Assembly: GCA_965242865.1 (NCBI GenBank)
Contig: CBDETK010000013.1
Coordinates: forward strand, 2,688,001 to 2,752,000
Direction of reading: 5' to 3'
Source of the DNA: Candidatus Latescibacterota bacterium
Lineage (GTDB): Bacteria; Latescibacterota; UBA2968; UBA8231
Length of the DNA stretch: 64,000 nucleotides
Shown: one piece after another, positions 1-64,000 of the stretch
How positions within the stretch are numbered: position 1 is the stretch's first letter
Layout: each line of letters begins with the position of its first letter
The notes under the pieces: generated by a model
The model's input: the letters and a program-made list of their open reading frames with translations, nothing else
The model's database searches: none
What the model was told of the DNA's origin: nothing
Program-made: the position numbers and the translations under genes

Positions 1-126
1 ATCTGGCGTCAGGCACATCTGGTCGAACGTCTTCATGGTCGTTTTATCCATGACGCCTGCATCATGTAGCCCTAGCGCAGTCTCGTGTACGGCCTCTAGC
101 GCGTCACTTTTATAGTGTTTACTCAT
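1..126 (-). CDS. HTH/XRE antitoxin (HigA-2/YiaG-like), runs off window edge
   Basis: Manual translation MSKHYKSDALEAVHETALGLHDAGVMDKTTMKTFDQMCLTP, typical N-terminus of this antitoxin family; GGAGG RBS upstream. Confidence 0.75.
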   Translation of the reverse strand, partial: MSKHYKSDALEAVHETALGLHDAGVMDKTTMKTFDQMCLTPD

Positions 127-217
127 TGTATATAACCTCCGTAATCGTTCCGTTTTCCACCGCCGCCGCCAGTTCCTTATCATCAAGGGCAAGCATCTCG
201 CTGGCCAACAGAATCAT
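119..217 (-). pseudogene. C-terminal remnant of RelE/HigB-like toxin
   Basis: MILLASEMLALDDKELAAAVENGTITEVIYNE*; overlaps the antitoxin start as in TA operons; in-frame stop about 15 codons upstream, so the toxin body is missing. Confidence 0.55.
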
Positions 218-327
218 ACTTCTAACTTTGTCAAGAAATGTCTTTATGTACGACTTAAAACACTAGGGCAACGCGAAATCCCAAACTGTCGTCCCAACCT
301 CCGGGCGTAAACCCTTCACCGCCATCG

Positions 328-1335
328 TCACTCCCACCCCGTTTCAACCCCCAACTCGCGGCCACACGCTGCCAGCCTTTCCAAATCGTCCAAGTCCATC
401 GGAATCCCTTCGCGGGCGTATTCCTCGCTCTTGCGGTGCTCAACGGTGCCCGGCAGGGTCGCCTCGTCGTAGCCGCGCACCGGGTCCATGGTCTCGCGGA
501 CGCCGCGCACGAGATTGTCAACGCCGGCGCGGAAGGCATCGGGCGGGGCGAACGCGCCGATGTCCATGACCATGATTAGGCCGCCATTGCCCGCACGGGG
601 CCACCGCTGGGCCACGGCCTGGGCGCGGCCGCTGTTCTGGCCGACGAAGGCACCGCCCAGCGTCAAGGCCGAGCCGGTGTAGCCCATTGACTTGAAGAAA
701 GCCGGCGGGATTAGCTCCTGTAAGGCGTCGTATTTCGGGCCGCGGTGGTAGTCGGCCAAGATGCAAGTGGCCGCGTCGAGGACCAGCGGCGGCTCTTCTT
801 TTGCGGGAAAGCCAAAGCAGATCGGCGGATTGCCCCAGTAGGCCGACTGCTGGCCGCGATTGCCGCCGCCCTCGCCGAAATAATTGGGATGGTGCCCCTG
901 AACGGAAAAGGCGCAGCAGCCCTCCTGCATGGCACGGCGCACATAGTGCCCAGCCGAGCCGTAGTGTCCGAGGTGACAGGCCGCGCCGAGAGCTACCTTG
1001 TACCGCTTGGCCTTCTCAATGGCCTTTTCGGCGGCCAGCATCATCGGCGCGTAGCCCAAGCCGCCATCGCCGTCAATGAGAACGGTGGTCTCGGTATCTT
1101 GGAGTACGCGCAGGTCGGGGCTGGGGTTGACGGTGCCATCGCGCAGGCTGCCGCAGTAGCCAACCATGGCGCGAGTGCCGTGCGAGCGCACGCCGCGCAG
1201 GTCCGAGTTGGACAGCAGCTCGGCTAGCTGGTCGGCGTGGTCGGAGCGCAGCCCGGCGGCCTTGAGACAGGCGGCGGTAAAGGAGCGCAGCGTGGCGACG
1301 GGTACGCGCTTGAATTTTGCGGGGGGGCGGTTCAT
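328..1335 (-). CDS. Ldh_2 family oxidoreductase (malate/L-lactate/ureidoglycolate dehydrogenase-like)
   Basis: DLRGVRSHG, IDGDGGLG, HYG and GNPP motifs. Confidence 0.85.
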   Translation of the reverse strand: MNRPPAKFKRVPVATLRSFTAACLKAAGLRSDHADQLAELLSNSDLRGVRSHGTRAMVGYCGSLRDGTVNPSPDLRVLQDTETTVLIDGDGGLGYAPMMLAAEKAIEKAKRYKVALGAACHLGHYGSAGHYVRRAMQEGCCAFSVQGHHPNYFGEGGGNRGQQSAYWGNPPICFGFPAKEEPPLVLDAATCILADYHRGPKYDALQELIPPAFFKSMGYTGSALTLGGAFVGQNSGRAQAVAQRWPRAGNGGLIMVMDIGAFAPPDAFRAGVDNLVRGVRETMDPVRGYDEATLPGTVEHRKSEEYAREGIPMDLDDLERLAACGRELGVETGWE

Positions 1336-1569
1336 AAAAATCTCCTTGGGGAATCAAGTTGGCTCTTGGGCGGTCGCAGCCGTTGCGAACCTTGTCGTAG
1401 AACCCTGCAACATGTATTATTTCTTCTAAACAATAACCTAAAATTCCCACCTTTCTGCGAGATGCCTCAACGCCGCTGTAAGCGAGAAAAATCGCTGCAA
1501 ACGCTTCCTCGAGGCGGTCTTGTGGATCGCGCTATCAGCACTTCACCACCGCTCTGGATCCTAATACAA

Positions 1570-3183
1570 ATGTCAATGCGACCTGCTTCATACACAAAAG
1601 TCACGCGCTGGCTACGGCAAGCGATCGTCATCGTCTGCCTACTGGCCGTTCAGGCGTTCGCGTCGGGATGTTTGCTAAAAGGCGAGGAACTCCGGCCGAA
1701 CATCGTCCTCATCTTCGTCGATGACCTCGGCTACAACGACGTCAGCTACAACGGCGCAACCGAAATCGAGACGCCCAACATCGACCGGCTGGCCGACGAG
1801 GGCATAATTTTTTCCAATGGCTACGTCGTGCATCCCACCTGCGGTCCATCCCGGGCCGGCCTGATAACCGGCCGCTACCCGGCGCGCTTCGGCATGGAGG
1901 CCAACCTCGCCTACGCGCCCTTCGACCCGGAGTACGGCCTTCCGGTGGAGGAGACGACCGTGGCCGCGTACCTCAAGGACGCGGGCTACCAGACGGGCAT
2001 CGTCGGCAAATGGCAGTTGGGTGCTGCGCCGCCCTTTAATCCGCTCAACCGCGGGTTCGACTACTTCTATGGCTTCCTCGGCGGAGAACACAACTACTTC
2101 GAGGTCGATGGTGCTCACTCTGGGCCTTCCCAAGCCATCATTAGCTACCTCCCGCTCAATGAGAATCGCAGCGCGACCGGGTTCGACGGCTACCTAACCG
2201 ATGTGCTTACGGACCACGCGATTGAATTCGTCCATGAGAACCGCGACGAACCGTTCTTCCTGTACCTCGCGTACAACGCGCCGCACACCCCCTTGCAGGC
2301 CCCCGAAAACCTCATTGAGAAGTATTCCCAGCGGATCACTTCTAAAGTGCATAGCCTGCTGGACAAACAGCAGACCCCGGACGGTCTCAGTGACCAAAGG
2401 CGCCGCACCTACTTGGCCATGGTTAGCTCGTTGGACCAGAACATCGGGCGGGTGCTGGACGTCCTCGCGAAAACCGGAGAACGCGACAATACCCTGATCT
2501 TCTTCCTCAGCGACAACGGCGGCGTTTACCCGAAGGACGACGAGGACCGGCACACTTGGGCGGACAACTCCCCGTTCAGCAGGGGCAAAAACAGCTTCCG
2601 CGAAGGCGGGGTACGGGTGCCCTTTGTGGCCTCATGGCCGGCTCGGTGGCCGCAGGGTGAAACCTTTGAGCCGATGGTTAGCAGCCTCGACATCGCCGCG
2701 ACGGCAATGGCCTTGGTCGGCTCAGAGGCCGACGCCAGTCGCCCGCTGGACGGGGTCAACCTCGACCCATTCCTCCGCGGCGAGACCGCCGGTTCCCCGC
2801 ACAAAGCCCTCTTCTGGCGGCGGGCAAACGAGGTGCCGCACAATACGCTGTTCGCGGTCCGCACCGGCCGCGCAAAGCTCATCAGGGACAGCGAGGGGGG
2901 CGAAGTCCAGCTTTTCGATTTGGAACGCGACCCAAGCGAGGCGCGCAATCGGATTGATGGCGACCCCGAAACAGCGGCCCGCCTCGCCGCGCTGTGGAAC
3001 GCTTGGAACCGGGAAAATGTCAGTCTTAACATCTATCCGGGCCAGATGCACTACGACGGGACCCGCGCCAAGTCCGTTCGGAAGTTGGCCGAAGATTTTA
3101 ACGTAAGGGGAGCGGAAACGCCGCCATTCCAAATCGGGGAAGGTCCGATCCCGAGCCAGTCTGAGGAATCTGCGGCTCAGTAA
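1570..3183 (+). CDS. Cys-type (formylglycine) sulfatase, exported
   Basis: PNIVLIFVDDLGY, CGPSRAGLITGRY, GKWQLG, YNAPH, SDNG; signal-like N-terminus; start moved from 1237 to ATG 1570. Confidence 0.92.
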   Translation: MSMRPASYTKVTRWLRQAIVIVCLLAVQAFASGCLLKGEELRPNIVLIFVDDLGYNDVSYNGATEIETPNIDRLADEGIIFSNGYVVHPTCGPSRAGLITGRYPARFGMEANLAYAPFDPEYGLPVEETTVAAYLKDAGYQTGIVGKWQLGAAPPFNPLNRGFDYFYGFLGGEHNYFEVDGAHSGPSQAIISYLPLNENRSATGFDGYLTDVLTDHAIEFVHENRDEPFFLYLAYNAPHTPLQAPENLIEKYSQRITSKVHSLLDKQQTPDGLSDQRRRTYLAMVSSLDQNIGRVLDVLAKTGERDNTLIFFLSDNGGVYPKDDEDRHTWADNSPFSRGKNSFREGGVRVPFVASWPARWPQGETFEPMVSSLDIAATAMALVGSEADASRPLDGVNLDPFLRGETAGSPHKALFWRRANEVPHNTLFAVRTGRAKLIRDSEGGEVQLFDLERDPSEARNRIDGDPETAARLAALWNAWNRENVSLNIYPGQMHYDGTRAKSVRKLAEDFNVRGAETPPFQIGEGPIPSQSEESAAQ

Positions 3184-3201
3184 CGGCCGTTCTGCATCGT
3201 C

Positions 3202-4446
3202 TTAACCCATCCCACTCATCACAAATTCTCCAACCACCTGCACCCTCACTAAGTCGCCGGCCTCGGCGCGCTGATGGGGTTCGAGGACGACGAAGCTGTT
3301 GGCGTTGAGCATGGAGCTGATTATGTGCGAGCCTTGGCTGCGGGCGGGGCGCACCCAGAATTGGCCGTCTTGGTAGCGCAAGGTAGCGCGCAGGTACTGG
3401 CGGCGGTCGCCGTCGTTGGCGCAGGGGCTTTCCACCCGGGCGGACGCCTCGGGCAAAAACCACGCCGATTGCGGATAGCCGGCGGCCTTGCGGATGGCGG
3501 GCCGCACGAACTGGAGAAAGGACATCATGCTCGATACCGGGTTGCCGGGTAGGCCGAAATAGGGCACGCCGCCGACTGTGCAAAAGACCAGCGGCTTGCC
3601 CGGCTTCATGGCCACGCGCCAGAAGATCGTTTCGCTCCCCAAGTCGTCGAGGACCTTTTTGACAAAGTCGTATTCGCCGACCGAGACCCCGCCCGAGGAA
3701 ACGGCAAAGTCAGCGCGGATCGCGGCCTCAATGGTGGCGCGGATCGCGGCCTCGTCGTCCGGCACGGTGGGCAGCATGATGGGTTCGGCCCCGTGGGCGC
3801 GGCAGAAGGCCGCTAGAGCGCACGTATTGCTGTTGACGATCTGGCCTGCTCCGGGGGTCTCCTCAATTTCGACCAACTCGTCGCCGGTGGAGAGGATGGC
3901 GACGCACGGCCGGCGGTACACGGAGACGAAGCTCTGCTGCACGGCGGCGAGCACGACCAGTTCGCCCGGGCCGCACTCGGTCCCGGCCTTGATGATCGGC
4001 TCGCCGCAGCGCATGTCCTCGCCGCGCCGGCGAATGTGTGCGCCGCGCTCTTCAACGGCGCAGATTTCGACCTCTTGCCCGGCGGGGCGGGTGTCCTCTA
4101 CCGGGACGATGGCGTCGGCACCGACTGGCACGGCCGCGCCCGTCATAATGCGGCTAGCTTGACCGGGGCCAACCGTTTTCTGCGGCACTTTGCCGGCCGG
4201 GATGTCTTCAATGACCGCCAAGGCTATGGCCGCAGCGTCCGTCGCGGCGGCTACGTCCGCGTGACGCACGGCATAGCCGTCCATAGCCGAATTGTCGCAG
4301 GGTGGATTGTCGCGCCGCGCCAACACGTCTTGGGCGAGCACGCGGCCGGTAGCGTCGAGCAGCGCAACGCGCTCAGGGCCGAGGACTTTCACGTGTTCGA
4401 GGACGATGGCACGGGCTTCTTCCGGGGTGAGCATTGGGTTGGGCAT
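3202..4446 (-). CDS. moeA: Molybdopterin molybdotransferase
   Basis: SAMDGYA, RIMTGA, STGDEL, SSGGVSVG, MKPGKP, GLPGNP. Confidence 0.95.
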   Translation of the reverse strand: MPNPMLTPEEARAIVLEHVKVLGPERVALLDATGRVLAQDVLARRDNPPCDNSAMDGYAVRHADVAAATDAAAIALAVIEDIPAGKVPQKTVGPGQASRIMTGAAVPVGADAIVPVEDTRPAGQEVEICAVEERGAHIRRRGEDMRCGEPIIKAGTECGPGELVVLAAVQQSFVSVYRRPCVAILSTGDELVEIEETPGAGQIVNSNTCALAAFCRAHGAEPIMLPTVPDDEAAIRATIEAAIRADFAVSSGGVSVGEYDFVKKVLDDLGSETIFWRVAMKPGKPLVFCTVGGVPYFGLPGNPVSSMMSFLQFVRPAIRKAAGYPQSAWFLPEASARVESPCANDGDRRQYLRATLRYQDGQFWVRPARSQGSHIISSMLNANSFVVLEPHQRAEAGDLVRVQVVGEFVMSGMG

Positions 4447-4490
4447 ATCGGGTATCTATGACTCCTTATGGCAGAACGGGCGAGACGCGA

Positions 4491-5420
4491 TTAACGGGTT
4501 CCGGCTGCAAGCAGCGATTTGACCTGTCCCCACGACTCGGACTCGACGCTCGTAGCAGCAGCGGAAGGGGAAATCGGCTGCCAAACGGGACTGCGTCCGC
4601 CCAAGCCGTTGGTCAATTCGACTAAGTTGCTCCCGTCTAGATCAACGGCCCAAATAAGAGCAGTGAGAGAAGCGAAAGCCATTCTCATGCTATCGGGCGA
4701 CCAAGTAGGACGAGTACTCCAGTTGTTATCGCTCACACATCCATAGGATTCCCCACAAGTGGACGGCTGAGGGATGCCAAGAAGGGGGATAACCGAGAGC
4801 TCGACTCCACTGATAGGCCGGAGGAAAATCGAGTGCTCATCTTCCCTAGCATCGCTGATATAGAGACGAACGATGCTATCTTCGTGCCCTTTTTCCCGCA
4901 ACGAGATGAGTGCTTCTTTGGTCCCGTCCGGGGAACGACTAGAGTGGTAGTGTGCCGCTCGCGAGTCCACGGGCGACGGACCGCTTCCGTCCAGTGCCAT
5001 GACAAACGAATCAATACTGTACCCATCACCATCGTCTCTAGGCACCCCTAGGATGTCGTAGTAAATGCTACTCCCGTCTTCAGACCATGAAAGACGTAAT
5101 CTATCGACGGAATCGTCCGTTAGCTGCTGTTGATTGCCGCCATCGGCATCCATCAACCAGATTTCCCCACCGTACTGACCGTCGTCAAAAACGTCGCCGA
5201 TGTACGCGATCTTCGCGCCATCCGGGGACCAAGCCGGGCTGGCGCAATCCCGTCCTTGGGTCAGGTTTACGGGGTCGCTCCCGTCCGCGTCCATAATCCA
5301 CACGTCCTCGTGCCCTTCGCGGTCGGAGATAAACGCTATTTTGCCGTCGGCTTGTCCCCAGCCAGCGGCGGCCAGCCCCAGCGTGGCCAAGCAGACGATA
5401 AACGTGAATCGATAGCTCAT
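4491..5420 (-). CDS. TolB-like PD40 beta-propeller protein with C-terminal TSVESESWGQVK tail
   Basis: KIAFISDREG, PAWSPDG and PTWSPD repeats; signal peptide from ATG 5420. Confidence 0.8.
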   Translation of the reverse strand: MSYRFTFIVCLATLGLAAAGWGQADGKIAFISDREGHEDVWIMDADGSDPVNLTQGRDCASPAWSPDGAKIAYIGDVFDDGQYGGEIWLMDADGGNQQQLTDDSVDRLRLSWSEDGSSIYYDILGVPRDDGDGYSIDSFVMALDGSGPSPVDSRAAHYHSSRSPDGTKEALISLREKGHEDSIVRLYISDAREDEHSIFLRPISGVELSVIPLLGIPQPSTCGESYGCVSDNNWSTRPTWSPDSMRMAFASLTALIWAVDLDGSNLVELTNGLGGRSPVWQPISPSAAATSVESESWGQVKSLLAAGTR

Positions 5421-5520
5421 AACGCGGCTCCTTTCACAAGGTCCTAAATAGACCGGGCGTTGTAGGGTACATGTCAGACCCCCAGTAGAGCACATCGGTT
5501 CCTCCTGCCTCGGCGGTGCG

Positions 5521-6333
5521 CTAGACAAAGTTGACGAAATCGTGGCGCACCCACAGCAAGTTGATCAGCCCCAGCACAAACCCCGCAATCACCAGCCACT
5601 TGAGGCGGCGACCGTGCCGACGATCAATGCCGCGCAAGTAGAGGTAGATGCCAAAGACGAACCACGTCGGCAGGGCCAGCCAGATTTTGGCATCCCGGCC
5701 CGCGAGGTATTCGCCCGGCGCGCCAAAGAGCCAAATCGCGCCCATGCCCAAGCCCAAGGTAAAGAGCGAAAAGCCCCCACCGGCAAAGCGAAAGGTCGCC
5801 GTGGCCGCTGTGTCGAGCGCGGGCAAATAGCTGTTGAGCCGGCCCTTTTTCAGGGCTTGGTGTTGGACGAGGTAGCCGACCGCAGCGCAAAACGCCAGCG
5901 CGAAGCCCACGTGCCCGAGCAGGGTTAGCACCACGTGGATGCCGAGGAAGGGGTACTCCACGAGGATCGACTCGGCCTGCTCAAAGCGAATGGGCAGCAG
6001 CAGCGGATAGAGCAAGCCGAGAAAGGCGAGGGGCGCGGTCAGCAGCCCGAGGTGGCGAATGCGCGCATAGCGCTCGCCGAGCAGGCCGGCAACCACCAAG
6101 GCCATGACCAGCGAGGCGATGATCACCAACATATTGGCGAAGAGGGCTTGGCCAGAAAGCGCGAAGTGCAGCACGATGCTGACGGCGTGGACGGCCAATC
6201 CCAACTTGAGGCTCTTGCGCCCCAGCGCGTCCCAGTCGCTTTTGTGCCAGAGGAAGTGTCCTTGAAACAGCAGCGCGGCCGCCAAGTAAAACGCCAAGGC
6301 CGCGCCGAGAGAGACAATGCAAAACGTCGTCAC
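5521..6333 (-). CDS. Cytochrome c assembly protein (CcsA/HemX-like)
   Basis: Multi-TM protein with conserved His (GIHV) and GMGAIW...DAK segment; coupled to hemA. Confidence 0.8.
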   Translation of the reverse strand: MTTFCIVSLGAALAFYLAAALLFQGHFLWHKSDWDALGRKSLKLGLAVHAVSIVLHFALSGQALFANMLVIIASLVMALVVAGLLGERYARIRHLGLLTAPLAFLGLLYPLLLPIRFEQAESILVEYPFLGIHVVLTLLGHVGFALAFCAAVGYLVQHQALKKGRLNSYLPALDTAATATFRFAGGGFSLFTLGLGMGAIWLFGAPGEYLAGRDAKIWLALPTWFVFGIYLYLRGIDRRHGRRLKWLVIAGFVLGLINLLWVRHDFVNFV

Positions 6334-7613
6334 GCCTTTTCCTCCTCGGCCTCGGGATCGAGCCGGAAGAGGCGACGCACCGTATCGAGGCGGACATAGC
6401 CCTCGTCGTCGTTGGCAAACTCGCGGATTTGCACGAGCGGATCGTGCAGGAGCTTGTTGGTGTACCCGCGCAAGATGCGCTCAACGAGCTGGCGGTCGGC
6501 CGCGGACAGCGGGCCGAGTTGGGCGGCCCACCGGGCGAGTTCCTGCTCTTGCAGCCGAGCGGCGCGCTGGTGCAAGGCTCGGATTAGCGGCCCTGTGCCC
6601 AAGGCGTTGAACCAATGCAAAAACCCCTTGAGCTCGTGGTCGATAATGGCTTGTACGCAGCGGATCGCTCCCTCGCGCTCTTGGCGGTTGGCCGCAACGA
6701 CTTGCTCTAGATTGTCCACGTCGAACAGGAAGACGTTGTCGATGGTGCGCACGGCCGGGTCGATGTCGCGCGGCACGGCAATGTCGATGAGGAACAGGGG
6801 CTGTCCGCGGCGTTGCGCCATGGCCCGGCGCAAGTCCGCGGGCCGGATGACGTAGCCCGTCGCCGCGGTCGCCGAGATGACGATGTCCACGCCCGCGAGC
6901 CGAGCGGCTAGCTCCGCAAAGGGCACGGCCTCGCCGCCCAAGCGGCCGGCCAGCGACTGGGCGCGGGCCACCGTGCGGCTGCTGACCAACAGCCGCTCGA
7001 CGCCGGCGTCGAGCAAGTACTGGGCCGTGAGCGCGCCCATCTCGCCCGCGCCGACCAAGAGGGCGCAGCAGCCCGTTAGGTTTTCAAAGACTTGGCCAGC
7101 CAGCTCGACCGCGGCCGTGCCAATCGACAGCCGGCCGCGGCCAATCTCGGTTTCGGCGCGGGCGCGCTTGCCCACGCGCAACGAGCGCTGAAAAAGCTCG
7201 TTGAGCAACAGCCGCGCCGCGCCGTTTTGCTGGGCGGTCGCCAGCGCTTGACGCACTTGGCCGAGAATCTGCGACTCGCCGACGACGAGGGAGTCAATGC
7301 CGCTGGCAACGCGAAAAAGGTGAATGGCCGCGTCTGAGTCGTTGAGCTGGTAGAAATGCGCTTCGAGCGCCGCGACATCTACGCCTCGACACTCGGCGAG
7401 AAAGCGGCGCACCTGCGCCAGCCCGCTCGCGCCATCGGCTGCCAAGTACAGCTCAGAGCGGTTGCAGGTGGAGAGAATGGCCGCCTCGTGCAGCCCGTAG
7501 TCCCCGACGAGCCGGGCTAGGGCCGAGGGCTGGTCGCTGGCGGGGAAGGCCAGCCGCTCGCGGATTTCCACCGGCGCGGTGCGGTGATTGATTCCCAACG
7601 TTAGTATATGCAC
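6330..7613 (-). CDS. hemA: Glutamyl-tRNA reductase
   Basis: GINHRTAPVEIRE, STCNRSE, GIDSLVVGESQILGQV, GAGEMG, DIAVPRD. Confidence 0.97.
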   Translation of the reverse strand: MHILTLGINHRTAPVEIRERLAFPASDQPSALARLVGDYGLHEAAILSTCNRSELYLAADGASGLAQVRRFLAECRGVDVAALEAHFYQLNDSDAAIHLFRVASGIDSLVVGESQILGQVRQALATAQQNGAARLLLNELFQRSLRVGKRARAETEIGRGRLSIGTAAVELAGQVFENLTGCCALLVGAGEMGALTAQYLLDAGVERLLVSSRTVARAQSLAGRLGGEAVPFAELAARLAGVDIVISATAATGYVIRPADLRRAMAQRRGQPLFLIDIAVPRDIDPAVRTIDNVFLFDVDNLEQVVAANRQEREGAIRCVQAIIDHELKGFLHWFNALGTGPLIRALHQRAARLQEQELARWAAQLGPLSAADRQLVERILRGYTNKLLHDPLVQIREFANDDEGYVRLDTVRRLFRLDPEAEEEKA

Positions 7614-7669
7614 AACCTCAAAAGTACTTATTTACCATCTATGAGGAAACACGCAAAAGGAAGGCGGCC

Positions 7670-8533
7670 ATGGTCAAACACCTGCTGGTCGGTTTAGCAC
7701 TCTTAGGCGCGGCCGCCGATGCGGGGGCCGGCGCGTGGACTTTGCCGCAAGGCCAGTTCTGGGGCAAGCTCACGTATTTCCAGCAGCGCACGCAGGAGTG
7801 GTACGTCGGCAAGGGCCGCTTTGGCGCGCCCGGGACCCGCGCCCGCTACGACCTAGACGGGCAGTACGAATCGCGGGCCATCTTTTTCGAGGGCCTATAC
7901 GGCGTCACCGACCGCCTCGACCTCGGCTTGCAGGTTCCTTATTTCGACCAATCCTTTGCCAACGCCGCGTTTGCCAAACCCCGCACGGCTACCGGCCTAA
8001 GCGACCTCCGCGCCTTAGTCAAATTTCGCCTCTTGGCCAAGCCCTTGGTCCTCGCGCTCAAGGCCGGCGTCAAGATGCCGACCGGCGCGTTCAAAAACGA
8101 AGACGGGCTGATCCCGGTGGGCGAAGGACAGTGGGATTTCGACTTGGTCGGGCAGGTGGGGCGCTCCTTTTGGCCGCGGCCCTTGTACGGCAACCTCGAC
8201 CTCGGCTATCGCGTCCGCACCCGCAACGAGCGCATCGACCGCGACCCCGGCGACGAGTGGTTCCTCAACGCCGAGTTGGGCTACCAACTCGCCCGGCCGC
8301 TCATGCTGCTGGGCAAGTGCGAGGTGCTCCGCAGCCGGCCGGCCGTAGTCTTTGGCGGGATTGAAGCCGAGATCAAGCGCATCGCGTACCTGACGCCGGC
8401 CCTGCTCTACGCCGTCGGCCAGCGCACGGTGATCGAGGCGGCCGTGCGCTTCTCGCTGCACGGGCGCAATTTTCCGGCCGGTCGGCAGCTCGTCTTGGGG
8501 TTGGCGACGACGCTGGGAAAAGGCCGGGGCTAG
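7670..8533 (+). CDS. Putative outer-membrane beta-barrel protein
   Basis: Signal peptide, alternating aromatic/hydrophobic strands, GLSD...K.PTG motif. Confidence 0.6.
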   Translation: MVKHLLVGLALLGAAADAGAGAWTLPQGQFWGKLTYFQQRTQEWYVGKGRFGAPGTRARYDLDGQYESRAIFFEGLYGVTDRLDLGLQVPYFDQSFANAAFAKPRTATGLSDLRALVKFRLLAKPLVLALKAGVKMPTGAFKNEDGLIPVGEGQWDFDLVGQVGRSFWPRPLYGNLDLGYRVRTRNERIDRDPGDEWFLNAELGYQLARPLMLLGKCEVLRSRPAVVFGGIEAEIKRIAYLTPALLYAVGQRTVIEAAVRFSLHGRNFPAGRQLVLGLATTLGKGRG

Positions 8534-10200
8534 CGGCGCAGCTTGGCCAAGCGCTGTTGGATGGCCGTGGCCATGGCGGGCCGCTGGCGCACGACCGCGT
8601 CAAAGTGGGGCTTGGCCTCGGCCGAGCGGCCCAGCATCTCCAGCACCAATCCCAAGTTGAAGTGGGCCTCGGCAAAATCGGGGTTGCTCTGCAAGGCCCG
8701 TTCAAAGTGGACGACGGCGCGCTCCCATTGGCGGCCTTGGGCCAGTGCAATGCCAAAGTTCACGTGCGCCTCCGGGTACTCCGGGTTGTATGCCAGTGCC
8801 CGCTCAAAATGCGCCAGTGCCGATGGACGCTGGCCGGAGCGCATGTAGAACATGGCCAAGGTGTGGTGGGTATCCCAGTCTCGGGGATCGGCTTCGAGCA
8901 GCTTTTCGTAGCCGTCGATTTCCTGCTCCAGCCACTTGCGGTAGAAGTCGCGGCGGAGCCGCTCTAGATCTTCGGGGCGGCGCGGCAAAAGCTGCAGCGT
9001 TAGGTCGCCCATCTCGTCAGTTGAGTGCAGCCCATAGCGCACTCGCACGGGGGGGGCGTGGGGTTGGCGGGGGTTTTGCGCGGAATTGTCGTACGCGTAT
9101 TCCATGACCAGCGTCGAGCCAGCCGGCAAAAAGACCGGCGGAGAAAATCGGTAGTCGTCCTGCCAGCTAAAGTCCCAGTCCTCAATCCATATAAGCCACT
9201 CCCGCTCTTGGTTGGGCAGCTCGGCGTACGCTTGGATTTCCCGGCCGAGATAATGGGCGTGCGGGTAGATGGTCAGGACCTCGACGTCCACGGGCAGCCG
9301 GTACGAATCGCGGATCCAATAGTCGTGCGCACCAGCCGGTATATCTAGGTCCTTGCGGCCCAAGCGCAGCATGGCCGGGCGTCTCTTCGGCGGCCCAGCG
9401 GCAAAGAACAAGCCGACGCGCGCCTCAATGGACTCCTCCTTGCCGGTCGGCAACAGGTGCAACTGCAGCAGCAAATCCGTGCCCGGATCGAGCCGCCAAG
9501 CCAAGCTGTCGCTGCCCGGGTAGGGGGTCTTGCCCTGGGTCCAGCCGAGAAAGTGCCCGTCGGCGTCCTCGGCCTCGCCAAAGCTCATGCCGTCAAAGCC
9601 CGGGACGCCATCGCGCCCGTCGCGCCGCCGCGCCGCGCCGCTGCGGTCGATCATCATGGTGGCGTGGTGGACGATGCGCGCATTGCCCGGCCTAAACTCT
9701 AGGGCCTTGACGTAGCGAGTGGAGTCAACGGGCAGAGGGATGGCAAAGTTGCGAAAGACGTCTGGGCCGTCGGCCCGCAGGGTGTAGGCCGAGGGCATGG
9801 CGGCGATCAAATCGGGCTGGCCCAGCTCCCACTCGCCCTCCCACTGGGGCTGCGGAGGCCGGTCGGCCAAATGGCCCTCCTGCTTGCCGTGGTCAACCCA
9901 GCGGCGGATCGCGGCAATCTGCTCGGCGCTCAACCCGCGCTCGTCAGCAAAGCGACCATAGCCGCGCTTGGGCTTCCACGGCGGCATGTAGCGGCTCTCG
10001 GTGACAACGGCGATTTGCTCGGCGCGGGCGCGTACATCCGCATAGCCGAGCAAGTCAAAGGGGGCCGGCCCGGCCGGCCGGTGGCAGGGGGCGCAGTGCT
10101 GAAAGACTATTGGCGCAATGTCGCGGTTGAAGGTCGGGATTTCCTCGCCGCCACTGCATCCCAAACAGGCCAAGAACAGCCAAGAGCGCGAGCGCGTCAT
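8530..10200 (-). CDS. Lipoprotein: heme-c domain + Cu type II (PHM/DBM-like) monooxygenase domains + TPR repeats
   Basis: Lipobox-like Cys; CAPCH...MPP; VHH, LQLH, PHAH, DEMG copper-ligand pattern; C-terminal TPRs. Confidence 0.75.
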   Translation of the reverse strand: MTRSRSWLFLACLGCSGGEEIPTFNRDIAPIVFQHCAPCHRPAGPAPFDLLGYADVRARAEQIAVVTESRYMPPWKPKRGYGRFADERGLSAEQIAAIRRWVDHGKQEGHLADRPPQPQWEGEWELGQPDLIAAMPSAYTLRADGPDVFRNFAIPLPVDSTRYVKALEFRPGNARIVHHATMMIDRSGAARRRDGRDGVPGFDGMSFGEAEDADGHFLGWTQGKTPYPGSDSLAWRLDPGTDLLLQLHLLPTGKEESIEARVGLFFAAGPPKRRPAMLRLGRKDLDIPAGAHDYWIRDSYRLPVDVEVLTIYPHAHYLGREIQAYAELPNQEREWLIWIEDWDFSWQDDYRFSPPVFLPAGSTLVMEYAYDNSAQNPRQPHAPPVRVRYGLHSTDEMGDLTLQLLPRRPEDLERLRRDFYRKWLEQEIDGYEKLLEADPRDWDTHHTLAMFYMRSGQRPSALAHFERALAYNPEYPEAHVNFGIALAQGRQWERAVVHFERALQSNPDFAEAHFNLGLVLEMLGRSAEAKPHFDAVVRQRPAMATAIQQRLAKLRR

Positions 10201-10730
10201 TGCAGGTCCGCGATAAAGCAGCCAATCGCCTCGGTCGCGCTCGGGTCTGGGGAGCGTCCAGCGAGGGCGGCCTCTAGGGCGTTGGCGAGGTCGTGCCGGG
10301 TCGGCTGGGGGCGCACTTGGTCGAAGGCGGCGTAGCGGTCGTCAATGCGGCCCCGATAGAGGATGTTGCCGCGCCCACCCAACACCACGGCTTCTGGGGT
10401 CGCGGTCGCGCCGACTCTTTTGACGAGGGCGTGCTGCACATCCCGCAGGGCGCGGCCCGGCAAGCCGTATTCCCGGCCGTGGCGGCGGATGGCATCCGCA
10501 TCTTCGCCGCGGTCGGGGTAAATCAAGTAGAACGCAACGCCTTGCGGCTCGAAGCGGGCGTGGAGCCGGGCGATGGTTGGGGCGTAGCGGTTGGAGATGG
10601 GGCAATCGGTCTGGACGAAGAGCAACACCGCCACGGAATCGCGGTTGACAAAGGGATCGACCGAATGGCCGGCCAAGTCGAGGGCTTGGGGGGGATCGGC
10701 GCGGCACCCCAGCAGCACAGAGGCGAGCAT
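10197..10730 (-). CDS. Redoxin/thioredoxin-like lipoprotein
   Basis: TDCPISNRY, GATATPEAVV, YRGRIDD, IGC; 4-bp overlap with the next gene; start uncertain. Confidence 0.8.
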   Translation of the reverse strand: MLASVLLGCRADPPQALDLAGHSVDPFVNRDSVAVLLFVQTDCPISNRYAPTIARLHARFEPQGVAFYLIYPDRGEDADAIRRHGREYGLPGRALRDVQHALVKRVGATATPEAVVLGGRGNILYRGRIDDRYAAFDQVRPQPTRHDLANALEAALAGRSPDPSATEAIGCFIADLQ

Positions 10731-10910
10731 CGCTAAGAAAGTACACGACAGTACCGGCCTGCCTTCCACGGATCGAGGGCATCTTGCCCTCGCTCTCAGA
10801 TGCAGCGGGAACCGCAGAAAAGGCGGATTTAACGCAGGGGGCGTGTACCTAGCTAAGACCATGCAAAAAGAAAACGGATATTGGACGCCGTCGGCAAGAT
10901 GGCTACGCAG

Positions 10911-10939
10911 GGAATGCCTTTGGCCCTTACATTGTCTAA
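10911..10939 (+). promoter_or_regulatory. Putative ECF promoter for the sigma gene (leaderless start likely)
   Basis: GGAAT-N18-GTCTAA ending 4 nt before ATG 10944; same motif at 12306 and 13114. Confidence 0.65.
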
Positions 10940-10943
10940 CAGT

Positions 10944-11510
10944 ATGTCCGAGCAAGCGGGCACAGACCGCGCCCTAATCGACCAAGTGCGCGCTGGCGAC
11001 GAAGCGGCCTTGCGCACCCTGATTGAACGCTATGAGCCTCAAGTAGCGGCCACCGTCGTGGGCATGCTGGGGCCGGGCGACGAGGCCGACGATGTGGGGC
11101 AAGAGACCTTTGTCCGGTTCTACCAATCGCTGGATGCGTTTCGCGGCGACGCAGTGCTGGGAACCTATTTGACCCGCATTGCCATCAATCTCTCGCACAA
11201 CGCGCTCGCCCAGCGCAAGCGGCGGCGCGGGCGGTTCTGGAGCCGCGACCACGAGCAAGCGCCGCCCGAGCCGAGCGTCGATGGCCGCGACGAACAAACC
11301 AAGCGCGAGCGAGCGCAAGCCGTGCAGGCGGCCCTCGCCCAGCTCAAGCCGGCCTTTCGGGCCGTGGTGGTGCTGCGGATGATGGAGGGCTACTCAACCA
11401 AGGAGACGGCCGCGCTGTTGGCCATCGCCGAGGGCACGGTGCTCTCGCGGCTTGCGCGCGGCATGAAACAACTGGCGACCATCCTCAACCCCGAGGATTT
11501 ATATGACTGA
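10944..11510 (+). CDS. ECF RNA polymerase sigma factor
   Basis: DVGQETF, FRGDA..TYLTRIAIN region 2; GYSTKETA...GTVLSRLARG region 4. Confidence 0.93.
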   Translation: MSEQAGTDRALIDQVRAGDEAALRTLIERYEPQVAATVVGMLGPGDEADDVGQETFVRFYQSLDAFRGDAVLGTYLTRIAINLSHNALAQRKRRRGRFWSRDHEQAPPEPSVDGRDEQTKRERAQAVQAALAQLKPAFRAVVVLRMMEGYSTKETAALLAIAEGTVLSRLARGMKQLATILNPEDLYD

Positions 11511-11910
11511 CAGCTATCGCAGCGAAATGCTAAGGGCGCTGGCCGGCGAATTAACCGCGCAAGAACGCACGGCCTTTGAGCGCGCCCTCGCGACGGACGA
11601 CGCGCTCCGCGCCGACTGGGAGCACCTGCAAAAAGTCAGCGACCTTTTGCAGGAGAGCCGCGCGGACTCGTTCCGGCCGTTCTTTGCCGCCCGCGCCGTG
11701 CAGCGCATCAAACGCCGCGAGGAAAGCCTAACCGATGCGCTCGTGTGGCTCTTCCGCCCGCTCGCCCCGGTCGTTTTAGCGGTCGTCGCCTTTTTGGCCC
11801 TGAGCAACTGGAACGAGCGCGAGCTCGTGGGCGACGACGCCTCGTTCCTCGCCGCGATTTTCACCACCGTGCCGGCCACACCCCAAGCGGCTTACGTAAT
11901 GGACTTATGA
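11503..11910 (+). CDS. Putative anti-sigma factor (single TM)
   Basis: GELT..ER..FE..L N-terminal helix plus a TM segment; overlaps the sigma gene. Confidence 0.7.
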   Translation: MTDSYRSEMLRALAGELTAQERTAFERALATDDALRADWEHLQKVSDLLQESRADSFRPFFAARAVQRIKRREESLTDALVWLFRPLAPVVLAVVAFLALSNWNERELVGDDASFLAAIFTTVPATPQAAYVMDL

Positions 11911-11911
11911 C

Positions 11912-12316
11912 ATGCGACAGAGGACCAAGGGCGCACTCATTCTCTTTAGCACCCTGCTCATCGGCGTTCTAATAGGGGCCTTGCTCTCCGGGTGGTTTGT
12001 CCGCGACCGCCTGCGGCCCATTCCGCATCCCCGCCACTTCGCCCGCAGCACCGAGCGGCTGATCGCGCCGCAAGACGAAGAGCAACGCCGAGCCGTGCGA
12101 GCCGTGCTGCGGCGCTACGCCACCCAACTCCGCGCCCTCGACGCCGAGCATCGGGAGGCCCTAAAGGAGCAGCTAGCGGCGGCGCGGGCCGAGCTGGCCC
12201 CGTTGTTGTCGGCGGACCAACTGCAGCGGCTGGATCGGCGGCAGCGGCGGTTCGGGGAGCTGATGGGGCCTTGGCGCGAGCGGCACAAAAAAATGAAACC
12301 GCGTGGGAATGAATAG
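11912..12316 (+). CDS. Periplasmic heavy-metal-sensor/Spy-like helical protein
   Basis: N-terminal TM, LSADQ helical motif; third gene of the ECF operon. Confidence 0.6.
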   Translation: MRQRTKGALILFSTLLIGVLIGALLSGWFVRDRLRPIPHPRHFARSTERLIAPQDEEQRRAVRAVLRRYATQLRALDAEHREALKEQLAAARAELAPLLSADQLQRLDRRQRRFGELMGPWRERHKKMKPRGNE

Positions 12317-12334
12317 CATCCATCGGTGGTCTAA
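12306..12334 (+). promoter_or_regulatory. Putative ECF promoter for the spy-like gene
   Basis: GGAAT-N18-GTCTAA. Confidence 0.65.
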
Positions 12335-12421
12335 TGGGGCAAGAGAAGAGAAATGGCCATTCTCAACGAGCCGCCCCTAGCGGCGACTACCCCAACGAAC
12401 CACCAACGCGGAGAACGCAAC

Positions 12422-13003
12422 ATGAAAAAGAACTGGATCATCTCAGCCGGTGTCGCGCTGGCCCTCGGTGCGCTGGCCACCGTGGCTGTCGCCGAGCGCG
12501 GGGGCAAGCAGCCCGCGCTGAGGATGCTGAACCGTCTCGACCTGACCGCCGAGCAGCAGGAGCAGTTGCAGGAGTTGCGCGACGCCATGCACGCACAGCG
12601 CGAGACCATGGCCGCAGTGAACGAGGAGTACCGCGAAGCACTGATGAACATTTTGACCGACCAGCAGCGGGAGGCCCTGAAAGAAATGCGCGGCCGGCGC
12701 GGCTGGGCGGGCAAGGGTCGGCACGACAGGGACCACGACATGCGGCACGACATGCGGCGCGGTGACAGGGATCGCGACATGCGGCGCGGCGGCCCAGGTG
12801 CGTTTTCAAGGTTGGATTTGACCGCCGAGCAGCGCGAGCAGCTCAAGGCATTGCGCCAAGAGCAGCGCGCGGAAAGGCGCGCAACGCGCCAAAAGCACCG
12901 CACGGCCTTGGAAAGCGTCTTGACCGACCAACAGCGCGAAAGGCTCGAACTGCTCAAGGACGAGGCGTTTTACGGCGGCAAACGCTGGCGCGGCAAGCGG
13001 TAA
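12422..13003 (+). CDS. Spy/CpxP family chaperone
   Basis: Signal peptide and four LTxEQ/LTDQQ motifs; GGAG RBS. Confidence 0.85.
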   Translation: MKKNWIISAGVALALGALATVAVAERGGKQPALRMLNRLDLTAEQQEQLQELRDAMHAQRETMAAVNEEYREALMNILTDQQREALKEMRGRRGWAGKGRHDRDHDMRHDMRRGDRDRDMRRGGPGAFSRLDLTAEQREQLKALRQEQRAERRATRQKHRTALESVLTDQQRERLELLKDEAFYGGKRWRGKR

Positions 13004-13027
13004 GCACCGTTCCTACGTTCTTTTGCG

Positions 13028-13059
13028 ACGCGGAGCAGCTAGTCTGCTCCGCGTTTTTT
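13028..13059 (+). terminator. Intrinsic terminator
   Basis: 11-bp perfect stem ACGCGGAGCAG/CTGCTCCGCGT followed by a T-run. Confidence 0.85.
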
Positions 13060-13113
13060 ATGCTCTGGCCGAGGCCAAGCGCGGCGATCGCAAACAAAAC
13101 CTTAAAAAAAGCG

Positions 13114-13142
13114 GGAAATGAATCGCAGGGTCGGTCGTCTAA
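13114..13142 (+). promoter_or_regulatory. Putative ECF promoter for the second spy-like copy
   Basis: GGAAA-N18-GTCTAA, then TGGGGCA as at 12329-12341. Confidence 0.6.
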
Positions 13143-13182
13143 TGGGGCATCCCCAATCACCACTCAATTGCGGAGAGAGACC

Positions 13183-13509
13183 ATGAAAAGGAAACCGATC
13201 GTCCTAGCGGGCGTCGCGCTGGCCCTTGGGGCCCTCGTCGCCGTGGCAGTGACCGCGCACGAGGAGCACAGCTCACTCTTCTTAGGGCATCTCGGCCTGA
13301 CCGACGAGCAGCAGGAGCAGTTGCAAGCATTGCGCAAGCAGCACGAGGAAGCCATGCTCGCGCAGCACGAGACCATGGCCGCCATGCGCGAGGAGTTCCG
13401 CGAAGCCGCGAGCGAAATGTTGACCGAGGAGCAGCGGGCTACCCTAGGGCCGCATCTAGCGATGTGGACATACACATTCCCGCGCAAGCGGGAATCCAGC
13501 CTCGAATGA
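13183..13509 (+). pseudogene. Truncated Spy/CpxP paralog
   Basis: Similar to 12422-13003 up to LTEEQR, then reads into a palindromic repeat and stops. Confidence 0.6.
13476..13495. repeat. ATTCCC-N8-GGGAAT palindromic repeat (dRS3/REP-like)
   Basis: ATTCCCGCGCAAGCGGGAAT. Confidence 0.7.
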
Positions 13510-13620
13510 TGTAGGATTGCTATATGACGGCCAGTACCCGATTTGGCAGCCCCCCCTTTTTCTAAGTACCTTTAGCCATCCGCTACCAACTTTTCACACG
13601 ACACCTCCTACGAGCTCCTT

Positions 13621-14463
13621 ATGATAATTGACTCGCATACCCACGCTTGGGAATACTGGCCCTACGAGCCGCCCGTGCCCGATCACAACAGCCGCGGCCG
13701 GGCCGAGCAACTGCTGTGGGAAATGGACCGCAACGGGGTCGATAAGGCCGTGCTGGTCTGCGCTCGCATTGAGCACAATCCCCACAACAACGATTACGTC
13801 GCCGAACAAGTCCGCGCCCAGCCAGATCGCTTGGTGCAATTCGCCGACGTGGATTGCTCGTGGTCGGCAGAATACCACACCCCGGGCGCGGCCGAGCGGC
13901 TCAAAGCGGCCGCGGCACAGTACCAGCTCAAGGGCTATACTCATTACGTAAAGGGCGATACCGAGTGGTTCGCGTCCGCCGACGGGCTTGCGTTTTTCAG
14001 CGCGACAGCCGACCTGAACCTGATCGCCAGCCTAGCCTTGGGGCCGCAGTGGCAGCCGGCACTGCGCGATCTGGCGCGGCGCTTTCCAGCGGTGACCTTT
14101 CTCTGTCACCACATGGCCGGCGCCAATGCGCACGAGGAAGCACCGCACCCCAACCTACAAGAGATTCTGCGCTCGGCCGAGGTGCCCAACATCTACATCA
14201 AGCTCTCGGGCTTTCACTACGCTTCGCACGTTTCGTGGGATTACCCCTACTCGGATACGCACCACATCGTGCGCCAGCTATACGAGCACTTCGGCCCCCA
14301 GCGGCTGTGCTGGGGCTCGGATTACCCGGTCGTGCGCTTCAACATGACCTACCAGCACGCGCTCGAGGCCTTCCGCACGCACTGCACCTTCATACCAGAC
14401 GAACACAAGCGCCTGATCTTGGGCCAGAACTTGGCCGACCTGCTCGACCGAGCCGGCCCTTGA
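13621..14463 (+). CDS. Amidohydrolase family 2 protein
   Basis: IIDSHTH, YIKLSG, WGSDYP. Confidence 0.9.
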   Translation: MIIDSHTHAWEYWPYEPPVPDHNSRGRAEQLLWEMDRNGVDKAVLVCARIEHNPHNNDYVAEQVRAQPDRLVQFADVDCSWSAEYHTPGAAERLKAAAAQYQLKGYTHYVKGDTEWFASADGLAFFSATADLNLIASLALGPQWQPALRDLARRFPAVTFLCHHMAGANAHEEAPHPNLQEILRSAEVPNIYIKLSGFHYASHVSWDYPYSDTHHIVRQLYEHFGPQRLCWGSDYPVVRFNMTYQHALEAFRTHCTFIPDEHKRLILGQNLADLLDRAGP

Positions 14464-14481
14464 TCGCTTTGGCCGAGGATC

Positions 14482-15882
14482 ATGCTACCGCCCGCATACC
14501 CCAAGCGCATAAGCTGCACAATTCGCCGCTACTTGCTCCTATCCTCAATTCTCGTCGGCTGTAGTTCCGGCGGCCCGGGGCCGGTCCAGACGACCGGGCA
14601 CGAGGCCGATTCGACTTGGGACCTCATCCAAACGAAAATTTTCGCCGGCCAATGCGTTAGCTGTCACACGGCCGGGGCCTCGTTTGGCCGTCAGTCCGGG
14701 CTCGTGCTCACGCCAGACGTGGCCTACGAACAGCTCGTGGGGGCCGCGCCGACGAATGCGGCCGCGCGGGCCGATGGGCTGCTGCGGGTCAGCGACCTCG
14801 GGCAGGGCATGCCCGGCCTGCTCAAGAGCTATTTGTGGGAGAAGATCAACGCGCCCGACCAGCAGCACTTCTATGGCGACCATCCCTACTACGGGGAAAT
14901 AATGCCCTTTGGCGGCAAGCCCCTGACCAACGGCGAGTTGGCCTTTATCCGCGCTTGGATCGAAGCGGGCGCACCGGCGACCGGCCACGTGGCCGACGTA
15001 GCCCTCTTGGAGGACGAGTCGCGCTACGAGGTGCCGGAGTTCAAGCCCTTGGCCGCGCCGGAAAACGGCGTCCAACTACACTTGCCGCCTTTTGAGATCC
15101 AGCCCAATTCCGAGCGCGAGATCTTTGTAGTCCATCCGCTGAACAACCCAGACGATGTATTCCTAGAGCGCGTCCAGATCGCGATGAAGGCCGGCTCGCA
15201 CCACTTCCTACTCTACACCTTTGAGGACGACACCCCCCCTGCGATCCTACCGGAACCCTACGAATACCGCGACTTGCACGACGGCACTGGCCAGTACGTC
15301 TTTGAAACCTTGCGGACGCAATTCTACCACCTGCCAATCGCCGGCAGCCAGTGGCCTTTCTTCGATTTTTCCCTGCCGCCCGGCGTGGCGATGCGGCTGC
15401 CCAAAAACACCCTGCTCGATCTCAACTCGCACTATGTCAATCGCACCAGTCAGCCCGTCACCGGCGAGGTTTATACCAACTTGCACTTTGCCGACCCAGC
15501 CGAGGTAGAGCACGAGGCCCGGCTCCTTTCTTTGAACAATTTTTCGATTGCCCTGCCGGCCGAGAAGGTAACGACCTTAGCGAAGGATTTTATCTTTTCC
15601 GAGCGGACCCACATCGTGCAGCTCGTCTCGCACGCTCATCGGCTCATGGTAGAATTTCGGGTCGAAATGATTGGGGGAGCGCGCGACGGCGAACTGATTT
15701 ACGTCGCGTACGACTGGGAACACCCGCCAATTCTGCGGTTCGACCCGCCGCTCGTCCTAGAGCGCGGGGAGGGCTTCAGACTAGAAACGACCTATGACAA
15801 CTGGACCGACCAAGAGGTCAATTTCGGTTTGTTGTCAACGGACGAGATGATGATTCTCTTTGGGATGTACTACGAGGAATAA
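14482..15882 (+). CDS. Lipoprotein: heme-c domain + Cu type II monooxygenase-like domains
   Basis: LVGC lipobox; CVSCH...MP...WIEAGA; SHH, NSH, SHAH, DEMM. Confidence 0.7.
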   Translation: MLPPAYPKRISCTIRRYLLLSSILVGCSSGGPGPVQTTGHEADSTWDLIQTKIFAGQCVSCHTAGASFGRQSGLVLTPDVAYEQLVGAAPTNAAARADGLLRVSDLGQGMPGLLKSYLWEKINAPDQQHFYGDHPYYGEIMPFGGKPLTNGELAFIRAWIEAGAPATGHVADVALLEDESRYEVPEFKPLAAPENGVQLHLPPFEIQPNSEREIFVVHPLNNPDDVFLERVQIAMKAGSHHFLLYTFEDDTPPAILPEPYEYRDLHDGTGQYVFETLRTQFYHLPIAGSQWPFFDFSLPPGVAMRLPKNTLLDLNSHYVNRTSQPVTGEVYTNLHFADPAEVEHEARLLSLNNFSIALPAEKVTTLAKDFIFSERTHIVQLVSHAHRLMVEFRVEMIGGARDGELIYVAYDWEHPPILRFDPPLVLERGEGFRLETTYDNWTDQEVNFGLLSTDEMMILFGMYYEE

Positions 15883-16031
15883 CGCCGAGAGGGGCGCGTA
15901 CAGGGCGTGGGGCGTTTGACTTTCTGCTTGAAAATATCTTGAATACCGAATTGCTCTCAGCGCAACTACGCGCCGGGTAGCCCAAAGGACTGTCGAACCA
16001 AAACAGCTAGCTAAAAGGAGGATTGAGTTCC

Positions 16032-16868
16032 ATGGACGAGTCGAGAAGCGATGCGAGATATACGATGGGGCGCACCGAGGGGGAGGAGGAGCGTCTGATT
16101 CAGCAGTCGCGGCTATACGACGCGGTGACGCGGCGTTTTTTTAAGGAGGCGGGCCTCAGCAGCGGGATGAAGGTGCTCGACATTGGCAGCGGCGCCGGGG
16201 ATGTGGCCCTGACTGCGGCCGAGTTGGTCGGCCCCGAAGGAAGCGTCGTGGGCGTGGATGTAAATCCGGCGATTCTCGAGACCGCGCAGGCACGGGCGCA
16301 GGGCGCGGGATATACCAACGTCGAATTCATCGCCGGGGACGCCCGGACCTTGGACTTGGGCAACGACTTTGACGCCCTGATCGGCCGGCTGGTCCTCATG
16401 TACATGGCCGATCCCGCCGACGCCCTAAAGCAGCTAGCGACGCGCCTGCGCCCGGGGGGGATCGTGGCCTTTCAGGAAGCGGATTTTATCTTCTATCGGC
16501 AGATGTATCGGTCAGAGACGCTGCTGGCAAACGAGCTGATTGATTGGGCTATCCAAGCGTTTGAGCGTTCTGGGGCGCACAGCGACATGGGGTTCGGCCT
16601 GTACCGCGCATTCGTCGAGGCGGGGCTGCCCGAGCCGTACATGCACTTTGAGGCACCGGTCGGCGGGCCGGAGGATTGGGCTGGCTACCAATTCGTCGCC
16701 GACAGCTTTCGCAGCATGCTCCCACTCATAGAAGAGTACGGGATTGCCACGGCAGAGGAAGTCGATGTAGATACCCTAGCCGAGCGGGTGCGGCGCGAAG
16801 TGGTGACGACCAAACGCCCGGTGGCCTTAGTGCCCCATGTAACGGCTTGGGCGCAGCTTGCGAGCTAA
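16032..16868 (+). CDS. Class I SAM-dependent methyltransferase
   Basis: VLDIGSGAGD, GVD, LRPGG. Confidence 0.92.
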   Translation: MDESRSDARYTMGRTEGEEERLIQQSRLYDAVTRRFFKEAGLSSGMKVLDIGSGAGDVALTAAELVGPEGSVVGVDVNPAILETAQARAQGAGYTNVEFIAGDARTLDLGNDFDALIGRLVLMYMADPADALKQLATRLRPGGIVAFQEADFIFYRQMYRSETLLANELIDWAIQAFERSGAHSDMGFGLYRAFVEAGLPEPYMHFEAPVGGPEDWAGYQFVADSFRSMLPLIEEYGIATAEEVDVDTLAERVRREVVTTKRPVALVPHVTAWAQLAS

Positions 16869-16946
16869 CAAATCGGGCCATCTCGCATCGCCGCTCGCTC
16901 CGTAAGTTTGCATTGTTTTTTTACGGTTGTTCCGTAAATTTGCAAT

Positions 16947-18128
16947 GTGCAGAATTCCTCAATACAGCGCTTACTCGAATTGCCCGAGCGTTCCTTTTTC
17001 CTCTTCGGTCCGCGTGGAGTGGGTAAAAGCACTTGGCTGCGCCAAGCCTTGCCTAATGCCGCCTTCTTCGACCTGCTCGACGCGGCCCTCTATTTACAGC
17101 TATCTCATAACCCCCATGACCTAGAGGCACTCGTCGGCGATAGGGCGGCGGATTCGTGGATCGTGCTCGACGAAATCCAGAAAATACCCGCCCTCTTAGA
17201 CGAGGTGCATCGCCTGCTGGAAACGCGACGCTGGCGTTTTGCCCTCTGCGGCTCATCGGCGCGCACATTGCGGCGCGGCGGCGTCAACCTGCTCGGCGGA
17301 CGCGCCCTGACCCGCGTTATGGCGCCGTTTTCCCAGCGGGAGTTGGGTGCCCGCTTCGACGCTGAGTTCTCCCTGCAATGGGGCCTTTTGCCCCTCGTGC
17401 AAGCGGATCCACGGTACGCGGCCGACCTACTGTACGCGTATGTCCACACGTACATCAAAGAAGAGATCAGCGAGGAGGGCTTGGTGCGCCGCCTGCCTCC
17501 TTTCCTCCGCTTTCTCGAAGTCGCTGGGCTACTCAATGGCCAAGTAGTAAACGGCCAAAACGTCGCCCGCGATGCCGCCATCCCGCGCAGTAGCGTCGAT
17601 GGGTATTTCTCCATTCTCCAAGATACCTTGCTCGGGCACTTCCTACCCGCCTACCGCCCTCAGCTCAAAGTGCGCGAAAAGGCTCGTCCTAAGTTCTACT
17701 GGTTTGATGCGGGAGTGGCCCGGGCCGCGGCCGGCCTCGCCTATGATCCGCCCGATCGCTCGTGGCTGGGTACGGCCTTGGAGACCTTGGTCTATCACGA
17801 ACTGCGCGTCTATAATCACGTGCATCACAAACACCGCCCCATTGCCTTTTACCGCACCCCCGCTGGCGCGGAAATCGACTTTGTCATCGAAACGCGCAAG
17901 CGCACGGCTTCCGCACGGCCGCGGGTGGCCTGTTTGGAAGTCAAGTTGGCGGAAAAGTGGAACCGGAGTTGGGAGCGTCCCATGCGCTCCTTGCACCAGG
18001 CTGCCGGTATTGAAGTAGAGCGCATGATCGGCGTCTATACCGGCGGGCGGGTCTATCACTACGATGGCCTAGACGTGTGGCCGCTAGAGGAGTTTTTGCG
18101 CCGACTGTACGAGGGCGGAGTCTTTTAA
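16947..18128 (+). CDS. AAA_14 ATPase with DUF4143/PD-(D/E)XK C-terminus
   Basis: GPRGVGKS, LDEIQK, CGSS, KFYWFDAG, EIDFV..LEVK. Confidence 0.88.
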   Translation: MQNSSIQRLLELPERSFFLFGPRGVGKSTWLRQALPNAAFFDLLDAALYLQLSHNPHDLEALVGDRAADSWIVLDEIQKIPALLDEVHRLLETRRWRFALCGSSARTLRRGGVNLLGGRALTRVMAPFSQRELGARFDAEFSLQWGLLPLVQADPRYAADLLYAYVHTYIKEEISEEGLVRRLPPFLRFLEVAGLLNGQVVNGQNVARDAAIPRSSVDGYFSILQDTLLGHFLPAYRPQLKVREKARPKFYWFDAGVARAAAGLAYDPPDRSWLGTALETLVYHELRVYNHVHHKHRPIAFYRTPAGAEIDFVIETRKRTASARPRVACLEVKLAEKWNRSWERPMRSLHQAAGIEVERMIGVYTGGRVYHYDGLDVWPLEEFLRRLYEGGVF

Positions 18129-18313
18129 TCCGCAACCGAATTCTTTTTTTCGGCCCGCCTCTCCCTCCACTTCTGAATTACGCGCTTGACTGGATACCAT
18201 ATAAACCCCAATACCATCAGCCCTACCGCCCCTAGCAGGGTCAACAAGGCCCCGATGGACGCCAAGCCCGCTCCGGGGCCAATGTATGCCATGACGATGC
18301 CTTCCTCGTTCAT
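18125..18313 (-). CDS. Small membrane peptide (AYIGPG type)
   Basis: AYIGPGAG, hydrophobic helix, basic tail; GGAG RBS; overlaps the upstream gene stop. Confidence 0.7.
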   Translation of the reverse strand: MNEEGIVMAYIGPGAGLASIGALLTLLGAVGLMVLGFIWYPVKRVIQKWRERRAEKKNSVAD

Positions 18314-19707
18314 TGACTCGCTCCTTGATTGCGGATGTAGTAAAGTCCACTCATGTTGAATACGGCGGCTCGTTGCTTCCGTTTTTCGGGGAACTGCTCC
18401 AAGTTCGACACATCGTGCAGGGAATGGAAGACATTCAGCACCGCGCCATCGGCAAGGCGCACCTCAACAGCCACGCCACTATTGGCGAATGAGACCATCG
18501 CCCGGCGGCGGGCGGCGGAGATGTCGACGGTGCCTAGGGAGGCGGAGAACAGGTTCCGCAGGGGTTGGGGCGTCCGGTCGTTGGGAAAGATGGTCGTCTC
18601 CCGGCCATCGGCGAGGTCGATCCTGAGCAGCCGTGAGGGGCCGTAGGTCCCATCGCGGCCGTGATTGTCGAACATCAGAAAGGTCGCGCCCGTGAGGTGG
18701 TGGACGCTGTGTTGATAGAAGAAGCTGCCCCGAACCAGCCGCTTGACGCGCCCGGACTCGCCATCGAGGATAGCGAATGCGCTGAGATGGCGCAGGGACG
18801 CGACGAGGTCGCCCGGCGCGAGGCCCCACGTACCGCCAGCGTCGGCCCCAAGCCGGTGAATGAAGTTGAGGTGAAGGGGGTCGCACAGAACGTCACGTAT
18901 AACGGGCTTCGAGGTGGATTGCATGAGGTACGCGAATGGAGAATCGCGCAAGGCGTCGAGCAAGTTGATGCGCTTTAGGAGCTGTCCGTTCCCGTCGATG
19001 ATGTTTATCGCGTCGAGATACGGTCGGTTCGTGCCACACTTGAGCGTGAGGGTCTTTTGTAGTCTTGGGCCTCGCTTAAAGGATATGGACTCACGGCCAA
19101 CCAACGCGCCGGGCACCAGCGCGACGCCGTCGGCCTCGATATGCGGCCAGTGATGGCTGTAGTCGCGCCGGAACCAGACCGGATGCCCGTCGCGGTCGAT
19201 CCGCGCAACGCCCGCGCCAAAGGGGAAAGCAGCGTATTGGTGAAAGACCACCAACAGGTCGCCATTGGCGTAGTGCGATAGGCCGCTCACCCCCCCAATG
19301 AAAGAGGCGGCGGGGGATACCTCGTAGGGGAATTCGTCGGAGTGGGCGGCGGCGGCGGCCTGTTCGAGTTCCTCGCTGCGAAGCGGGTAGGCATGGGCGA
19401 CTTCGCCGGTGGCGGTGTACTCGACCGCTAAGCACCCTCCGTCGGGGCAATACTCGAGGAACTGGTGGCGTCCGCCCTGCCACAGCACCGGACCGCTGAG
19501 GGAATCGCCGGCCACGAACTGGAAGCGGTTGAAGGCCGCACGTTCCGGTGGCACATCGGCGGAGAAGCGTGCGAATGCGCCTTCGTCATGTGAACCGCGC
19601 AGCGTCCGCAAGGTCTTTACGCTGTCGGAGATGACCGGGTAGGGGAATAGCTTGTAGTGGACGACGAGACCTCCACAGGCGAAGGCCGCCAGCGCAAGGG
19701 CCGACAC
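18310..19707 (-). CDS. Arylsulfotransferase (ASST-like); natural start apparently frameshifted
   Basis: SHH, DPLHLN, SLRH, QHSVH, MFDN motifs; N-terminal TM ending LFPY. Confidence 0.75.
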   Translation of the reverse strand: MSALALAAFACGGLVVHYKLFPYPVISDSVKTLRTLRGSHDEGAFARFSADVPPERAAFNRFQFVAGDSLSGPVLWQGGRHQFLEYCPDGGCLAVEYTATGEVAHAYPLRSEELEQAAAAAHSDEFPYEVSPAASFIGGVSGLSHYANGDLLVVFHQYAAFPFGAGVARIDRDGHPVWFRRDYSHHWPHIEADGVALVPGALVGRESISFKRGPRLQKTLTLKCGTNRPYLDAINIIDGNGQLLKRINLLDALRDSPFAYLMQSTSKPVIRDVLCDPLHLNFIHRLGADAGGTWGLAPGDLVASLRHLSAFAILDGESGRVKRLVRGSFFYQHSVHHLTGATFLMFDNHGRDGTYGPSRLLRIDLADGRETTIFPNDRTPQPLRNLFSASLGTVDISAARRRAMVSFANSGVAVEVRLADGAVLNVFHSLHDVSNLEQFPEKRKQRAAVFNMSGLYYIRNQGASQ

Positions 19708-19755
19708 AAACAGCAGTTGGGGCAGACGATTCCGAAACGCAGGGCCGAATTTTTC

Positions 19756-19765
19756 GGGGGGGGGG
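19756..19765. repeat. G10 homopolymer (candidate phase-variation tract)
   Basis: Lies between upstream ATGs and the ASST reading frame. Confidence 0.6.
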
Positions 19766-19886
19766 ATAAGTCATTGTCTTTCAACGAGTTACGAAAATTA
19801 TCTAACATTATTGCTCCAAAGGGATCCAACCGGGTTATGCTATGGTGCTTGGCCGGCTCTCGCGCTGGCGTTGAAAGGCCGCCGCC

Positions 19887-20900
19887 TCAAGCCACGGCCG
19901 GAGTGGGCAATTCCGGCACGTATTCGTAGTCTGGCTCGGCCTTTTGCCGCTCGAGGATGGCGGCGATTTCCGTCCAAGCCTCGTACAGCCCCTGCGGACA
20001 GTGCGGTAGATCGCTTTTGATGGCCGCGTGTAGCTTGCCGAGCCGGTAGCACGGCACCGCGGCGTACATGTGGTGTTCGATGTGGTAGTTCATGTGCCAG
20101 TAGAGGAAGCGGAAAAACGGGTTCAAGAGGACCGTGCGGGTGCAGAGCCGAAAATCCGGCACGTCATCCTGCAAGCCGATGTGCTGAGTGTTGTTGCACA
20201 AAAACAGCAACCAGCCCCCGTAAAAAGGCGCGAGCGTAATAAGCACCGGCACCAGCCACAGGCCGAAGTACAAGGATACCACCGCGATTAGGGTGTGCCC
20301 CACTAGCAAGAAGCGATCCCAGCGAATGAGCCGTCGCCGCTTGTCCGGTGCCGATTCGGGGAAAAGTGCCAACTCCCATTCGCCCTCTAATTTCCCGAAT
20401 GCCCGCCGCACAGTCGTCTTGTAGCGGGCGTACAAGCCCCACGGATTTACAACGGCGCTCTTGAGAAAATCCACGAAGCGCAGTTGGGCCGGCAGGACCA
20501 CTTCGAGATCGTCGGGCGGGTGCAGCGTGTACTTGTGGTGCTCGGTGTGACTCGTCCAGAAATGGATGTGGTTGTACGCGCCGAGAAAGCTGAACACGCG
20601 CAGAAAGAAATAGTTGAGGAACTTGCTCTTGAAGACGGTGGAGTGACACAATTCGTGGAAGCCGTTGAGCAAAAAGGCGTAGAATGTCCCGTGAAAAAAG
20701 AGGATCAGCAGCAACCACGGCCAAGCCAAGTGCTCGGCCGCGTACCAAGCCCCCGCGCCGGTCGCCGCCAGCAGCCCCAAGTGCCCCAGCGTCTGGAGGA
20801 GACCCCAGCAGTCGCTACGCTGGTTGAGCGCGTGGAGGGTCTCGCGCGGCAAGGGACACCGATACCAGTTTATTTTGCGCTGATTCTTTTTCATTTCCAT
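19887..20900 (-). CDS. Fatty acid desaturase family protein
   Basis: Three His boxes HELCH, HTEHH, HIEHH plus TM segments. Confidence 0.9.
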   Translation of the reverse strand: MEMKKNQRKINWYRCPLPRETLHALNQRSDCWGLLQTLGHLGLLAATGAGAWYAAEHLAWPWLLLILFFHGTFYAFLLNGFHELCHSTVFKSKFLNYFFLRVFSFLGAYNHIHFWTSHTEHHKYTLHPPDDLEVVLPAQLRFVDFLKSAVVNPWGLYARYKTTVRRAFGKLEGEWELALFPESAPDKRRRLIRWDRFLLVGHTLIAVVSLYFGLWLVPVLITLAPFYGGWLLFLCNNTQHIGLQDDVPDFRLCTRTVLLNPFFRFLYWHMNYHIEHHMYAAVPCYRLGKLHAAIKSDLPHCPQGLYEAWTEIAAILERQKAEPDYEYVPELPTPAVA

Positions 20901-20976
20901 GTCGTAGTCCTCTGCTAGAAGAAAGCCGGCCTTACGGTCGCAACTTGGTGCTGGCCGAGCAAGTTCTGTCCATCCC

Positions 20977-21852
20977 TCAGTCCGCCCAGCGGTCTGGATT
21001 GATGCCCGGGGCGTCGCGCTGCATGCCTTGGGGTTTGTGGACCTGTTTCCATTCCTTGCCGGTCGTATTGCGGCTTTGGAGAAAAGGTTGGGCCGCGGCT
21101 GGCGCGTTTTTCACCCATTCCGGCTCCCACTCATCTACGGGCTGAACCGGCCCCGCCCAAGCCGGCCGGTAGCCGAACTGGATCAGTTCCCGAGGGGCCG
21201 AGTCCCTGTTGGGGTGCGTGCCGTGGAAGAGGAGGGCCGGGATCATGACGACCGAACCGGCCTTGGGACAGAGGGTAATCTCCTGTGGATGCGAGACGTA
21301 GCGCACGTACGGGTTGGTTTGGGCGTGAAACGACAGGTGAGAGCGCGGGATGAGCCGGAAGGGGGCGCGCTCGGGCGGTAAGTCGTCGAGGTAGTAGAGC
21401 ACCCGCAAAAGGCGCGGCGACGAGCCTTCGTAGCCAAAGATCGACGAGCCATAAGGCTGGCCGTCGGTGTGCATGGAAATGCCCGGCGAGCCGGAGAGGG
21501 TGCGGGTAAAAAGCCCGTGCGTGAACACGATGTCCGGCCCCATGAGTGCCTTGAGGAACTCCGCGAGCGGGGGATAGCCGATCAGCTCGGCCACCGCTCG
21601 GCTCGCGCACTGGGGTTCGTGGTGGACGGTTTGGGCCTTGCTGTAGTCCTTGTGAGTCATCGGCAGGTCCTTCAACTCGGCCTTCAACGCCGCAATATGC
21701 GCGGGGTCGAGCACATCCGGCAGGAGCACATAGCCCTCCACTTCGAGGTGGCGGATCTGCTGGCTCCGGGAGAAAGCGGCAAAATCGGTCTCGTCAACCG
21801 TCATAAAGCCGATTTCTTCTTTGGGATCAATTTTGACCGTGGCGGTCTCCAT
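20977..21852 (-). CDS. PhyH family Fe(II)/2OG dioxygenase
   Basis: HTD...IPRSH...H facial-triad pattern. Confidence 0.85.
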   Translation of the reverse strand: METATVKIDPKEEIGFMTVDETDFAAFSRSQQIRHLEVEGYVLLPDVLDPAHIAALKAELKDLPMTHKDYSKAQTVHHEPQCASRAVAELIGYPPLAEFLKALMGPDIVFTHGLFTRTLSGSPGISMHTDGQPYGSSIFGYEGSSPRLLRVLYYLDDLPPERAPFRLIPRSHLSFHAQTNPYVRYVSHPQEITLCPKAGSVVMIPALLFHGTHPNRDSAPRELIQFGYRPAWAGPVQPVDEWEPEWVKNAPAAAQPFLQSRNTTGKEWKQVHKPQGMQRDAPGINPDRWAD

Positions 21853-21872
21853 GCGGTTCTCCTTTGGGCGAT

Positions 21873-22026
21873 GGGCGACGCCGCTACGGCGCCGACAGGG
21901 CGACGCCGCTACGGCGCCGACAGGGCGACGCCGCTACGGGGCGGGGCGACGGGTGCCGACAGGGCGACGCTGATACGGGCGCCGACGGGGCGACGCGACG
22001 GGCGCCGACAGGGCGACGCCGCTACA
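21873..22026 (-). repeat. Tandem cluster of ~25-bp GTAG-type REP elements
   Basis: Unit GGGCGACGCCGCTACGGCGCCGACA: two perfect and about five degenerate copies; reverse strand reads GTAG plus imperfect palindrome. Confidence 0.75.
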
Positions 22027-22687
22027 GCGGGCGCGAATCGCGCCATTTGGCGAGAGAAAAGTCGTCTGAATCGTACAGTGCAAAGACCTTCGCTTCTTTG
22101 GCCCGGACTTCGGCGGCCAATTCCAACACTTCCTCGGCGTACTCCAGCGGAATGCGCACGCATCCGTCGCCATCGCCAAAGATTAGGTCCCCCGGCCGAA
22201 TTCGTACCGAGCCGACGGAGACCGGCGCGTTGACCCGCGTCGCGTTAAAGACTCCGTGCCCGGGCACCATTCCCCAAGCGAAAATCGGCAGCCCGACCCG
22301 GCGGATCCCCTCCAAGTCGCGCACCGTTCCATCGACAATGGCCCCGACCGCGCCGAGCCGCTGGTGCAACCGCGCCATGCCGTCGCCAAAGCTGGCCCCG
22401 CGCCCGGGCCGCGAATCCACGTCTTTGACTACTGCGACCACCGGCCCCTCCAGCGCGTCAATTGCTTCGTAGTACCCTTCCCAAGGGACCGCTGCGGAGT
22501 CTGGGTCGTTGGTCGTTACCTCCACTGTCACCGCATAGCCGACGACCGGCCCCAATTCCGGCAGCAGACAGCGGATCCGGTGATCGGTGTACTCTTCGTT
22601 GGGCAGGCCGCACTTTAAGACGATGGCGTTGAAAATCGTCGGCGAGTCGAATTCCTTAAAGGCTGCTAGCACTTCGGGGTTGACCAT
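22022..22687 (-). CDS. RraA/HMG aldolase family protein
   Basis: GYAVT, FGDGM, VDGTVRD, PGDLIFGDGDG. Confidence 0.88.
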   Translation of the reverse strand: MVNPEVLAAFKEFDSPTIFNAIVLKCGLPNEEYTDHRIRCLLPELGPVVGYAVTVEVTTNDPDSAAVPWEGYYEAIDALEGPVVAVVKDVDSRPGRGASFGDGMARLHQRLGAVGAIVDGTVRDLEGIRRVGLPIFAWGMVPGHGVFNATRVNAPVSVGSVRIRPGDLIFGDGDGCVRIPLEYAEEVLELAAEVRAKEAKVFALYDSDDFSLAKWRDSRPL

Positions 22688-22867
22688 AAAGACGGGCTCC
22701 TTTTTGCAAAACAATGCACGGAAATATCGTCAGAGAATAGAGCGCATTCACGCCGCGGCTGTCAAACCGCGTCGCGCTCGGTTTTCTGCCCAAGACTGGA
22801 TTGACGCCCGCGCAAGCCCTATACTTTCTCGCCGCCCAACCCATCCCTCACCCAGCCGGAGGATTCC

Positions 22868-24415
22868 ATGACTGCCGCGCCCGACTACACCTCAAAGGTC
22901 CCCTACTACACCTTCCCGGACACGCTGGCCGAACAAGAGGAAGCCCTCGCCGCCAACCCGCTGATGCAGCGCCTGCTCAAAGCGCGCCGCTCGTATGCCG
23001 GTGACCCGCATCGCCCCATCTACCACTACATCAACCCGGAAGCCAATCTCAACGACCCCAACGGGCTGTGCTTCTGGCAGGGCCGCTACCATCTCTTCTA
23101 CCAAGCCTACCCACCAGAGGACACCCGCCAGCACTGGGGCCACGCCGTAAGCGACGACCTCGTCCACTGGCGCGACCTGCCCTACTGCATCTATCCGCAC
23201 CCGGAGCGCTGCTGTTTTTCGGGGGCCACGCTAGTTGAGGAAGACCGCGTCATTGCCATGTACCACGGCACAGAGGTCGGCAACATGGTCGCCACTTCTT
23301 CGGACCCGCTATTGCTCAACTGGAAAAAGGTCGCCAACAAGGCCGTGATTCCCATCCGGCCCGACCAGCCCTATCGAGTATTCGACCCTTGTATCTGGAA
23401 GCAGGGCAGCGCGTACTACTCGCTGTCGGCGGGCACCAAGCCCGAAGGCCCGGCCGGCAAGCCCGTGCGCGCCAACTTCCTCTTCAAGTCCAACGATCTA
23501 GAGCACTGGGAGTACCTCCATCCCTTCGTCGAGGACGACGGGTACACGCTCGTCGGCGACGACGGCGCCTGTCCCTATTTCTGGCCGATTGGCGACCGCC
23601 ACATCCTCCTCTTCTTCAGTCACAGAAGCGGCGGCCAGTACCTGCTCGGCGACTACGACACGGGCCGCGACAAGTTCGTCGTGACTTACGGAGCCAAGTT
23701 CAACTTTGGTGCGGCCGCGCCCGCTGGCGTCCACGCTCCTTCAGCTACCCCCGATGGCCAAGGCGGCGTCTTGACCCTCTTCAACATGAACCCCGGCAAA
23801 CCGACCGAGGGCTGGAACCAGATTATGACCCTGCCCCGCCGGCTGACCGCGAGCGGCGACGAGCTGGCCATGGAGCCGGCCGGCGATTTGGCGTCGCTCC
23901 GGCGCGGGCACCAGCGCGTCGGCAAAACCACCCTCCCGGCCAACGAGGAGCTCGTCCTCGATGCGGTCCGCGGCAACGCCTTGGAAATCGTCGCTGAAAT
24001 CGATCCCCAAGACGCGCCCATGGTCGAACTCAACGTCCTACGCGCTCCCGACAAACAGGAGCACACGCGCATCGCCTTTTTCAAAAACCGGGGCTTCAGC
24101 AACCGCGTCTTTGGCAGCGACCGCCACCAGAGCTTGCTCGCGCTCGACACCTCCTATGCTTCGGTCGCGCCCGACGTGCTCTCCCGCGCCCCGGAGACCG
24201 CCCCGGTCGTCCTCGCCCCGGGCGAGACGCTCAAGCTGCGGGTCTTCGTGGATAAAAGCGTCGTCGAAGTCTTTGCCAACGGCCAACAATGCGTGGCCGC
24301 CCGGGTCTATCCCGACCGCGCCGACAGCGTGGGGGTCTCGCTGCGGGCACAGGGTCAGAGTGCCGAGCTCGTCGCGCTCGACGCCTATCAGATGCAGGAT
24401 ATCTACGCGCAATAG
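22868..24415 (+). CDS. GH32 family glycoside hydrolase
   Basis: NDPNG, HWGHAVS.DL, FSG, FDP, C-terminal LRVFVDKSVVEVFANG. Confidence 0.9.
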   Translation: MTAAPDYTSKVPYYTFPDTLAEQEEALAANPLMQRLLKARRSYAGDPHRPIYHYINPEANLNDPNGLCFWQGRYHLFYQAYPPEDTRQHWGHAVSDDLVHWRDLPYCIYPHPERCCFSGATLVEEDRVIAMYHGTEVGNMVATSSDPLLLNWKKVANKAVIPIRPDQPYRVFDPCIWKQGSAYYSLSAGTKPEGPAGKPVRANFLFKSNDLEHWEYLHPFVEDDGYTLVGDDGACPYFWPIGDRHILLFFSHRSGGQYLLGDYDTGRDKFVVTYGAKFNFGAAAPAGVHAPSATPDGQGGVLTLFNMNPGKPTEGWNQIMTLPRRLTASGDELAMEPAGDLASLRRGHQRVGKTTLPANEELVLDAVRGNALEIVAEIDPQDAPMVELNVLRAPDKQEHTRIAFFKNRGFSNRVFGSDRHQSLLALDTSYASVAPDVLSRAPETAPVVLAPGETLKLRVFVDKSVVEVFANGQQCVAARVYPDRADSVGVSLRAQGQSAELVALDAYQMQDIYAQ

Positions 24416-24428
24416 AAAGGAACGCGCC

Positions 24429-25160
24429 ATGAACGAAGAAGAGAAATTTGTCTTTGACTTGGAGGGCTATCTGGTCATCAAAGACATCCTCAGCCCCCAA
24501 GAGCTAGACGACCTCAATGCGCTGGTCGACCAGCACCTCAACGGCTGGGACAATCACCCCCGCAACGACCTAAACAAGGTCAGCAACTGGGGCCAAGCCG
24601 CCAAAAACCTGATCGACCACCCCAAAATTTTGCCCTACTTAATCGAACTCATCGGCCCCAAGGTCCGCATCGACCACGATTACGCCATTATCATGAACCG
24701 CGGCGACGCGCGCGGCGGCCTCCACGGCGGCCCTAGCCAAGATACCGACCACTGGTTTAGCTACCGCGACGGCCAGATGCGCAACGGTCTGAGCGTGGTG
24801 ACCTTTTTTCTCGCCGATGCCAACGAGGGCGACGGCGGCTTCGCCTGCGTCCCGGGCAGCCACAAGACCAATTACCCGGGCAACCTGCCCCGCGATGTCA
24901 GGCTCTTTGAGCGCAGTACTCACTACGTGGTCCAACCCACGGCCCAAGCCGGGGACGCCTTGTTTTTTACCGAGGCCCTCATCCACGGCACCATGCCGTG
25001 GCGCGCCGAGCACCAACGCCGCACCTTGCTCTATAAGTACAGCCCCGGGTACTCGACATGGGCCAAGGAGTTTTACAACCTCGAAGAGTACGGCGAGCTG
25101 ACCGAGCGCCAAAAGCGCGTCATGGCCCCGCCCTCAATGCACGACCACCCCGAAGTTTAG
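24429..25160 (+). CDS. PhyH family dioxygenase
   Basis: FDLEGYLV, LHGG, VPGSHK, HGT; start at ATG 24429 with AAGGA RBS. Confidence 0.85.
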   Translation: MNEEEKFVFDLEGYLVIKDILSPQELDDLNALVDQHLNGWDNHPRNDLNKVSNWGQAAKNLIDHPKILPYLIELIGPKVRIDHDYAIIMNRGDARGGLHGGPSQDTDHWFSYRDGQMRNGLSVVTFFLADANEGDGGFACVPGSHKTNYPGNLPRDVRLFERSTHYVVQPTAQAGDALFFTEALIHGTMPWRAEHQRRTLLYKYSPGYSTWAKEFYNLEEYGELTERQKRVMAPPSMHDHPEV

Positions 25161-25174
25161 CTAAGGAGCGCACC

Positions 25175-25960
25175 ATGTCCGACTCATACTTGCTGAGCGA
25201 AAAAAAGGCCCTCGTCACCGGCGGCAAGCGCCGCATTGGCCGCGGCATTGCCCTCGCGTTAGCCGAAGCCGGCTGCGACGTGGGGATCAACGACCTGCAC
25301 GACGACGCGGACGTTGGCAAAACCCTGAGCCTAATCCGCGCCATGGGCCGCGAGGCCGAATTCTTCGCCGGCGACATTTCCGCTCGCGACCAAGTCGAGG
25401 CGATGTTCGCGGCCTTTCTCGCCCGGTTTGGCCGCATTGACATCTTGGTCAACAACCCCTACGGCGGCACGGGCGCGCCCTTCCTCGAACTCAGCGAGGA
25501 AAATTGGGATCAAAACCTCGACGTGGGCCTCAAGGGATTTTTCCTGTGCTCGCAGCAGGCGGCGCGCGCCATGGTGGCGCAAGGCAACGGCGGCGCCATC
25601 GTCAGCACCTCTTCGGTCCACGGACGGCGGGCGTGGAAAGACGACACCGCGTACGGGGCCGCCAAAGCCGGCGTCTTGCGCCTGACCGAAAGCATGGCCG
25701 TTGACTTGGGCGAACACGGCATCCGCTGCAATGCCATCATGCCCGGATACATGGACACCGATCACGTCTTCAACCAACCGCCCCCGGCGTTGGGCGTTCT
25801 CGGCGAGCAGTACCACAACATCGTTCCCCTGCGTCGTCCGGGAACCCCCGAAGACATTGGCCGAGCCGTAGTCTTTCTTTGCTCGCCGGCCGCTGGCTGC
25901 ATCACCGGGGCGTCCCTGCCGGTGGATGGGGGGCTTTTGGCCGCCTCGGCCGCCGAGTAG
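25175..25960 (+). CDS. SDR family oxidoreductase
   Basis: TGGKRRIG, DILVNN, YGAAK, VDGG. Confidence 0.92.
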   Translation: MSDSYLLSEKKALVTGGKRRIGRGIALALAEAGCDVGINDLHDDADVGKTLSLIRAMGREAEFFAGDISARDQVEAMFAAFLARFGRIDILVNNPYGGTGAPFLELSEENWDQNLDVGLKGFFLCSQQAARAMVAQGNGGAIVSTSSVHGRRAWKDDTAYGAAKAGVLRLTESMAVDLGEHGIRCNAIMPGYMDTDHVFNQPPPALGVLGEQYHNIVPLRRPGTPEDIGRAVVFLCSPAAGCITGASLPVDGGLLAASAAE

Positions 25961-25976
25961 GGGCTTTAAGGCCCCC

Positions 25977-27896
25977 ATGCCCAACTCGCCTTTTAGCATC
26001 CGGGGTCTGCTAACCGGCGTAGCCCTCTCCCTAGCGGTTGGTCTGCTCGCTCCTTATGGGGTGGTGTTCAATTACTACTGGGTCGGCTTTAACCCCTCTT
26101 CGCCGGGGGCCCTCTTTCTCTTTTTCCTTCTGACCTTTGCCGTCAATGGGTTTGTGGCCCTGATCCACCGCCACTTTGCCCTGTCCAAGGCCGATCTCGT
26201 CCTGATTTACTGCATGCTGATGATGGCGGTCACGGTGCCGACTTGGGGCCTGATGTTCTTCCTCATTGGCACCATCGTCTATCCCTTCTACTACGCGACT
26301 CCAGAAAACAACTACGCCGAGCTGTTTTACGACTTTATCCCCTCGTGGATCGCGCCGCAGGACTTCGAGGCCATCAAGTATTACTACGAGGGCCTGCCGC
26401 AAGGCGAGTCCATCCCGTGGGGCGTCTGGGTGGCGCCGATGGCCTACTGGCTGGCCTTGATCGTGGCCATGAGCTTCATGCTGATCTGCCTGAGCACCAT
26501 CCTCCACCGCCAGTGGTCCGTGCACGAGCGGCTGACCTACCCCATGGTCCAACTGCCGCAGAACATGATTGAGAAGGACGCCCAGGTGCGCTTGGCTCCT
26601 TTCTTTAAGAACCAGCGGATGTGGCTGGGGTTTGCCGTGCCCTTCGTCCTGCTCAGTCTCAACGCCCTCAACCACTACTTCCCCTTCGTCCCCGAATACC
26701 ACCCCAGAGGCCGTTTTTCCCTGTTCAACCAGACCTTGCACCTGCCGATTGCGCTCAACTTGGCTTGGGTAGGCTTCTTCTACTTGGTCAATCTCGAGAT
26801 CGCGTTCAGCATCTGGTTCTTCTACGTGTTTTCCAAGGTGGAGGAAGGGGTGTTCAAAACGCTCGGCATTGCCAGCACCGAGCGTCTGAGCGCGTACGAG
26901 TACTCGCAACCCGCCGATCTGACCCATCAAGCCACCGGCGCGGTCATTGTGTTGGTGCTCTTCGGGCTGTGGACCGCCCGGCCCCATCTCAAAGCGGTTG
27001 GGCGCAAACTCTGGAACCCGCACGGCGGTGTTGACGACAGCGAGGAGTTGCTCGGCTATCGCACGGCCGTCTGCGGCTTTTTGGCCAGCTTGCTCTTTGT
27101 CGCCGCTTGGCTCTGGCGTTCGGGGGTGCCCATTGCGGTGCTCCCGATCTTGCTCGTCGTCAGCCTGCTGTTCTTCATCTTGGTCGCGCGCGTGGTGGCC
27201 ACCGGCGGCGTGGCCACCGCGCGCAGCCCCATTGTCCCGGCGTACTTCATCATTTCGGGGTTGGGCACTTCAGTGCTCGGGGCCAAGGGCTTGGTGGCCC
27301 TCAACTTCACCTTTGTTTGGCAGGGCGAATCGCGCACCTCACCGATGGTCGCCTGCGCCAATGGCCTCAAGCTCGCCGAACTGATCCCCGGCCCCAAGAC
27401 GCGGCTGTTTTGGGGCCTGATGCTGGCGCTGGTGTGCAGCCTTTTAGCCGCGGCTTACATGACGTTGGAACTGGCGTACACCTATGGAGCAATAAATCTA
27501 TCGCTGATCGATTGGGCCGGTGCCCACGGCTGGCCTTACATCGGCCCGACCATCCTCAACATGCCCGAGGCCAACATGCGCGGCTGGCTCTTCAAGGGAA
27601 TCGGCGCGGCCGTAGAGGGTTTTCTAATGTGGGCGCAGCATCGGTGGTTTTGGTGGCCCTTGCACCCGGTCGGCTTTGCCATTGCCGTGGGCTGGTTGAC
27701 GAGTCAAATCTGGTTCTCGGCACTGGTCGCTTGGTTTTTGAAACTGGTGATCGTCCGCTTTGGCGGCGTGCGCCTGTTCCAGAACGCCAAGCCGTTTTTT
27801 CTGGGGTTGATTTTGGGCGAGGTTTCCGTCTCAGGGGTATGGGGTGCGATCTACGCGCTGACCGCGGAAAAAGGACGCTGGTTGACGAACATGTAA
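25977..27896 (+). CDS. DUF6785/DUF6784-like polytopic membrane protein (OPT-like transporter)
   Basis: RQW...ERLTYP, WWPLHPVGF, PFFLGLILGE; many TM helices. Confidence 0.75.
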   Translation: MPNSPFSIRGLLTGVALSLAVGLLAPYGVVFNYYWVGFNPSSPGALFLFFLLTFAVNGFVALIHRHFALSKADLVLIYCMLMMAVTVPTWGLMFFLIGTIVYPFYYATPENNYAELFYDFIPSWIAPQDFEAIKYYYEGLPQGESIPWGVWVAPMAYWLALIVAMSFMLICLSTILHRQWSVHERLTYPMVQLPQNMIEKDAQVRLAPFFKNQRMWLGFAVPFVLLSLNALNHYFPFVPEYHPRGRFSLFNQTLHLPIALNLAWVGFFYLVNLEIAFSIWFFYVFSKVEEGVFKTLGIASTERLSAYEYSQPADLTHQATGAVIVLVLFGLWTARPHLKAVGRKLWNPHGGVDDSEELLGYRTAVCGFLASLLFVAAWLWRSGVPIAVLPILLVVSLLFFILVARVVATGGVATARSPIVPAYFIISGLGTSVLGAKGLVALNFTFVWQGESRTSPMVACANGLKLAELIPGPKTRLFWGLMLALVCSLLAAAYMTLELAYTYGAINLSLIDWAGAHGWPYIGPTILNMPEANMRGWLFKGIGAAVEGFLMWAQHRWFWWPLHPVGFAIAVGWLTSQIWFSALVAWFLKLVIVRFGGVRLFQNAKPFFLGLILGEVSVSGVWGAIYALTAEKGRWLTNM

Positions 27897-27948
27897 CGAA
27901 TCAACAGAGTTCTCTAACCTCTTAAAACTCAGCGAAGGGAGAAATGTT

Positions 27949-28578
27949 ATGCCGATGTTCAGAAGTGCGGACCAGTACCCCGATTGGTGCGAGTTGGAGC
28001 ACTTTGAGATCGTGCGGCTCAATGCAGGCGACGAACACTGCTTTACGCGCCGCGGAACGGTGGAGAAGCTGATTGTGGGCGCAGGGCGTTGCCGACTGCG
28101 AGTAGGGGCCGATGAGATCGAAGCCGCCCTAGGTGCTAATATAGACTTGGTCGGCCCAAGTTCTTTTGCGGTGTTGAAGGTAGAAGAGGAGGCTACGCTG
28201 GTGCGCTTTTGCGGACGCTGGGGGACAAAGACTGGCGGCTCGGGCGTCTTCAATGCAGACAACAGTCCTCAGCCCGAGGATAAGGGCGATCCGGTCTCGT
28301 ACGAAAAATGGACTAATTTCGATTGCCACTTTCACGACTGCGACGAGTATTGGGTCATCCTCGAGGGCGAGGCTCGCGCCGTTTCCGAAGGCAAGACGTA
28401 CGAGATGAAGCCGGGAGACTGCCTTGCCACGGGCATGGGACACCATCACGATCTGCCGTTGGTACACGCGCCCGTGCGGGGGGTGTACTTTGAGACGACC
28501 CTAGAAGGCCAGAAGCGGCGCGGGCATTTGTGGAACCACACCCACGGGCTGGCCGAACCTCAGCCCGAACGGGTGTAG
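27949..28578 (+). CDS. Cupin domain protein
   Basis: HFHDCDEYW and GHHH metal motifs. Confidence 0.8.
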   Translation: MPMFRSADQYPDWCELEHFEIVRLNAGDEHCFTRRGTVEKLIVGAGRCRLRVGADEIEAALGANIDLVGPSSFAVLKVEEEATLVRFCGRWGTKTGGSGVFNADNSPQPEDKGDPVSYEKWTNFDCHFHDCDEYWVILEGEARAVSEGKTYEMKPGDCLATGMGHHHDLPLVHAPVRGVYFETTLEGQKRRGHLWNHTHGLAEPQPERV

Positions 28579-28618
28579 TCGCCTGTGTTCGCTGCTGATT
28601 TTGGGTAGTGGGTCATTT

Positions 28619-29178
28619 AGCACGATCCGCTCCGCATCGCCAATCCCATTTACGCGGAAATCGTGCCGTGCGAACTGACCTATTCCACCCAATCTGGGCT
28701 CGTCCAAGACCCGGCTTGGTACATCCATGCCGATGGTCGCTTGGACGTGGTCAAACTGCTGACCGCGTTCCAGACGTTCTTCCGCGAACACTCCGAGCAT
28801 TGGGTCAAGCGATTCCAATATCAAGAGGCTGGTCCGCAGTTGCTGTTGCAGGCGTTTTTGCAACGGATCGTCAACAGCGGCGGGCGCATCGAGCACGAGT
28901 ATGGCTTAGGCCGGAAACGCACCGATCTGCTCCTCGTCTGGCCACAGGGCGAGCGCACGCACAAAATTGTGATCGAATGCAAAGTGCTCCACAAGAGCTT
29001 GGAGCAAACTATCGCCGAGGGGTTGGCGCAGACCGCCGAGTACATGGACCGTTGCGCGGCCGAGGCGGGTCATTTAGTGATTTTCGACCGGCGCGCAGGT
29101 CGGCGTTGGGAGGACAAGGTGTTTCGGGTTCGCCGAGTGTCGGACAGTGGGACGGAGATCGACATCTGGGGCATGTAA
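28619..29178 (+). pseudogene. 3' fragment (copy A) of the AAA-ATPase/PD-(D/E)XK gene
   Basis: High DNA identity to 46635-47194 and ~30265-30824; ATPase domain missing. Confidence 0.9.
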
Positions 29179-29249
29179 GGATGGCGGCGGAGAGACGGGG
29201 TACGCACGGGTCAATGACCGGAACAGACCATAAAGGGGAGACTCAAACC

Positions 29250-30824
29250 ATGCGCTTTTTCACTACCGCTGGCCCCATCAAGCCGGCCAGGCACTATTGC
29301 ATCCCGCCGTTGGAACGCTTGAACCTCGCCGCGGTACTCGCTCTCATTCGGGACGAAAAGTATTTCGTCCTGCACGCACCTCGGCAGACGGGCAAGACCT
29401 CTATCCTGCTGGCCTTGCGCGACCTGCTCAACGCCGAGGGCCTCTACCGTTGCGTGTACGTCAATGTCGAAGGGGGGCAAGCCGCCCGCGAGGATGTGGA
29501 ACAAGTGACGCGCACCATGCTGGGCGAGTTGGCCCTCCGAGCACTCTCGACGCTGGACGACGGGTTTCTCGACGCGAGTTGGCCCGACATCTTGACCAAG
29601 TACGGTCCGCACGCGGCCTTGCGTGCAGCGTTGACGCGCTGGGCCAAAGCCGATCCGAAACCGCTGGTGCTGCTCATCGACGAGATCGACGCGCTGATCG
29701 GCGACTCGCTCCTGTCCGTGTTGCGGCAGTTGCGGGCGGGCTATGACCTGCGGCCAGCAGGGTTTCCGCAAAGCGTGGTGCTGTGCGGGGTGCGCGACGT
29801 GCGCGATTACCGCATCCATTCTAGTTCGGCCAACGCGATTATCGCCGGAGGGAGCGCGTTCAACATCAAATCGCGCTCATTGCGCTTAGGCGACTTTTCG
29901 CAGGACGAGGTGCAAGCTCTGCTCGGCCAGCACACTGAAGAGACGGGTCAGGTATTCACGCCAGACGCACTGGAAACGATCTGGACGCAGACCCAAGGGC
30001 AGCCATGGTTGGTCAACGCCTTGGCCGATCAAACCTGCTTCCGCGATGACGCCGCTGACCGGCGCGAGCCAATCACGGCCACGGCCATCATCGCGGCGAA
30101 AGAGCACCTCATCCTGCGGTGCGAAACCCACCTCGACCAATTGGCGGACAAGCTCCAAGAAGAGCGCGTACGGCGCATCGTGGAGCCGCTGTTGAGCGGG
30201 GCTGAAAAGAGCGACTTCTCGGCCCGCGATCTCGAATACGTGCGCGATCTGGGTCTCGTGGCTCAAGACCGCCCCCTCCGCATCGCCAATCCGATCTACG
30301 CCGAGGTCATTCCCCGCGAACTGACCTGGGTGATCCAAGAGGAATTTAATCAGGACACGGCTTGGTACGTCCATGCCGACGGCCGCTTGGACGTGGTCAA
30401 ACTGCTGACCGCATTCCAGACGTTCTTCCGCGAACACTCCGAACATTGGGTCAAGCGGTTCCAGTATCAAGAGGCCGGTCCGCAGTTGCTGTTGCAGGCG
30501 TTTTTGCAACGGATCGTCAACAGCGGCGGGCGCATTGAGCGCGAGTATGGCTTGGGTCGGAAACGGACCGATCTGCTCCTCGTCTGGCCGCAGGGCGAGC
30601 GGGAGCGCAAGTTCGTGATCGAGTGCAAAGTGCTCCACAAGAGCTTGGAGCAGACTATCGCCGAGGGGTTGGCGCAGACCGCCGAATATATGGACCGTTG
30701 CGCGGCCGAGGCGGGTCATTTAGTGATTTTCGACCGGCGCGAGGGTCGGCGTTGGGAGGACAAGGTGTTTCGGGAGCGCCGAGCGTCGGATAGTGGGACG
30801 GAGATCGACATCTGGGGCTTATGA
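29250..30824 (+). CDS. AAA-like (AAA_35/STAND-like) ATPase with C-terminal PD-(D/E)XK nuclease, copy B
   Basis: APRQTGKTS Walker A, LLIDEID Walker B, EREY..RTDL..VIECK. Confidence 0.88.
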   Translation: MRFFTTAGPIKPARHYCIPPLERLNLAAVLALIRDEKYFVLHAPRQTGKTSILLALRDLLNAEGLYRCVYVNVEGGQAAREDVEQVTRTMLGELALRALSTLDDGFLDASWPDILTKYGPHAALRAALTRWAKADPKPLVLLIDEIDALIGDSLLSVLRQLRAGYDLRPAGFPQSVVLCGVRDVRDYRIHSSSANAIIAGGSAFNIKSRSLRLGDFSQDEVQALLGQHTEETGQVFTPDALETIWTQTQGQPWLVNALADQTCFRDDAADRREPITATAIIAAKEHLILRCETHLDQLADKLQEERVRRIVEPLLSGAEKSDFSARDLEYVRDLGLVAQDRPLRIANPIYAEVIPRELTWVIQEEFNQDTAWYVHADGRLDVVKLLTAFQTFFREHSEHWVKRFQYQEAGPQLLLQAFLQRIVNSGGRIEREYGLGRKRTDLLLVWPQGERERKFVIECKVLHKSLEQTIAEGLAQTAEYMDRCAAEAGHLVIFDRREGRRWEDKVFRERRASDSGTEIDIWGL

Positions 30825-30882
30825 GGACAGCGGCGGTGGCAATGAACTGATGCAGGAGTTGACTTTCTTTTTTCCCTACCTA

Positions 30883-30900
30883 GCTTGACATAAGTCAAGC
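30883..30900. promoter_or_regulatory. Palindromic operator-like site containing TTGACA
   Basis: GCTTGAC-ATAA-GTCAAGC at the head of the island cargo. Confidence 0.45.
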
Positions 30901-30942
30901 CCATGCAGACGCTGGCGGATATTCGCATGGATATTCTGGCAT

Positions 30943-31077
30943 TGGCATGGGGAATCCCTGTCAGGTGCTTTCGAGTACCCAGAAAAACGCGAGGAGTTCC
31001 GCAAAGAATTGGAGGCTCTACAAAAAAACTTACTCAATTACAATCGCATGCTGGCAGAGATTGCTGGTGTAGAATAA
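30943..31077 (+). pseudogene. C-terminal remnant of a hypothetical helical protein
   Basis: WHGESLSGAFEYPEKREEFRKELEALQKNLLNYNRMLAEIAGVE*; no start codon; recalled similarity to genes found beside TIR/caspase operons. Confidence 0.4.
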
Positions 31078-31093
31078 AAACGTCCTAGGGAAT

Positions 31094-31876
31094 GTGGAGC
31101 TGAATGTCGTTTTTAGCAGTAGCGTCGCGCCCAATGCGACACTGCCTCTTGCTATCGACTTGGATGAGGCAGCGACGACAGCGGTCGTCGTGCTGGCGGA
31201 GTCCGAACTTGTGGGAGACTCTAAATGGATGGATTACGTTCACAATCTCGCCGAACACACCGAAGATAGCGGATTTGGCTCGCGGTTGTTCCCGATAATG
31301 ATGGAAGAGGCGGGCCTCAAGATGGAAATTGGCGAACAGGCCCTGCGCTGGGATCGTTGGGAAGGAACCGACGCAGAACGCGGCCAACGCCTCGTCCGGG
31401 AACTCGTGTATGAGTTCAGTCGGATGCTCCGGCGTTATCTCGCGCACCTCAGGCATCCAGAAGCAGACGACAAGGGCCTTGAGCACTACTTGGAGAAAGT
31501 GCAGATTTTTCTCAGCCATTCAAAACACGACAACGATGGGGAACGCATCGCCAAGAGTATTCGAGATTGGTTGCACCAGAACAGCGGGCTGTCGAGTTTT
31601 TTTGACATAATAGATATTCCCGCGGGTGTACGTTTTCAGGATGTCCTTTACCACCAAGTTAAGAGGAGCGTGGTCGTGGCTGTACATACTGATTCCTACT
31701 CGTCGCGTGAATGGTGTCGGCGCGAGATCATCGAAGCGAAACTCCAGAATGTTCCGATGATTGTGGTCAATTGTATGACGGATATTGACGAGCGCGGCTT
31801 TCCGTACATGGGCAATGTGCCCATCGTGCGGATGGCTCCGAATGAGACCTTGAGCCAGTGGCTCGCGGAGGTGTAG
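31094..31876 (+). CDS. TIR domain protein (possibly shortened)
   Basis: IFLSHSKHD, FFD..DIPAG, YSSREWCRREI with catalytic Glu. Confidence 0.85.
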   Translation: MELNVVFSSSVAPNATLPLAIDLDEAATTAVVVLAESELVGDSKWMDYVHNLAEHTEDSGFGSRLFPIMMEEAGLKMEIGEQALRWDRWEGTDAERGQRLVRELVYEFSRMLRRYLAHLRHPEADDKGLEHYLEKVQIFLSHSKHDNDGERIAKSIRDWLHQNSGLSSFFDIIDIPAGVRFQDVLYHQVKRSVVVAVHTDSYSSREWCRREIIEAKLQNVPMIVVNCMTDIDERGFPYMGNVPIVRMAPNETLSQWLAEV

Positions 31877-31878
31877 CG

Positions 31879-33264
31879 ATGGCCTATATGCCAACGATTG
31901 CTGGCAACACAGTGGCAATCTCGATCTCGGAAAGCCCAGATATGTCGGTATTTGGGCTAAGCGACGCGCATCTGCGCGATGCCATGGATAGACTCGCGCT
32001 GCATTTACTCTCGTCCGGTGCTCGCCTCGCCTATGGTGGCGATCTGCGGAAGGACGGATTTACGGAATGGTTGTTTGAACTGGTGCGTCGCTACCGGCGC
32101 GAGACGAGTGAAACCCAGATTGGCGTGACCAATTACCTCGCATGGCCGAACCATATAAGCATGTCCGCGGACGAACTCGAAAAAATTTCTAACAGCTTTA
32201 ACGACACTGGAGAATTGGTCTGCCTAACGCAGGATGGCCGCTTTTTGGAACCGCGGAAATGGCGCAAACGTGTATTGCACCAGCCAAGCACTGAGGAATG
32301 GGCCATCGGATTGACCGCCATGCGGCGCGTCATGCGCGAGGCGACCCAAGCGAGAGTCGTATTAGGTGGGAAAGTCGCCGGTTACAAAGGCACTATGCCC
32401 GGCATTGCGGAGGAAGCCCTGCTGTCGCTCCAGAAACGTCAGCCGCTGTTCCTGTTGGGTGGCTTCGGCGGCTGTACCCGGGACATTGCCGAGACCCTCG
32501 GGCTGGTTGAGCGTTGGGCAGGCTCCCGCTCTGCTTGGCCGGGCCGCCAGAAATTCGCGGCGTTCTCGCCCGATACTGGCTTGAGCAATGGGCTTTCGGA
32601 GGATGAAAACGCCACCCTCGCCCATACACCGCATATAGATCAAGCAACCATACTGGTCATGCAGGGGCTACACCGACTTGGACTCCAAAAGGAGAAAGAT
32701 ATGAGCCAAACGAATAGGCACAAAGTATTCGTCAGTTTCCATCACGAAGATCAAGAGTACAAGGACCTGTTCGTCCGCATGATGGGAGACGATATGGTGG
32801 ATAGATCGGTTGAAGATGGCGACATAGGTGACCTCAATATCAAAACGGAAACTCTGCGCCAAAAAATCCGCGACGACTTCATTGCCGACGCAACTGTAAC
32901 GATTGTGTTGATTGGCCCTTGCACTTGGAAACGGAAGCATGTGGATTGGGAGATCGGATCCAGCTTGAGGAAAACGGATAATAACCCCCGCTGCGGTCTG
33001 TTGGGGATTCTGTTGCCCAATCACCCAGATTTTGGGACGGGAAAGTACCATCCTCACCTGATACCGCCGAGGCTGGCGGATAACTGCGGAGACGATGCCC
33101 CCTACGCCTGCATTTACAATTGGCCCGGCCAGCAGGCGACGGGTCAGATTCGCCAATGGATTCACAAGGCATTTCTAAGAAAAGATGGAACGCCGCCCGA
33201 CAACAGTCGGGATCTGTTTGGAAAAAACAGGGGCGGCGATTGTTCAGAGGGCTGGGTGGACTAG
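31879..33264 (+). CDS. SLOG domain fused to ThsB-like TIR (DUF1863)
   Basis: AISISES, AYGGDLR, LTAMR, LGGK..GY.G.MPGIAEE, GGFGG; then KVFVSFHH, VLIG..TW.RKHVDWEI; internal RBS and ATG at 32701. Confidence 0.85.
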   Translation: MAYMPTIAGNTVAISISESPDMSVFGLSDAHLRDAMDRLALHLLSSGARLAYGGDLRKDGFTEWLFELVRRYRRETSETQIGVTNYLAWPNHISMSADELEKISNSFNDTGELVCLTQDGRFLEPRKWRKRVLHQPSTEEWAIGLTAMRRVMREATQARVVLGGKVAGYKGTMPGIAEEALLSLQKRQPLFLLGGFGGCTRDIAETLGLVERWAGSRSAWPGRQKFAAFSPDTGLSNGLSEDENATLAHTPHIDQATILVMQGLHRLGLQKEKDMSQTNRHKVFVSFHHEDQEYKDLFVRMMGDDMVDRSVEDGDIGDLNIKTETLRQKIRDDFIADATVTIVLIGPCTWKRKHVDWEIGSSLRKTDNNPRCGLLGILLPNHPDFGTGKYHPHLIPPRLADNCGDDAPYACIYNWPGQQATGQIRQWIHKAFLRKDGTPPDNSRDLFGKNRGGDCSEGWVD

Positions 33265-33318
33265 ATCGGCGTGTGGGCGTTGGGCGATAAATCATTAGTT
33301 GTGACTCGGGATGGTGGA

Positions 33319-34716
33319 ATGGCTACAAACCTGAAACCCTACCCCTCCTACAAGCCCTCCGGCGTCGAGTGGCTCGGCGAGGTGCCCGCGCATTGGGAGG
33401 TGCGACGAGTCAAGCACGCATTTAGACGAATCGTCGGAGGATCAACGCCATTGAGCAACGAGATGGCCTACTGGGATGGCACGATTATTTGGGTCACGCC
33501 AACCGACATCGGCAGAGTGACACGGTTGCGGGACTCTCTGCGTCGGATTACGAGAAAGGGGTTTGACTCTTGCTCCGCTACATTAGTGCCTGTTGGAAGT
33601 TTAGTGGTCACGTCGAGAGCACCCGTAGGAAACGTGGCTCTTGCAGAAGTCCCGCTCTGTACCAATCAAGGTTGCAAAGCCTTGGTTCCAGATAGCCAAG
33701 TCATTGCTTCTGCCTATGGCTATCAAGTGTTTGGGATACTCAAAGATGAGCTTCAGAGCTTGGCCAATGGCACTACATTTACCGAAATTTCAACCAACGC
33801 TCTCGGAAATGTTTTATTGCCCATCCCGCCCCTCCCCGAGCAAGCCGCCATCGTCCGCTATCTCGACCACACCGACGGACGCATTCGCCGCTACCTCCGC
33901 AGCCGGAAACGGCTCATCGAGTTGCTCAAAGAGTATCGACAGGCCGTCGTCCACGAGGCGGTCACACGCGGGCTTGACCCGGACGTGTCCCTCAAGCCCT
34001 CCGGCGTCGAGTGGCTCGGCGACGTACCGACGCATTGGGAGGTGCGACGACTGCGATACGCTGTTAAAATGAAGGTGAGTAACGTTGATAAACACAGCAA
34101 AGACGAAGAGCTTCCCGTCCGACTTTGCAATTATGTTGACGTGTACAAAAACGACCGCATTACCGAGAGGGTGCCGTTTATGAGAGCCACGGCAAAGGTG
34201 GATGAAATGGATCGCTTCCGGTTAGAAATAGGCGACGTTCTGATTACCAAAGATTCGGAAGTATGGAACGACATTGGGGTGCCTGCGTTTGTTGAGTATT
34301 CGGCAAGAGATTTGGTTTGCGGGTATCATTTGGCCTTGTTGCGTTCAATGAAGAGTGTGCTCAATGGTGCGTATCTATTCTATTCTTTACAGAGTTCGGC
34401 GATTGCTTCTCAGTTCCATATCGCGGCCAACGGGGTAACTCGCTATGGCTTGTCTCATCATGCCATCAAATCCGCGCTTTTGCCCATTCCATCCCTCGCC
34501 GAGCAAGCCGCCATCGTCCGCTATCTCGACAAACAGACCGCCGCCATCGACGCTGCCATGGCTCGCGCCCAGCAGGAGATCGAATTGTTGAGCGAATACC
34601 GTATCCGTCTGATTGCCGACGTGGTCACCGGCCAAGTGGATGTGCGCGAGGCAGCCGAACTATCTTATCTCGGACAAGGTGATAGCACCAAAGGCGATGG
34701 TGGAGAAGGTAGCTAG
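33319..34716 (+). CDS. hsdS: Type I R-M specificity subunit
   Basis: Duplicated KPSGVEWLG and P/SLxEQAAIVRYLD conserved regions around two TRDs. Confidence 0.95.
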   Translation: MATNLKPYPSYKPSGVEWLGEVPAHWEVRRVKHAFRRIVGGSTPLSNEMAYWDGTIIWVTPTDIGRVTRLRDSLRRITRKGFDSCSATLVPVGSLVVTSRAPVGNVALAEVPLCTNQGCKALVPDSQVIASAYGYQVFGILKDELQSLANGTTFTEISTNALGNVLLPIPPLPEQAAIVRYLDHTDGRIRRYLRSRKRLIELLKEYRQAVVHEAVTRGLDPDVSLKPSGVEWLGDVPTHWEVRRLRYAVKMKVSNVDKHSKDEELPVRLCNYVDVYKNDRITERVPFMRATAKVDEMDRFRLEIGDVLITKDSEVWNDIGVPAFVEYSARDLVCGYHLALLRSMKSVLNGAYLFYSLQSSAIASQFHIAANGVTRYGLSHHAIKSALLPIPSLAEQAAIVRYLDKQTAAIDAAMARAQQEIELLSEYRIRLIADVVTGQVDVREAAELSYLGQGDSTKGDGGEGS

Positions 34717-34743
34717 CACTGGAAAACTCAGGAGGAGTGCAAA

Positions 34744-36834
34744 ATGAAATTGACCATAAAGCAGTTTCGAGTTCTGAATTACCGCAACATTGACGATAGC
34801 GGCTGGATCCCACTCGAGCGCGTGACGGCTTTTGTTGGCCGGAACGAATCCGGCAAGACTACTCTGCTAAAGGCCCTGCACAAGTTCAATCCGGCAACCA
34901 CTGAGCCTTACAACGCGCAATGGGATTTTCCGCGTGACCGATTCACGGCTGAGTATCGAGATGGTAGCAAATGGCCGGTTTGTGAGGTAGAATTTGAACT
35001 TTCGGCTGAATTTCAACAGGAACTTAGGGAACAGTTGAACGGTTCTGAGATACCGAATAAGGCGATTTTGACGCGATTCTATGACGGGTCTCTAAAGTTC
35101 AAATACGACATAGAGATTCCGCTGGACCTGATTGATCCTGATGAGTTACAAGAGACGCTGAATGTATTCGCGAAAGAGGCACGGCGGCTTTCGTCCCCAG
35201 ACTATCAAGAGCATGAAATGCAAGGGATCAGGACAAATCTGGCGAATTGGGCTGATGAAAAGAAAGACGCTATTGCGGGATTCCAAGATTTGCGAACCGA
35301 TGAAGGTGTTAGACTGTTGCGCCAAGTGAGGGAAGAAGTGAACAGATTTGCACATCCTACAACGGCCGATCTCATTGAGGTTCTAAATGAGAAGGTCAAT
35401 TGTCTGCTCAGCCAAGCTGAAAAGCCCTCAATTCCAGAACAGCTTGATAAAGCTGTCGAGAGTGAGCTGCCTGTTTTTATTTATTTTGAGAACTATGGAA
35501 TCCTTGACAGCGCGGTGTACTTGCCGCGATTCTTGGAGGATTTGAGGTCGAAACAGCAAGTTTCGCGTATTCGGACTATCAATGCGATGTTCAAACATGT
35601 TAATCTCACTGCCAAAGAAATTGCAGATTTAGGCGATGGAGAGACAAGACAAGCACGCAGATATGGTTCTCAAGTTACCGAAGGTATGATTCAAAATGAT
35701 CAGGAGCAGGTGGCTCTGCGAAGTATCAAGTTAAACTCGGCATCTAATGATATTTCAAAAAAATTTAGCCAGTGGTTTGGTCAGAGGCGACACAAAATCA
35801 GCTATCAGGCTGACGGCGATTATTTTCGTATATGGGTATCTGACGATCGAAGACCAAATGTGGATATAGAATTGGAAAGTCGTAGCAAAGGCTTTCAATG
35901 GTTCTTCTCGTTTTACTTGCTGTTTTTGGTGGAATCAGAGGAAGGGCACAAGGACGCTGTCTTACTATTAGACGAGCCGGGGTTACACTTGCACCCAACC
36001 GCACAGCAAGAACTACTATCGTTTTTTGAAAAATTGTCGGAAGATAATCCGCTTATCTACACCACGCACTCTCCGTTCTTGATAGATGGCGAGTATATAC
36101 ACCGCGTTCGGCCTGTAACCGAAGATGAAACCGGACATTCGCGCATCAGTATCGATGGCTGGCCGAAAGACAGGGAAACGATTTTCCCTCTGCAAGCGGC
36201 GGCGGGTTACGCAATGGTACGCGGGCTTTTCCAGCATAAAAAGAACGTGTTGGTGGAAGGGATGGCGGATTACCTTTATCTCCACAGTCTGAATCTTCAT
36301 TGTCGTGCTCTCAGGCGTCAGAGTTTATCTGACGATATCTACATAACGCCGTGTGGAGGAACCAAAAACGTTGGTCATATCGCGTCGTTGTTCCTTGGGC
36401 AGAAAGTGCGTCCGGTGATCTTGCTTGATGGCGACACTGCTGGGAGGGCACGGCGAGATTCCCTGATGAAGGAATTGTATGCGGGCAATGAAAAGGCAGT
36501 ATTGATGTTGGGAGATGTGTTAGACCAAGAGGAGTGCGAGGTTGAGGATATCATTGGTGAGGAGACAATTCTGGCAGCACTGAGTGAGTTCGTTGACAAG
36601 ACAGTAAGTCTGAACCAAGATGATCGTAACCGAGGTAGCCTCGTTGACCAAATCAGGTGTGCTACTGATCGAGATAACATAGAGTTGCCAGAAGGCTGGA
36701 AGCCAGAGGTTGCGCGCCAGATCGTCTTATCGTGGTCGACGGCTAAGTCAACAGAAATACCGGAAGACATTTTGGATAGGGCAGAGAGACTATTCAAGGA
36801 ATTGACGAGGCGTTTTGAAGATATAGATCTGTAA
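34744..36834 (+). CDS. OLD-family ABC ATPase-TOPRIM nuclease
   Basis: GRNESGKT, RSKGFQ, LLLDEP, TTHSP; TOPRIM VEG..D and DGD; visibly lower GC. Confidence 0.85.
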   Translation: MKLTIKQFRVLNYRNIDDSGWIPLERVTAFVGRNESGKTTLLKALHKFNPATTEPYNAQWDFPRDRFTAEYRDGSKWPVCEVEFELSAEFQQELREQLNGSEIPNKAILTRFYDGSLKFKYDIEIPLDLIDPDELQETLNVFAKEARRLSSPDYQEHEMQGIRTNLANWADEKKDAIAGFQDLRTDEGVRLLRQVREEVNRFAHPTTADLIEVLNEKVNCLLSQAEKPSIPEQLDKAVESELPVFIYFENYGILDSAVYLPRFLEDLRSKQQVSRIRTINAMFKHVNLTAKEIADLGDGETRQARRYGSQVTEGMIQNDQEQVALRSIKLNSASNDISKKFSQWFGQRRHKISYQADGDYFRIWVSDDRRPNVDIELESRSKGFQWFFSFYLLFLVESEEGHKDAVLLLDEPGLHLHPTAQQELLSFFEKLSEDNPLIYTTHSPFLIDGEYIHRVRPVTEDETGHSRISIDGWPKDRETIFPLQAAAGYAMVRGLFQHKKNVLVEGMADYLYLHSLNLHCRALRRQSLSDDIYITPCGGTKNVGHIASLFLGQKVRPVILLDGDTAGRARRDSLMKELYAGNEKAVLMLGDVLDQEECEVEDIIGEETILAALSEFVDKTVSLNQDDRNRGSLVDQIRCATDRDNIELPEGWKPEVARQIVLSWSTAKSTEIPEDILDRAERLFKELTRRFEDIDL

Positions 36835-36870
36835 ATTAAGGACGTTCCGTGTAGGGAAGGCAAACCGACC

Positions 36871-37929
36871 ATGATCAAATACAAGACCGGCGACATTCTC
36901 GCGGAAGATGCCGAAGCTCTGGTCAACACCGTCAACTGCGTCGGGGTCATGGGGCGTGGCATCGCGCTACAGTTCAAGCGTGCCTTTCCCGAAAATTTCA
37001 AAGCCTACGCCGCACGGTGCAAGCGCGGCGCAATGCAACCGGGACAGGTGTTCGTCTTCGAGACCGGGCAACTTATCCATCCCCATTACATCATCAACTT
37101 TCCCACCAAACGGCACTGGCGGGGCAAAAGCCGCTTGGAGGATATCGAATCCGGCTTGGTGTCGCTCGCAACAGAAATACGAACGCGGGGCATCCGCTCC
37201 ATTGCCATCCCCCCGCTTGGCAGCGGGCTGGGTGGCTTGGAGTGGTCGGAAGTACGCCGGCGTGTGCAGGCGGCTTTGGAGAAATTTGACGATGTGAAGG
37301 TCGTCGTATTTGAGCCTAGCGGCCCGGTGGATCAAAGGGCCAATCGTTCGCGCGAGGTCCCGGAAATGACAGCAGGACGGGCCGCGCTTATCGGGCTAAT
37401 GGACCGCTACCTACGCGGTCTGCTGGATCCATTCATTACCCTGCTCGAAGTACACAAGCTCATGTACTTCATGCAGACCGCTGGCGAGCCGTTGAGGCTG
37501 CGATTCGCCAAAGGTCCTTACGGTCCTTACGCCGATAACCTCCGGCACGTCTTGCATGCCATGGAAGGACACTTTGTGTCCGGTTACGCAGACGGGGGCG
37601 ATGCTCCCCACAAAGAATTGGAACTGGTGCCGGGTGCGCTTGAGGATGCACGCACCTTTCTCGCGAACACGCCGCAAACGCCCGCCCGCTTTGAAAAGGT
37701 GGCCGCCCTCGTTGAGGGGTTTGAGTCGTCCTTTGGCTTGGAATTGCTGGCCACCGTCCATTGGGTCGTCCGCGAAGAGCAGGCATCGACCCTTGCCGAG
37801 GTCGTCGAGCGAACCTATATGTGGAACGAGCGAAAGAGACAGTTCACCCGCCGACAACTCGGCATTGCCCTCGATGTGCTCGCCGAGAAGAACTGGATAG
37901 AAGGCCCCCGCGCACCCCACACCCCATGA
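36871..37929 (+). CDS. darG: DarG macrodomain antitoxin (no darT present)
   Basis: LVNTVNCVGVMGRGIA, NFPTKRHW, PPLGSGLGG, KLMYF, GLELLATVHW. Confidence 0.9.
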   Translation: MIKYKTGDILAEDAEALVNTVNCVGVMGRGIALQFKRAFPENFKAYAARCKRGAMQPGQVFVFETGQLIHPHYIINFPTKRHWRGKSRLEDIESGLVSLATEIRTRGIRSIAIPPLGSGLGGLEWSEVRRRVQAALEKFDDVKVVVFEPSGPVDQRANRSREVPEMTAGRAALIGLMDRYLRGLLDPFITLLEVHKLMYFMQTAGEPLRLRFAKGPYGPYADNLRHVLHAMEGHFVSGYADGGDAPHKELELVPGALEDARTFLANTPQTPARFEKVAALVEGFESSFGLELLATVHWVVREEQASTLAEVVERTYMWNERKRQFTRRQLGIALDVLAEKNWIEGPRAPHTP

Positions 37930-37999
37930 CCGCCGCCATGGCCCGCGCCCAGCGGGAGATCGAATTGCTGAGCGAATACCGGACGCGCCTGATCGCCGA
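37928..37999 (+). pseudogene. hsdS 3' conserved-region remnant
   Basis: Matches 34536-34619 apart from a 12-bp deletion (AMARAQREIELLSEYRTRLIAD). Confidence 0.9.
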
Positions 38000-38002
38000 T
38001 AA

Positions 38003-38176
38003 GTGGGCGAAAAGCATAAGCATCGGTGGTCCGAACGGTATCGGGACAAGGAAGCCTATATTCCGAATGACATCACCGCGTCGATTGCGGAACCCGCGGA
38101 TGTTTGGAAGCAATTTTGTGGAGAAGCGGGTATTGAACACAATGGTAGGATGAACCCACCGGAGATATTCCAATGA
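38003..38176 (+). pseudogene. C-terminal remnant of a DUF6978-like partner gene
   Basis: VGEKHKHRWSERYRDKEAYIP...VWKQFCGEAGI; ATGA-coupled to the next gene; 5' end replaced by the hsdS fragment. Confidence 0.6.
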
Positions 38177-38937
38177 ACCATAGAGATATACAGGACGAAA
38201 TCGGCGCGTTGTTCACGTGTACGGAGCACGGCGACTATCAGCGGATTCGCACGCCGTATTTGTATCCCGATGGCGACAATATCGACCTGTTCTGCGCGGT
38301 CGATGGCGATGCGATAACCGTAACCGATCTCGCCGAGACCACGGGCTGGCTTTGGATGCAGTCGCTGTCGTTGCGGCGTTCTCCCAAGCAGAACCGCCTC
38401 ATTGAAGACACTTGTGTTACGCACGGGGTTGAGTTCTATCGCGGTATGCTCCAAGCGCGGTGTCGGCCCGGCGACTCGTTGGCCGCGGCGGTTACGCGCG
38501 TGGCGCAAGCGGCCCTGCGGGTCTCTGACCTGTGGTTCACGTTCCGAACTCGCGCCTTTGAATCAGTCACCGATGAAGTGGCTGCCTACCTGACCGAACG
38601 CGCATTGCCCTTTGATCGAGCCGAAAAATTAGTCGGTCGCTCAGGGCGCGATTGGACCATAGACTTCCGCATTCGCACCGGCGAGCGTAGTGCGCTAGTC
38701 TATGTGTTGAGCACCGGAAATCGATCCTCGGCACCTAAAGTCACCGAGCACGTACTGGCCGCTTGGCACGATCTATACCATCTCGCAACGGGTGCTGAAG
38801 CACTGCATTTCGTTTCCCTTTTTGACGACACCGCCGATGTTTGGGCAACGGCAGACTTCCATCTCGTCGAATCGCTGTCCACCGTGTCGCGCTGGTCAAA
38901 GCCGGATGAGTTCGCCGAAGTGTTGACGGAGGCTTGA
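38173..38937 (+). CDS. DUF1828/DUF1829-like protein
   Basis: IRTPYLYPDGDNIDL, VTDLAET, GRSG..W.IDF. Confidence 0.75.
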   Translation: MNHRDIQDEIGALFTCTEHGDYQRIRTPYLYPDGDNIDLFCAVDGDAITVTDLAETTGWLWMQSLSLRRSPKQNRLIEDTCVTHGVEFYRGMLQARCRPGDSLAAAVTRVAQAALRVSDLWFTFRTRAFESVTDEVAAYLTERALPFDRAEKLVGRSGRDWTIDFRIRTGERSALVYVLSTGNRSSAPKVTEHVLAAWHDLYHLATGAEALHFVSLFDDTADVWATADFHLVESLSTVSRWSKPDEFAEVLTEA

Positions 38938-39014
38938 GATGCTCCCCACAAAGAATTGGAACTGGTGCCGGGTGCGCTTGAGGATGCACGCACCTTTCTC
39001 GCGAACACGCCGCA
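38938..39014 (+). repeat. 77-bp exact copy of an internal darG segment
   Basis: Identical to 37600-37676. Confidence 0.95.
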
Positions 39015-39132
39015 TCCACAAACCATCTTCGGTCATAACGGATATCATTGCCCTTTTCGCGCCTTTCGCGTATTTCGTAGTAGAGTGCAACCGCTACGAT
39101 AGAAGAACCGCCCAACGAGGATAACCGGAACC

Positions 39133-40290
39133 ATGGGGAGCCGACGCTTGCAGATAACCTTGCAACCAGCCGTGTTGCAGTGGGCGCGAGAACGTGCGGG
39201 CATTAGCTTGGAGGAATTGGCCTGCAAAGCAAAGGTCAGCCAAGAGCGCGTACTAGAGTGGGAACGTTCCGGCAAAATCAGCATTGCCCAAGCCGACCGG
39301 CTCGCCGATTGCACCCATACGCCCCTCGGCCTTCTGTATTTGACCTATCCACCTGCCGAGCCCCTTCCAATAGCGGATTTCAGGACGCGGACCGATGACC
39401 CGCCCCCGCACTCAAGTCCCGACTTGCTCGAGACGGTCTATCTCATGCAGCGGCGCCAGTCTTGGATGCGCGACGAACTCATTGAGAGCGGCACGGAGCC
39501 GCTGGCCTACATCGGTGCTTATGAGCTAGATGAGTCGCCCTTACAAATGGCGGCAGCGATGCGCCAGTTGCTGAAACTCGCCGACGGTTGGGCGGCGGTG
39601 GAAGGCTCTTGGACCAATGCGCTGGGACTTATGCGAGATCGGGCTGAAGCGGCTGGCGTGTTGGTGGTTTTCAATGGCATCGTGGGCAACAATACGCGCC
39701 GCAAACTGGACCCGGACGAGTTCCAAGGTTTTGCCCTCGTGGATGCGTATGCCCCGCTCATTTTTGTCAATGGGGCCGACGTCAAAGCCGCGCAGATATT
39801 TACCCTAGCTCACGAGTTGGCGCATCTCTTCGTCGGAGAATCTGGTTTATCCAAGTTCGTCGACCTCGATCCAGGACACCATGCAATCGAACAGTTCTGC
39901 AACGAGGCGGCTGCCGAATTTCTGGTCCCGGAGCAGGACTTACGCGCTTTTTGGCCCACAGCCAAGTCGTCTGCCGACCCCTATCAAACCCTTGCCCGGC
40001 ACTTCAAGGTGAGCTCTATCGTAGGTGCTCGCCGCGCTCTGGATATCAGTTTGATCAGCCGAGACGCCTTCCATCAATTTTATCGCGCCTATCAGGAAGA
40101 CCAGCACCAACGAAGATCAGGCGGCGATTTTTGGAATCTTCCCAAATGGCGCATCGGCCCCAAGTTTGCCGCCGCCGTGATTCGTGCGACCAAGGCGGGT
40201 CGCTTGTCCTATCGCGATGCGTATGCGCTCACTGGGTTAAAAGGGACCAGCTTTGAAAAGCTAACCGATAAGATGGGTATTCAGCTATAA
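39133..40290 (+). CDS. XRE HTH-ImmA/IrrE (M78) metallopeptidase
   Basis: LQWARERAG HTH, DFRT, FTLAHELAH, CNEAAAEFL. Confidence 0.9.
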   Translation: MGSRRLQITLQPAVLQWARERAGISLEELACKAKVSQERVLEWERSGKISIAQADRLADCTHTPLGLLYLTYPPAEPLPIADFRTRTDDPPPHSSPDLLETVYLMQRRQSWMRDELIESGTEPLAYIGAYELDESPLQMAAAMRQLLKLADGWAAVEGSWTNALGLMRDRAEAAGVLVVFNGIVGNNTRRKLDPDEFQGFALVDAYAPLIFVNGADVKAAQIFTLAHELAHLFVGESGLSKFVDLDPGHHAIEQFCNEAAAEFLVPEQDLRAFWPTAKSSADPYQTLARHFKVSSIVGARRALDISLISRDAFHQFYRAYQEDQHQRRSGGDFWNLPKWRIGPKFAAAVIRATKAGRLSYRDAYALTGLKGTSFEKLTDKMGIQL

Positions 40291-40412
40291 TGAGTTGGTA
40301 TCAATCTTTGCGCGTACTCGATGCCAATGTCTGCCGTCAGTTCGGCGTCCGTTATCAGGATACCTATGCCATGCTGAGCGACCTCAACGTTCAATTCGAG
40401 TGGAAGCGATGA
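40290..40412 (+). pseudogene. Internally deleted DUF4411/PIN-like gene
   Basis: MSWYQSLRVLDANV|CRQFGVRYQDTYAMLSDLNVQFEWKR*: N- and C-terminal motifs joined at 'NV'. Confidence 0.7.
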
Positions 40413-43390
40413 CCACCGACACCACCGAACGCGGCCTAGAGCAGCGCGTCTGCGAGCTGCTGACCCACCGGGCCGACGCGCCGGACGCCGCTGAGGTGCG
40501 GGAACGCCCGGCCACTTATGACATCGGCTGGCTCAACGGGCACTCCGACGACTACGACCGCGAACACTGCATAGACTTGGCCCAGTTGACCGCCTTCCTC
40601 AAGGCAACGCAGCCGCACCTCGTCGCCGCGCTAGCTTTGGACGCGGACAGCCCGGTGCGCCGCAAGTTCCTCGCCCGCCTGAAAAACGAAGTCGGCAAGC
40701 GCGGCATCGTCGAAGTCCTCCGCAACGGCGTTAAGCACGGGCCGCACACCATCGCGCTCTTGTACGGCACTCCCTCGCCGGGCAACCCGCAGGCCGCAAC
40801 CCGCTACGAGCAGAACCGCTTTTCGGTGACGCGCCAGTTGTCGTACAGCAACGCCAACAAGCGGCGGACCCTCGACCTCGCGCTGTTCATCAACGGCCTG
40901 CCGGTGGCGACCTTTGAGTTGAAAAACAGCCTCACCAAACAGACCGCGGCCGATGCCGCAGAGCAATACAAACGCGACCGCGATCCCAAAGAGGAGCTCT
41001 TCCGCCTCGGCCGCTGCTTGGTCCACTTTGCCGTGGATGATCTCGAAGTGCGGTTCTGCACCCACCTCAACGGCAAGGCGTCGTGGTTCCTGCCGTTCAA
41101 CCAGGGTTGGAACGACGGCGCGGGCAACCCGCCCAACCCCAACGGCATCAAGACCGATTACCTGTGGCGTGAGGTGCTGACTCGGCAAAGCCTGACCGAC
41201 ATCGTGGAGAACTACGCCCTGCTGATCGAATCCACGGACCCCGAGACCGGGCGCAAAGCCAAGGCGCAAATCTGGCCGCGCTATCACCAGTTGGACGTGG
41301 TGCGGAAACTGTTGGCCTCGGTCGCCGAGCACGGCGTCGGGCAACGCTATCTCATCCAGCACTCGGCCGGCAGCGGCAAGTCCAACTCCATTGCGTGGTT
41401 GGCGCACCGGCTCATCGGCTTGGAAAAGGGCGGCCGGCCGGTCTTTGATTCCATCATCGTCGTAACGGACCGCAAAATCTTGGACCGGCAGATCAACGAC
41501 ACCATCCGGCAGTTCGCGCAAGTGGGGGCGACCGTGGGCCACGCGGAAAATGCCGGCGATTTGCGCCGCTTTATCGCCGCCGGCAAGAAAATCATCATCT
41601 CCACCGTGCAAAAGTTCCCGTTCATCTTGGACGAGATCGACAACGATCATCCAAGCCGCCGCTTTGCCATCGTCATCGACGAAGCCCACTCCAGCCAAGG
41701 CGGGCGCACGGCCTCGGCCATGGCGAGCGTCTTGGGGGATCCCGCCGCGGATGCGGACGACACGGTTGAGGATCAAATCAACCGCATCATTGAACAGCGG
41801 CGTTTGCTGGCCAACGCCAGTTATTTCGCCTTCACCGCCACGCCCAAGAACAAGACGCTGGAATTGTTCGGCGCGCCCGCGCCGCAACCCGACAGCGCGA
41901 TCCAGCATCGGCCCTTCCACAGCTACGCCATGAAGCAGGCCATCCAAGAGGGGTTCATCTTGGACGTGCTCGGGCACTACACGCCGGTGACGAGCTACTA
42001 CCGCCTCGCCAAAACCACGACCGACGACCCTAAGTTCGACGCCAACAAGGCGCACAAAAAGCTCATCCGCTATGTGGAAACCCACAGCCGAGCCATTCGC
42101 CTCAAAGCCGAGATCATCGTCGATCACTTCCACGAGCAGGTGCTGGCCCCGCGCAAAATCGACGGACAGGCGCGAGCCATGGTCGTCACCAGCGGCATTG
42201 AGATGGCCATAGCTTACTATCGCGCCATCCGCGACTACCTCGCCGAGCGCGGCAGCCCGCACAAAGCCATCGTCGCCTTTTCCGGCGAGGTCGAGTACGG
42301 CGGCGAGCAAGTGAGCGAAGCGCGGTTGAACGGGTTTCCGTCGTCGCAGCTCGCCCGCAACATTCAGCGCGACCCCTATCGGTTTCTCGTCTGCGCGGAC
42401 AAGTTCCAGACCGGCTACGACGAGCCGCTGTTGCACACCATGTACGTCGATAAGGTTTTGTCCGGCATCCGGGCGGTGCAGACCTTGTCGCGCCTCAACC
42501 GCGCCCACCCGGGCAAGCGCGATACGTTTGTGCTTGATTTCCACAACGACGCCGACGCCATCAAAGACGCGTTTGCCGCGTACTACCGCACCACCATCTT
42601 GGCGGACGAAACCGACCCGAACAAATTGCACGACCTCAAGGCCGCACTGGACGACCGGCAGGTCTATTCCGCCGAGCAAATCGATGCGCTGGTGGCGGCC
42701 TATTTGAGCGGCGACGACCGCGCTGTTCTCGACCCCATCTTGGACGAGTGCGTGACCATCTATCGCCGCGATCTCGACGAAGACGAGCAGGTCGATTTCA
42801 AGGGCCATGCCAAAGCCTTCACCCGCACCTACAACTTCCTGTCGCAGGTGTTGCCCTACGAGAATGCCGATTGGGAAAAGCTGTCCATCGTTCTGACCCT
42901 GCTCATTCCCAAGCTGCCGACGCCCGCGGCCGAGGACAGGGCGCTCGGCATTGAGAATGCCATCGACATGGACAGCTACCGCGCCGAGAAACAGGCGACC
43001 CTGCACATCCTGCTGCCCGACGAGGACGCCGAAATCGAGCCGGTGCCGGCCAGCCGCGGCGGGTACCAGCCTGAGCCTGCAATGGATCGGCTCTCCAACA
43101 TTCTGCGGGAATTCAACGATTTGTTCGGCGATATTCCGTGGACGAGTGCGGATCGCATCCGCCGGATGATCACCGAGGATGTGCCGCAACTGGTCGAGGC
43201 GGACCATGCCTATCGCAACGCCCGGCAACACGCGGACGCGCAGAACACCCGCATTGAGCACGACCGGGCCTTGGCAAAGGCGATCACCGCCCTGCTCGCC
43301 GACGACGCCGAACTCTACAAGCAATACTCGGACAACGCAGCATTCAAACGCTGGCTGGCCAATAGCGTGTTTGAACTGACCTACCGATAG
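40409..43390 (+). CDS. hsdR: Type I R-M restriction subunit
   Basis: DLALFINGLP..FELK, HSAGSGKS, IDEAH, TATP, FQTGYD, QTLSRLNR. Confidence 0.96.
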   Translation: MTTDTTERGLEQRVCELLTHRADAPDAAEVRERPATYDIGWLNGHSDDYDREHCIDLAQLTAFLKATQPHLVAALALDADSPVRRKFLARLKNEVGKRGIVEVLRNGVKHGPHTIALLYGTPSPGNPQAATRYEQNRFSVTRQLSYSNANKRRTLDLALFINGLPVATFELKNSLTKQTAADAAEQYKRDRDPKEELFRLGRCLVHFAVDDLEVRFCTHLNGKASWFLPFNQGWNDGAGNPPNPNGIKTDYLWREVLTRQSLTDIVENYALLIESTDPETGRKAKAQIWPRYHQLDVVRKLLASVAEHGVGQRYLIQHSAGSGKSNSIAWLAHRLIGLEKGGRPVFDSIIVVTDRKILDRQINDTIRQFAQVGATVGHAENAGDLRRFIAAGKKIIISTVQKFPFILDEIDNDHPSRRFAIVIDEAHSSQGGRTASAMASVLGDPAADADDTVEDQINRIIEQRRLLANASYFAFTATPKNKTLELFGAPAPQPDSAIQHRPFHSYAMKQAIQEGFILDVLGHYTPVTSYYRLAKTTTDDPKFDANKAHKKLIRYVETHSRAIRLKAEIIVDHFHEQVLAPRKIDGQARAMVVTSGIEMAIAYYRAIRDYLAERGSPHKAIVAFSGEVEYGGEQVSEARLNGFPSSQLARNIQRDPYRFLVCADKFQTGYDEPLLHTMYVDKVLSGIRAVQTLSRLNRAHPGKRDTFVLDFHNDADAIKDAFAAYYRTTILADETDPNKLHDLKAALDDRQVYSAEQIDALVAAYLSGDDRAVLDPILDECVTIYRRDLDEDEQVDFKGHAKAFTRTYNFLSQVLPYENADWEKLSIVLTLLIPKLPTPAAEDRALGIENAIDMDSYRAEKQATLHILLPDEDAEIEPVPASRGGYQPEPAMDRLSNILREFNDLFGDIPWTSADRIRRMITEDVPQLVEADHAYRNARQHADAQNTRIEHDRALAKAITALLADDAELYKQYSDNAAFKRWLANSVFELTYR

Positions 43391-43409
43391 CACCCCCCAA
43401 GGACGACCC

Positions 43410-45509
43410 ATGCAAGACAGCCAACTCAATCGCATTCCCAACTTTATATGGGGCATTGCCGACGATGTGCTGCGCGACCTGTACGTGCGCGGCAAGTACC
43501 GCGACATCATTTTGCCCATGACGGTGATTCGGCGGCTGGACGCGGTGCTCGAACCGACCAAACAAGCCGTGCTCGCCATGCAGGCCCGGCTCAACGACCA
43601 AGGCATTGTCGAACAGGAAGCAGCCCTCAAGCAGGCCGCTGGCCATGCCTTTTACAATGCGTCCCAATTCACGTTGCGCGACCTCCGCGCCCGGGCCACT
43701 CGGCAGCAGCTCCGGGCGGACTTTGAGATTTACTTGGACGGGTTTTCGTCCAATGTGCAGGACATCTTGAAGAACTTTGAGTTTCGCAACCAGATTCCGC
43801 GCCTGTCCGACGCCGATGTGCTCGGCGCGCTCATCGAGAAATTCCTGTCGCCGGAGATCAACCTCAGTCCCTATCCGGTCGAAAGGCATCCCGGCCTCGA
43901 CAACCACGCCATGGGCACGATTTTCGAGGAACTGGTGCGGCGGTTCAACGAGGAAAACAATGAGGAGGCCGGCGAACACTGGACCCCGCGCGACGCGGTC
44001 AAGCTGATGGCCAATCTCATCTTCCTGCCGGTGGCCGACGCGATCGAGTCGAGCACCTACCTGCTCTACGATGGCGCGCTCGGCACCGGCGGCATGCTGA
44101 CCGTAGCCGAGGAAACCCTGCAGGAACTCGCCCGCGCCCGCGGCAAGCACGTATCCACCCATCTCTACGGCCAAGAGATCAACGCCGAGACCTACGCGAT
44201 CTGCAAGGCCGACCTGCTGCTCAAGGGCGAGGGCAGTGCGGCGGACAACATCGTCGGCGGGCCGGAACACTCCACCCTCGCCAACGACGCTTTCCCGGCT
44301 CACAAATTCGATTTCATGCTCAGCAATCCGCCCTACGGCAAGAGCTGGAAGCAAGACCTCGACCGCTTGGGCGGCAAGCGCGGCGTGGCGGACCCGCGCT
44401 TCATCATCGCGCACGCTGGCGACCCAAACTATTCCCTGCTCACCCGCTCCAGCGACGGACAGATGCTGTTCCTCGCCAACATGCTGAGCAAGATGAAGCG
44501 CGACACCGCGCTCGGCAGCCGCATCGCGGAGGTCCACAACGGCAGTTCCCTGTTCACCGGCGACGCCGGGCAGGGCGAGAGCAACATTCGCCGCTGGATC
44601 ATCGAAAACGACTATCTCGAAGCCATTGTCGCCCTGCCGCTCAACATGTTCTACAACACCGGCATCGCCACCTATATCTGGGTGCTGACCAATCGCAAGC
44701 CGGCGCATCGGCAGGGCAAGGTGCAGCTCATCGACGCCACCGAGTGGTTCAGTCCGTTGCGTAAGAATCTCGGCAATAAGAACTGCGCGTTGTCCGAGGC
44801 TGACATCGGCCGCGTCTGCGATGCGTTTCTCGCCTTTGAGGAAAGCGAGCACTCAAAAATTTTCCCCAACCGGGCCTTCGGCTACTATCGCGTGACGATT
44901 GAGCGCCCCTTGCGGCTTGCTGTCGAGCTATCGTCGGAGCATCTCGAACGGTTCCGCGCCGCCTGTGCGGAAGTGGGCGAAGAACCGCTCGCCGAGGCCG
45001 TTGAGCGGATAGCGACCACCATCGGCGACGGGCCGCACCGCGACTTCAACCTGTTTGTGGATGTGGTCAGACGCGACACCAACCTGACGGCCAAGCGCAA
45101 GAAGCTGCTGCAAACGGCGCTGGCGTTCCGCGACGAGGCCGCCGCGCCGGTCGTCAAAAAGACTCACCGGCCGGGCAAGATGGAGCCGGCTCCGCTTTGC
45201 GGCTTGGTCGAACGGCCGGGGTGCGTGGTCGAATACGAGCCGGACGGCGAGTTGCGCGACAGCGAACAGGTGCCGTTGCTCGCCGAGGGCGGCGTTGAGG
45301 GCTACCTGCGCCGCGAGGTGCTGCCCTACGCGCCGGACGCTTGGTACGACCCAACGAGCGTCAAGACCGGCTACGAGATCAGCTTCACCCGGCATTTTTA
45401 CAAGCCGCAACCGCTGCGCTCCCGAAGCGAAATCCGCGCCGACATCTTGGCGTTGGAGCGCGAGAATGAAGCGGTGCTGGCGGAGATCGTCGGGGCCAGC
45501 GGCGAATGA
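43410..45509 (+). CDS. hsdM: Type I R-M N6-adenine methyltransferase
   Basis: GEHWTPR, GTGGML, YGQE, SNPPY, FYNTGI. Confidence 0.96.
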   Translation: MQDSQLNRIPNFIWGIADDVLRDLYVRGKYRDIILPMTVIRRLDAVLEPTKQAVLAMQARLNDQGIVEQEAALKQAAGHAFYNASQFTLRDLRARATRQQLRADFEIYLDGFSSNVQDILKNFEFRNQIPRLSDADVLGALIEKFLSPEINLSPYPVERHPGLDNHAMGTIFEELVRRFNEENNEEAGEHWTPRDAVKLMANLIFLPVADAIESSTYLLYDGALGTGGMLTVAEETLQELARARGKHVSTHLYGQEINAETYAICKADLLLKGEGSAADNIVGGPEHSTLANDAFPAHKFDFMLSNPPYGKSWKQDLDRLGGKRGVADPRFIIAHAGDPNYSLLTRSSDGQMLFLANMLSKMKRDTALGSRIAEVHNGSSLFTGDAGQGESNIRRWIIENDYLEAIVALPLNMFYNTGIATYIWVLTNRKPAHRQGKVQLIDATEWFSPLRKNLGNKNCALSEADIGRVCDAFLAFEESEHSKIFPNRAFGYYRVTIERPLRLAVELSSEHLERFRAACAEVGEEPLAEAVERIATTIGDGPHRDFNLFVDVVRRDTNLTAKRKKLLQTALAFRDEAAAPVVKKTHRPGKMEPAPLCGLVERPGCVVEYEPDGELRDSEQVPLLAEGGVEGYLRREVLPYAPDAWYDPTSVKTGYEISFTRHFYKPQPLRSRSEIRADILALERENEAVLAEIVGASGE

Positions 45510-45574
45510 TCGGCGATCGGAAACCCTACCCATCCTACAAGTCCTCCGGCGGCGAGTGGCTCGTTGCCCATTGA
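45506..45574 (+). pseudogene. hsdS 5' remnant coupled to hsdM
   Basis: MIGDRKPYPSYKSSGGEWLVAH*; 45521-45563 matches 33334-33376 at 40/43 nt. Confidence 0.9.
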
Positions 45575-45622
45575 GCATCGCCCGCGAGATCACGGACAAG
45601 AGGTATCAGGGAGACTCAAACC

Positions 45623-47194
45623 ATGCGCTTTTTCACCACTGCCGGTCCCATCAAGCCGGCCAGGCACTATTGCATCCCGCCGCTGGAACGCTTGGACCTC
45701 GCCGCGGTACTCGCCCTGATTCGGGACGAGAAGTATTTCGTCCTACACGCGCCCCGGCAGACGGGCAAGACCTCTATCCTGCTGGCCTTGCGCGACCTGC
45801 TCAACGCCGAGGGCATCTATCGTTGTGTGTACGTCAATGTCGAAGGGGGGCAAGCCGCCCGCGAAGATGTGGAACAAGTGACGCGCACCATGTTGGGCGA
45901 GTTGGCATCTCGGGCGCGTTTAATCGGCGACGAACTTCTAGACGAGATTTGGTTCGACATCTTGACCAAGTACGGTCCACACGCTGCTTTGCGCGAGGCG
46001 TTGACGCGCTGGGCCTCGGCGTCCCCCAAGCCGCTGGTGCTGCTCATCGACGAGATCGACGCGCTGATCGGCGACGCGCTCCTGTCCGTGTTGCGGCAGT
46101 TGCGGGCGGGCTACGACCTGCGACCAGCAGGGTTTCCGCAAAGCGTGGTGCTATGCGGGGTGCGCGACGTGCGCGACTACCGCATCCATTCTAGTTCGGC
46201 CAATGCCACCATCGCCGGAGGGAGCGCGTTCAACATCAAATCGCGCTCGTTGCGCTTGGGCGACTTTTCGCCCGACGAGGTGCAAGCTCTGCTCGCACAG
46301 CACACTGCGGAGACCGGGCAGGCGTTTACCGCCGACGCCTTGGAGACGATCTGGACGCAGACCCAAGGGCAGCCGTGGTTGGTCAATGCCTTGGCCGATC
46401 AGACCTGCTTCCGCGATGGCGGGGCTGACCGGCGCGAGCCAATCACGGCTGCCGTTATCATTGAAGCGAAAGAGCACCTCATCCTGCGTCGCGAAACCCA
46501 CCTCGACCAATTGGCGGACAAGCTCCAAGAGGAGCGCGTGCGGCGCATCGTGGAGCCGCTGTTGAGCGGAGCTGAAAAGAGCGACTTTTCGGCCCGCGAT
46601 CTCGAATACATCCGCGACTTGGGCTTGATCGCCCAGCACGACCCGCTCCGCATCGCCAATCCCATTTACGCGGAAATCGTGCCGCGCGAACTGACCTATT
46701 CCACCCAATCCGGGCTCGTCCAAGACCCGGCCTGGTACGTCCATGCCGATGGTCGCTTGGACGTGGTCAAACTGCTGACCGCATTCCAGACGTTCTTCCG
46801 CGAACACTCCGAGCATTGGGTCAAGCGATTTCAATATCAAGAGGCCGGTCCGCAGTTGCTGCTGCAGGCGTTTTTGCAACGGATCGTCAACAGCGGTGGG
46901 CGCATCGAGCGCGAGTATGGCTTGGGTCGCATGCGCACCGATCTGCTCCTCGTCTGGCCGCAGGGCGAGCGCACGCGCCAGTTCGTGATCGAATGCAAAG
47001 TGCTCCACAAGAGCTTGGAGCAAACTATCGCCGAGGGGGTGGCGCAGACTGCCGAGTACATGGATCGCTGCGCGGCCGAGGCGGGTCATCTGGTGATTTT
47101 TGACCGGCGCGAGGGCCGGCGTTGGGAGGACAAGGTGTTTCGAGATCGCCGAGTGTCGGATGGTGGGGTCGCGATCGACATCTGGGGCTTATGA
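45623..47194 (+). CDS. AAA-like ATPase with PD-(D/E)XK nuclease, copy C
   Basis: Near-identical to copy B, including the GGAGACTCAAACC leader. Confidence 0.88.
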   Translation: MRFFTTAGPIKPARHYCIPPLERLDLAAVLALIRDEKYFVLHAPRQTGKTSILLALRDLLNAEGIYRCVYVNVEGGQAAREDVEQVTRTMLGELASRARLIGDELLDEIWFDILTKYGPHAALREALTRWASASPKPLVLLIDEIDALIGDALLSVLRQLRAGYDLRPAGFPQSVVLCGVRDVRDYRIHSSSANATIAGGSAFNIKSRSLRLGDFSPDEVQALLAQHTAETGQAFTADALETIWTQTQGQPWLVNALADQTCFRDGGADRREPITAAVIIEAKEHLILRRETHLDQLADKLQEERVRRIVEPLLSGAEKSDFSARDLEYIRDLGLIAQHDPLRIANPIYAEIVPRELTYSTQSGLVQDPAWYVHADGRLDVVKLLTAFQTFFREHSEHWVKRFQYQEAGPQLLLQAFLQRIVNSGGRIEREYGLGRMRTDLLLVWPQGERTRQFVIECKVLHKSLEQTIAEGVAQTAEYMDRCAAEAGHLVIFDRREGRRWEDKVFRDRRVSDGGVAIDIWGL

Positions 47195-47377
47195 GGAAGG
47201 CGGCGGTCAGCGGCCACGGCGAAAGACGCGAGTTAGCGAAGAATGCCGTCGCGCTTGTTAAACGTAGTCTTTAACATGGCCGAATAAGGGCTGTATATTA
47301 TTAACCTCTGCATTTTTAATGGAATAGTTTATATTCATTTACGCTCCTCATAGATTATATCTCCTACATGCGGATAG

Positions 47378-48646
47378 TCACCTCTTCGCCACCGGCTTTT
47401 CCTCTTCCCCAAAAGAAGGCAGCGCAAAAACGGCCCGCCAGCCCAGCCCGTTTAGACGCAAGTAATAAGAAGCCGTTAGCACACCCCACAACGCATAGGC
47501 AATCGAAGTAGATAAGGCGGCACCGCGCAGCCCTAGCTTGGGGATCAACAATAGGTTCAGGCCCACGTTGGCCGCTAAGGCGATGCCCGGTGCCCACAGG
47601 GTTATGGAGGGATAGCCCTCGCCCATTAGCTTGGCGTTGAACACGGCTCCACAACCCAAAAACAACATGCCGGGCAGCAGCCAAATAAGAGGCGCGTAGG
47701 CATCGGGATACAAGGGGAAGAAAACGCTCAGAAGCAGGCGTCCACCGAAGATCAAAACGACCGCCGAAAGCAGGGAAAAGACAAAGATACCTTGAGCCAC
47801 CCCCAAAGAGAGCCGCGTGTCGTCTTGCCCGCGCACGATTTTGGCGAGCAGGATGACCGAAGCAATGTTGGCGACGCGCTGCATCATGTCCGTAAAGTTC
47901 GTCGCCACTCCGTACACGCCCACCTCCTCCTCGCCTAAAAATCGCTCTATCAAAAAGAGGTCGCTTTTGAGTAACAAAAAGATGAGCACTAAGCAGACCT
48001 CGCCGCGCGAACCAATGCGAAGCATTTGTCCGAGTACGCGTCGCCCGCCCCACCGAAAGCGGAATCCCCGGGACGAGAACGGGACAAAAGCCGCCAAGGC
48101 CGTCGTCCCTACCGCCCCTACCCACACCCCCATCACCCGTTCTAACTCGAGATGCCCTAGCTGGGAAAGGACTAGATTGCCGCCGAGATAGATGGCGATG
48201 AAAACTACGGGCAGCAGTGCGTAGGGCTTGAGCCGATCTTCGCCTAACAAGATGAACAACCCCGCCCTTTGTAGCGCGGTGAACGCAATCACACAAACGC
48301 CCAAGACCCATTGGACTAAGGTAATACTGGGCATGAACACCTTTGCGAGGGCCAAGCTAAAGGGAGCCGTCGGCAACAGGAAGGCCCCCAAGACGAGGCA
48401 GTAAAGCAAAGTGTGGTTGATCGCGTCCTCCCGCGCTCGCTCGCGTCCCACGACGTAGATGTTCCCCTTGCTGAGCCACTCCCCGAAGAACAAGACGCCC
48501 AACATGACGAGCGCGGTCCACAGCTTTAAGGTGCCATAGTGCTCCGGCCCTAGCCGATCCGCGAGTAAGACCGCGTTGACAAAGCCCAACGAAAATACCA
48601 AGAAGGAGCAGGTGGTGTTGAGCGAGAAGCTGCGAAAAAAGTTCAT
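47378..48646 (-). CDS. Oligosaccharide flippase (Wzx/MOP family)
   Basis: LGPEHYG, VGVYGVA, LIPKLGLRGAA; many TM helices; start at ATG 48646. Confidence 0.85.
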   Translation of the reverse strand: MNFFRSFSLNTTCSFLVFSLGFVNAVLLADRLGPEHYGTLKLWTALVMLGVLFFGEWLSKGNIYVVGRERAREDAINHTLLYCLVLGAFLLPTAPFSLALAKVFMPSITLVQWVLGVCVIAFTALQRAGLFILLGEDRLKPYALLPVVFIAIYLGGNLVLSQLGHLELERVMGVWVGAVGTTALAAFVPFSSRGFRFRWGGRRVLGQMLRIGSRGEVCLVLIFLLLKSDLFLIERFLGEEEVGVYGVATNFTDMMQRVANIASVILLAKIVRGQDDTRLSLGVAQGIFVFSLLSAVVLIFGGRLLLSVFFPLYPDAYAPLIWLLPGMLFLGCGAVFNAKLMGEGYPSITLWAPGIALAANVGLNLLLIPKLGLRGAALSTSIAYALWGVLTASYYLRLNGLGWRAVFALPSFGEEEKPVAKR

Positions 48647-48725
48647 TGCAATGGACGGAGGAGATTGGTGGTCGGAGAATCGGTCTCGGTGGAAGGATTC
48701 TAGACCGCTACTTAGGCGTACAACA

Positions 48726-49556
48726 TCAAGACCAGACGTAAATCTCGTCGTCGTCCGGGGACATGGCAAAGAAGATGGCCAGCACCGCTCGGGGCTGGTC
48801 GCCGACGATGGCGGGCACCTCGTGGATGTTTTCGCTAAAGAAAAAGTAGAGGTCGCCGGGTTCGAGCTGCACTTGGACGCGCTCGATGCGCTTGCGGGCG
48901 ACGTAAGCGGCGAATTGCTCGCGTCCCAGATGCGCGGCGAGCGCGGGGCGAAAGGGACAGTTGTACAGATATGGCTCGCCGGTGCCGCCTTCCTTGGTGC
49001 TGTTCTGAAAGCAGAGGACCCCGGCAAACTGGTATTTGAAACGCGCAATTTGGTACTCGAAAGCCCGAGTGCGCTTGGCGACCGAGTCGTAGTGCGGGCC
49101 GTGGCCGGTTTCTCGGTGATAGACGCGGAAGATGGCCGGGCCGTAGAGACGGCCGTCCGGCTCGCGGGCGGTCTGGACCGCTTTGCCGGGCGCCAACTGG
49201 GCGAGGGCGTCGTACAGGGTGCGGACCGGATCGTCATAGCCGCTGAAGAGGGTCTCGAACAACGCCAGCGTCGTGGCCGAGTGGGCGTGGAATGTGTCGC
49301 GGTCGCGGTGGTGATGGCCAAAACTAGTGCCAATGTCAACGCGACGCGCTTGGCCATCGCCGACTGCGTGGGGGTCGTAGAGCAGGCTGCGCTCGTAGAA
49401 GCGCCGCATCAGTGCTCGGCAATGGGCGGGGTTGTAGTGCTGGCGCAGCACAAAGGCCGGCACCTCGCCCCGCGCTAGGGCCATCAGCGGCTCGGGATAC
49501 TGGGCGAGGATTTGCTCGGTCGAGGCTTCGACCGGGATCCAAGGGGCAGAAGTCAT
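48726..49556 (-). CDS. Putative Fe(II)/2OG oxygenase
   Basis: PHYD...PGDLYFF..NIHEV...R; coupled to yejF. Confidence 0.65.
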   Translation of the reverse strand: MTSAPWIPVEASTEQILAQYPEPLMALARGEVPAFVLRQHYNPAHCRALMRRFYERSLLYDPHAVGDGQARRVDIGTSFGHHHRDRDTFHAHSATTLALFETLFSGYDDPVRTLYDALAQLAPGKAVQTAREPDGRLYGPAIFRVYHRETGHGPHYDSVAKRTRAFEYQIARFKYQFAGVLCFQNSTKEGGTGEPYLYNCPFRPALAAHLGREQFAAYVARKRIERVQVQLEPGDLYFFFSENIHEVPAIVGDQPRAVLAIFFAMSPDDDEIYVWS

Positions 49557-51208
49557 GGCGGCAAATTTAAGGGCCGCGTTGGGCCGTGTCCACGCGCCGC
49601 CCCCGCGTCGAGGGCCTCTAGGGCAAAAGCCGCCGCGAACAGCGCCCGCGTATAAGCGGCCTGCGGCGCGGTGAAAATCCGCTGCGCCGGTCCCTGCTCA
49701 ACCACTTGCCCGTCCTTCATCACAATCAGCTCGCTGGCTAGGGCGCGGACCACCTTCAAGTCGTGGCTGATGAACAGGTACGCCAAGCCGTGGCGCTGCT
49801 GGAGCTGGAGCAGCAGCTCGACGATCTGCGCCTGCACCGTTTTGTCCAACGCACTAGTCGGCTCGTCGAGGACGACGAAGCGCGGCTTGAGCACCATGGC
49901 GCGGGCAATGGCGATGCGCTGGCGTTGGCCGCCGGAAAACTCGTGCGGGTAGCGGTCCATCGTGGCCGGGTCCAAGCCGACCTCGGCCATGGCGTCGGCC
50001 ACGAGGTGGCGCCGCTCGGCATACGTCGGACCGATGGCGTGGACCAGCAGCCCCTCTTCGATGATTTGGAACGCTGAAAGCCGCGGGCTTAACGAGGCAA
50101 ACGGGTCTTGGAAAACGATCTGCATCTGCCGGCGCAACGGGCGAATCTCCTTTTGGGACCAGCCCTGTATATCGCGGCCATCGAAGGCGATGGTGCCTTC
50201 GCTGGGTACCAGCCGCAAGAGGGCCTGCCCCAGCGTCGTCTTGCCCGAACCCGATTCGCCGACCACGCCGACCGTCTGCCCGGCGCGTACGCTCAAGGAG
50301 AGGCCATCAACGGCTTTGACGTGTCCCACAGTGCGGCGCAGGAGGCCGCGCTTGATCGCGAAGTGGACTCGGACCTCCTCGGCGTGGACGACAGCGGGCG
50401 CGGTCGCATCAATCTGGGGCGGATCGCCCTGCGGCTCGGCCGCTAGCAGGGTGCGCGTATAGGGGTGCTGGGGGGCGGTGAAGAGGGCCTCCGTGGCGTT
50501 GTGCTCGACGATCTGGCCGGTGCTCATCACATAGACGCGGTCGGCCATCTGGCGGACGATCCCGAGGTCGTGGGTGATCAGCAAAATCGCCATGCCGAAA
50601 CGGGCTTGAAGTGCTCGGAGGAGGGCGAGGATCTGGGCCTGAATGGTCACGTCGAGGGCCGTAGTCGGTTCGTCGGCAATCAGCAGGTCGGGCTCGTTGG
50701 CCAAGGCCATGGCGATCATCACCCGCTGGCGCTGGCCGCCCGAAAGCTGGTGCGGCCAAGCGTCTAGACGCTTCTCAGCGTCGGAAAGCCCGACCAGTTC
50801 CAGCAGCTCTATGGCGCGGGTGCGTGCGGCCGCACGGCTCAGGCCCCGGTGCAGGATGAGCGTCTCGCCCAATTGCTTTTCGATGGAGTGCAGCGGGTTG
50901 AGCGAGGTCATCGGCTCTTGGAAAACCATTGCGACGCGATTGCCGCGCAGCTTTTGCAACCGCGCCGACGCAGCCCCCAACAGCTCCTCGCCATCGAGGC
51001 GGACGCTGCCGTGAGGATGGCTGGCGCGTGGGTAGGGCAACAGTTGCAGCACCGAGAGCGCTGTCGCGGACTTGCCCGAGCCGGATTCGCCGACCAGCGC
51101 CACGGTCTCGCCGCGTTCAATGTGCAGCGAAGCACTGTGTACGGCCTCGACATGGGCACCGGCGACGTGGAAGCGCACGCCCAAGTTTTCGATTGTCAGC
51201 AGGCTCAT
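49553..51208 (-). CDS. yejF: Peptide ABC transporter, fused double ATPase
   Basis: Two GESGSGK and SGGQRQR domains; start at ATG 51208. Confidence 0.9.
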   Translation of the reverse strand: MSLLTIENLGVRFHVAGAHVEAVHSASLHIERGETVALVGESGSGKSATALSVLQLLPYPRASHPHGSVRLDGEELLGAASARLQKLRGNRVAMVFQEPMTSLNPLHSIEKQLGETLILHRGLSRAAARTRAIELLELVGLSDAEKRLDAWPHQLSGGQRQRVMIAMALANEPDLLIADEPTTALDVTIQAQILALLRALQARFGMAILLITHDLGIVRQMADRVYVMSTGQIVEHNATEALFTAPQHPYTRTLLAAEPQGDPPQIDATAPAVVHAEEVRVHFAIKRGLLRRTVGHVKAVDGLSLSVRAGQTVGVVGESGSGKTTLGQALLRLVPSEGTIAFDGRDIQGWSQKEIRPLRRQMQIVFQDPFASLSPRLSAFQIIEEGLLVHAIGPTYAERRHLVADAMAEVGLDPATMDRYPHEFSGGQRQRIAIARAMVLKPRFVVLDEPTSALDKTVQAQIVELLLQLQQRHGLAYLFISHDLKVVRALASELIVMKDGQVVEQGPAQRIFTAPQAAYTRALFAAAFALEALDAGAARGHGPTRPLNLPP

Positions 51209-52293
51209 CGGCCTTCCTCGCCAGCGTAGGTCTTGCGCGGGTCGAACGCGTCGCGGACCGCCTCGCCAATAAAGACCAACAGGGAGAGCATCACCGCCAG
51301 CGCGAAAAAGGCCGTAAAGCCCAGCCACGGCGCTTGGAGGTTGCGCTTGCCCTGATTGAGCAGCTCGCCCAGCGATGGCGAGCCGGGCGGCAGGCCAAAG
51401 CCGAGGAAGTCGAGCGAGGTCAGGACCGCGACCGAGCCGGTGAGCACGAAGGGCAAAAAGGTCAGGGTGGAGACCATGGCGTTGGGCAGCACGTGCCGCC
51501 AGATGATGCGGCGGTTGCTCTGGCCGAGTGCGCGGGCCGCTCTGACGAAGTCGAAATTGCGGGCGCGCAAGAATTCGGCGCGCACAACGCCGACCAAGCC
51601 CATCCAGCGAAACAGCAGCAACAGGCCGAGCAGCCACCAGAAATTCGGCTCCACGACGCTGGCGAGGATGATCAGCAAGTACAGCAGCGGCAAGCCCTGC
51701 CAGATTTCGATAAAGCGCTGAAACAGAAGATCCACCCAGCCGCCGAAATACCCTTGGACCGCGCCGGCGGCAATGCCGATTGCCGCGCTAAAGAGCGTCA
51801 GCAGCAGGCCGAAGAGCACGGAGATGCGGTAGCCGTAGATCATCCGCGCCACCACGTCGCGTGCTTGGTCGTCCGTGCCGAGCCAGTTTTCGGCGTCCGG
51901 TGGGGAAGGGGCCGGATGCTTGAGATCGTAGTTGACCGTGTCGTAGCTGTAGGACACCAGCGGCCACACGATCCAGCCCTTTGCCTCAATTAGCTCCTCG
52001 ACAAAGGGGTCGCGGTATTCGGCCTCGGTTGCGAAGTCGCCGCCAAAGGTCGTTTCGGGGTACGTCGCAAAGACCGGGAAGTAGTAGGTCCCGTCGAAGT
52101 GAACGACCAGCGGGCGGTCGTTGGCGATGAACTCAGCCGGCAAGCTCAGGGCGAAAAGGCCCCAAAAGAGCCAGAAACTCCAAAAGCCGCGGCGGTTGCG
52201 GCGAAAATTGGCAAGTCGGCGTTGATTGAGCCGCGAGATCTGCAAGCCCAGCAAGCGCGGCGGCGGCGACGGAGGGGCGGATACCGCACTCAC
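51205..52293 (-). CDS. yejE: Peptide ABC permease
   Basis: [26 protein letters not shown]. Confidence 0.92.
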
Positions 52294-53393
52294 GACTCGC
52301 GGCTTTCAAAGTCGATTCGGCGGTCGACCAGCGTGTAAGTCAGATCGCCCACCAACTGCATCAGCATCGCCAGCAACGTGAAGAAGTACAGGGTGGCGAA
52401 CATCACCGGGTAATCGCGGCCAATGGCTGCCTCGTAGCCCAACAAACCCAACCCATCCAACGAGAAGATGATTTCCGTCAACAAGGCGCCGGTGAAGAAG
52501 ATATCGACAAACGCACTGGGGAAGCCGGCGATGACGATCAGCATGGCGTTGCGGAAGACGTGCCCGTAGAGCACCCGGTTTTCGCTCAGACCCTTGGCCC
52601 GGGCGGTGGTGACGTAGAGCTTGTTGATCTCGTCTAGGAAGGAGTTTTTGGTCAGCAAGGTCAGCCCGGCAAAGCCGCCGATGACCATGGCCGCGACCGG
52701 CAACGCCAGATGCCAGAAGTAGTCGGCGACCTTGGCGAGCGGGGTCAGTTCGTCCCAGTTGGCCGAGGTCAGGCCGCGCAGCGGAAACCAGTCGAAGTAC
52801 TGGCCGCCGGCAAAGACCACGATCAGCAGGATGGCAAAGAGGAAGCTGGGGATGGCGTAGCCGACGATGACCAGCCCCGAGGTCCAGACATCGAACCGCG
52901 AGCCATCGCGCACGGCCTTGGCGATCCCGAGGGGAATGGAGACAAAATAGACCAGCAACGTGGTCCACAGCCCCAGCGAAATCGACACCGGCATCTTCTC
53001 TTTGACTAGGTCGATGACCCGCTGATCGCGGTAAAAGCTCTCGCCGAATTCAAAGCGCACATACTGGCCGATCATCTGCAAGAAACGCTCGGGAGCTGGC
53101 TTGTCGAAACCGTACATGCGCTCTAGCTCGGCGATCAATTCGGGATCGAGCCCTTGGGCCCCTCGGTATTTGCTATGGAGCTCGCCGCCCTGCACCGCGT
53201 CGATGTCGAGGGTTTCTCCAGCGTCCGAGCCGCTGACCCGCTCGGTAGCGTCCGTCCCAAAGCCCTGAAGCACCGCGATCGTGCGCTCGACCGGCCCGCC
53301 CGGTGCCGCTTGAATGATGAGGAAGTTGATGGTCATAATGCCCAAGATGGTCGGCACCATCAGCAGCAAGCGGCGGAGAATGTACGTGCCCAT
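52290..53393 (-). CDS. yejB: Peptide ABC permease
   Basis: [30 protein letters not shown]. Confidence 0.92.
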
Positions 53394-53403
53394 AAAAGGT
53401 GGG

Positions 53404-55236
53404 CTAACGGTCCTGTTCGAGCCGTGCGGCCTTTGCTGCGTCGTACCACCAAGTGTCGGGAAAGCCCAGCCCATTGGGGGCCGGCTTTGGCAGCCGACCG
53501 AACTTGTTCCAGTAGGCCAAGCGATAGGAGCGGCTGTGCGAGTTGGGGATTACGTAGTGCCCCCAGAGCAAGATGCGGTCGAGGGCATGGGTTATTGCGA
53601 CTTGGGTCGGGCGGTCGGGCGCGGCGATTTGGTGCTCGATTAGCTCGTCGATGACCGGATCGGCGATGCCCGCGTAGTTGCGGCTGCCCGCAGATTGCGC
53701 GGCCGTACTCGACCAGAAGTTGCGCTGCTCGTTGCCCGGACTCAAGGTCTGACGCCACGAGGCCGCGATGATGTCGAAATCGAAGTCTTGGACGCGATTT
53801 TGGTATTGGGCCGCGTCCACGGTGCGGATGGTCGCCTCAATGCCGAGGCGTTTGAGGTTTTGCACGAGTGGGCTGAGGACGCGCTCGTACGACGAGGAGC
53901 CGAGCAGGAATTCAAAGCGCATTCTCTCGCCCGTCTCCGCGTGGACCAGCTTCCCAGCGACGACGGTCCAACCGGCTTCGGCGAGCAGTTTTTTGGCCGT
54001 GCGTAGGTTTTGGCGGAGCTGGCCCGAGCCGTTGGTCGCTGGCGGCGCGTAGGCCGCGGTGAACACCTCGTCGGGGATCCGCCCCCGGTACTCCGCCAAA
54101 ATTTTCAACTCCCGCCCCGCCGGCCGCCCCGACGCCCCAAGGTCCGAGTTCCCCCAATAGCTGGTGCTGCGGGTGAGCAGGCCGTAGAACAGGTTCTTGT
54201 TGGTCCATTCAAAGTCGTAGGCGTAGGCGAGTGCCTGCCGCACCTTGGGGTCCTTGAACTTGGCGCGCCGGGTGTTGAACGCAAAGCCCGACATGCCGCG
54301 GATGAGTTGGTGTGGAAGCTGCACCCGGATCACGCGCCCCTCGCCGATCGGCGCGAAATTTTCGTAGGCGGTGGCCCACTCCTTGGTATTGCCCACCAGG
54401 CGACAGTCGTACGCTCCCGTCTTAAAGGCTTCGATGGCCACCGTTTGGTCTCGGTAGTAATCGTAGCGGATGCGGTCGAAGTTGTGCCGGCCCTTGTGAA
54501 CGGGCAGGTCGCGGCCCCAGTAGGAAGCGACGCGCTCATAAGTAATTGAGCGGCCCGGCTCAAATTCGACGATCTGGTACGGCCCGCTGCCCAGCGGCGG
54601 CTCGAGCGTGGTGGCCGCGAATTCGCGCCCTTCCCAATAGTGCTTGGGCAATACGCGCAACTGGCCGATGATCAGCGGCATTTCGCGGTTGGTGCCCTGT
54701 TTGAACGCGAACTTCACCCGACGCTCGTCGAGCGCGAAGACGGTGTCGACGTCGGCGTAGAAGGTGCGAAAGAACGGGATGCCCTTAGTGGTGAGGATTT
54801 CAAAGCTGAAGACCACGTCGGCCGCGGTCACCGGGACGCCATCGTGCCAGTGCGCTTCGGGATGGAGCTCAAAGACGACCCAAGAGCGGTCTTCCGGTAG
54901 CTGGATCTGCGCGGCGAGTTGGCCGTATTCGGTGAACGGCTCGTCCTGGGACTTGGTGCAGAGCCGGTTGTAGAGCATCAGCGAACCGGCCGCGGCGACC
55001 CCCTTGAGGGTAAAGGGGTTGAGGTTGTCGTAGGTGCCGATAGCGGCGAGGCGGATTTCGCCGCCTTTGAGGGCGTCGGGATTGACGTAGTCGAAGTGGG
55101 TAAAATCAGGGCCGTATTTGGGGTCGCCGTAGAGCGTGATGGCGTGGGTGCGGGAAACGGGGCTGTCGGTGGCGTCTGCAACCGAGGCGAGAGTAACGCA
55201 GAGAACCAGTGAGCGCACGGTCCACATGAAAATCAT
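53404..55236 (-). CDS. yejA: Peptide ABC substrate-binding protein
   Basis: PKY...[28 protein letters not shown]. Confidence 0.92.
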
Positions 55237-55506
55237 CCGTCTAGTGTGAGGGTGATAAAACGGAAAATCGAGTGAAATTAGGCCCACAAAATTAACCAGA
55301 AAAGGCATTTACGGCCACCGACGCCGATTGGCCGGAGCGCGGGCCTTGTCTATCTTGACGCGGAGAGGCGGCTTAGGCGTTGACGGGGTTCTACCATGCC
55401 GCTAGCTTCGGATTCGCCCTTTGGGCTGTCCACTGCCAACGCAACTCAATGTATCAATTCGGGGACTGAGGAACTCTCCTTCCCAACAAAGTGAAGTGAG
55501 AAATAC

Positions 55507-56265
55507 ATGAACGCGAGCCAGCCAGAGCTTGATTTTGGCATGAGCGAGAGCAGGACCCCGTCTGGCCGAAAAAGCCCAGCCGGAAACGCCACGACAAACC
55601 TAGTCTTCTCCGCGTACGTCGGAAATAACGCGGATGTGTTCCCGGTTGTTTTAAGGCTGCACATTGAGGAGGGGGCCAAAATCGCCGATGTGACATTTGG
55701 CAAGGGCGTCTTCTGGCGCAACATCGACACTTCAAAGTACGACTTGCATCCATCGGATATTGCCGATGGCACAGACTGTCGCAATCTCCCATACAAAAGC
55801 GAGTCATTCGATGCACTCGTCCTCGACCCGCCCTACATGGAAGGGTTCTTCCGCAGCGGTAACGCGATCAAAGCAGGCGCGGGGACGCACAATGCCTTCA
55901 GAGACCACTATTCCAACGGACATGAGGCCCCAAAGCGTGGCGGCGGGCGGTGGCATGCTGCGGTTGTAGAACTCTACGAGGAGAGCGGTCGCGAGGCCCA
56001 CCGAGTGTTGCGCGACCGAGGCGTATTGATCGTAAAGTGCCAAGATGAAGTCAGCGCGAATCGCCAGAACCTGACCCACGTTGAGATCATCAACGCCTAC
56101 GCCGCGCTCGGGTTCTTCTGCAAAGACCTATTCGTTGTCGTTCGCCCAAACAAGCCTGGAATGAGTCGCGTTCTCAAACAGGTCCACGCGAGAAAGAACC
56201 ATTCCTACTTTCTCGTATTCGTAAAAGTTCCCAAAGGAAAGACCGCGGATCAGCTGCGCTTCTGA
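55507..56265 (+). CDS. Amino (N4C/N6A) DNA methyltransferase
   Basis: DVTFGKG motif I, LDPPY motif IV, RVL...G.LIVKCQD. Confidence 0.85.
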
Positions 56266-56843
56266 ATGATTTCGTTCATAAGCGTGAACGGCTCGTCGTG
56301 GAATGGCGGTCTCGGGGGCCAATGGACGGTTACGAGGGTCGCCAAAAGGTGCTGGCGTTGGTATGGGCTATACCGCCGATAACCTGACGTGGGAAGATCA
56401 GAGTTTTTGGCGAAGACAAACCGCCACTTCTCTTCAAACGCAAATACGTTGACCGCGAGAATATCGAACTCCCCCTTTCGCAGACAAGTGGTCGTTACGC
56501 GGCTGTTGTCTGGAAGCACTATCTCCCGACGATCACTTGCATCGACTTGGGCCTTTCCTACCCATTCTTCTTGGAGTTTCTCAATCGTCGCGCTTTGAAG
56601 CGATTTCGATTCAAAAATGAACTCCTGTCCCTTGTACCGGATAACTCGGTCGCCCTTCTTCTTTCTATCGTGATCATCGTACTTGGTGACTTCTGAAACG
56701 TCGTCGCCCGACAGCCAGAGCTTTTCGAGCTTGAGTTCTGCCAAGTACCCCAGAATCATGCCGCGAAGACTAGGATTGTCCTCTACCAGCTTCGTAAGCT
56801 CCTCTGGGGTCATATCCCATCTGTCGAGAATCGTTGCGGGCAT
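56250..56843 (-). CDS. Putative type II restriction endonuclease
   Basis: E...GD...FESK PD-(D/E)XK-like pattern; convergent with and overlapping the MTase. Confidence 0.65.
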
Positions 56844-56859
56844 ATTGTCGCGGAAAGCG

Positions 56860-57942
56860 CTAGACCGAAGGCAATTTCGGCGCGACTTGGTTGGCGAGTA
56901 GGTCCATTGAGCGCTCCCAGAGCGGGCGGTCGTCCCAGTCGTGGGCGATCATCAGCAGCGTGTCGAAGCCGCCGGTCGTCTCCCACAAGAGCTCTAGCTG
57001 GCTTACGCACGACGGTACGTCGCCTATGACGCACAGATTCTCGATCAGATACTTGGGCGTGACCTCCTCGTCGGGAACCGCTGGGTCGTGCTTGGTAATG
57101 TGGAGCATTTTGGCACCGCTGAGCACGGCAATCAGGTATTCAAAGGCGCGGTAGAAAGCACTGCTCTCGTCGAGGGCGTAGTCCCAAGCACGCGCTGGGT
57201 CATCGGCGACGAGGATGCTGCGCGAGATGCGCCAGCGGGTGCGCTCGGGTGCCGGTAGCCCGGCCTCGGTGGCACCCGCGCTGTAGGTCTGCCAGTGCTG
57301 GGTCAACGTCGAAGGCGCGACGAGGTTGGTGCTAATGGGCAGATAGCCCCGCTGGCCGGCCATGGTCGCGGCCATGGAGTCGCCTTTTATCACGCTCATA
57401 CCAATGGGCGGGTGCGGGTGCTGATAGGGCTTGAGCAGTTGGCCGATGCCGAGCTCGGGTTGCGGCTCCTCAATTTTGATGCGGTAGAAATTCCCGGCAA
57501 AGTCAAAAGGGGCCTCCGCCTGCCAGAGCTTGAGGACCAGGTCGATACTCTCAATGGTCATCAGCCCTTGCGTCTTGGGATCGGGCAGATCAAAAAGGCC
57601 CCAATCGGTCGCGACGCCACCTTGGCCAAAGCCGCAGTTGAAGCGGCCCTTAGACAGGTGGTCGAGAAAGGCCAAGCGCACGGCCACATTGACCGGGTGG
57701 TGCTGCGGCATGATGGAGACGCCGGTGCCTAAACGGATGGTTTGCGTCAGGGGCAAAACGTGGGCGATGAAGAGATCGTTGGACGGGATCGGCTCCCAAG
57801 CCACGGTGTGATGCTGGCCGACCCAAGCTTCGGTGAAGCCGAGCCGATCGGCGCGGACGACGAACTCGACGTCCTCGGCAAAGCATTCGGTGCGGTCCTT
57901 TTCCGGCGGATGCAAGGGCATCATAAAGGTGCCGAGTTTCAT
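56860..57942 (-). CDS. Luciferase-like (LLM) flavin-dependent oxidoreductase
   Basis: KLGTFMMP, ADRLGF..WVGQHH, IRLGTG, DHLSKGR. Confidence 0.9.
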   Translation of the reverse strand: MKLGTFMMPLHPPEKDRTECFAEDVEFVVRADRLGFTEAWVGQHHTVAWEPIPSNDLFIAHVLPLTQTIRLGTGVSIMPQHHPVNVAVRLAFLDHLSKGRFNCGFGQGGVATDWGLFDLPDPKTQGLMTIESIDLVLKLWQAEAPFDFAGNFYRIKIEEPQPELGIGQLLKPYQHPHPPIGMSVIKGDSMAATMAGQRGYLPISTNLVAPSTLTQHWQTYSAGATEAGLPAPERTRWRISRSILVADDPARAWDYALDESSAFYRAFEYLIAVLSGAKMLHITKHDPAVPDEEVTPKYLIENLCVIGDVPSCVSQLELLWETTGGFDTLLMIAHDWDDRPLWERSMDLLANQVAPKLPSV

Positions 57943-57985
57943 GGTCATTCTCCTTATCGGGCCATGTAAGCGCGGTTTTTTTCGA

Positions 57986-59320
57986 TCAATATCCCAATTC
58001 CCGCTCCACTTCTCCAACCACGTCCGCGATCACTTGGGCGATTTCTTCGACCTGTTCTTCGCCAATGATAAAGGGCGGACTAATGGCAATGTGGTCGCCG
58101 CTGACGCCGTCGATTAACCCGGGCGACCCGGGCATGATGAGTACGCCTTTGGCAAAGGCGCGATTGACGACCGCGGCCGACACGCCCTGCGCGGGATCGA
58201 AGGGAGTGTGAGTTGCCTTGTCCTTGGCGAACTCTACGCCGGTGAGCAAGCCCTTGCCGCGCACGGCGCTGACAATGGGCGAGTCCATTAGCGGCAGCAT
58301 CTTTTTCAGCATTAGGTCGCCCATCTGGGCGCAGCGAGCGACTAAGTCGTGGGCTTGGATGTAGTCCTGCACGGCGAGCGCAACGGCGCAAGAAAGCGGA
58401 TTGCCGCCGTAGGTGTGCCCGTGGACATAGTGGTTTTGTCGTTTATAGATTCCATCGTAGATCTCGTCGCGGACTAGGGTCGCGGCAATCGGGGTGTACC
58501 CGCTGCTGAGGCCCTTGCCGGTGGCCATGATGTCTGGAACAGCGTCCCAGTGCTCAATGCCAAAGTTGAGGCCCGTGCGCCCGTAGCCGGTGACGACCTC
58601 GTCGATGATCATCAGGATGTTGTAGCGGTCGCATATCGCGCGGATGGTGGGGAAGTAGTCGGGCGGCGGCATGAGGCCGCAGCAAGAAGTGCCCGAGATG
58701 GGTTCGGCGATGAAGGCGGCGATGTACTCGCTGCCCTCCTGTTGGATGACCCGCTCCAGTTCTTGGGCGCAGGCGAGCGTACAGGCGGGGCGATCGCGGC
58801 AGTACGGGCAGTGGTTGGGGTGGGGGAAGGCGATGTGCGGAAAGTTGAGCAGATAGGGCACGTAATCCTCGCGCCACGTGGAACGGCCCGACATGGAAAG
58901 CGCGCCGATGGTATTGCCGTGCCAGCTCTGCCAGCGGGTGATGACTTTGTACTTTTTTGGGTGGCCGGTCTCGACGTGGTACTTGCGGGCGATCTTGAGC
59001 GCGGCCTCCGTGGCTTCGGAGCCGCCGGAGACGAAGAAGACGCGGTTGAGATCGCCGGGGGCCATGGCGGCGATTTTGTCGGCGAGGTCGATTTGCGGTT
59101 GGGTGAGGAAGCGGGCGTAGGTAAAGCAGACCTTGTTGGCCTGCTCCTGCATGACCTCGGCGATCTCCGGGACGCCGTGCCCGATGGAAACCACGTGGAC
59201 GCCAGCGCAGGCGTCGAGGTACGCGCGGCCGTCTTCGGCGTAGAGATAGCAGGCTTTGCCGTGGGAGATTTGCGGCCAGTTGTCGGTAATGACGCGGTGG
59301 AAAATGCGGTCGGTAGTCAT
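57986..59320 (-). CDS. Class III PLP aminotransferase
   Basis: SGGSEA, WHG, FIAEP, DEVVTGYGRTG, GKG, GHTY. Confidence 0.93.
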   Translation of the reverse strand: MTTDRIFHRVITDNWPQISHGKACYLYAEDGRAYLDACAGVHVVSIGHGVPEIAEVMQEQANKVCFTYARFLTQPQIDLADKIAAMAPGDLNRVFFVSGGSEATEAALKIARKYHVETGHPKKYKVITRWQSWHGNTIGALSMSGRSTWREDYVPYLLNFPHIAFPHPNHCPYCRDRPACTLACAQELERVIQQEGSEYIAAFIAEPISGTSCCGLMPPPDYFPTIRAICDRYNILMIIDEVVTGYGRTGLNFGIEHWDAVPDIMATGKGLSSGYTPIAATLVRDEIYDGIYKRQNHYVHGHTYGGNPLSCAVALAVQDYIQAHDLVARCAQMGDLMLKKMLPLMDSPIVSAVRGKGLLTGVEFAKDKATHTPFDPAQGVSAAVVNRAFAKGVLIMPGSPGLIDGVSGDHIAISPPFIIGEEQVEEIAQVIADVVGEVERELGY

Positions 59321-59484
59321 GCGTGGTCGTCCTTTTGCTTGGCAGTGAATACGGCAGAGACGCTTTTGGTTGGGGGGCAAGTATAACGACGGTGGACTTT
59401 GCAAACAACGCCGATTGCTCTAATTCTTGGTTCCAAGCAGATTAAAGCCGATGACCTAAGTGCGCGACCCGTACTTTGCGTCCG

Positions 59485-59511
59485 GGGTCGAGGGCGGGAC
59501 GCCCTCGACCC
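59485..59511. repeat. Perfect 12-bp hairpin (REP-like)
   Basis: GGGTCGAGGGCG-GGA-CGCCCTCGACCC in the intergenic region before the TBDR. Confidence 0.6.
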
Positions 59512-59560
59512 GTGGAACGCTAGAGTTGGTGTCGTGTAGTCCTGTGAGGGGGAGCAAAAA

Positions 59561-61708
59561 ATGGGGCTAGTGCTGGCGGCGTGGCTGCTGTGGGCTGGGT
59601 CGGCTCTGGCCGCGACCCTGAGCGGCTTTGTCACCGATGCCGACCGCGGCCAAGCCCTGCGCTCGGCCACAGTCGCGGTGGAGGGGCTGCCGCTCGAAGC
59701 GGTCAGCAACAACAGCGGCTACTACGCCGTCAAGCAAGTGCCGGCTGGCGCCCACGTGGTGAGCACGGCGCACGCGAGCTACCAGACCCAGCGCGACACC
59801 CTGCGGCTGAACGCCGACGAGGCCGGGCGGCTCGACGTGGTGCTGACGCCCAAGCCGGAGGGCCCGGGCGCAGAGGTCGCGGTGGAGGCCGGGCGCATTC
59901 GCCTCCGCGCCCAGCCGTTGCAGCAAGTACCCGCCCTCGGCGAGGCCGACTTTTTGCGCGGCTTACAACTGCTGCCGGGCGTCCAAGCGACTTCGGACAT
60001 CAGCAGTGCCCTGTACGTGCGCGGCAGCGGCCCCGGCCAGACCGCCACCGTACTCGACCACACCCCCCTGTACAATCCCACGCACCTTTTCGGCCTCTTC
60101 TCGACCTTTAACCCAGACGCCATCGAGGAGGTCGATCTGTACAAGGGGGCTTACCCGGCACAGTACGGCCGGGCACTCGGGGCGGTGTTGGACGCGAGCA
60201 CCCGCGAGGGCAACCGCAAGCGAACGAGCGGCCGCGGCGGCGTCAGCCTGATTTCGGGCCGTTTGCTCGCCGAGGGGCCGGTCGGACGAGGGTCGTGGAT
60301 GCTGGCCGGTCGCCGCACCTACTTAGATGGCGTGTTGAATGCCCTCCGCGCCCGCGGCGAGGACATCCCCCTGAACTATTTCTTCTACGACTTCAATGGC
60401 ACAGTCAATCAGCGGCGCGGCGACGACACCTACGCCGCGAGCGCATACTGGGGCCAAGACGACCTGCGGGTGGATTTTGAAAACGACCGAGAGTCTTTCG
60501 TCGATCTGCGCTGGGGAAACCGCGCCCTGACCGCGCACTGGACGCGCGTTTTTTCGCCGGCCCTGTTCGGGCATTTCACGGCCGCCAGCTCGTCGTACGC
60601 AAGCGTCATCGCGCTCCGTTTTCTCGACGCGCCCGTCCGCATTGCCAACCGCGTCCGCGATGTGTCGCTCAAGGGCGATTTGGATTATTTCGCCAACCGC
60701 AATCACGCGCTTTCTTTGGGCTTTTTGGCCACCCTGTTTGAGTTTCAATTTACCCGCTCGTTCAACGAGCGGACTCAGCTCGACTTGCGCCCCGAGCCGG
60801 TGCTGTTGGAAGGCTACGTGCAGGACGAGTGGCGGCTCGGGCCGGCCACGTGGGTGCGGCTGGGCGGGCGCGGGACGTACTTCAGTGCCGGCAACCGCTG
60901 GCATTTCGCGCCGCGACTGGCCTTGAGCCGGGCGTTGAGCGACAAAATCCGGGTCACGGCCGCCGGCGGGGTATATCGCCAATACCTGCAATTGATCACC
61001 ACCGAAGCCTTCAGCGGCGGCGACTTCTGGGTGCCGTTGGACCGCACGGTCGAGCCGGGGCGATCCTATCAGGCCGTCACCGGCGTCGCGTGGACCCCTT
61101 CGCCGCGCTACCAGCTTTCCGCGGAGGCTTACTACACGGACCTCGCCAATTTGGTGGTGGAGGATACCGAAGTGGCCATTGACAACGAAGACACGCGCTC
61201 AGAAGCTGTGTTCAAAAGCGGCGGCCGGGGCTGGGCGAGTGGGCTGGAGGTGTTGTGGCAGCGGCGCACCGGCGCGCTCACCGGCTGGGTGGGCTACGCG
61301 CTGAGTTGGACGCGGCGGACATTTCCCGAGCTCAATGCCGGCCGGTCCTTTCCCCCCAAGCACGACCGCCGCCACGACCTGTCTTTTGTCGCCTCCTACA
61401 ACGCGGGAACGTGGCGGCTCGGCGCGAGTTGGGTACATGCCACCGGGCAGGCGTTTACGCCTCCTTCCGCGTCCCCTGCTGGGCGCAACAGTGCTCGCCT
61501 GCCGCCCTATCACCGCCTCGATGTCAACACCTGCTGGCCGTTTGAGTTGTGGGGCGCCGACAGCGAATTCTACGTGCAGGTATTCAATGTGTACAGCCGC
61601 CGCAACGAGGGGTTCGTACAGCTCGATTCGGTCGAACCCGAAGTGGAGCCGCAAAAGATCAAACAAGTGCCCATGGTTCCCACGCTGGGCTTTAACTTTG
61701 CTTTTTAG
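59561..61708 (+). CDS. TonB-dependent receptor with N-terminal carboxypeptidase-regulatory-like domain
   Basis: Signal peptide, LLPGV..YVRG plug, YKGAYPA.YG, terminal Phe. Confidence 0.9.
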   Translation: MGLVLAAWLLWAGSALAATLSGFVTDADRGQALRSATVAVEGLPLEAVSNNSGYYAVKQVPAGAHVVSTAHASYQTQRDTLRLNADEAGRLDVVLTPKPEGPGAEVAVEAGRIRLRAQPLQQVPALGEADFLRGLQLLPGVQATSDISSALYVRGSGPGQTATVLDHTPLYNPTHLFGLFSTFNPDAIEEVDLYKGAYPAQYGRALGAVLDASTREGNRKRTSGRGGVSLISGRLLAEGPVGRGSWMLAGRRTYLDGVLNALRARGEDIPLNYFFYDFNGTVNQRRGDDTYAASAYWGQDDLRVDFENDRESFVDLRWGNRALTAHWTRVFSPALFGHFTAASSSYASVIALRFLDAPVRIANRVRDVSLKGDLDYFANRNHALSLGFLATLFEFQFTRSFNERTQLDLRPEPVLLEGYVQDEWRLGPATWVRLGGRGTYFSAGNRWHFAPRLALSRALSDKIRVTAAGGVYRQYLQLITTEAFSGGDFWVPLDRTVEPGRSYQAVTGVAWTPSPRYQLSAEAYYTDLANLVVEDTEVAIDNEDTRSEAVFKSGGRGWASGLEVLWQRRTGALTGWVGYALSWTRRTFPELNAGRSFPPKHDRRHDLSFVASYNAGTWRLGASWVHATGQAFTPPSASPAGRNSARLPPYHRLDVNTCWPFELWGADSEFYVQVFNVYSRRNEGFVQLDSVEPEVEPQKIKQVPMVPTLGFNFAF

Positions 61709-61756
61709 AATTGGGAGGGGTCGGGTCGGCGATTGTGCCGTTAGATCGACCGCTTC

Positions 61757-62608
61757 TCAACGGTTGGCGCTGCGGAAGTAGATGCCCTCTGCCAATACCT
61801 CGGCATGCGCCCGAATGGCCGAGCGGCACTCGGCGAACGCATCCTCCAGCAGCCGGACGTTCTCTGCGGTTAGAATTACCTCCCACTCGTCTTCGGGGAG
61901 CGGCACGAAGAGCAGTCGGTCCAAGTGCTCGGAGTCTTTGAGGTATTGCAGCAGTCTTCTCAGCCCCAAAGAGCGCAATAGGGTGGCCCCTGACGTGGCC
62001 AAGGTGGAGAGGACTAGGTTGCGGTGGCGAACCGATCGATTGGTGATTCGCGTCTCGATGTGCTCCGGGATGGATACGCCACAGCGGAGGCTCAAGTGGC
62101 GGAACACCTGCGCCGGGTTTTCTACGATTGTAGAGAACTCAATCGAGAGCACGTCAACGCCGAGGCGGTGTATATTTTCAAGCTGCTTGGGGGTCAGCCG
62201 GTCGCGCACCACGGACTGCTCCAGCCGGTTTGCCCCCAACCATGCCGAGAGGTGCCCCCGGCTCCTTCTGTACCGGGCCATGGAGCAGGCCCTAGCGCAA
62301 TGCTCTCGCAGCAGGACGACGATCAGGACTCGGACGCCCCGGCCCTTTAGGGCGCTCACCCCAGGGCCAAGCAAACGGTCCCTGTACGCCAAGTTTGAGA
62401 TGTCGGCCAAGATGCGGCCTTCCCCGCCGAGCAGGCGTCCGTGCTCTTTCTCAAACCGCCGCGGCGACTGGTAGTAGCCTGCCTCCTTGATCTCTGGAAA
62501 CGCAAACTGGGGGTGCTGTCTGAGGTTTGCGTAGAGGAAATCGGTCCCGGAGCGGCCCGGGCCGACCACCAACAGATAGTCATAGTTGGGGTGTTGGTCT
62601 TTATTCAC
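61757..62608 (-). CDS. PAPS-dependent sulfotransferase-like protein
   Basis: VVGPGRSGT..L..HPQ....KE. Confidence 0.7.
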   Translation of the reverse strand: MNKDQHPNYDYLLVVGPGRSGTDFLYANLRQHPQFAFPEIKEAGYYQSPRRFEKEHGRLLGGEGRILADISNLAYRDRLLGPGVSALKGRGVRVLIVVLLREHCARACSMARYRRSRGHLSAWLGANRLEQSVVRDRLTPKQLENIHRLGVDVLSIEFSTIVENPAQVFRHLSLRCGVSIPEHIETRITNRSVRHRNLVLSTLATSGATLLRSLGLRRLLQYLKDSEHLDRLLFVPLPEDEWEVILTAENVRLLEDAFAECRSAIRAHAEVLAEGIYFRSANR

Positions 62609-62742
62609 GTTTCATACCGTTTTCGTCGGGTGACGAGCAGGGGGCGGTCCGCCACAGACTCGGTTGTCTGGCGGAGGCAAAGGCCCGGAGATATTTTTAA
62701 GTGCGCCCCGCCCGGTACTTCCGCACTTAGAAACCTTCAAAG

Positions 62743-64000
62743 ATGGGGTTTATACGGTTGAAAGCCAACCCTTTTCATGGATTGCGCCGAATAACTCAAC
62801 AGCTTATCAAGGAAGAAACGCTCATTACCCCGGACACCACCCTGCCGCAACCCAATGCCTCTGGCCGACAGGAAGTAGCAATTCTGTTGGTTTCCCAAGC
62901 ATTGTACATCGCCGTAGGCGTATTGACCAAAAGTCTCCTCGCCTACAGCCTCTTGCCCGAAGGGCTAGGGTCCTACTTCGTCTGCGTCCTCTTTGGGGCC
63001 TTGGCCGGCACCATCGGTACGCTGGCCACCGAGCGCGGGGTCCAGTACTTCGTAGCGGCCAAGCGCATGAGCGTTTCCGAGGGCATGTCCATCGCCTTTG
63101 CCATCTGCCTCATCGGCAGTGCCGTGGTCGCCACGGCTGCGTTGCCATTGATCCACAGCGGTTTCAGCTTCTTTCTCAAAGCCGATAAGCACTCGTTTTA
63201 CCTTGCTCTCCTGTTGGTTCCCTCCTCGTCCCTCATGTTTGCCGCTCGCCTGCAACTGCAGGGACTGCGGCGGTTCACCCAACTTGCGATAATCTCCTTG
63301 ATTCAGGCGGCCGTCGGCGTCGTCTCCATTCTGACGCTGGTGTGGGGATTGGGCCTCGGCGTCAACGGCGCCATTCTGTCGTTGTTCCTAGGGCACCTAG
63401 TGCTAATCGTGGCCGCGGTCGCAGACCTCCGGCGGCATTGCGGGCTCGTCTTAGCGTTCCCCTCGCGGGAGGGGATAAAACGGGTGTTCATTTACGGCCT
63501 CAAGGAGTACGTCGCTAGAATCGGCCAAACCCTAGACCCTCGGGTCGGCAGTCTGCTGCTGGGCATCGTGGCCAGCCGCGCCGACATCGGGCTGTTTACA
63601 GCGAGCAACGCCCTAATAACGCGGGTCCTCATTCTCCCGACCGCAGTCGCCACCTATCTGCTGCCCCGGGTAGCCGGCAACGACAGCGGGCAGCCCGAGC
63701 TAGCTGCTTTTTGCGCCCGCGTCACTTGGTGGACCGTTGGGGGCCTGCTCCTCATCTGGTTCGCCGTCAGCACGCCCTTGGTGCCCTTGCTCCTTTCGGA
63801 ATCCTTTACTCCGGTCGTTCGCCTAACTTGGATAATGTCCATCGGCGTGTTCGCCTATGCTGGTACGGAGATATTCGTGGCGTACTTCCGGGGCGTCAAT
63901 CGCCCCCAAGTCTTCTCCCATGCGATGTGGCTAAGTCTGTCCGCCAACGTCGTCTTGTTCTTTGGCCTGTACCCGGCTTGGGGCCTGACGGGCGCGGCAT
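62743..64000 (+). CDS. Oligosaccharide flippase (partial; start uncertain)
   Basis: Manual translation ...LLAYSLLPEGLGSY...GLGVNGA...DIGLF..., multi-TM; open to the window end so absent from the ORF track. Confidence 0.75.
   Translation, partial: MGFIRLKANPFHGLRRITQQLIKEETLITPDTTLPQPNASGRQEVAILLVSQALYIAVGVLTKSLLAYSLLPEGLGSYFVCVLFGALAGTIGTLATERGVQYFVAAKRMSVSEGMSIAFAICLIGSAVVATAALPLIHSGFSFFLKADKHSFYLALLLVPSSSLMFAARLQLQGLRRFTQLAIISLIQAAVGVVSILTLVWGLGLGVNGAILSLFLGHLVLIVAAVADLRRHCGLVLAFPSREGIKRVFIYGLKEYVARIGQTLDPRVGSLLLGIVASRADIGLFTASNALITRVLILPTAVATYLLPRVAGNDSGQPELAAFCARVTWWTVGGLLLIWFAVSTPLVPLLLSESFTPVVRLTWIMSIGVFAYAGTEIFVAYFRGVNRPQVFSHAMWLSLSANVVLFFGLYPAWGLTGAA

Follow-up and report, generated by a model that had tools for sequence, protein, structure and literature searches.

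Defence genes embedded in type I restriction-modification (R-M) operons have already been described, and the arrangement itself is known. PDC-M24A and PDC-M24B are candidates defined from genes embedded in type I R-M, BREX and DISARM operons in a 'guilt-by-embedding' survey, where PrrC is said to occur almost exclusively within type I R-M systems (bioRxiv 10.1101/2024.01.29.577857). The locus analysed here shares with that survey the nesting of non-R-M defence genes between hsd genes in the same orientation, and its OLD-type, TIR and DarG proteins are typical cargo there; in the main text, supplements apart, hsdS, recombination and remnants receive zero mentions each, and pseudogene-bearing systems were excluded (10.1101/2024.01.29.577857). 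The RRDM island of enteropathogenic E. coli has the order rptR-hsdM-hsdS-darT-darG-hsdR-M48, and the presence of different gene pairs at its hsdS-hsdR site in other genomes led its authors to propose that site as a potential recombination hotspot (PMC12255303). RRDM shares with the present locus DarTG2-type genes between hsdS and hsdR; the present locus differs in the lack of darT, in its order hsdS...hsdR-hsdM with no RptR or M48 seen, and in the several further modules and gene fragments that share the slot.

The displacement arrays outlined in PMC5361080, namely orphan immunity genes behind T6SS clusters and the C-terminal displacement of Rhs/CDI proteins, offer a second parallel. There too homology is anchored in a conserved gene, and the far end of each incoming module is joined illegitimately. 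Older ones remain behind as orphans, frequently attached to a fragment of that conserved gene, protective partners outlive toxic ones (immunity proteins there, putatively DarG and HTH-M78 here) and no integrase is involved; the present locus belongs to another gene system and has a clear homology boundary downstream (the hsdR start) as well as upstream (the hsdS core). Integron cassette arrays are similar in being one-directional strings of exchangeable, mostly promoterless modules, but the window has neither an IntI-type integrase nor attC-like imperfect inverted repeats, and its junctions lie at varied positions and show microhomology. At the prr locus, ordered hsdM-hsdS-prrC-hsdR, the anticodon nuclease PrrC is a classic abortive-infection protein encoded in the hsdS-hsdR slot, although there it is the only passenger, is intact and interacts with the enzyme. 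The present case is a heavily scarred member of the known class of defence genes embedded in type I R-M operons, of interest for its broken gene pieces and their junctions.

The window, the whole 64,000-nucleotide stretch analysed, lies in a 5.6-Mb contig of a sponge-associated Candidatus Latescibacterota genome (assembly of 6.0 Mb in 13 contigs, 93.6% complete, 6.8% contamination) and contains a type I R-M operon with a cargo zone (Table 1). Taken as a whole, the locus is probably best explained as an operon whose cargo zone extends from the end of the conserved hsdS core (~34659) to the hsdR start codon (40409), filled with anti-phage modules that, on the same fairly favoured reading, were gained at different times and have partly decayed.

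Table 1. Features of the island and its flanks (positions within the window).
Feature	Position	Strand	Evidence
AAA_35-like ATPase ORF, left repeat flanking island	28608..30824	+	Pfam AAA_22/AAA_35; 3' fragment (28619-29190) fused to full copy (29236-30837); self-BLAST 88.5% to 45609-47207, 92.3% to 46635-47206
TIR_2 domain protein	31094..31876	+	Pfam TIR_2 53 bits; PADLOC ThsB-like
SLOG cluster 2 + ThsB-type TIR protein	31858..33264	+	Pfam LD_cluster2 253 bits, ThsB_TIR 58.5 bits
hsdS, full length	33271..34716	+	Pfam Methylase_S; PADLOC Specificity_I 350 bits
OLD-family ABC-ATPase + TOPRIM nuclease	34744..36834	+	Pfam AAA_15, AAA_21, OLD-like_TOPRIM
darG, full length, without darT (orphan antitoxin gene)	36871..37929	+	NCBIfam DarG equivalog 460 bits (cut-off 250)
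77-nt repeat, source copy, darG codons 244-269	37600..37676	+	Repeat search, self-BLAST
Schlafen/AlbA_2-HATPase_c_4 gene, first 11 nt	37926..37936	+	Comparison with G046, G019; Pfam of G046 gene
hsdS tail (conserved 3' region, residues about 427-450)	37931..38000	+	Self-BLAST and relatives' hsdS
PDC-M24A (DUF6978) 3' fragment	38001..38176 (ORF 38003-38176, 57 aa)	+	PADLOC PDC-M24A, profile positions 90-143 of 151
PDC-M24B (DUF1828), intact	38173..38937	+	PADLOC 342 bits; Pfam DUF1828
77-nt exact copy of darG codons 244-269	38938..39014	+	Repeat search, self-BLAST
Spacer (118 nt), no source in own genome or 121 loci except last 15 nt	39015..39132		Last 15 nt (from 39118) match L038 upstream of HTH-M78
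HTH_3 + Peptidase_M78 (ImmA/IrrE-like) gene, without DUF4411 partner	39133..40290	+	Pfam
hsdR	40409..43390	+	Pfam HSDR_N, SWI2_SNF2, T1R_D3
hsdM	43410..45509	+	Pfam N6_Mtase, HsdM_N
hsdS 5' remnant, directly 3' of hsdM	45506..45563	+	Repeat search, self-BLAST; same junction in G019
AAA_35-like ATPase, right repeat flanking island	45623..47194	+	Pfam; self-BLAST

The window shares with the two closest genomes, G046 and G019, a backbone that consists of SLOG-TIR, hsdS, (darT) darG, a Schlafen-like gene, hsdR and hsdM. The order in G046 is hsdS-darT-darG (94.6% DNA identity)-Schlafen-like-hsdR-hsdM (92%)-AAA-AAA-TIR-SLOG-TIR-hsdS, and that in G019 is OLD (90%)-hsdS tail-Schlafen-like-hsdR-hsdM.... 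Across the island, the order of genes in the window is a circular permutation of that in these relatives. Downstream of hsdS-OLD-darG, the window carries a truncated PDC-M24A and an intact PDC-M24B flanked by an hsdS tail (64-70 nt) and the 77-nt darG copy; repeats and gene identities thus agree with the two-arm order proposed in the first-pass annotation. The second block is a piece of another allele, as had also been supposed: hsdS-M24A(full)-M24B alleles in loci L038 and L039 are 90.6-90.7% identical in DNA to 38001-38942, and such an allele probably occurs in a co-occurring strain too. Indeed, in contigs from sequencing runs X11 (depth 241) and X13 (depth 22) an hsdS 3' end lies about 313 nt upstream of 38001, probably the spacing expected for a full M24A in that strain.

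The hsdS tail matches the window's own hsdS with 87% identity over 69 nt (34551-34619 versus 37931-37999, E 1.8e-16; ungapped 34544-34619 versus 37924-37999, 84%). The derivation from hsdS proposed for 37928-37999 therefore stands, but not its placement at the 3' end of the gene: the source lies inside the conserved 3' region, at about residues 427-450 of 481, and, by comparison with the closest genome, 37926-37936 is the start of the Schlafen-like gene, leaving 37931/37937-38000 as hsdS-derived. The tail is 90% identical to an L039 tail and closest (95.7%) to hsdS_1 of G046, which precedes darTG, so that duplication within the backbone, rather than import, could be its source. The darG copy (37600-37676 and 38938-39014, 77/77 identical, E 2.7e-33) is 100% identical to the window's own darG, compared with 88-89% to the darG of G046 and G019, and for this reason probably arose by recent local copying and not by erosion of a second arm; 77 consecutive matches at 90% identity have a chance of about 3e-4 by our own arithmetic. 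The same pattern would be expected if an old second darG had undergone gene conversion, and alleles with M24A and M24B followed by darT-darG exist (8/80 loci).

At the left junction, G046 and the window share darG and the overlapping start of the next gene through 37936, while the hsdS tail aligns from 37931, leaving 6 nt common to both parents. The join falls 8 nt beyond the darG stop codon and within the opening 11 nt of the Schlafen-like gene, which follows darG in G046 and G019 and whose remainder is replaced in the window; the 6-nt microhomology and the direction of the 'replacement' are reconstructed from these two genomes, which at only 90-95% identity serve as stand-ins for the ancestor. 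The join between the hsdS tail and the M24A fragment is a 348-nt deletion relative to L038 (9469-9816), with at most 4 nt of shared letters and homology to relatives beginning at 38001. On the right, the sequence again matches G046 and G019 from 40409 onwards, at the ATG with which the relatives' HsdR begins; the longest hsdR ORF starts at 40295, but homology to all relatives starts at this ATG. On sequence grounds, these junctions would be illegitimate and not homologous arm-to-arm exchanges. The absence of integrases, transposases and attC-like sites noted previously is borne out: Pfam scans matched no integrase or transposase family in 53 window ORFs (17 in or beside the island, 35 that do not overlap one another, are 100 aa or longer and lie outside 25.9-47.2 kb, and the one at 25058-25960), 27-46 kb holds only three inverted repeats, weak and far apart, and Rfam gave no match in 27-48 kb.

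The OLD module (34661-36852) has a G+C content of 45-50%, against about 60% around it, and is 90% identical in DNA to that of G019. Its right end is at the same nucleotide in both, followed by darG in the window and by an hsdS tail in G019. On the left, homology to G046 ends at 34658 and homology to the G019 OLD module begins at 34661; the conserved hsdS core stops near 34658, and the last 55 nt of the gene travel with the module, which occupies the slot directly before darG where relatives carry darT. Two DarT queries gave no tblastn match above 45 bits in the 6.0-Mb assembly, and a PF14487 family search found none in the genome, its control matching in no genome either; as the assembly is 93.6% complete with 6.8% contamination, darT may lie elsewhere in the organism. 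DUF4411 follows the HTH-M78 gene in L026, L034, L054, L067, L070 and L115, and a search of the own genome found none. With darT, most of M24A and DUF4411 missing, three two-gene modules are each down to one gene. Judged by gene integrity, the type I R-M, OLD and TIR genes appear intact, and DarG, M24B and HTH-M78 would be the lone survivors of their modules.

Cargo does vary among relatives, as the first-pass annotation had anticipated for the slot between hsdS and darG. G046 and G019 carry nothing between hsdS and darT/darG; in that position G034, like the window, has OLD, G031 has two unknown proteins, G002 has a split Schlafen-like gene, and L063, L041, L065, L069 and L091 have M24A-M24B. 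The variation does not define a cassette site, however: among 80 M24B loci, the M24A-M24B pair lies after darG in 8/80 and before darT/darG in 8/80, and the variable zone is the whole hsdS-to-hsdR interval, beginning near residue 463 of hsdS and ending at the start codon of hsdR. L115 has the order hsdS-M24A-M24B-HTH-M78-DUF4411-hsdR. Ten hsdS 3'-only tails, starting at residues 362-425 and ending at about 460-481, occur in 9/80 M24B loci, and others in G019 and G038.

Several other histories have been weighed. A stacking of two full [hsdS-cargo-darG] units through homologous or unequal recombination between their shared arms, those of the second unit then eroding to 70 and 77 nt, as first proposed, is improbable. 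Both arm fragments are real, hsdS-M24A-M24B-darT-darG alleles exist in L063, L041, L065, L069 and L091, and stacked remnants recur in G038, L039 and L073; yet homologous arm exchange replaces cargo and does not stack it, the darG-hsdS tail join is a microhomology within the start of another gene, the 77 nt are not adjoined by darT or by any more of darG, and the darG piece is 100% identical to the first darG, compared with 87% for the hsdS tail and the first hsdS. A false tandem produced by strain variants collapsed or chained during metagenome assembly is very unlikely. The runs carry several hsdS and M24A/M24B alleles at differing depths, and the assembly is in 13 contigs with 6.8% contamination, but the window sits in a 5.6-Mb contig, and every novel junction was seen independently: contigs of X11 with 0 differences cover 37647-38117 (darG 3' end, hsdS tail, M24A fragment) and 38985-40494, and those of X1, from another study and a strain 96-98.6% identical, cover 35068-37628, 37647-38780, 38752-38966 and 38985-40330, with breaks at the 77-nt repeat only.

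The same repeat bears on an active, reversible, RecA-driven exchange, an integrase-free analogue of integrons in which short direct repeats (the 77-nt darG repeat, hsdS tails, AAA genes) loop out circles that re-enter at homologous sites; this is unlikely, if less so than the stacking of units. One 1797-nt short-read contig of X13 (depth 22.6, 0 differences) joins 37599 to 38938, as if the 1338-bp segment 37600-38937 had looped out, the outcome that had been suggested as a check; the X13 mean depth is 1.68 in the 37769-38019 bin, and one 306-nt contig of X15 (depth 3.8) joins 38937 back to 37600, as a reciprocal circle or tandem joint. The circular permutation of the island is likewise expected from excision via one repeat pair and re-entry via another, although tandem duplication with deletions also yields it, and no crossover can be read from the AAA copies, which are mosaics. 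Both joints could be graph artefacts, each resting on one contig from one run: Logan contigs derive from a graph of 31-letter words, in which a 77-nt exact repeat yields both false paths if branches are thin or missing, and the contigs of X11 (depth about 180) and X1 stop at the repeat. A repeat of 77 nt is also short for efficient RecA exchange. Finally, internal direct repeats in hsdS (33346-33408/33988-34050, 90%; 33817-33867/34480-34530, 92%) and the extra hsdS pieces at 37931-38000 and 45506-45563 might recall silent partial genes for switching enzyme specificity, but the pieces (64-70 and 58 nt) comprise conserved region only, have no target-recognition domain and lie in direct orientation, and the 53 window ORFs include no recombinase gene, making phase variation extremely improbable.

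The history favoured here, with moderate confidence, is that of a scarred cargo zone, shaped by import of a string from another allele, an OLD module, later deletions and a local darG copy. In a first change, the low-G+C OLD module would have been placed directly before darG, at the relatives' darT position. In a second, the Schlafen-like gene would have given way to a string derived from a different allele of such a locus, comprising the hsdS tail, PDC-M24A, PDC-M24B and HTH-M78; a donor of this type exists, given the L115 order, the L038 and L039 alleles and the X11 and X13 contigs. The string may have been joined exactly at the hsdR start codon, a putative homologous anchor, on its right and through the 6-nt microhomology, presumably illegitimately, on its left, a pattern that would correspond to homology-facilitated illegitimate recombination and, by analogy, would resemble the displacement arrays of Rhs and T6SS loci. 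Deletions at a later stage would account for the loss of DUF4411, the partner of HTH-M78, and of 348 nt spanning the end of the hsdS tail and the 5'-proximal two thirds of M24A, and the 77-nt copy of the own darG may have arisen behind M24B as a templated patch, a small duplication or a gene conversion. Short leftover gene pieces would thus record the swapping of cargo without a dedicated recombinase.

The island between 28.6 and 47.2 kb consists of a single co-directional gene string on the + strand, in which the intact hsdR, hsdM and hsdS genes of a type I restriction–modification (R-M) system all lie on one strand, as assessed with Pfam and PADLOC, and the non-R-M genes for OLD, DarG, PDC-M24A'/B and HTH-M78 (the prime denoting a fragment) are placed between hsdS and hsdR in the same orientation. 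The locus is a type I R-M operon with embedded known or candidate defence genes; it reveals no new system or enzyme.

Features of the island (window positions) and C-terminal-half DarG reading frames in loci extracted from relatives
Locus	Feature	Position	Strand	Remarks
Window	AAA_35-like ATPase, 3' fragment fused to full copy	28608-30824	+	
Window	TIR_2 protein	31094-31876	+	looks intact
Window	SLOG + ThsB-type TIR protein	31858-33264	+	looks intact
Window	hsdS	33271-34716	+	intact; Pfam and PADLOC match over full length
Window	OLD-family ATPase-TOPRIM nuclease	34744-36834	+	G+C 45-50% versus ~60% in surroundings
Window	darG	36871-37929	+	NCBIfam equivalog, 460 bits (cut-off 250)
Window	short hsdS piece (tail)	37931-38000	+	
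Window	PDC-M24A/DUF6978, last third	38003-38176	+	profile positions 90-143 of 151
Window	PDC-M24B/DUF1828	38173-38937	+	intact; 342 bits
Window	77-nt darG copy	38938-39014	+	
Window	118 nt, no source identified	39015-39132		
Window	HTH + M78 peptidase gene	39133-40290	+	
Window	hsdR	40295/40409-43390	+	intact; Pfam/PADLOC over full length
Window	hsdM	43410-45509	+	intact; Pfam/PADLOC over full length
Window	58-nt hsdS 5' remnant	45506-45563	+	
Window	second AAA ATPase	45623-47194	+	
L031	C-terminal DarG	9756-10328		
L030	C-terminal DarG	9806-10378		
L034	C-terminal DarG	9735-10331		
L035	C-terminal DarG	9252-9890		
L033	C-terminal DarG	9768-10375		
L029	C-terminal DarG	9744-10439		
L082, L090, L108, L109	C-terminal DarG			

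The OLD protein displays an AAA_15 domain (residues 5-447) and an OLD-like_TOPRIM domain (499-564) in Pfam, an architecture that would suit either the stand-alone or the fused PARIS-like class. The longest hsdR reading frame begins at a TTG, 114 nt 5' of the ATG at which HsdR starts in all relatives, whose alignments begin at residue 38-40 of the long frame; the 38 extra codons (40295-40408) are probably spacer and not protein, with hsdR probably starting at 40409. A promoter and terminator scan over 30.8-47.4 kb did not differ from shuffled sequence (7 versus 7.6 and 21 versus 17.7, respectively).

The hsdR, hsdM, hsdS, OLD and both TIR genes look intact, and of three two-gene modules only one gene apiece survives, encoding DarG, M24B and HTH-M78. 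DarG comprises the macro domain and the C-terminal DarT-binding part (residues 2-337 on positions 1-338 of the NCBIfam antitoxin_DarG profile). DarT, found directly before darG in relatives (212 aa; PF14487, 198 bits), is absent directly upstream of it in the window, where the OLD stop codon at 36834 and the darG start are separated by a gap of 36 nt, and a tblastn search of the 6.0-Mb assembly (93.6% complete) with two DarT proteins returned no match above 45 bits. The PDC-M24 pair is likewise incomplete, with a full M24B and only a 57-aa stump of M24A, which has 167 aa in relatives, and HTH-M78 lacks its DUF4411 partner. In both cases with a known or suspected role, the surviving partner is the antitoxin-like one, which may stem from selection for immunity or simply from loss being tolerated.

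DarG was matched in 21 of the 41 genomes searched (G000 included), and 14 loci with 20 kb of context were compared together with G046, which with G019 is one of the two closest relatives. Their common order is hsdM ... hsdS ... (cargo) darT-darG ... (cargo) hsdR. Between hsdS and darT or darG there is nothing in G046 and G019 (the darT of the latter being cut to 110 aa), an OLD homologue in genome G034 (59% amino-acid identity), two uncharacterized proteins of 873 and 498 aa in G031, a split Schlafen/AlbA_2-HATPase_c_4 gene in G002 and the complete PDC-M24 pair (M24AB) in loci L063, L041, L065, L069 and L091. The interval from darG to hsdR is empty in G014 and G020 and contains M24AB in G002, L076, L079, L087, L092, L108 and L109, HTH-M78 with DUF4411 in G031, G037 and G038, and a Schlafen-like gene in G046 and G019. 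The first-pass annotation had proposed an exchangeable slot between hsdS and darG, which an invariant cargo among relatives would have contradicted; since the cargo differs among them, that objection fails. The single slot was drawn too narrowly, the variable zone being the whole hsdS-hsdR interval plus the hsdM-hsdS interval. In G046 (L119, 10698-13270), ThiF-family (E1-like) and TIR/SEFIR proteins lie between a gutted hsdM and hsdS, a further candidate defence pair in the hsdM-hsdS slot. Many relatives also contain reading frames for the C-terminal half of DarG (from residue ~156-166), with neither macro domain nor darT and often directly behind hsdS, which may have arisen by repeated deletion or may constitute a small gene form of their own.

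The surroundings of the M24 module were surveyed with an M24B alignment, scanning one genome per species; of 165 confirmed relatives, the 80 best loci were retained. Among these best 80 of 165, an hsd gene is located within 10 kb in 53, the upstream neighbour within 1 kb is hsdS in 25 and darG in eight, 34 have hsdR as the downstream neighbour within 1.5 kb and eight have darT or darG there, and 19 have such a neighbour on neither side, some of them reaching contig ends; nine of the 80 carry between them ten tails that contain the 3' part of hsdS only and start at varying residues (362-425). M24 is found both before and after darTG. The nearest M24 relatives in this best-80 set, L038 and L039 from Latescibacterota, read hsdS-M24A(full)-M24B, with 90.6-90.7% DNA identity to 38001-38942, and L115 carries hsdS-M24A-M24B-HTH-M78-DUF4411-hsdR, the string whose remains stand in the window. 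Close strains of the module were not found in metagenome contigs (51 loci, best identity 78%). By record titles (L038-L117), M24B proteins are 65-79% identical across Acidobacteria/Vicinamibacterales, Nitrospirales, Gammaproteobacteria, Spirochaetia, Planctomycetota, Dehalococcoidia and others, mostly in the same hsd context, suggesting that the module, or else the operon as a whole, has spread widely by horizontal transfer. In L054 (~1-13140), hsdM-hsdS-HTH-M78-DUF4411-M24A-M24B-hsdR' is followed by the same genes inverted, a mirror image produced either by a genuine palindromic rearrangement or by a fold-back in the assembly.

On the left side of the M24 string, the darG of G046 (94.6% DNA identity) and the Schlafen-like gene behind it overlap at their stop and start codons. 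The window matches this sequence to 37936, which includes 11 nt of the Schlafen-like gene, and continues as the conserved hsdS 3' region, the alignment of which begins at 37931, with 6 nt common to both parents; the junction thus reads as a microhomology join, not as an exchange between homologous arms. At the joint of the hsdS tail and M24A', 348 nt are missing relative to L038 (9469-9816), comprising the end of hsdS, 268 nt of M24A and the spacer between the two, and the ends share at most 4 nt. The darG copy starts directly behind the M24B stop codon, with an imperfect 8-of-9 match just upstream. The right boundary is the ATG at 40409, precisely where the window becomes alignable with G046 and G019 again (92-93%). 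The OLD module (34661-36852) is 90% identical to that of G019 and has the same terminal nucleotide in both genomes, with darG coming next in the window and an hsdS tail in G019; the last position of the conserved hsdS core is 34658 (~residue 463), and most alignments to relatives stop there as well. The junctions fit one homologous and one illegitimate join, given an ancestor inferred from genomes that are 90-95% identical.

The repeats first reported at this locus are real: 37600-37676 recurs at 38938-39014 with 77/77 identity (E = 2.7e-33), and 34551-34619 of hsdS matches the tail beside the M24 module (37931-37999) at 87%. The 77-nt copy matches the darG of the window itself perfectly and the corresponding parts of the G046 and G019 genes at 88-89%. 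Had it been the eroded end of an older second darG brought in by the M24 string, approximately 4-9 mismatches in 77 nt would be expected, and by our own arithmetic 77 straight matches at 90% identity have a chance near 3e-4; for this reason, the copy is read as a recent local one, a templated patch or small duplication, or alternatively as a tract homogenized by gene conversion. Phase-variable hsdS was considered and rejected: the hsdS fragments (58-70 nt) cover the conserved region only and contain no alternative target-recognition domain, the repeats are direct and not inverted, and no recombinase is present.

An artefactual origin of these joins was assessed by comparing the window with Logan contigs (31-letter-word graphs) of sequencing runs labelled as sponge metagenome or with coded organism names; stretches that no contig covers in X13 or X15 (such as OLD 36263-36764 in the former) were not counted as evidence and runs with small shares (X5-X10) were left out. 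Run X11 (depth ~180) contains contigs with zero differences over 36927-37629, 37647-38117 and 38985-40494, and X1, from another study and holding a strain that is 96-98.6% identical, contains contigs over 35068-37628, 37647-38780, 38752-38966 and 38985-40330. Outside the likely source sample, one or more runs contain each of the novel junctions, and contig breaks are confined to the 77-nt repeat, which argues against a chimeric assembly of strain variants, the outcome that the first-pass annotation had named as fatal, with the order of the two repeat copies left unproven. It had also envisaged subpopulations with the intervening segment looped out. A single 1797-nt contig of X13 (depth 22.6, no differences) joins 37599 to 38938, as in a looped-out form, the mean depth of this run being 1.68 in the 37769-38019 bin, and a single 306-nt contig of X15 (depth 3.8) leads from 38937 back to 37600, the reciprocal of that joint. 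Both are either products of recombination between the repeats or two false word-graph paths at the 77-nt repeat, and live looping-out appears unlikely. A further joint, from 34657 to 38001 with undetermined letters between, occurs in X11 (depth 241) and X13 (depth 22); its 918-nt contig, with 378 nt left of 38001, fits a co-occurring allele in which hsdS is followed by a full M24A.

The absence of any integrase, transposase or attC-like site is borne out. No integrase, resolvase or transposase family was detected by Pfam among 53 window ORFs (17 in or beside the island, all 35 non-overlapping ones, 100 aa or longer, from outside 25.9-47.2 kb, and the one at 25058-25960), no tRNA gene was found, Rfam gave no match in 27-48 kb, and an inverted-repeat scan yielded no attC-like site at module ends, just three weak inverted pairs 8.8-11.9 kb apart. 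The framing as an integron-like cassette array is too strong: its integrase-free character stands, and conserved cassette-end sites are lacking. A site-specific array of this kind was rejected on the missing tyrosine recombinase, the missing attC-like repeats and the varied junctions, with microhomologies of 2-6 nt and hsdS tails starting anywhere from residue 362 to 425.

The simplest account would begin with a backbone like those of G046 and G019, in which the OLD module would have taken the place of darT and the Schlafen-like gene would have given way to a string derived from a different allele (hsdS tail-M24A-M24B-...-HTH-M78), joined on the right at the start codon of hsdR and on the left illegitimately; the deletions and the 77-nt patch would postdate its arrival. 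Judged from sequence comparison, this may be the pattern of homology-facilitated illegitimate recombination, a process proposed for T6SS orphan immunity arrays and Rhs displacement in PMC5361080. As in such displacement arrays, orphan modules stand behind an intact conserved gene, each after a fragment of that gene: the window reads hsdS-OLD-darG-hsdS tail-M24 and G019 reads OLD-hsdS tail-Schlafen-like. Stacks of this type also occur in G038 (hsdS-darG half-HTH-M78 5' piece-hsdS tail-darG piece), L039 (M24B-darT 5' piece-hsdS tail) and L073 (M24B-hsdS tail-hsdR).

As a whole, the island shows circular permutation of its genes between the window (AAA-TIR-SLOG-TIR-hsdS-OLD-darG-...-hsdR-hsdM-hsdS'-AAA, the flanking AAA direct repeats being 88.5% identical) and the G046 (L118-L120) and G019 (L024) loci, G046 reading hsdS-darT-darG-Schlafen-hsdR-hsdM-AAA-AAA-TIR-SLOG-TIR-hsdS. 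This permutation fits excision via one repeat pair with re-entry via a second, or a tandem duplication with subsequent deletions. When the flanking AAA genes were compared by sliding identity with their counterparts in G046 and G019, all copies proved to be mosaics and no crossover point could be read, and the flanking genes did not lead to an empty site, the DUF6785 and polysaccharide-synthesis orthologues lying 360-440 kb apart in G019 and G046; in G046 the AAA-AAA pair is accompanied by the right flank of the window, the left flank lying elsewhere. The AAA_35-like ATPase (with a weak PDDEXK_9 match) has many paralogues of 69-80% DNA identity across genomes of the genus, and the island-adjacent copies are mosaics of each other (sliding identity 70-95%), suggesting frequent gene conversion. 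The DUF6785/DUF6784 protein beside the island (25926-27896) belongs to a very large paralogue family, with 18-39 matches per genome in 31 genomes, some fused into proteins of over 2000 aa. Three hsdS 5' remnants, that of the window and two in G019 (L024, ~113-168 and 4057-4160), all break after the same conserved eight-base motif, and those of G019 are followed by a related 27-nt stretch (21/27 identical; score 24 versus 13.7 +/- 2.1 in shuffles); remnant and trailer therefore seem to have been copied as a unit.

The embedding of defence genes in type I R-M, BREX and DISARM operons, and PDC candidates derived from them, are described in 10.1101/2024.01.29.577857, the main text of which (as distinct from its supplements) contains no occurrence of 'hsdS', 'recombination' or 'remnant'. 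DarTG2 between hsdS and hsdR is reported for the enteropathogenic E. coli RRDM island (rptR-hsdM-hsdS-darT-darG-hsdR-M48) in PMC12255303, the relevant section of which goes no further than a 'potential recombination hotspot'. The papers searched, as far as these texts extend, thus leave unexplained how defence genes become nested and are rapidly exchanged without mobile-element genes. Embedding and the hsdS-hsdR hotspot are already in print; on hsdS tails as seams of cargo exchange, no paper was found in the literature searched.

The locus and its relatives supply nucleotide-level scars, namely outer boundaries fixed at the end of the hsdS core and at the hsdR start codon, hsdS tails with uneven starts, joins by microhomology, the 77-nt patch and non-toxic survivors, which together suggest displacement by homology-facilitated illegitimate recombination among co-occurring strains as a concrete, testable model that follows the same logic as the Rhs and T6SS arrays. 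The survivors also mean that 'defence system' counts in such genomes include many half-systems. A bolder reading, to which we give little credence, is that the R-M operon of these symbionts would be an integrase-free, recombination-driven defence array, in which modules use the hsdS tail or the hsdR head as homology anchors, stacking produces direct repeats through which segments loop out and are reinserted, the same happens to the island as a whole via its AAA and hsdS repeats, in line with its circular permutation among genomes, and the antitoxin-like survivors DarG and HTH-M78 are kept as immunity. If this were true, cells of one population would differ in their defence content, and DarG and HTH-M78 would guard them against the toxins of incoming alleles.
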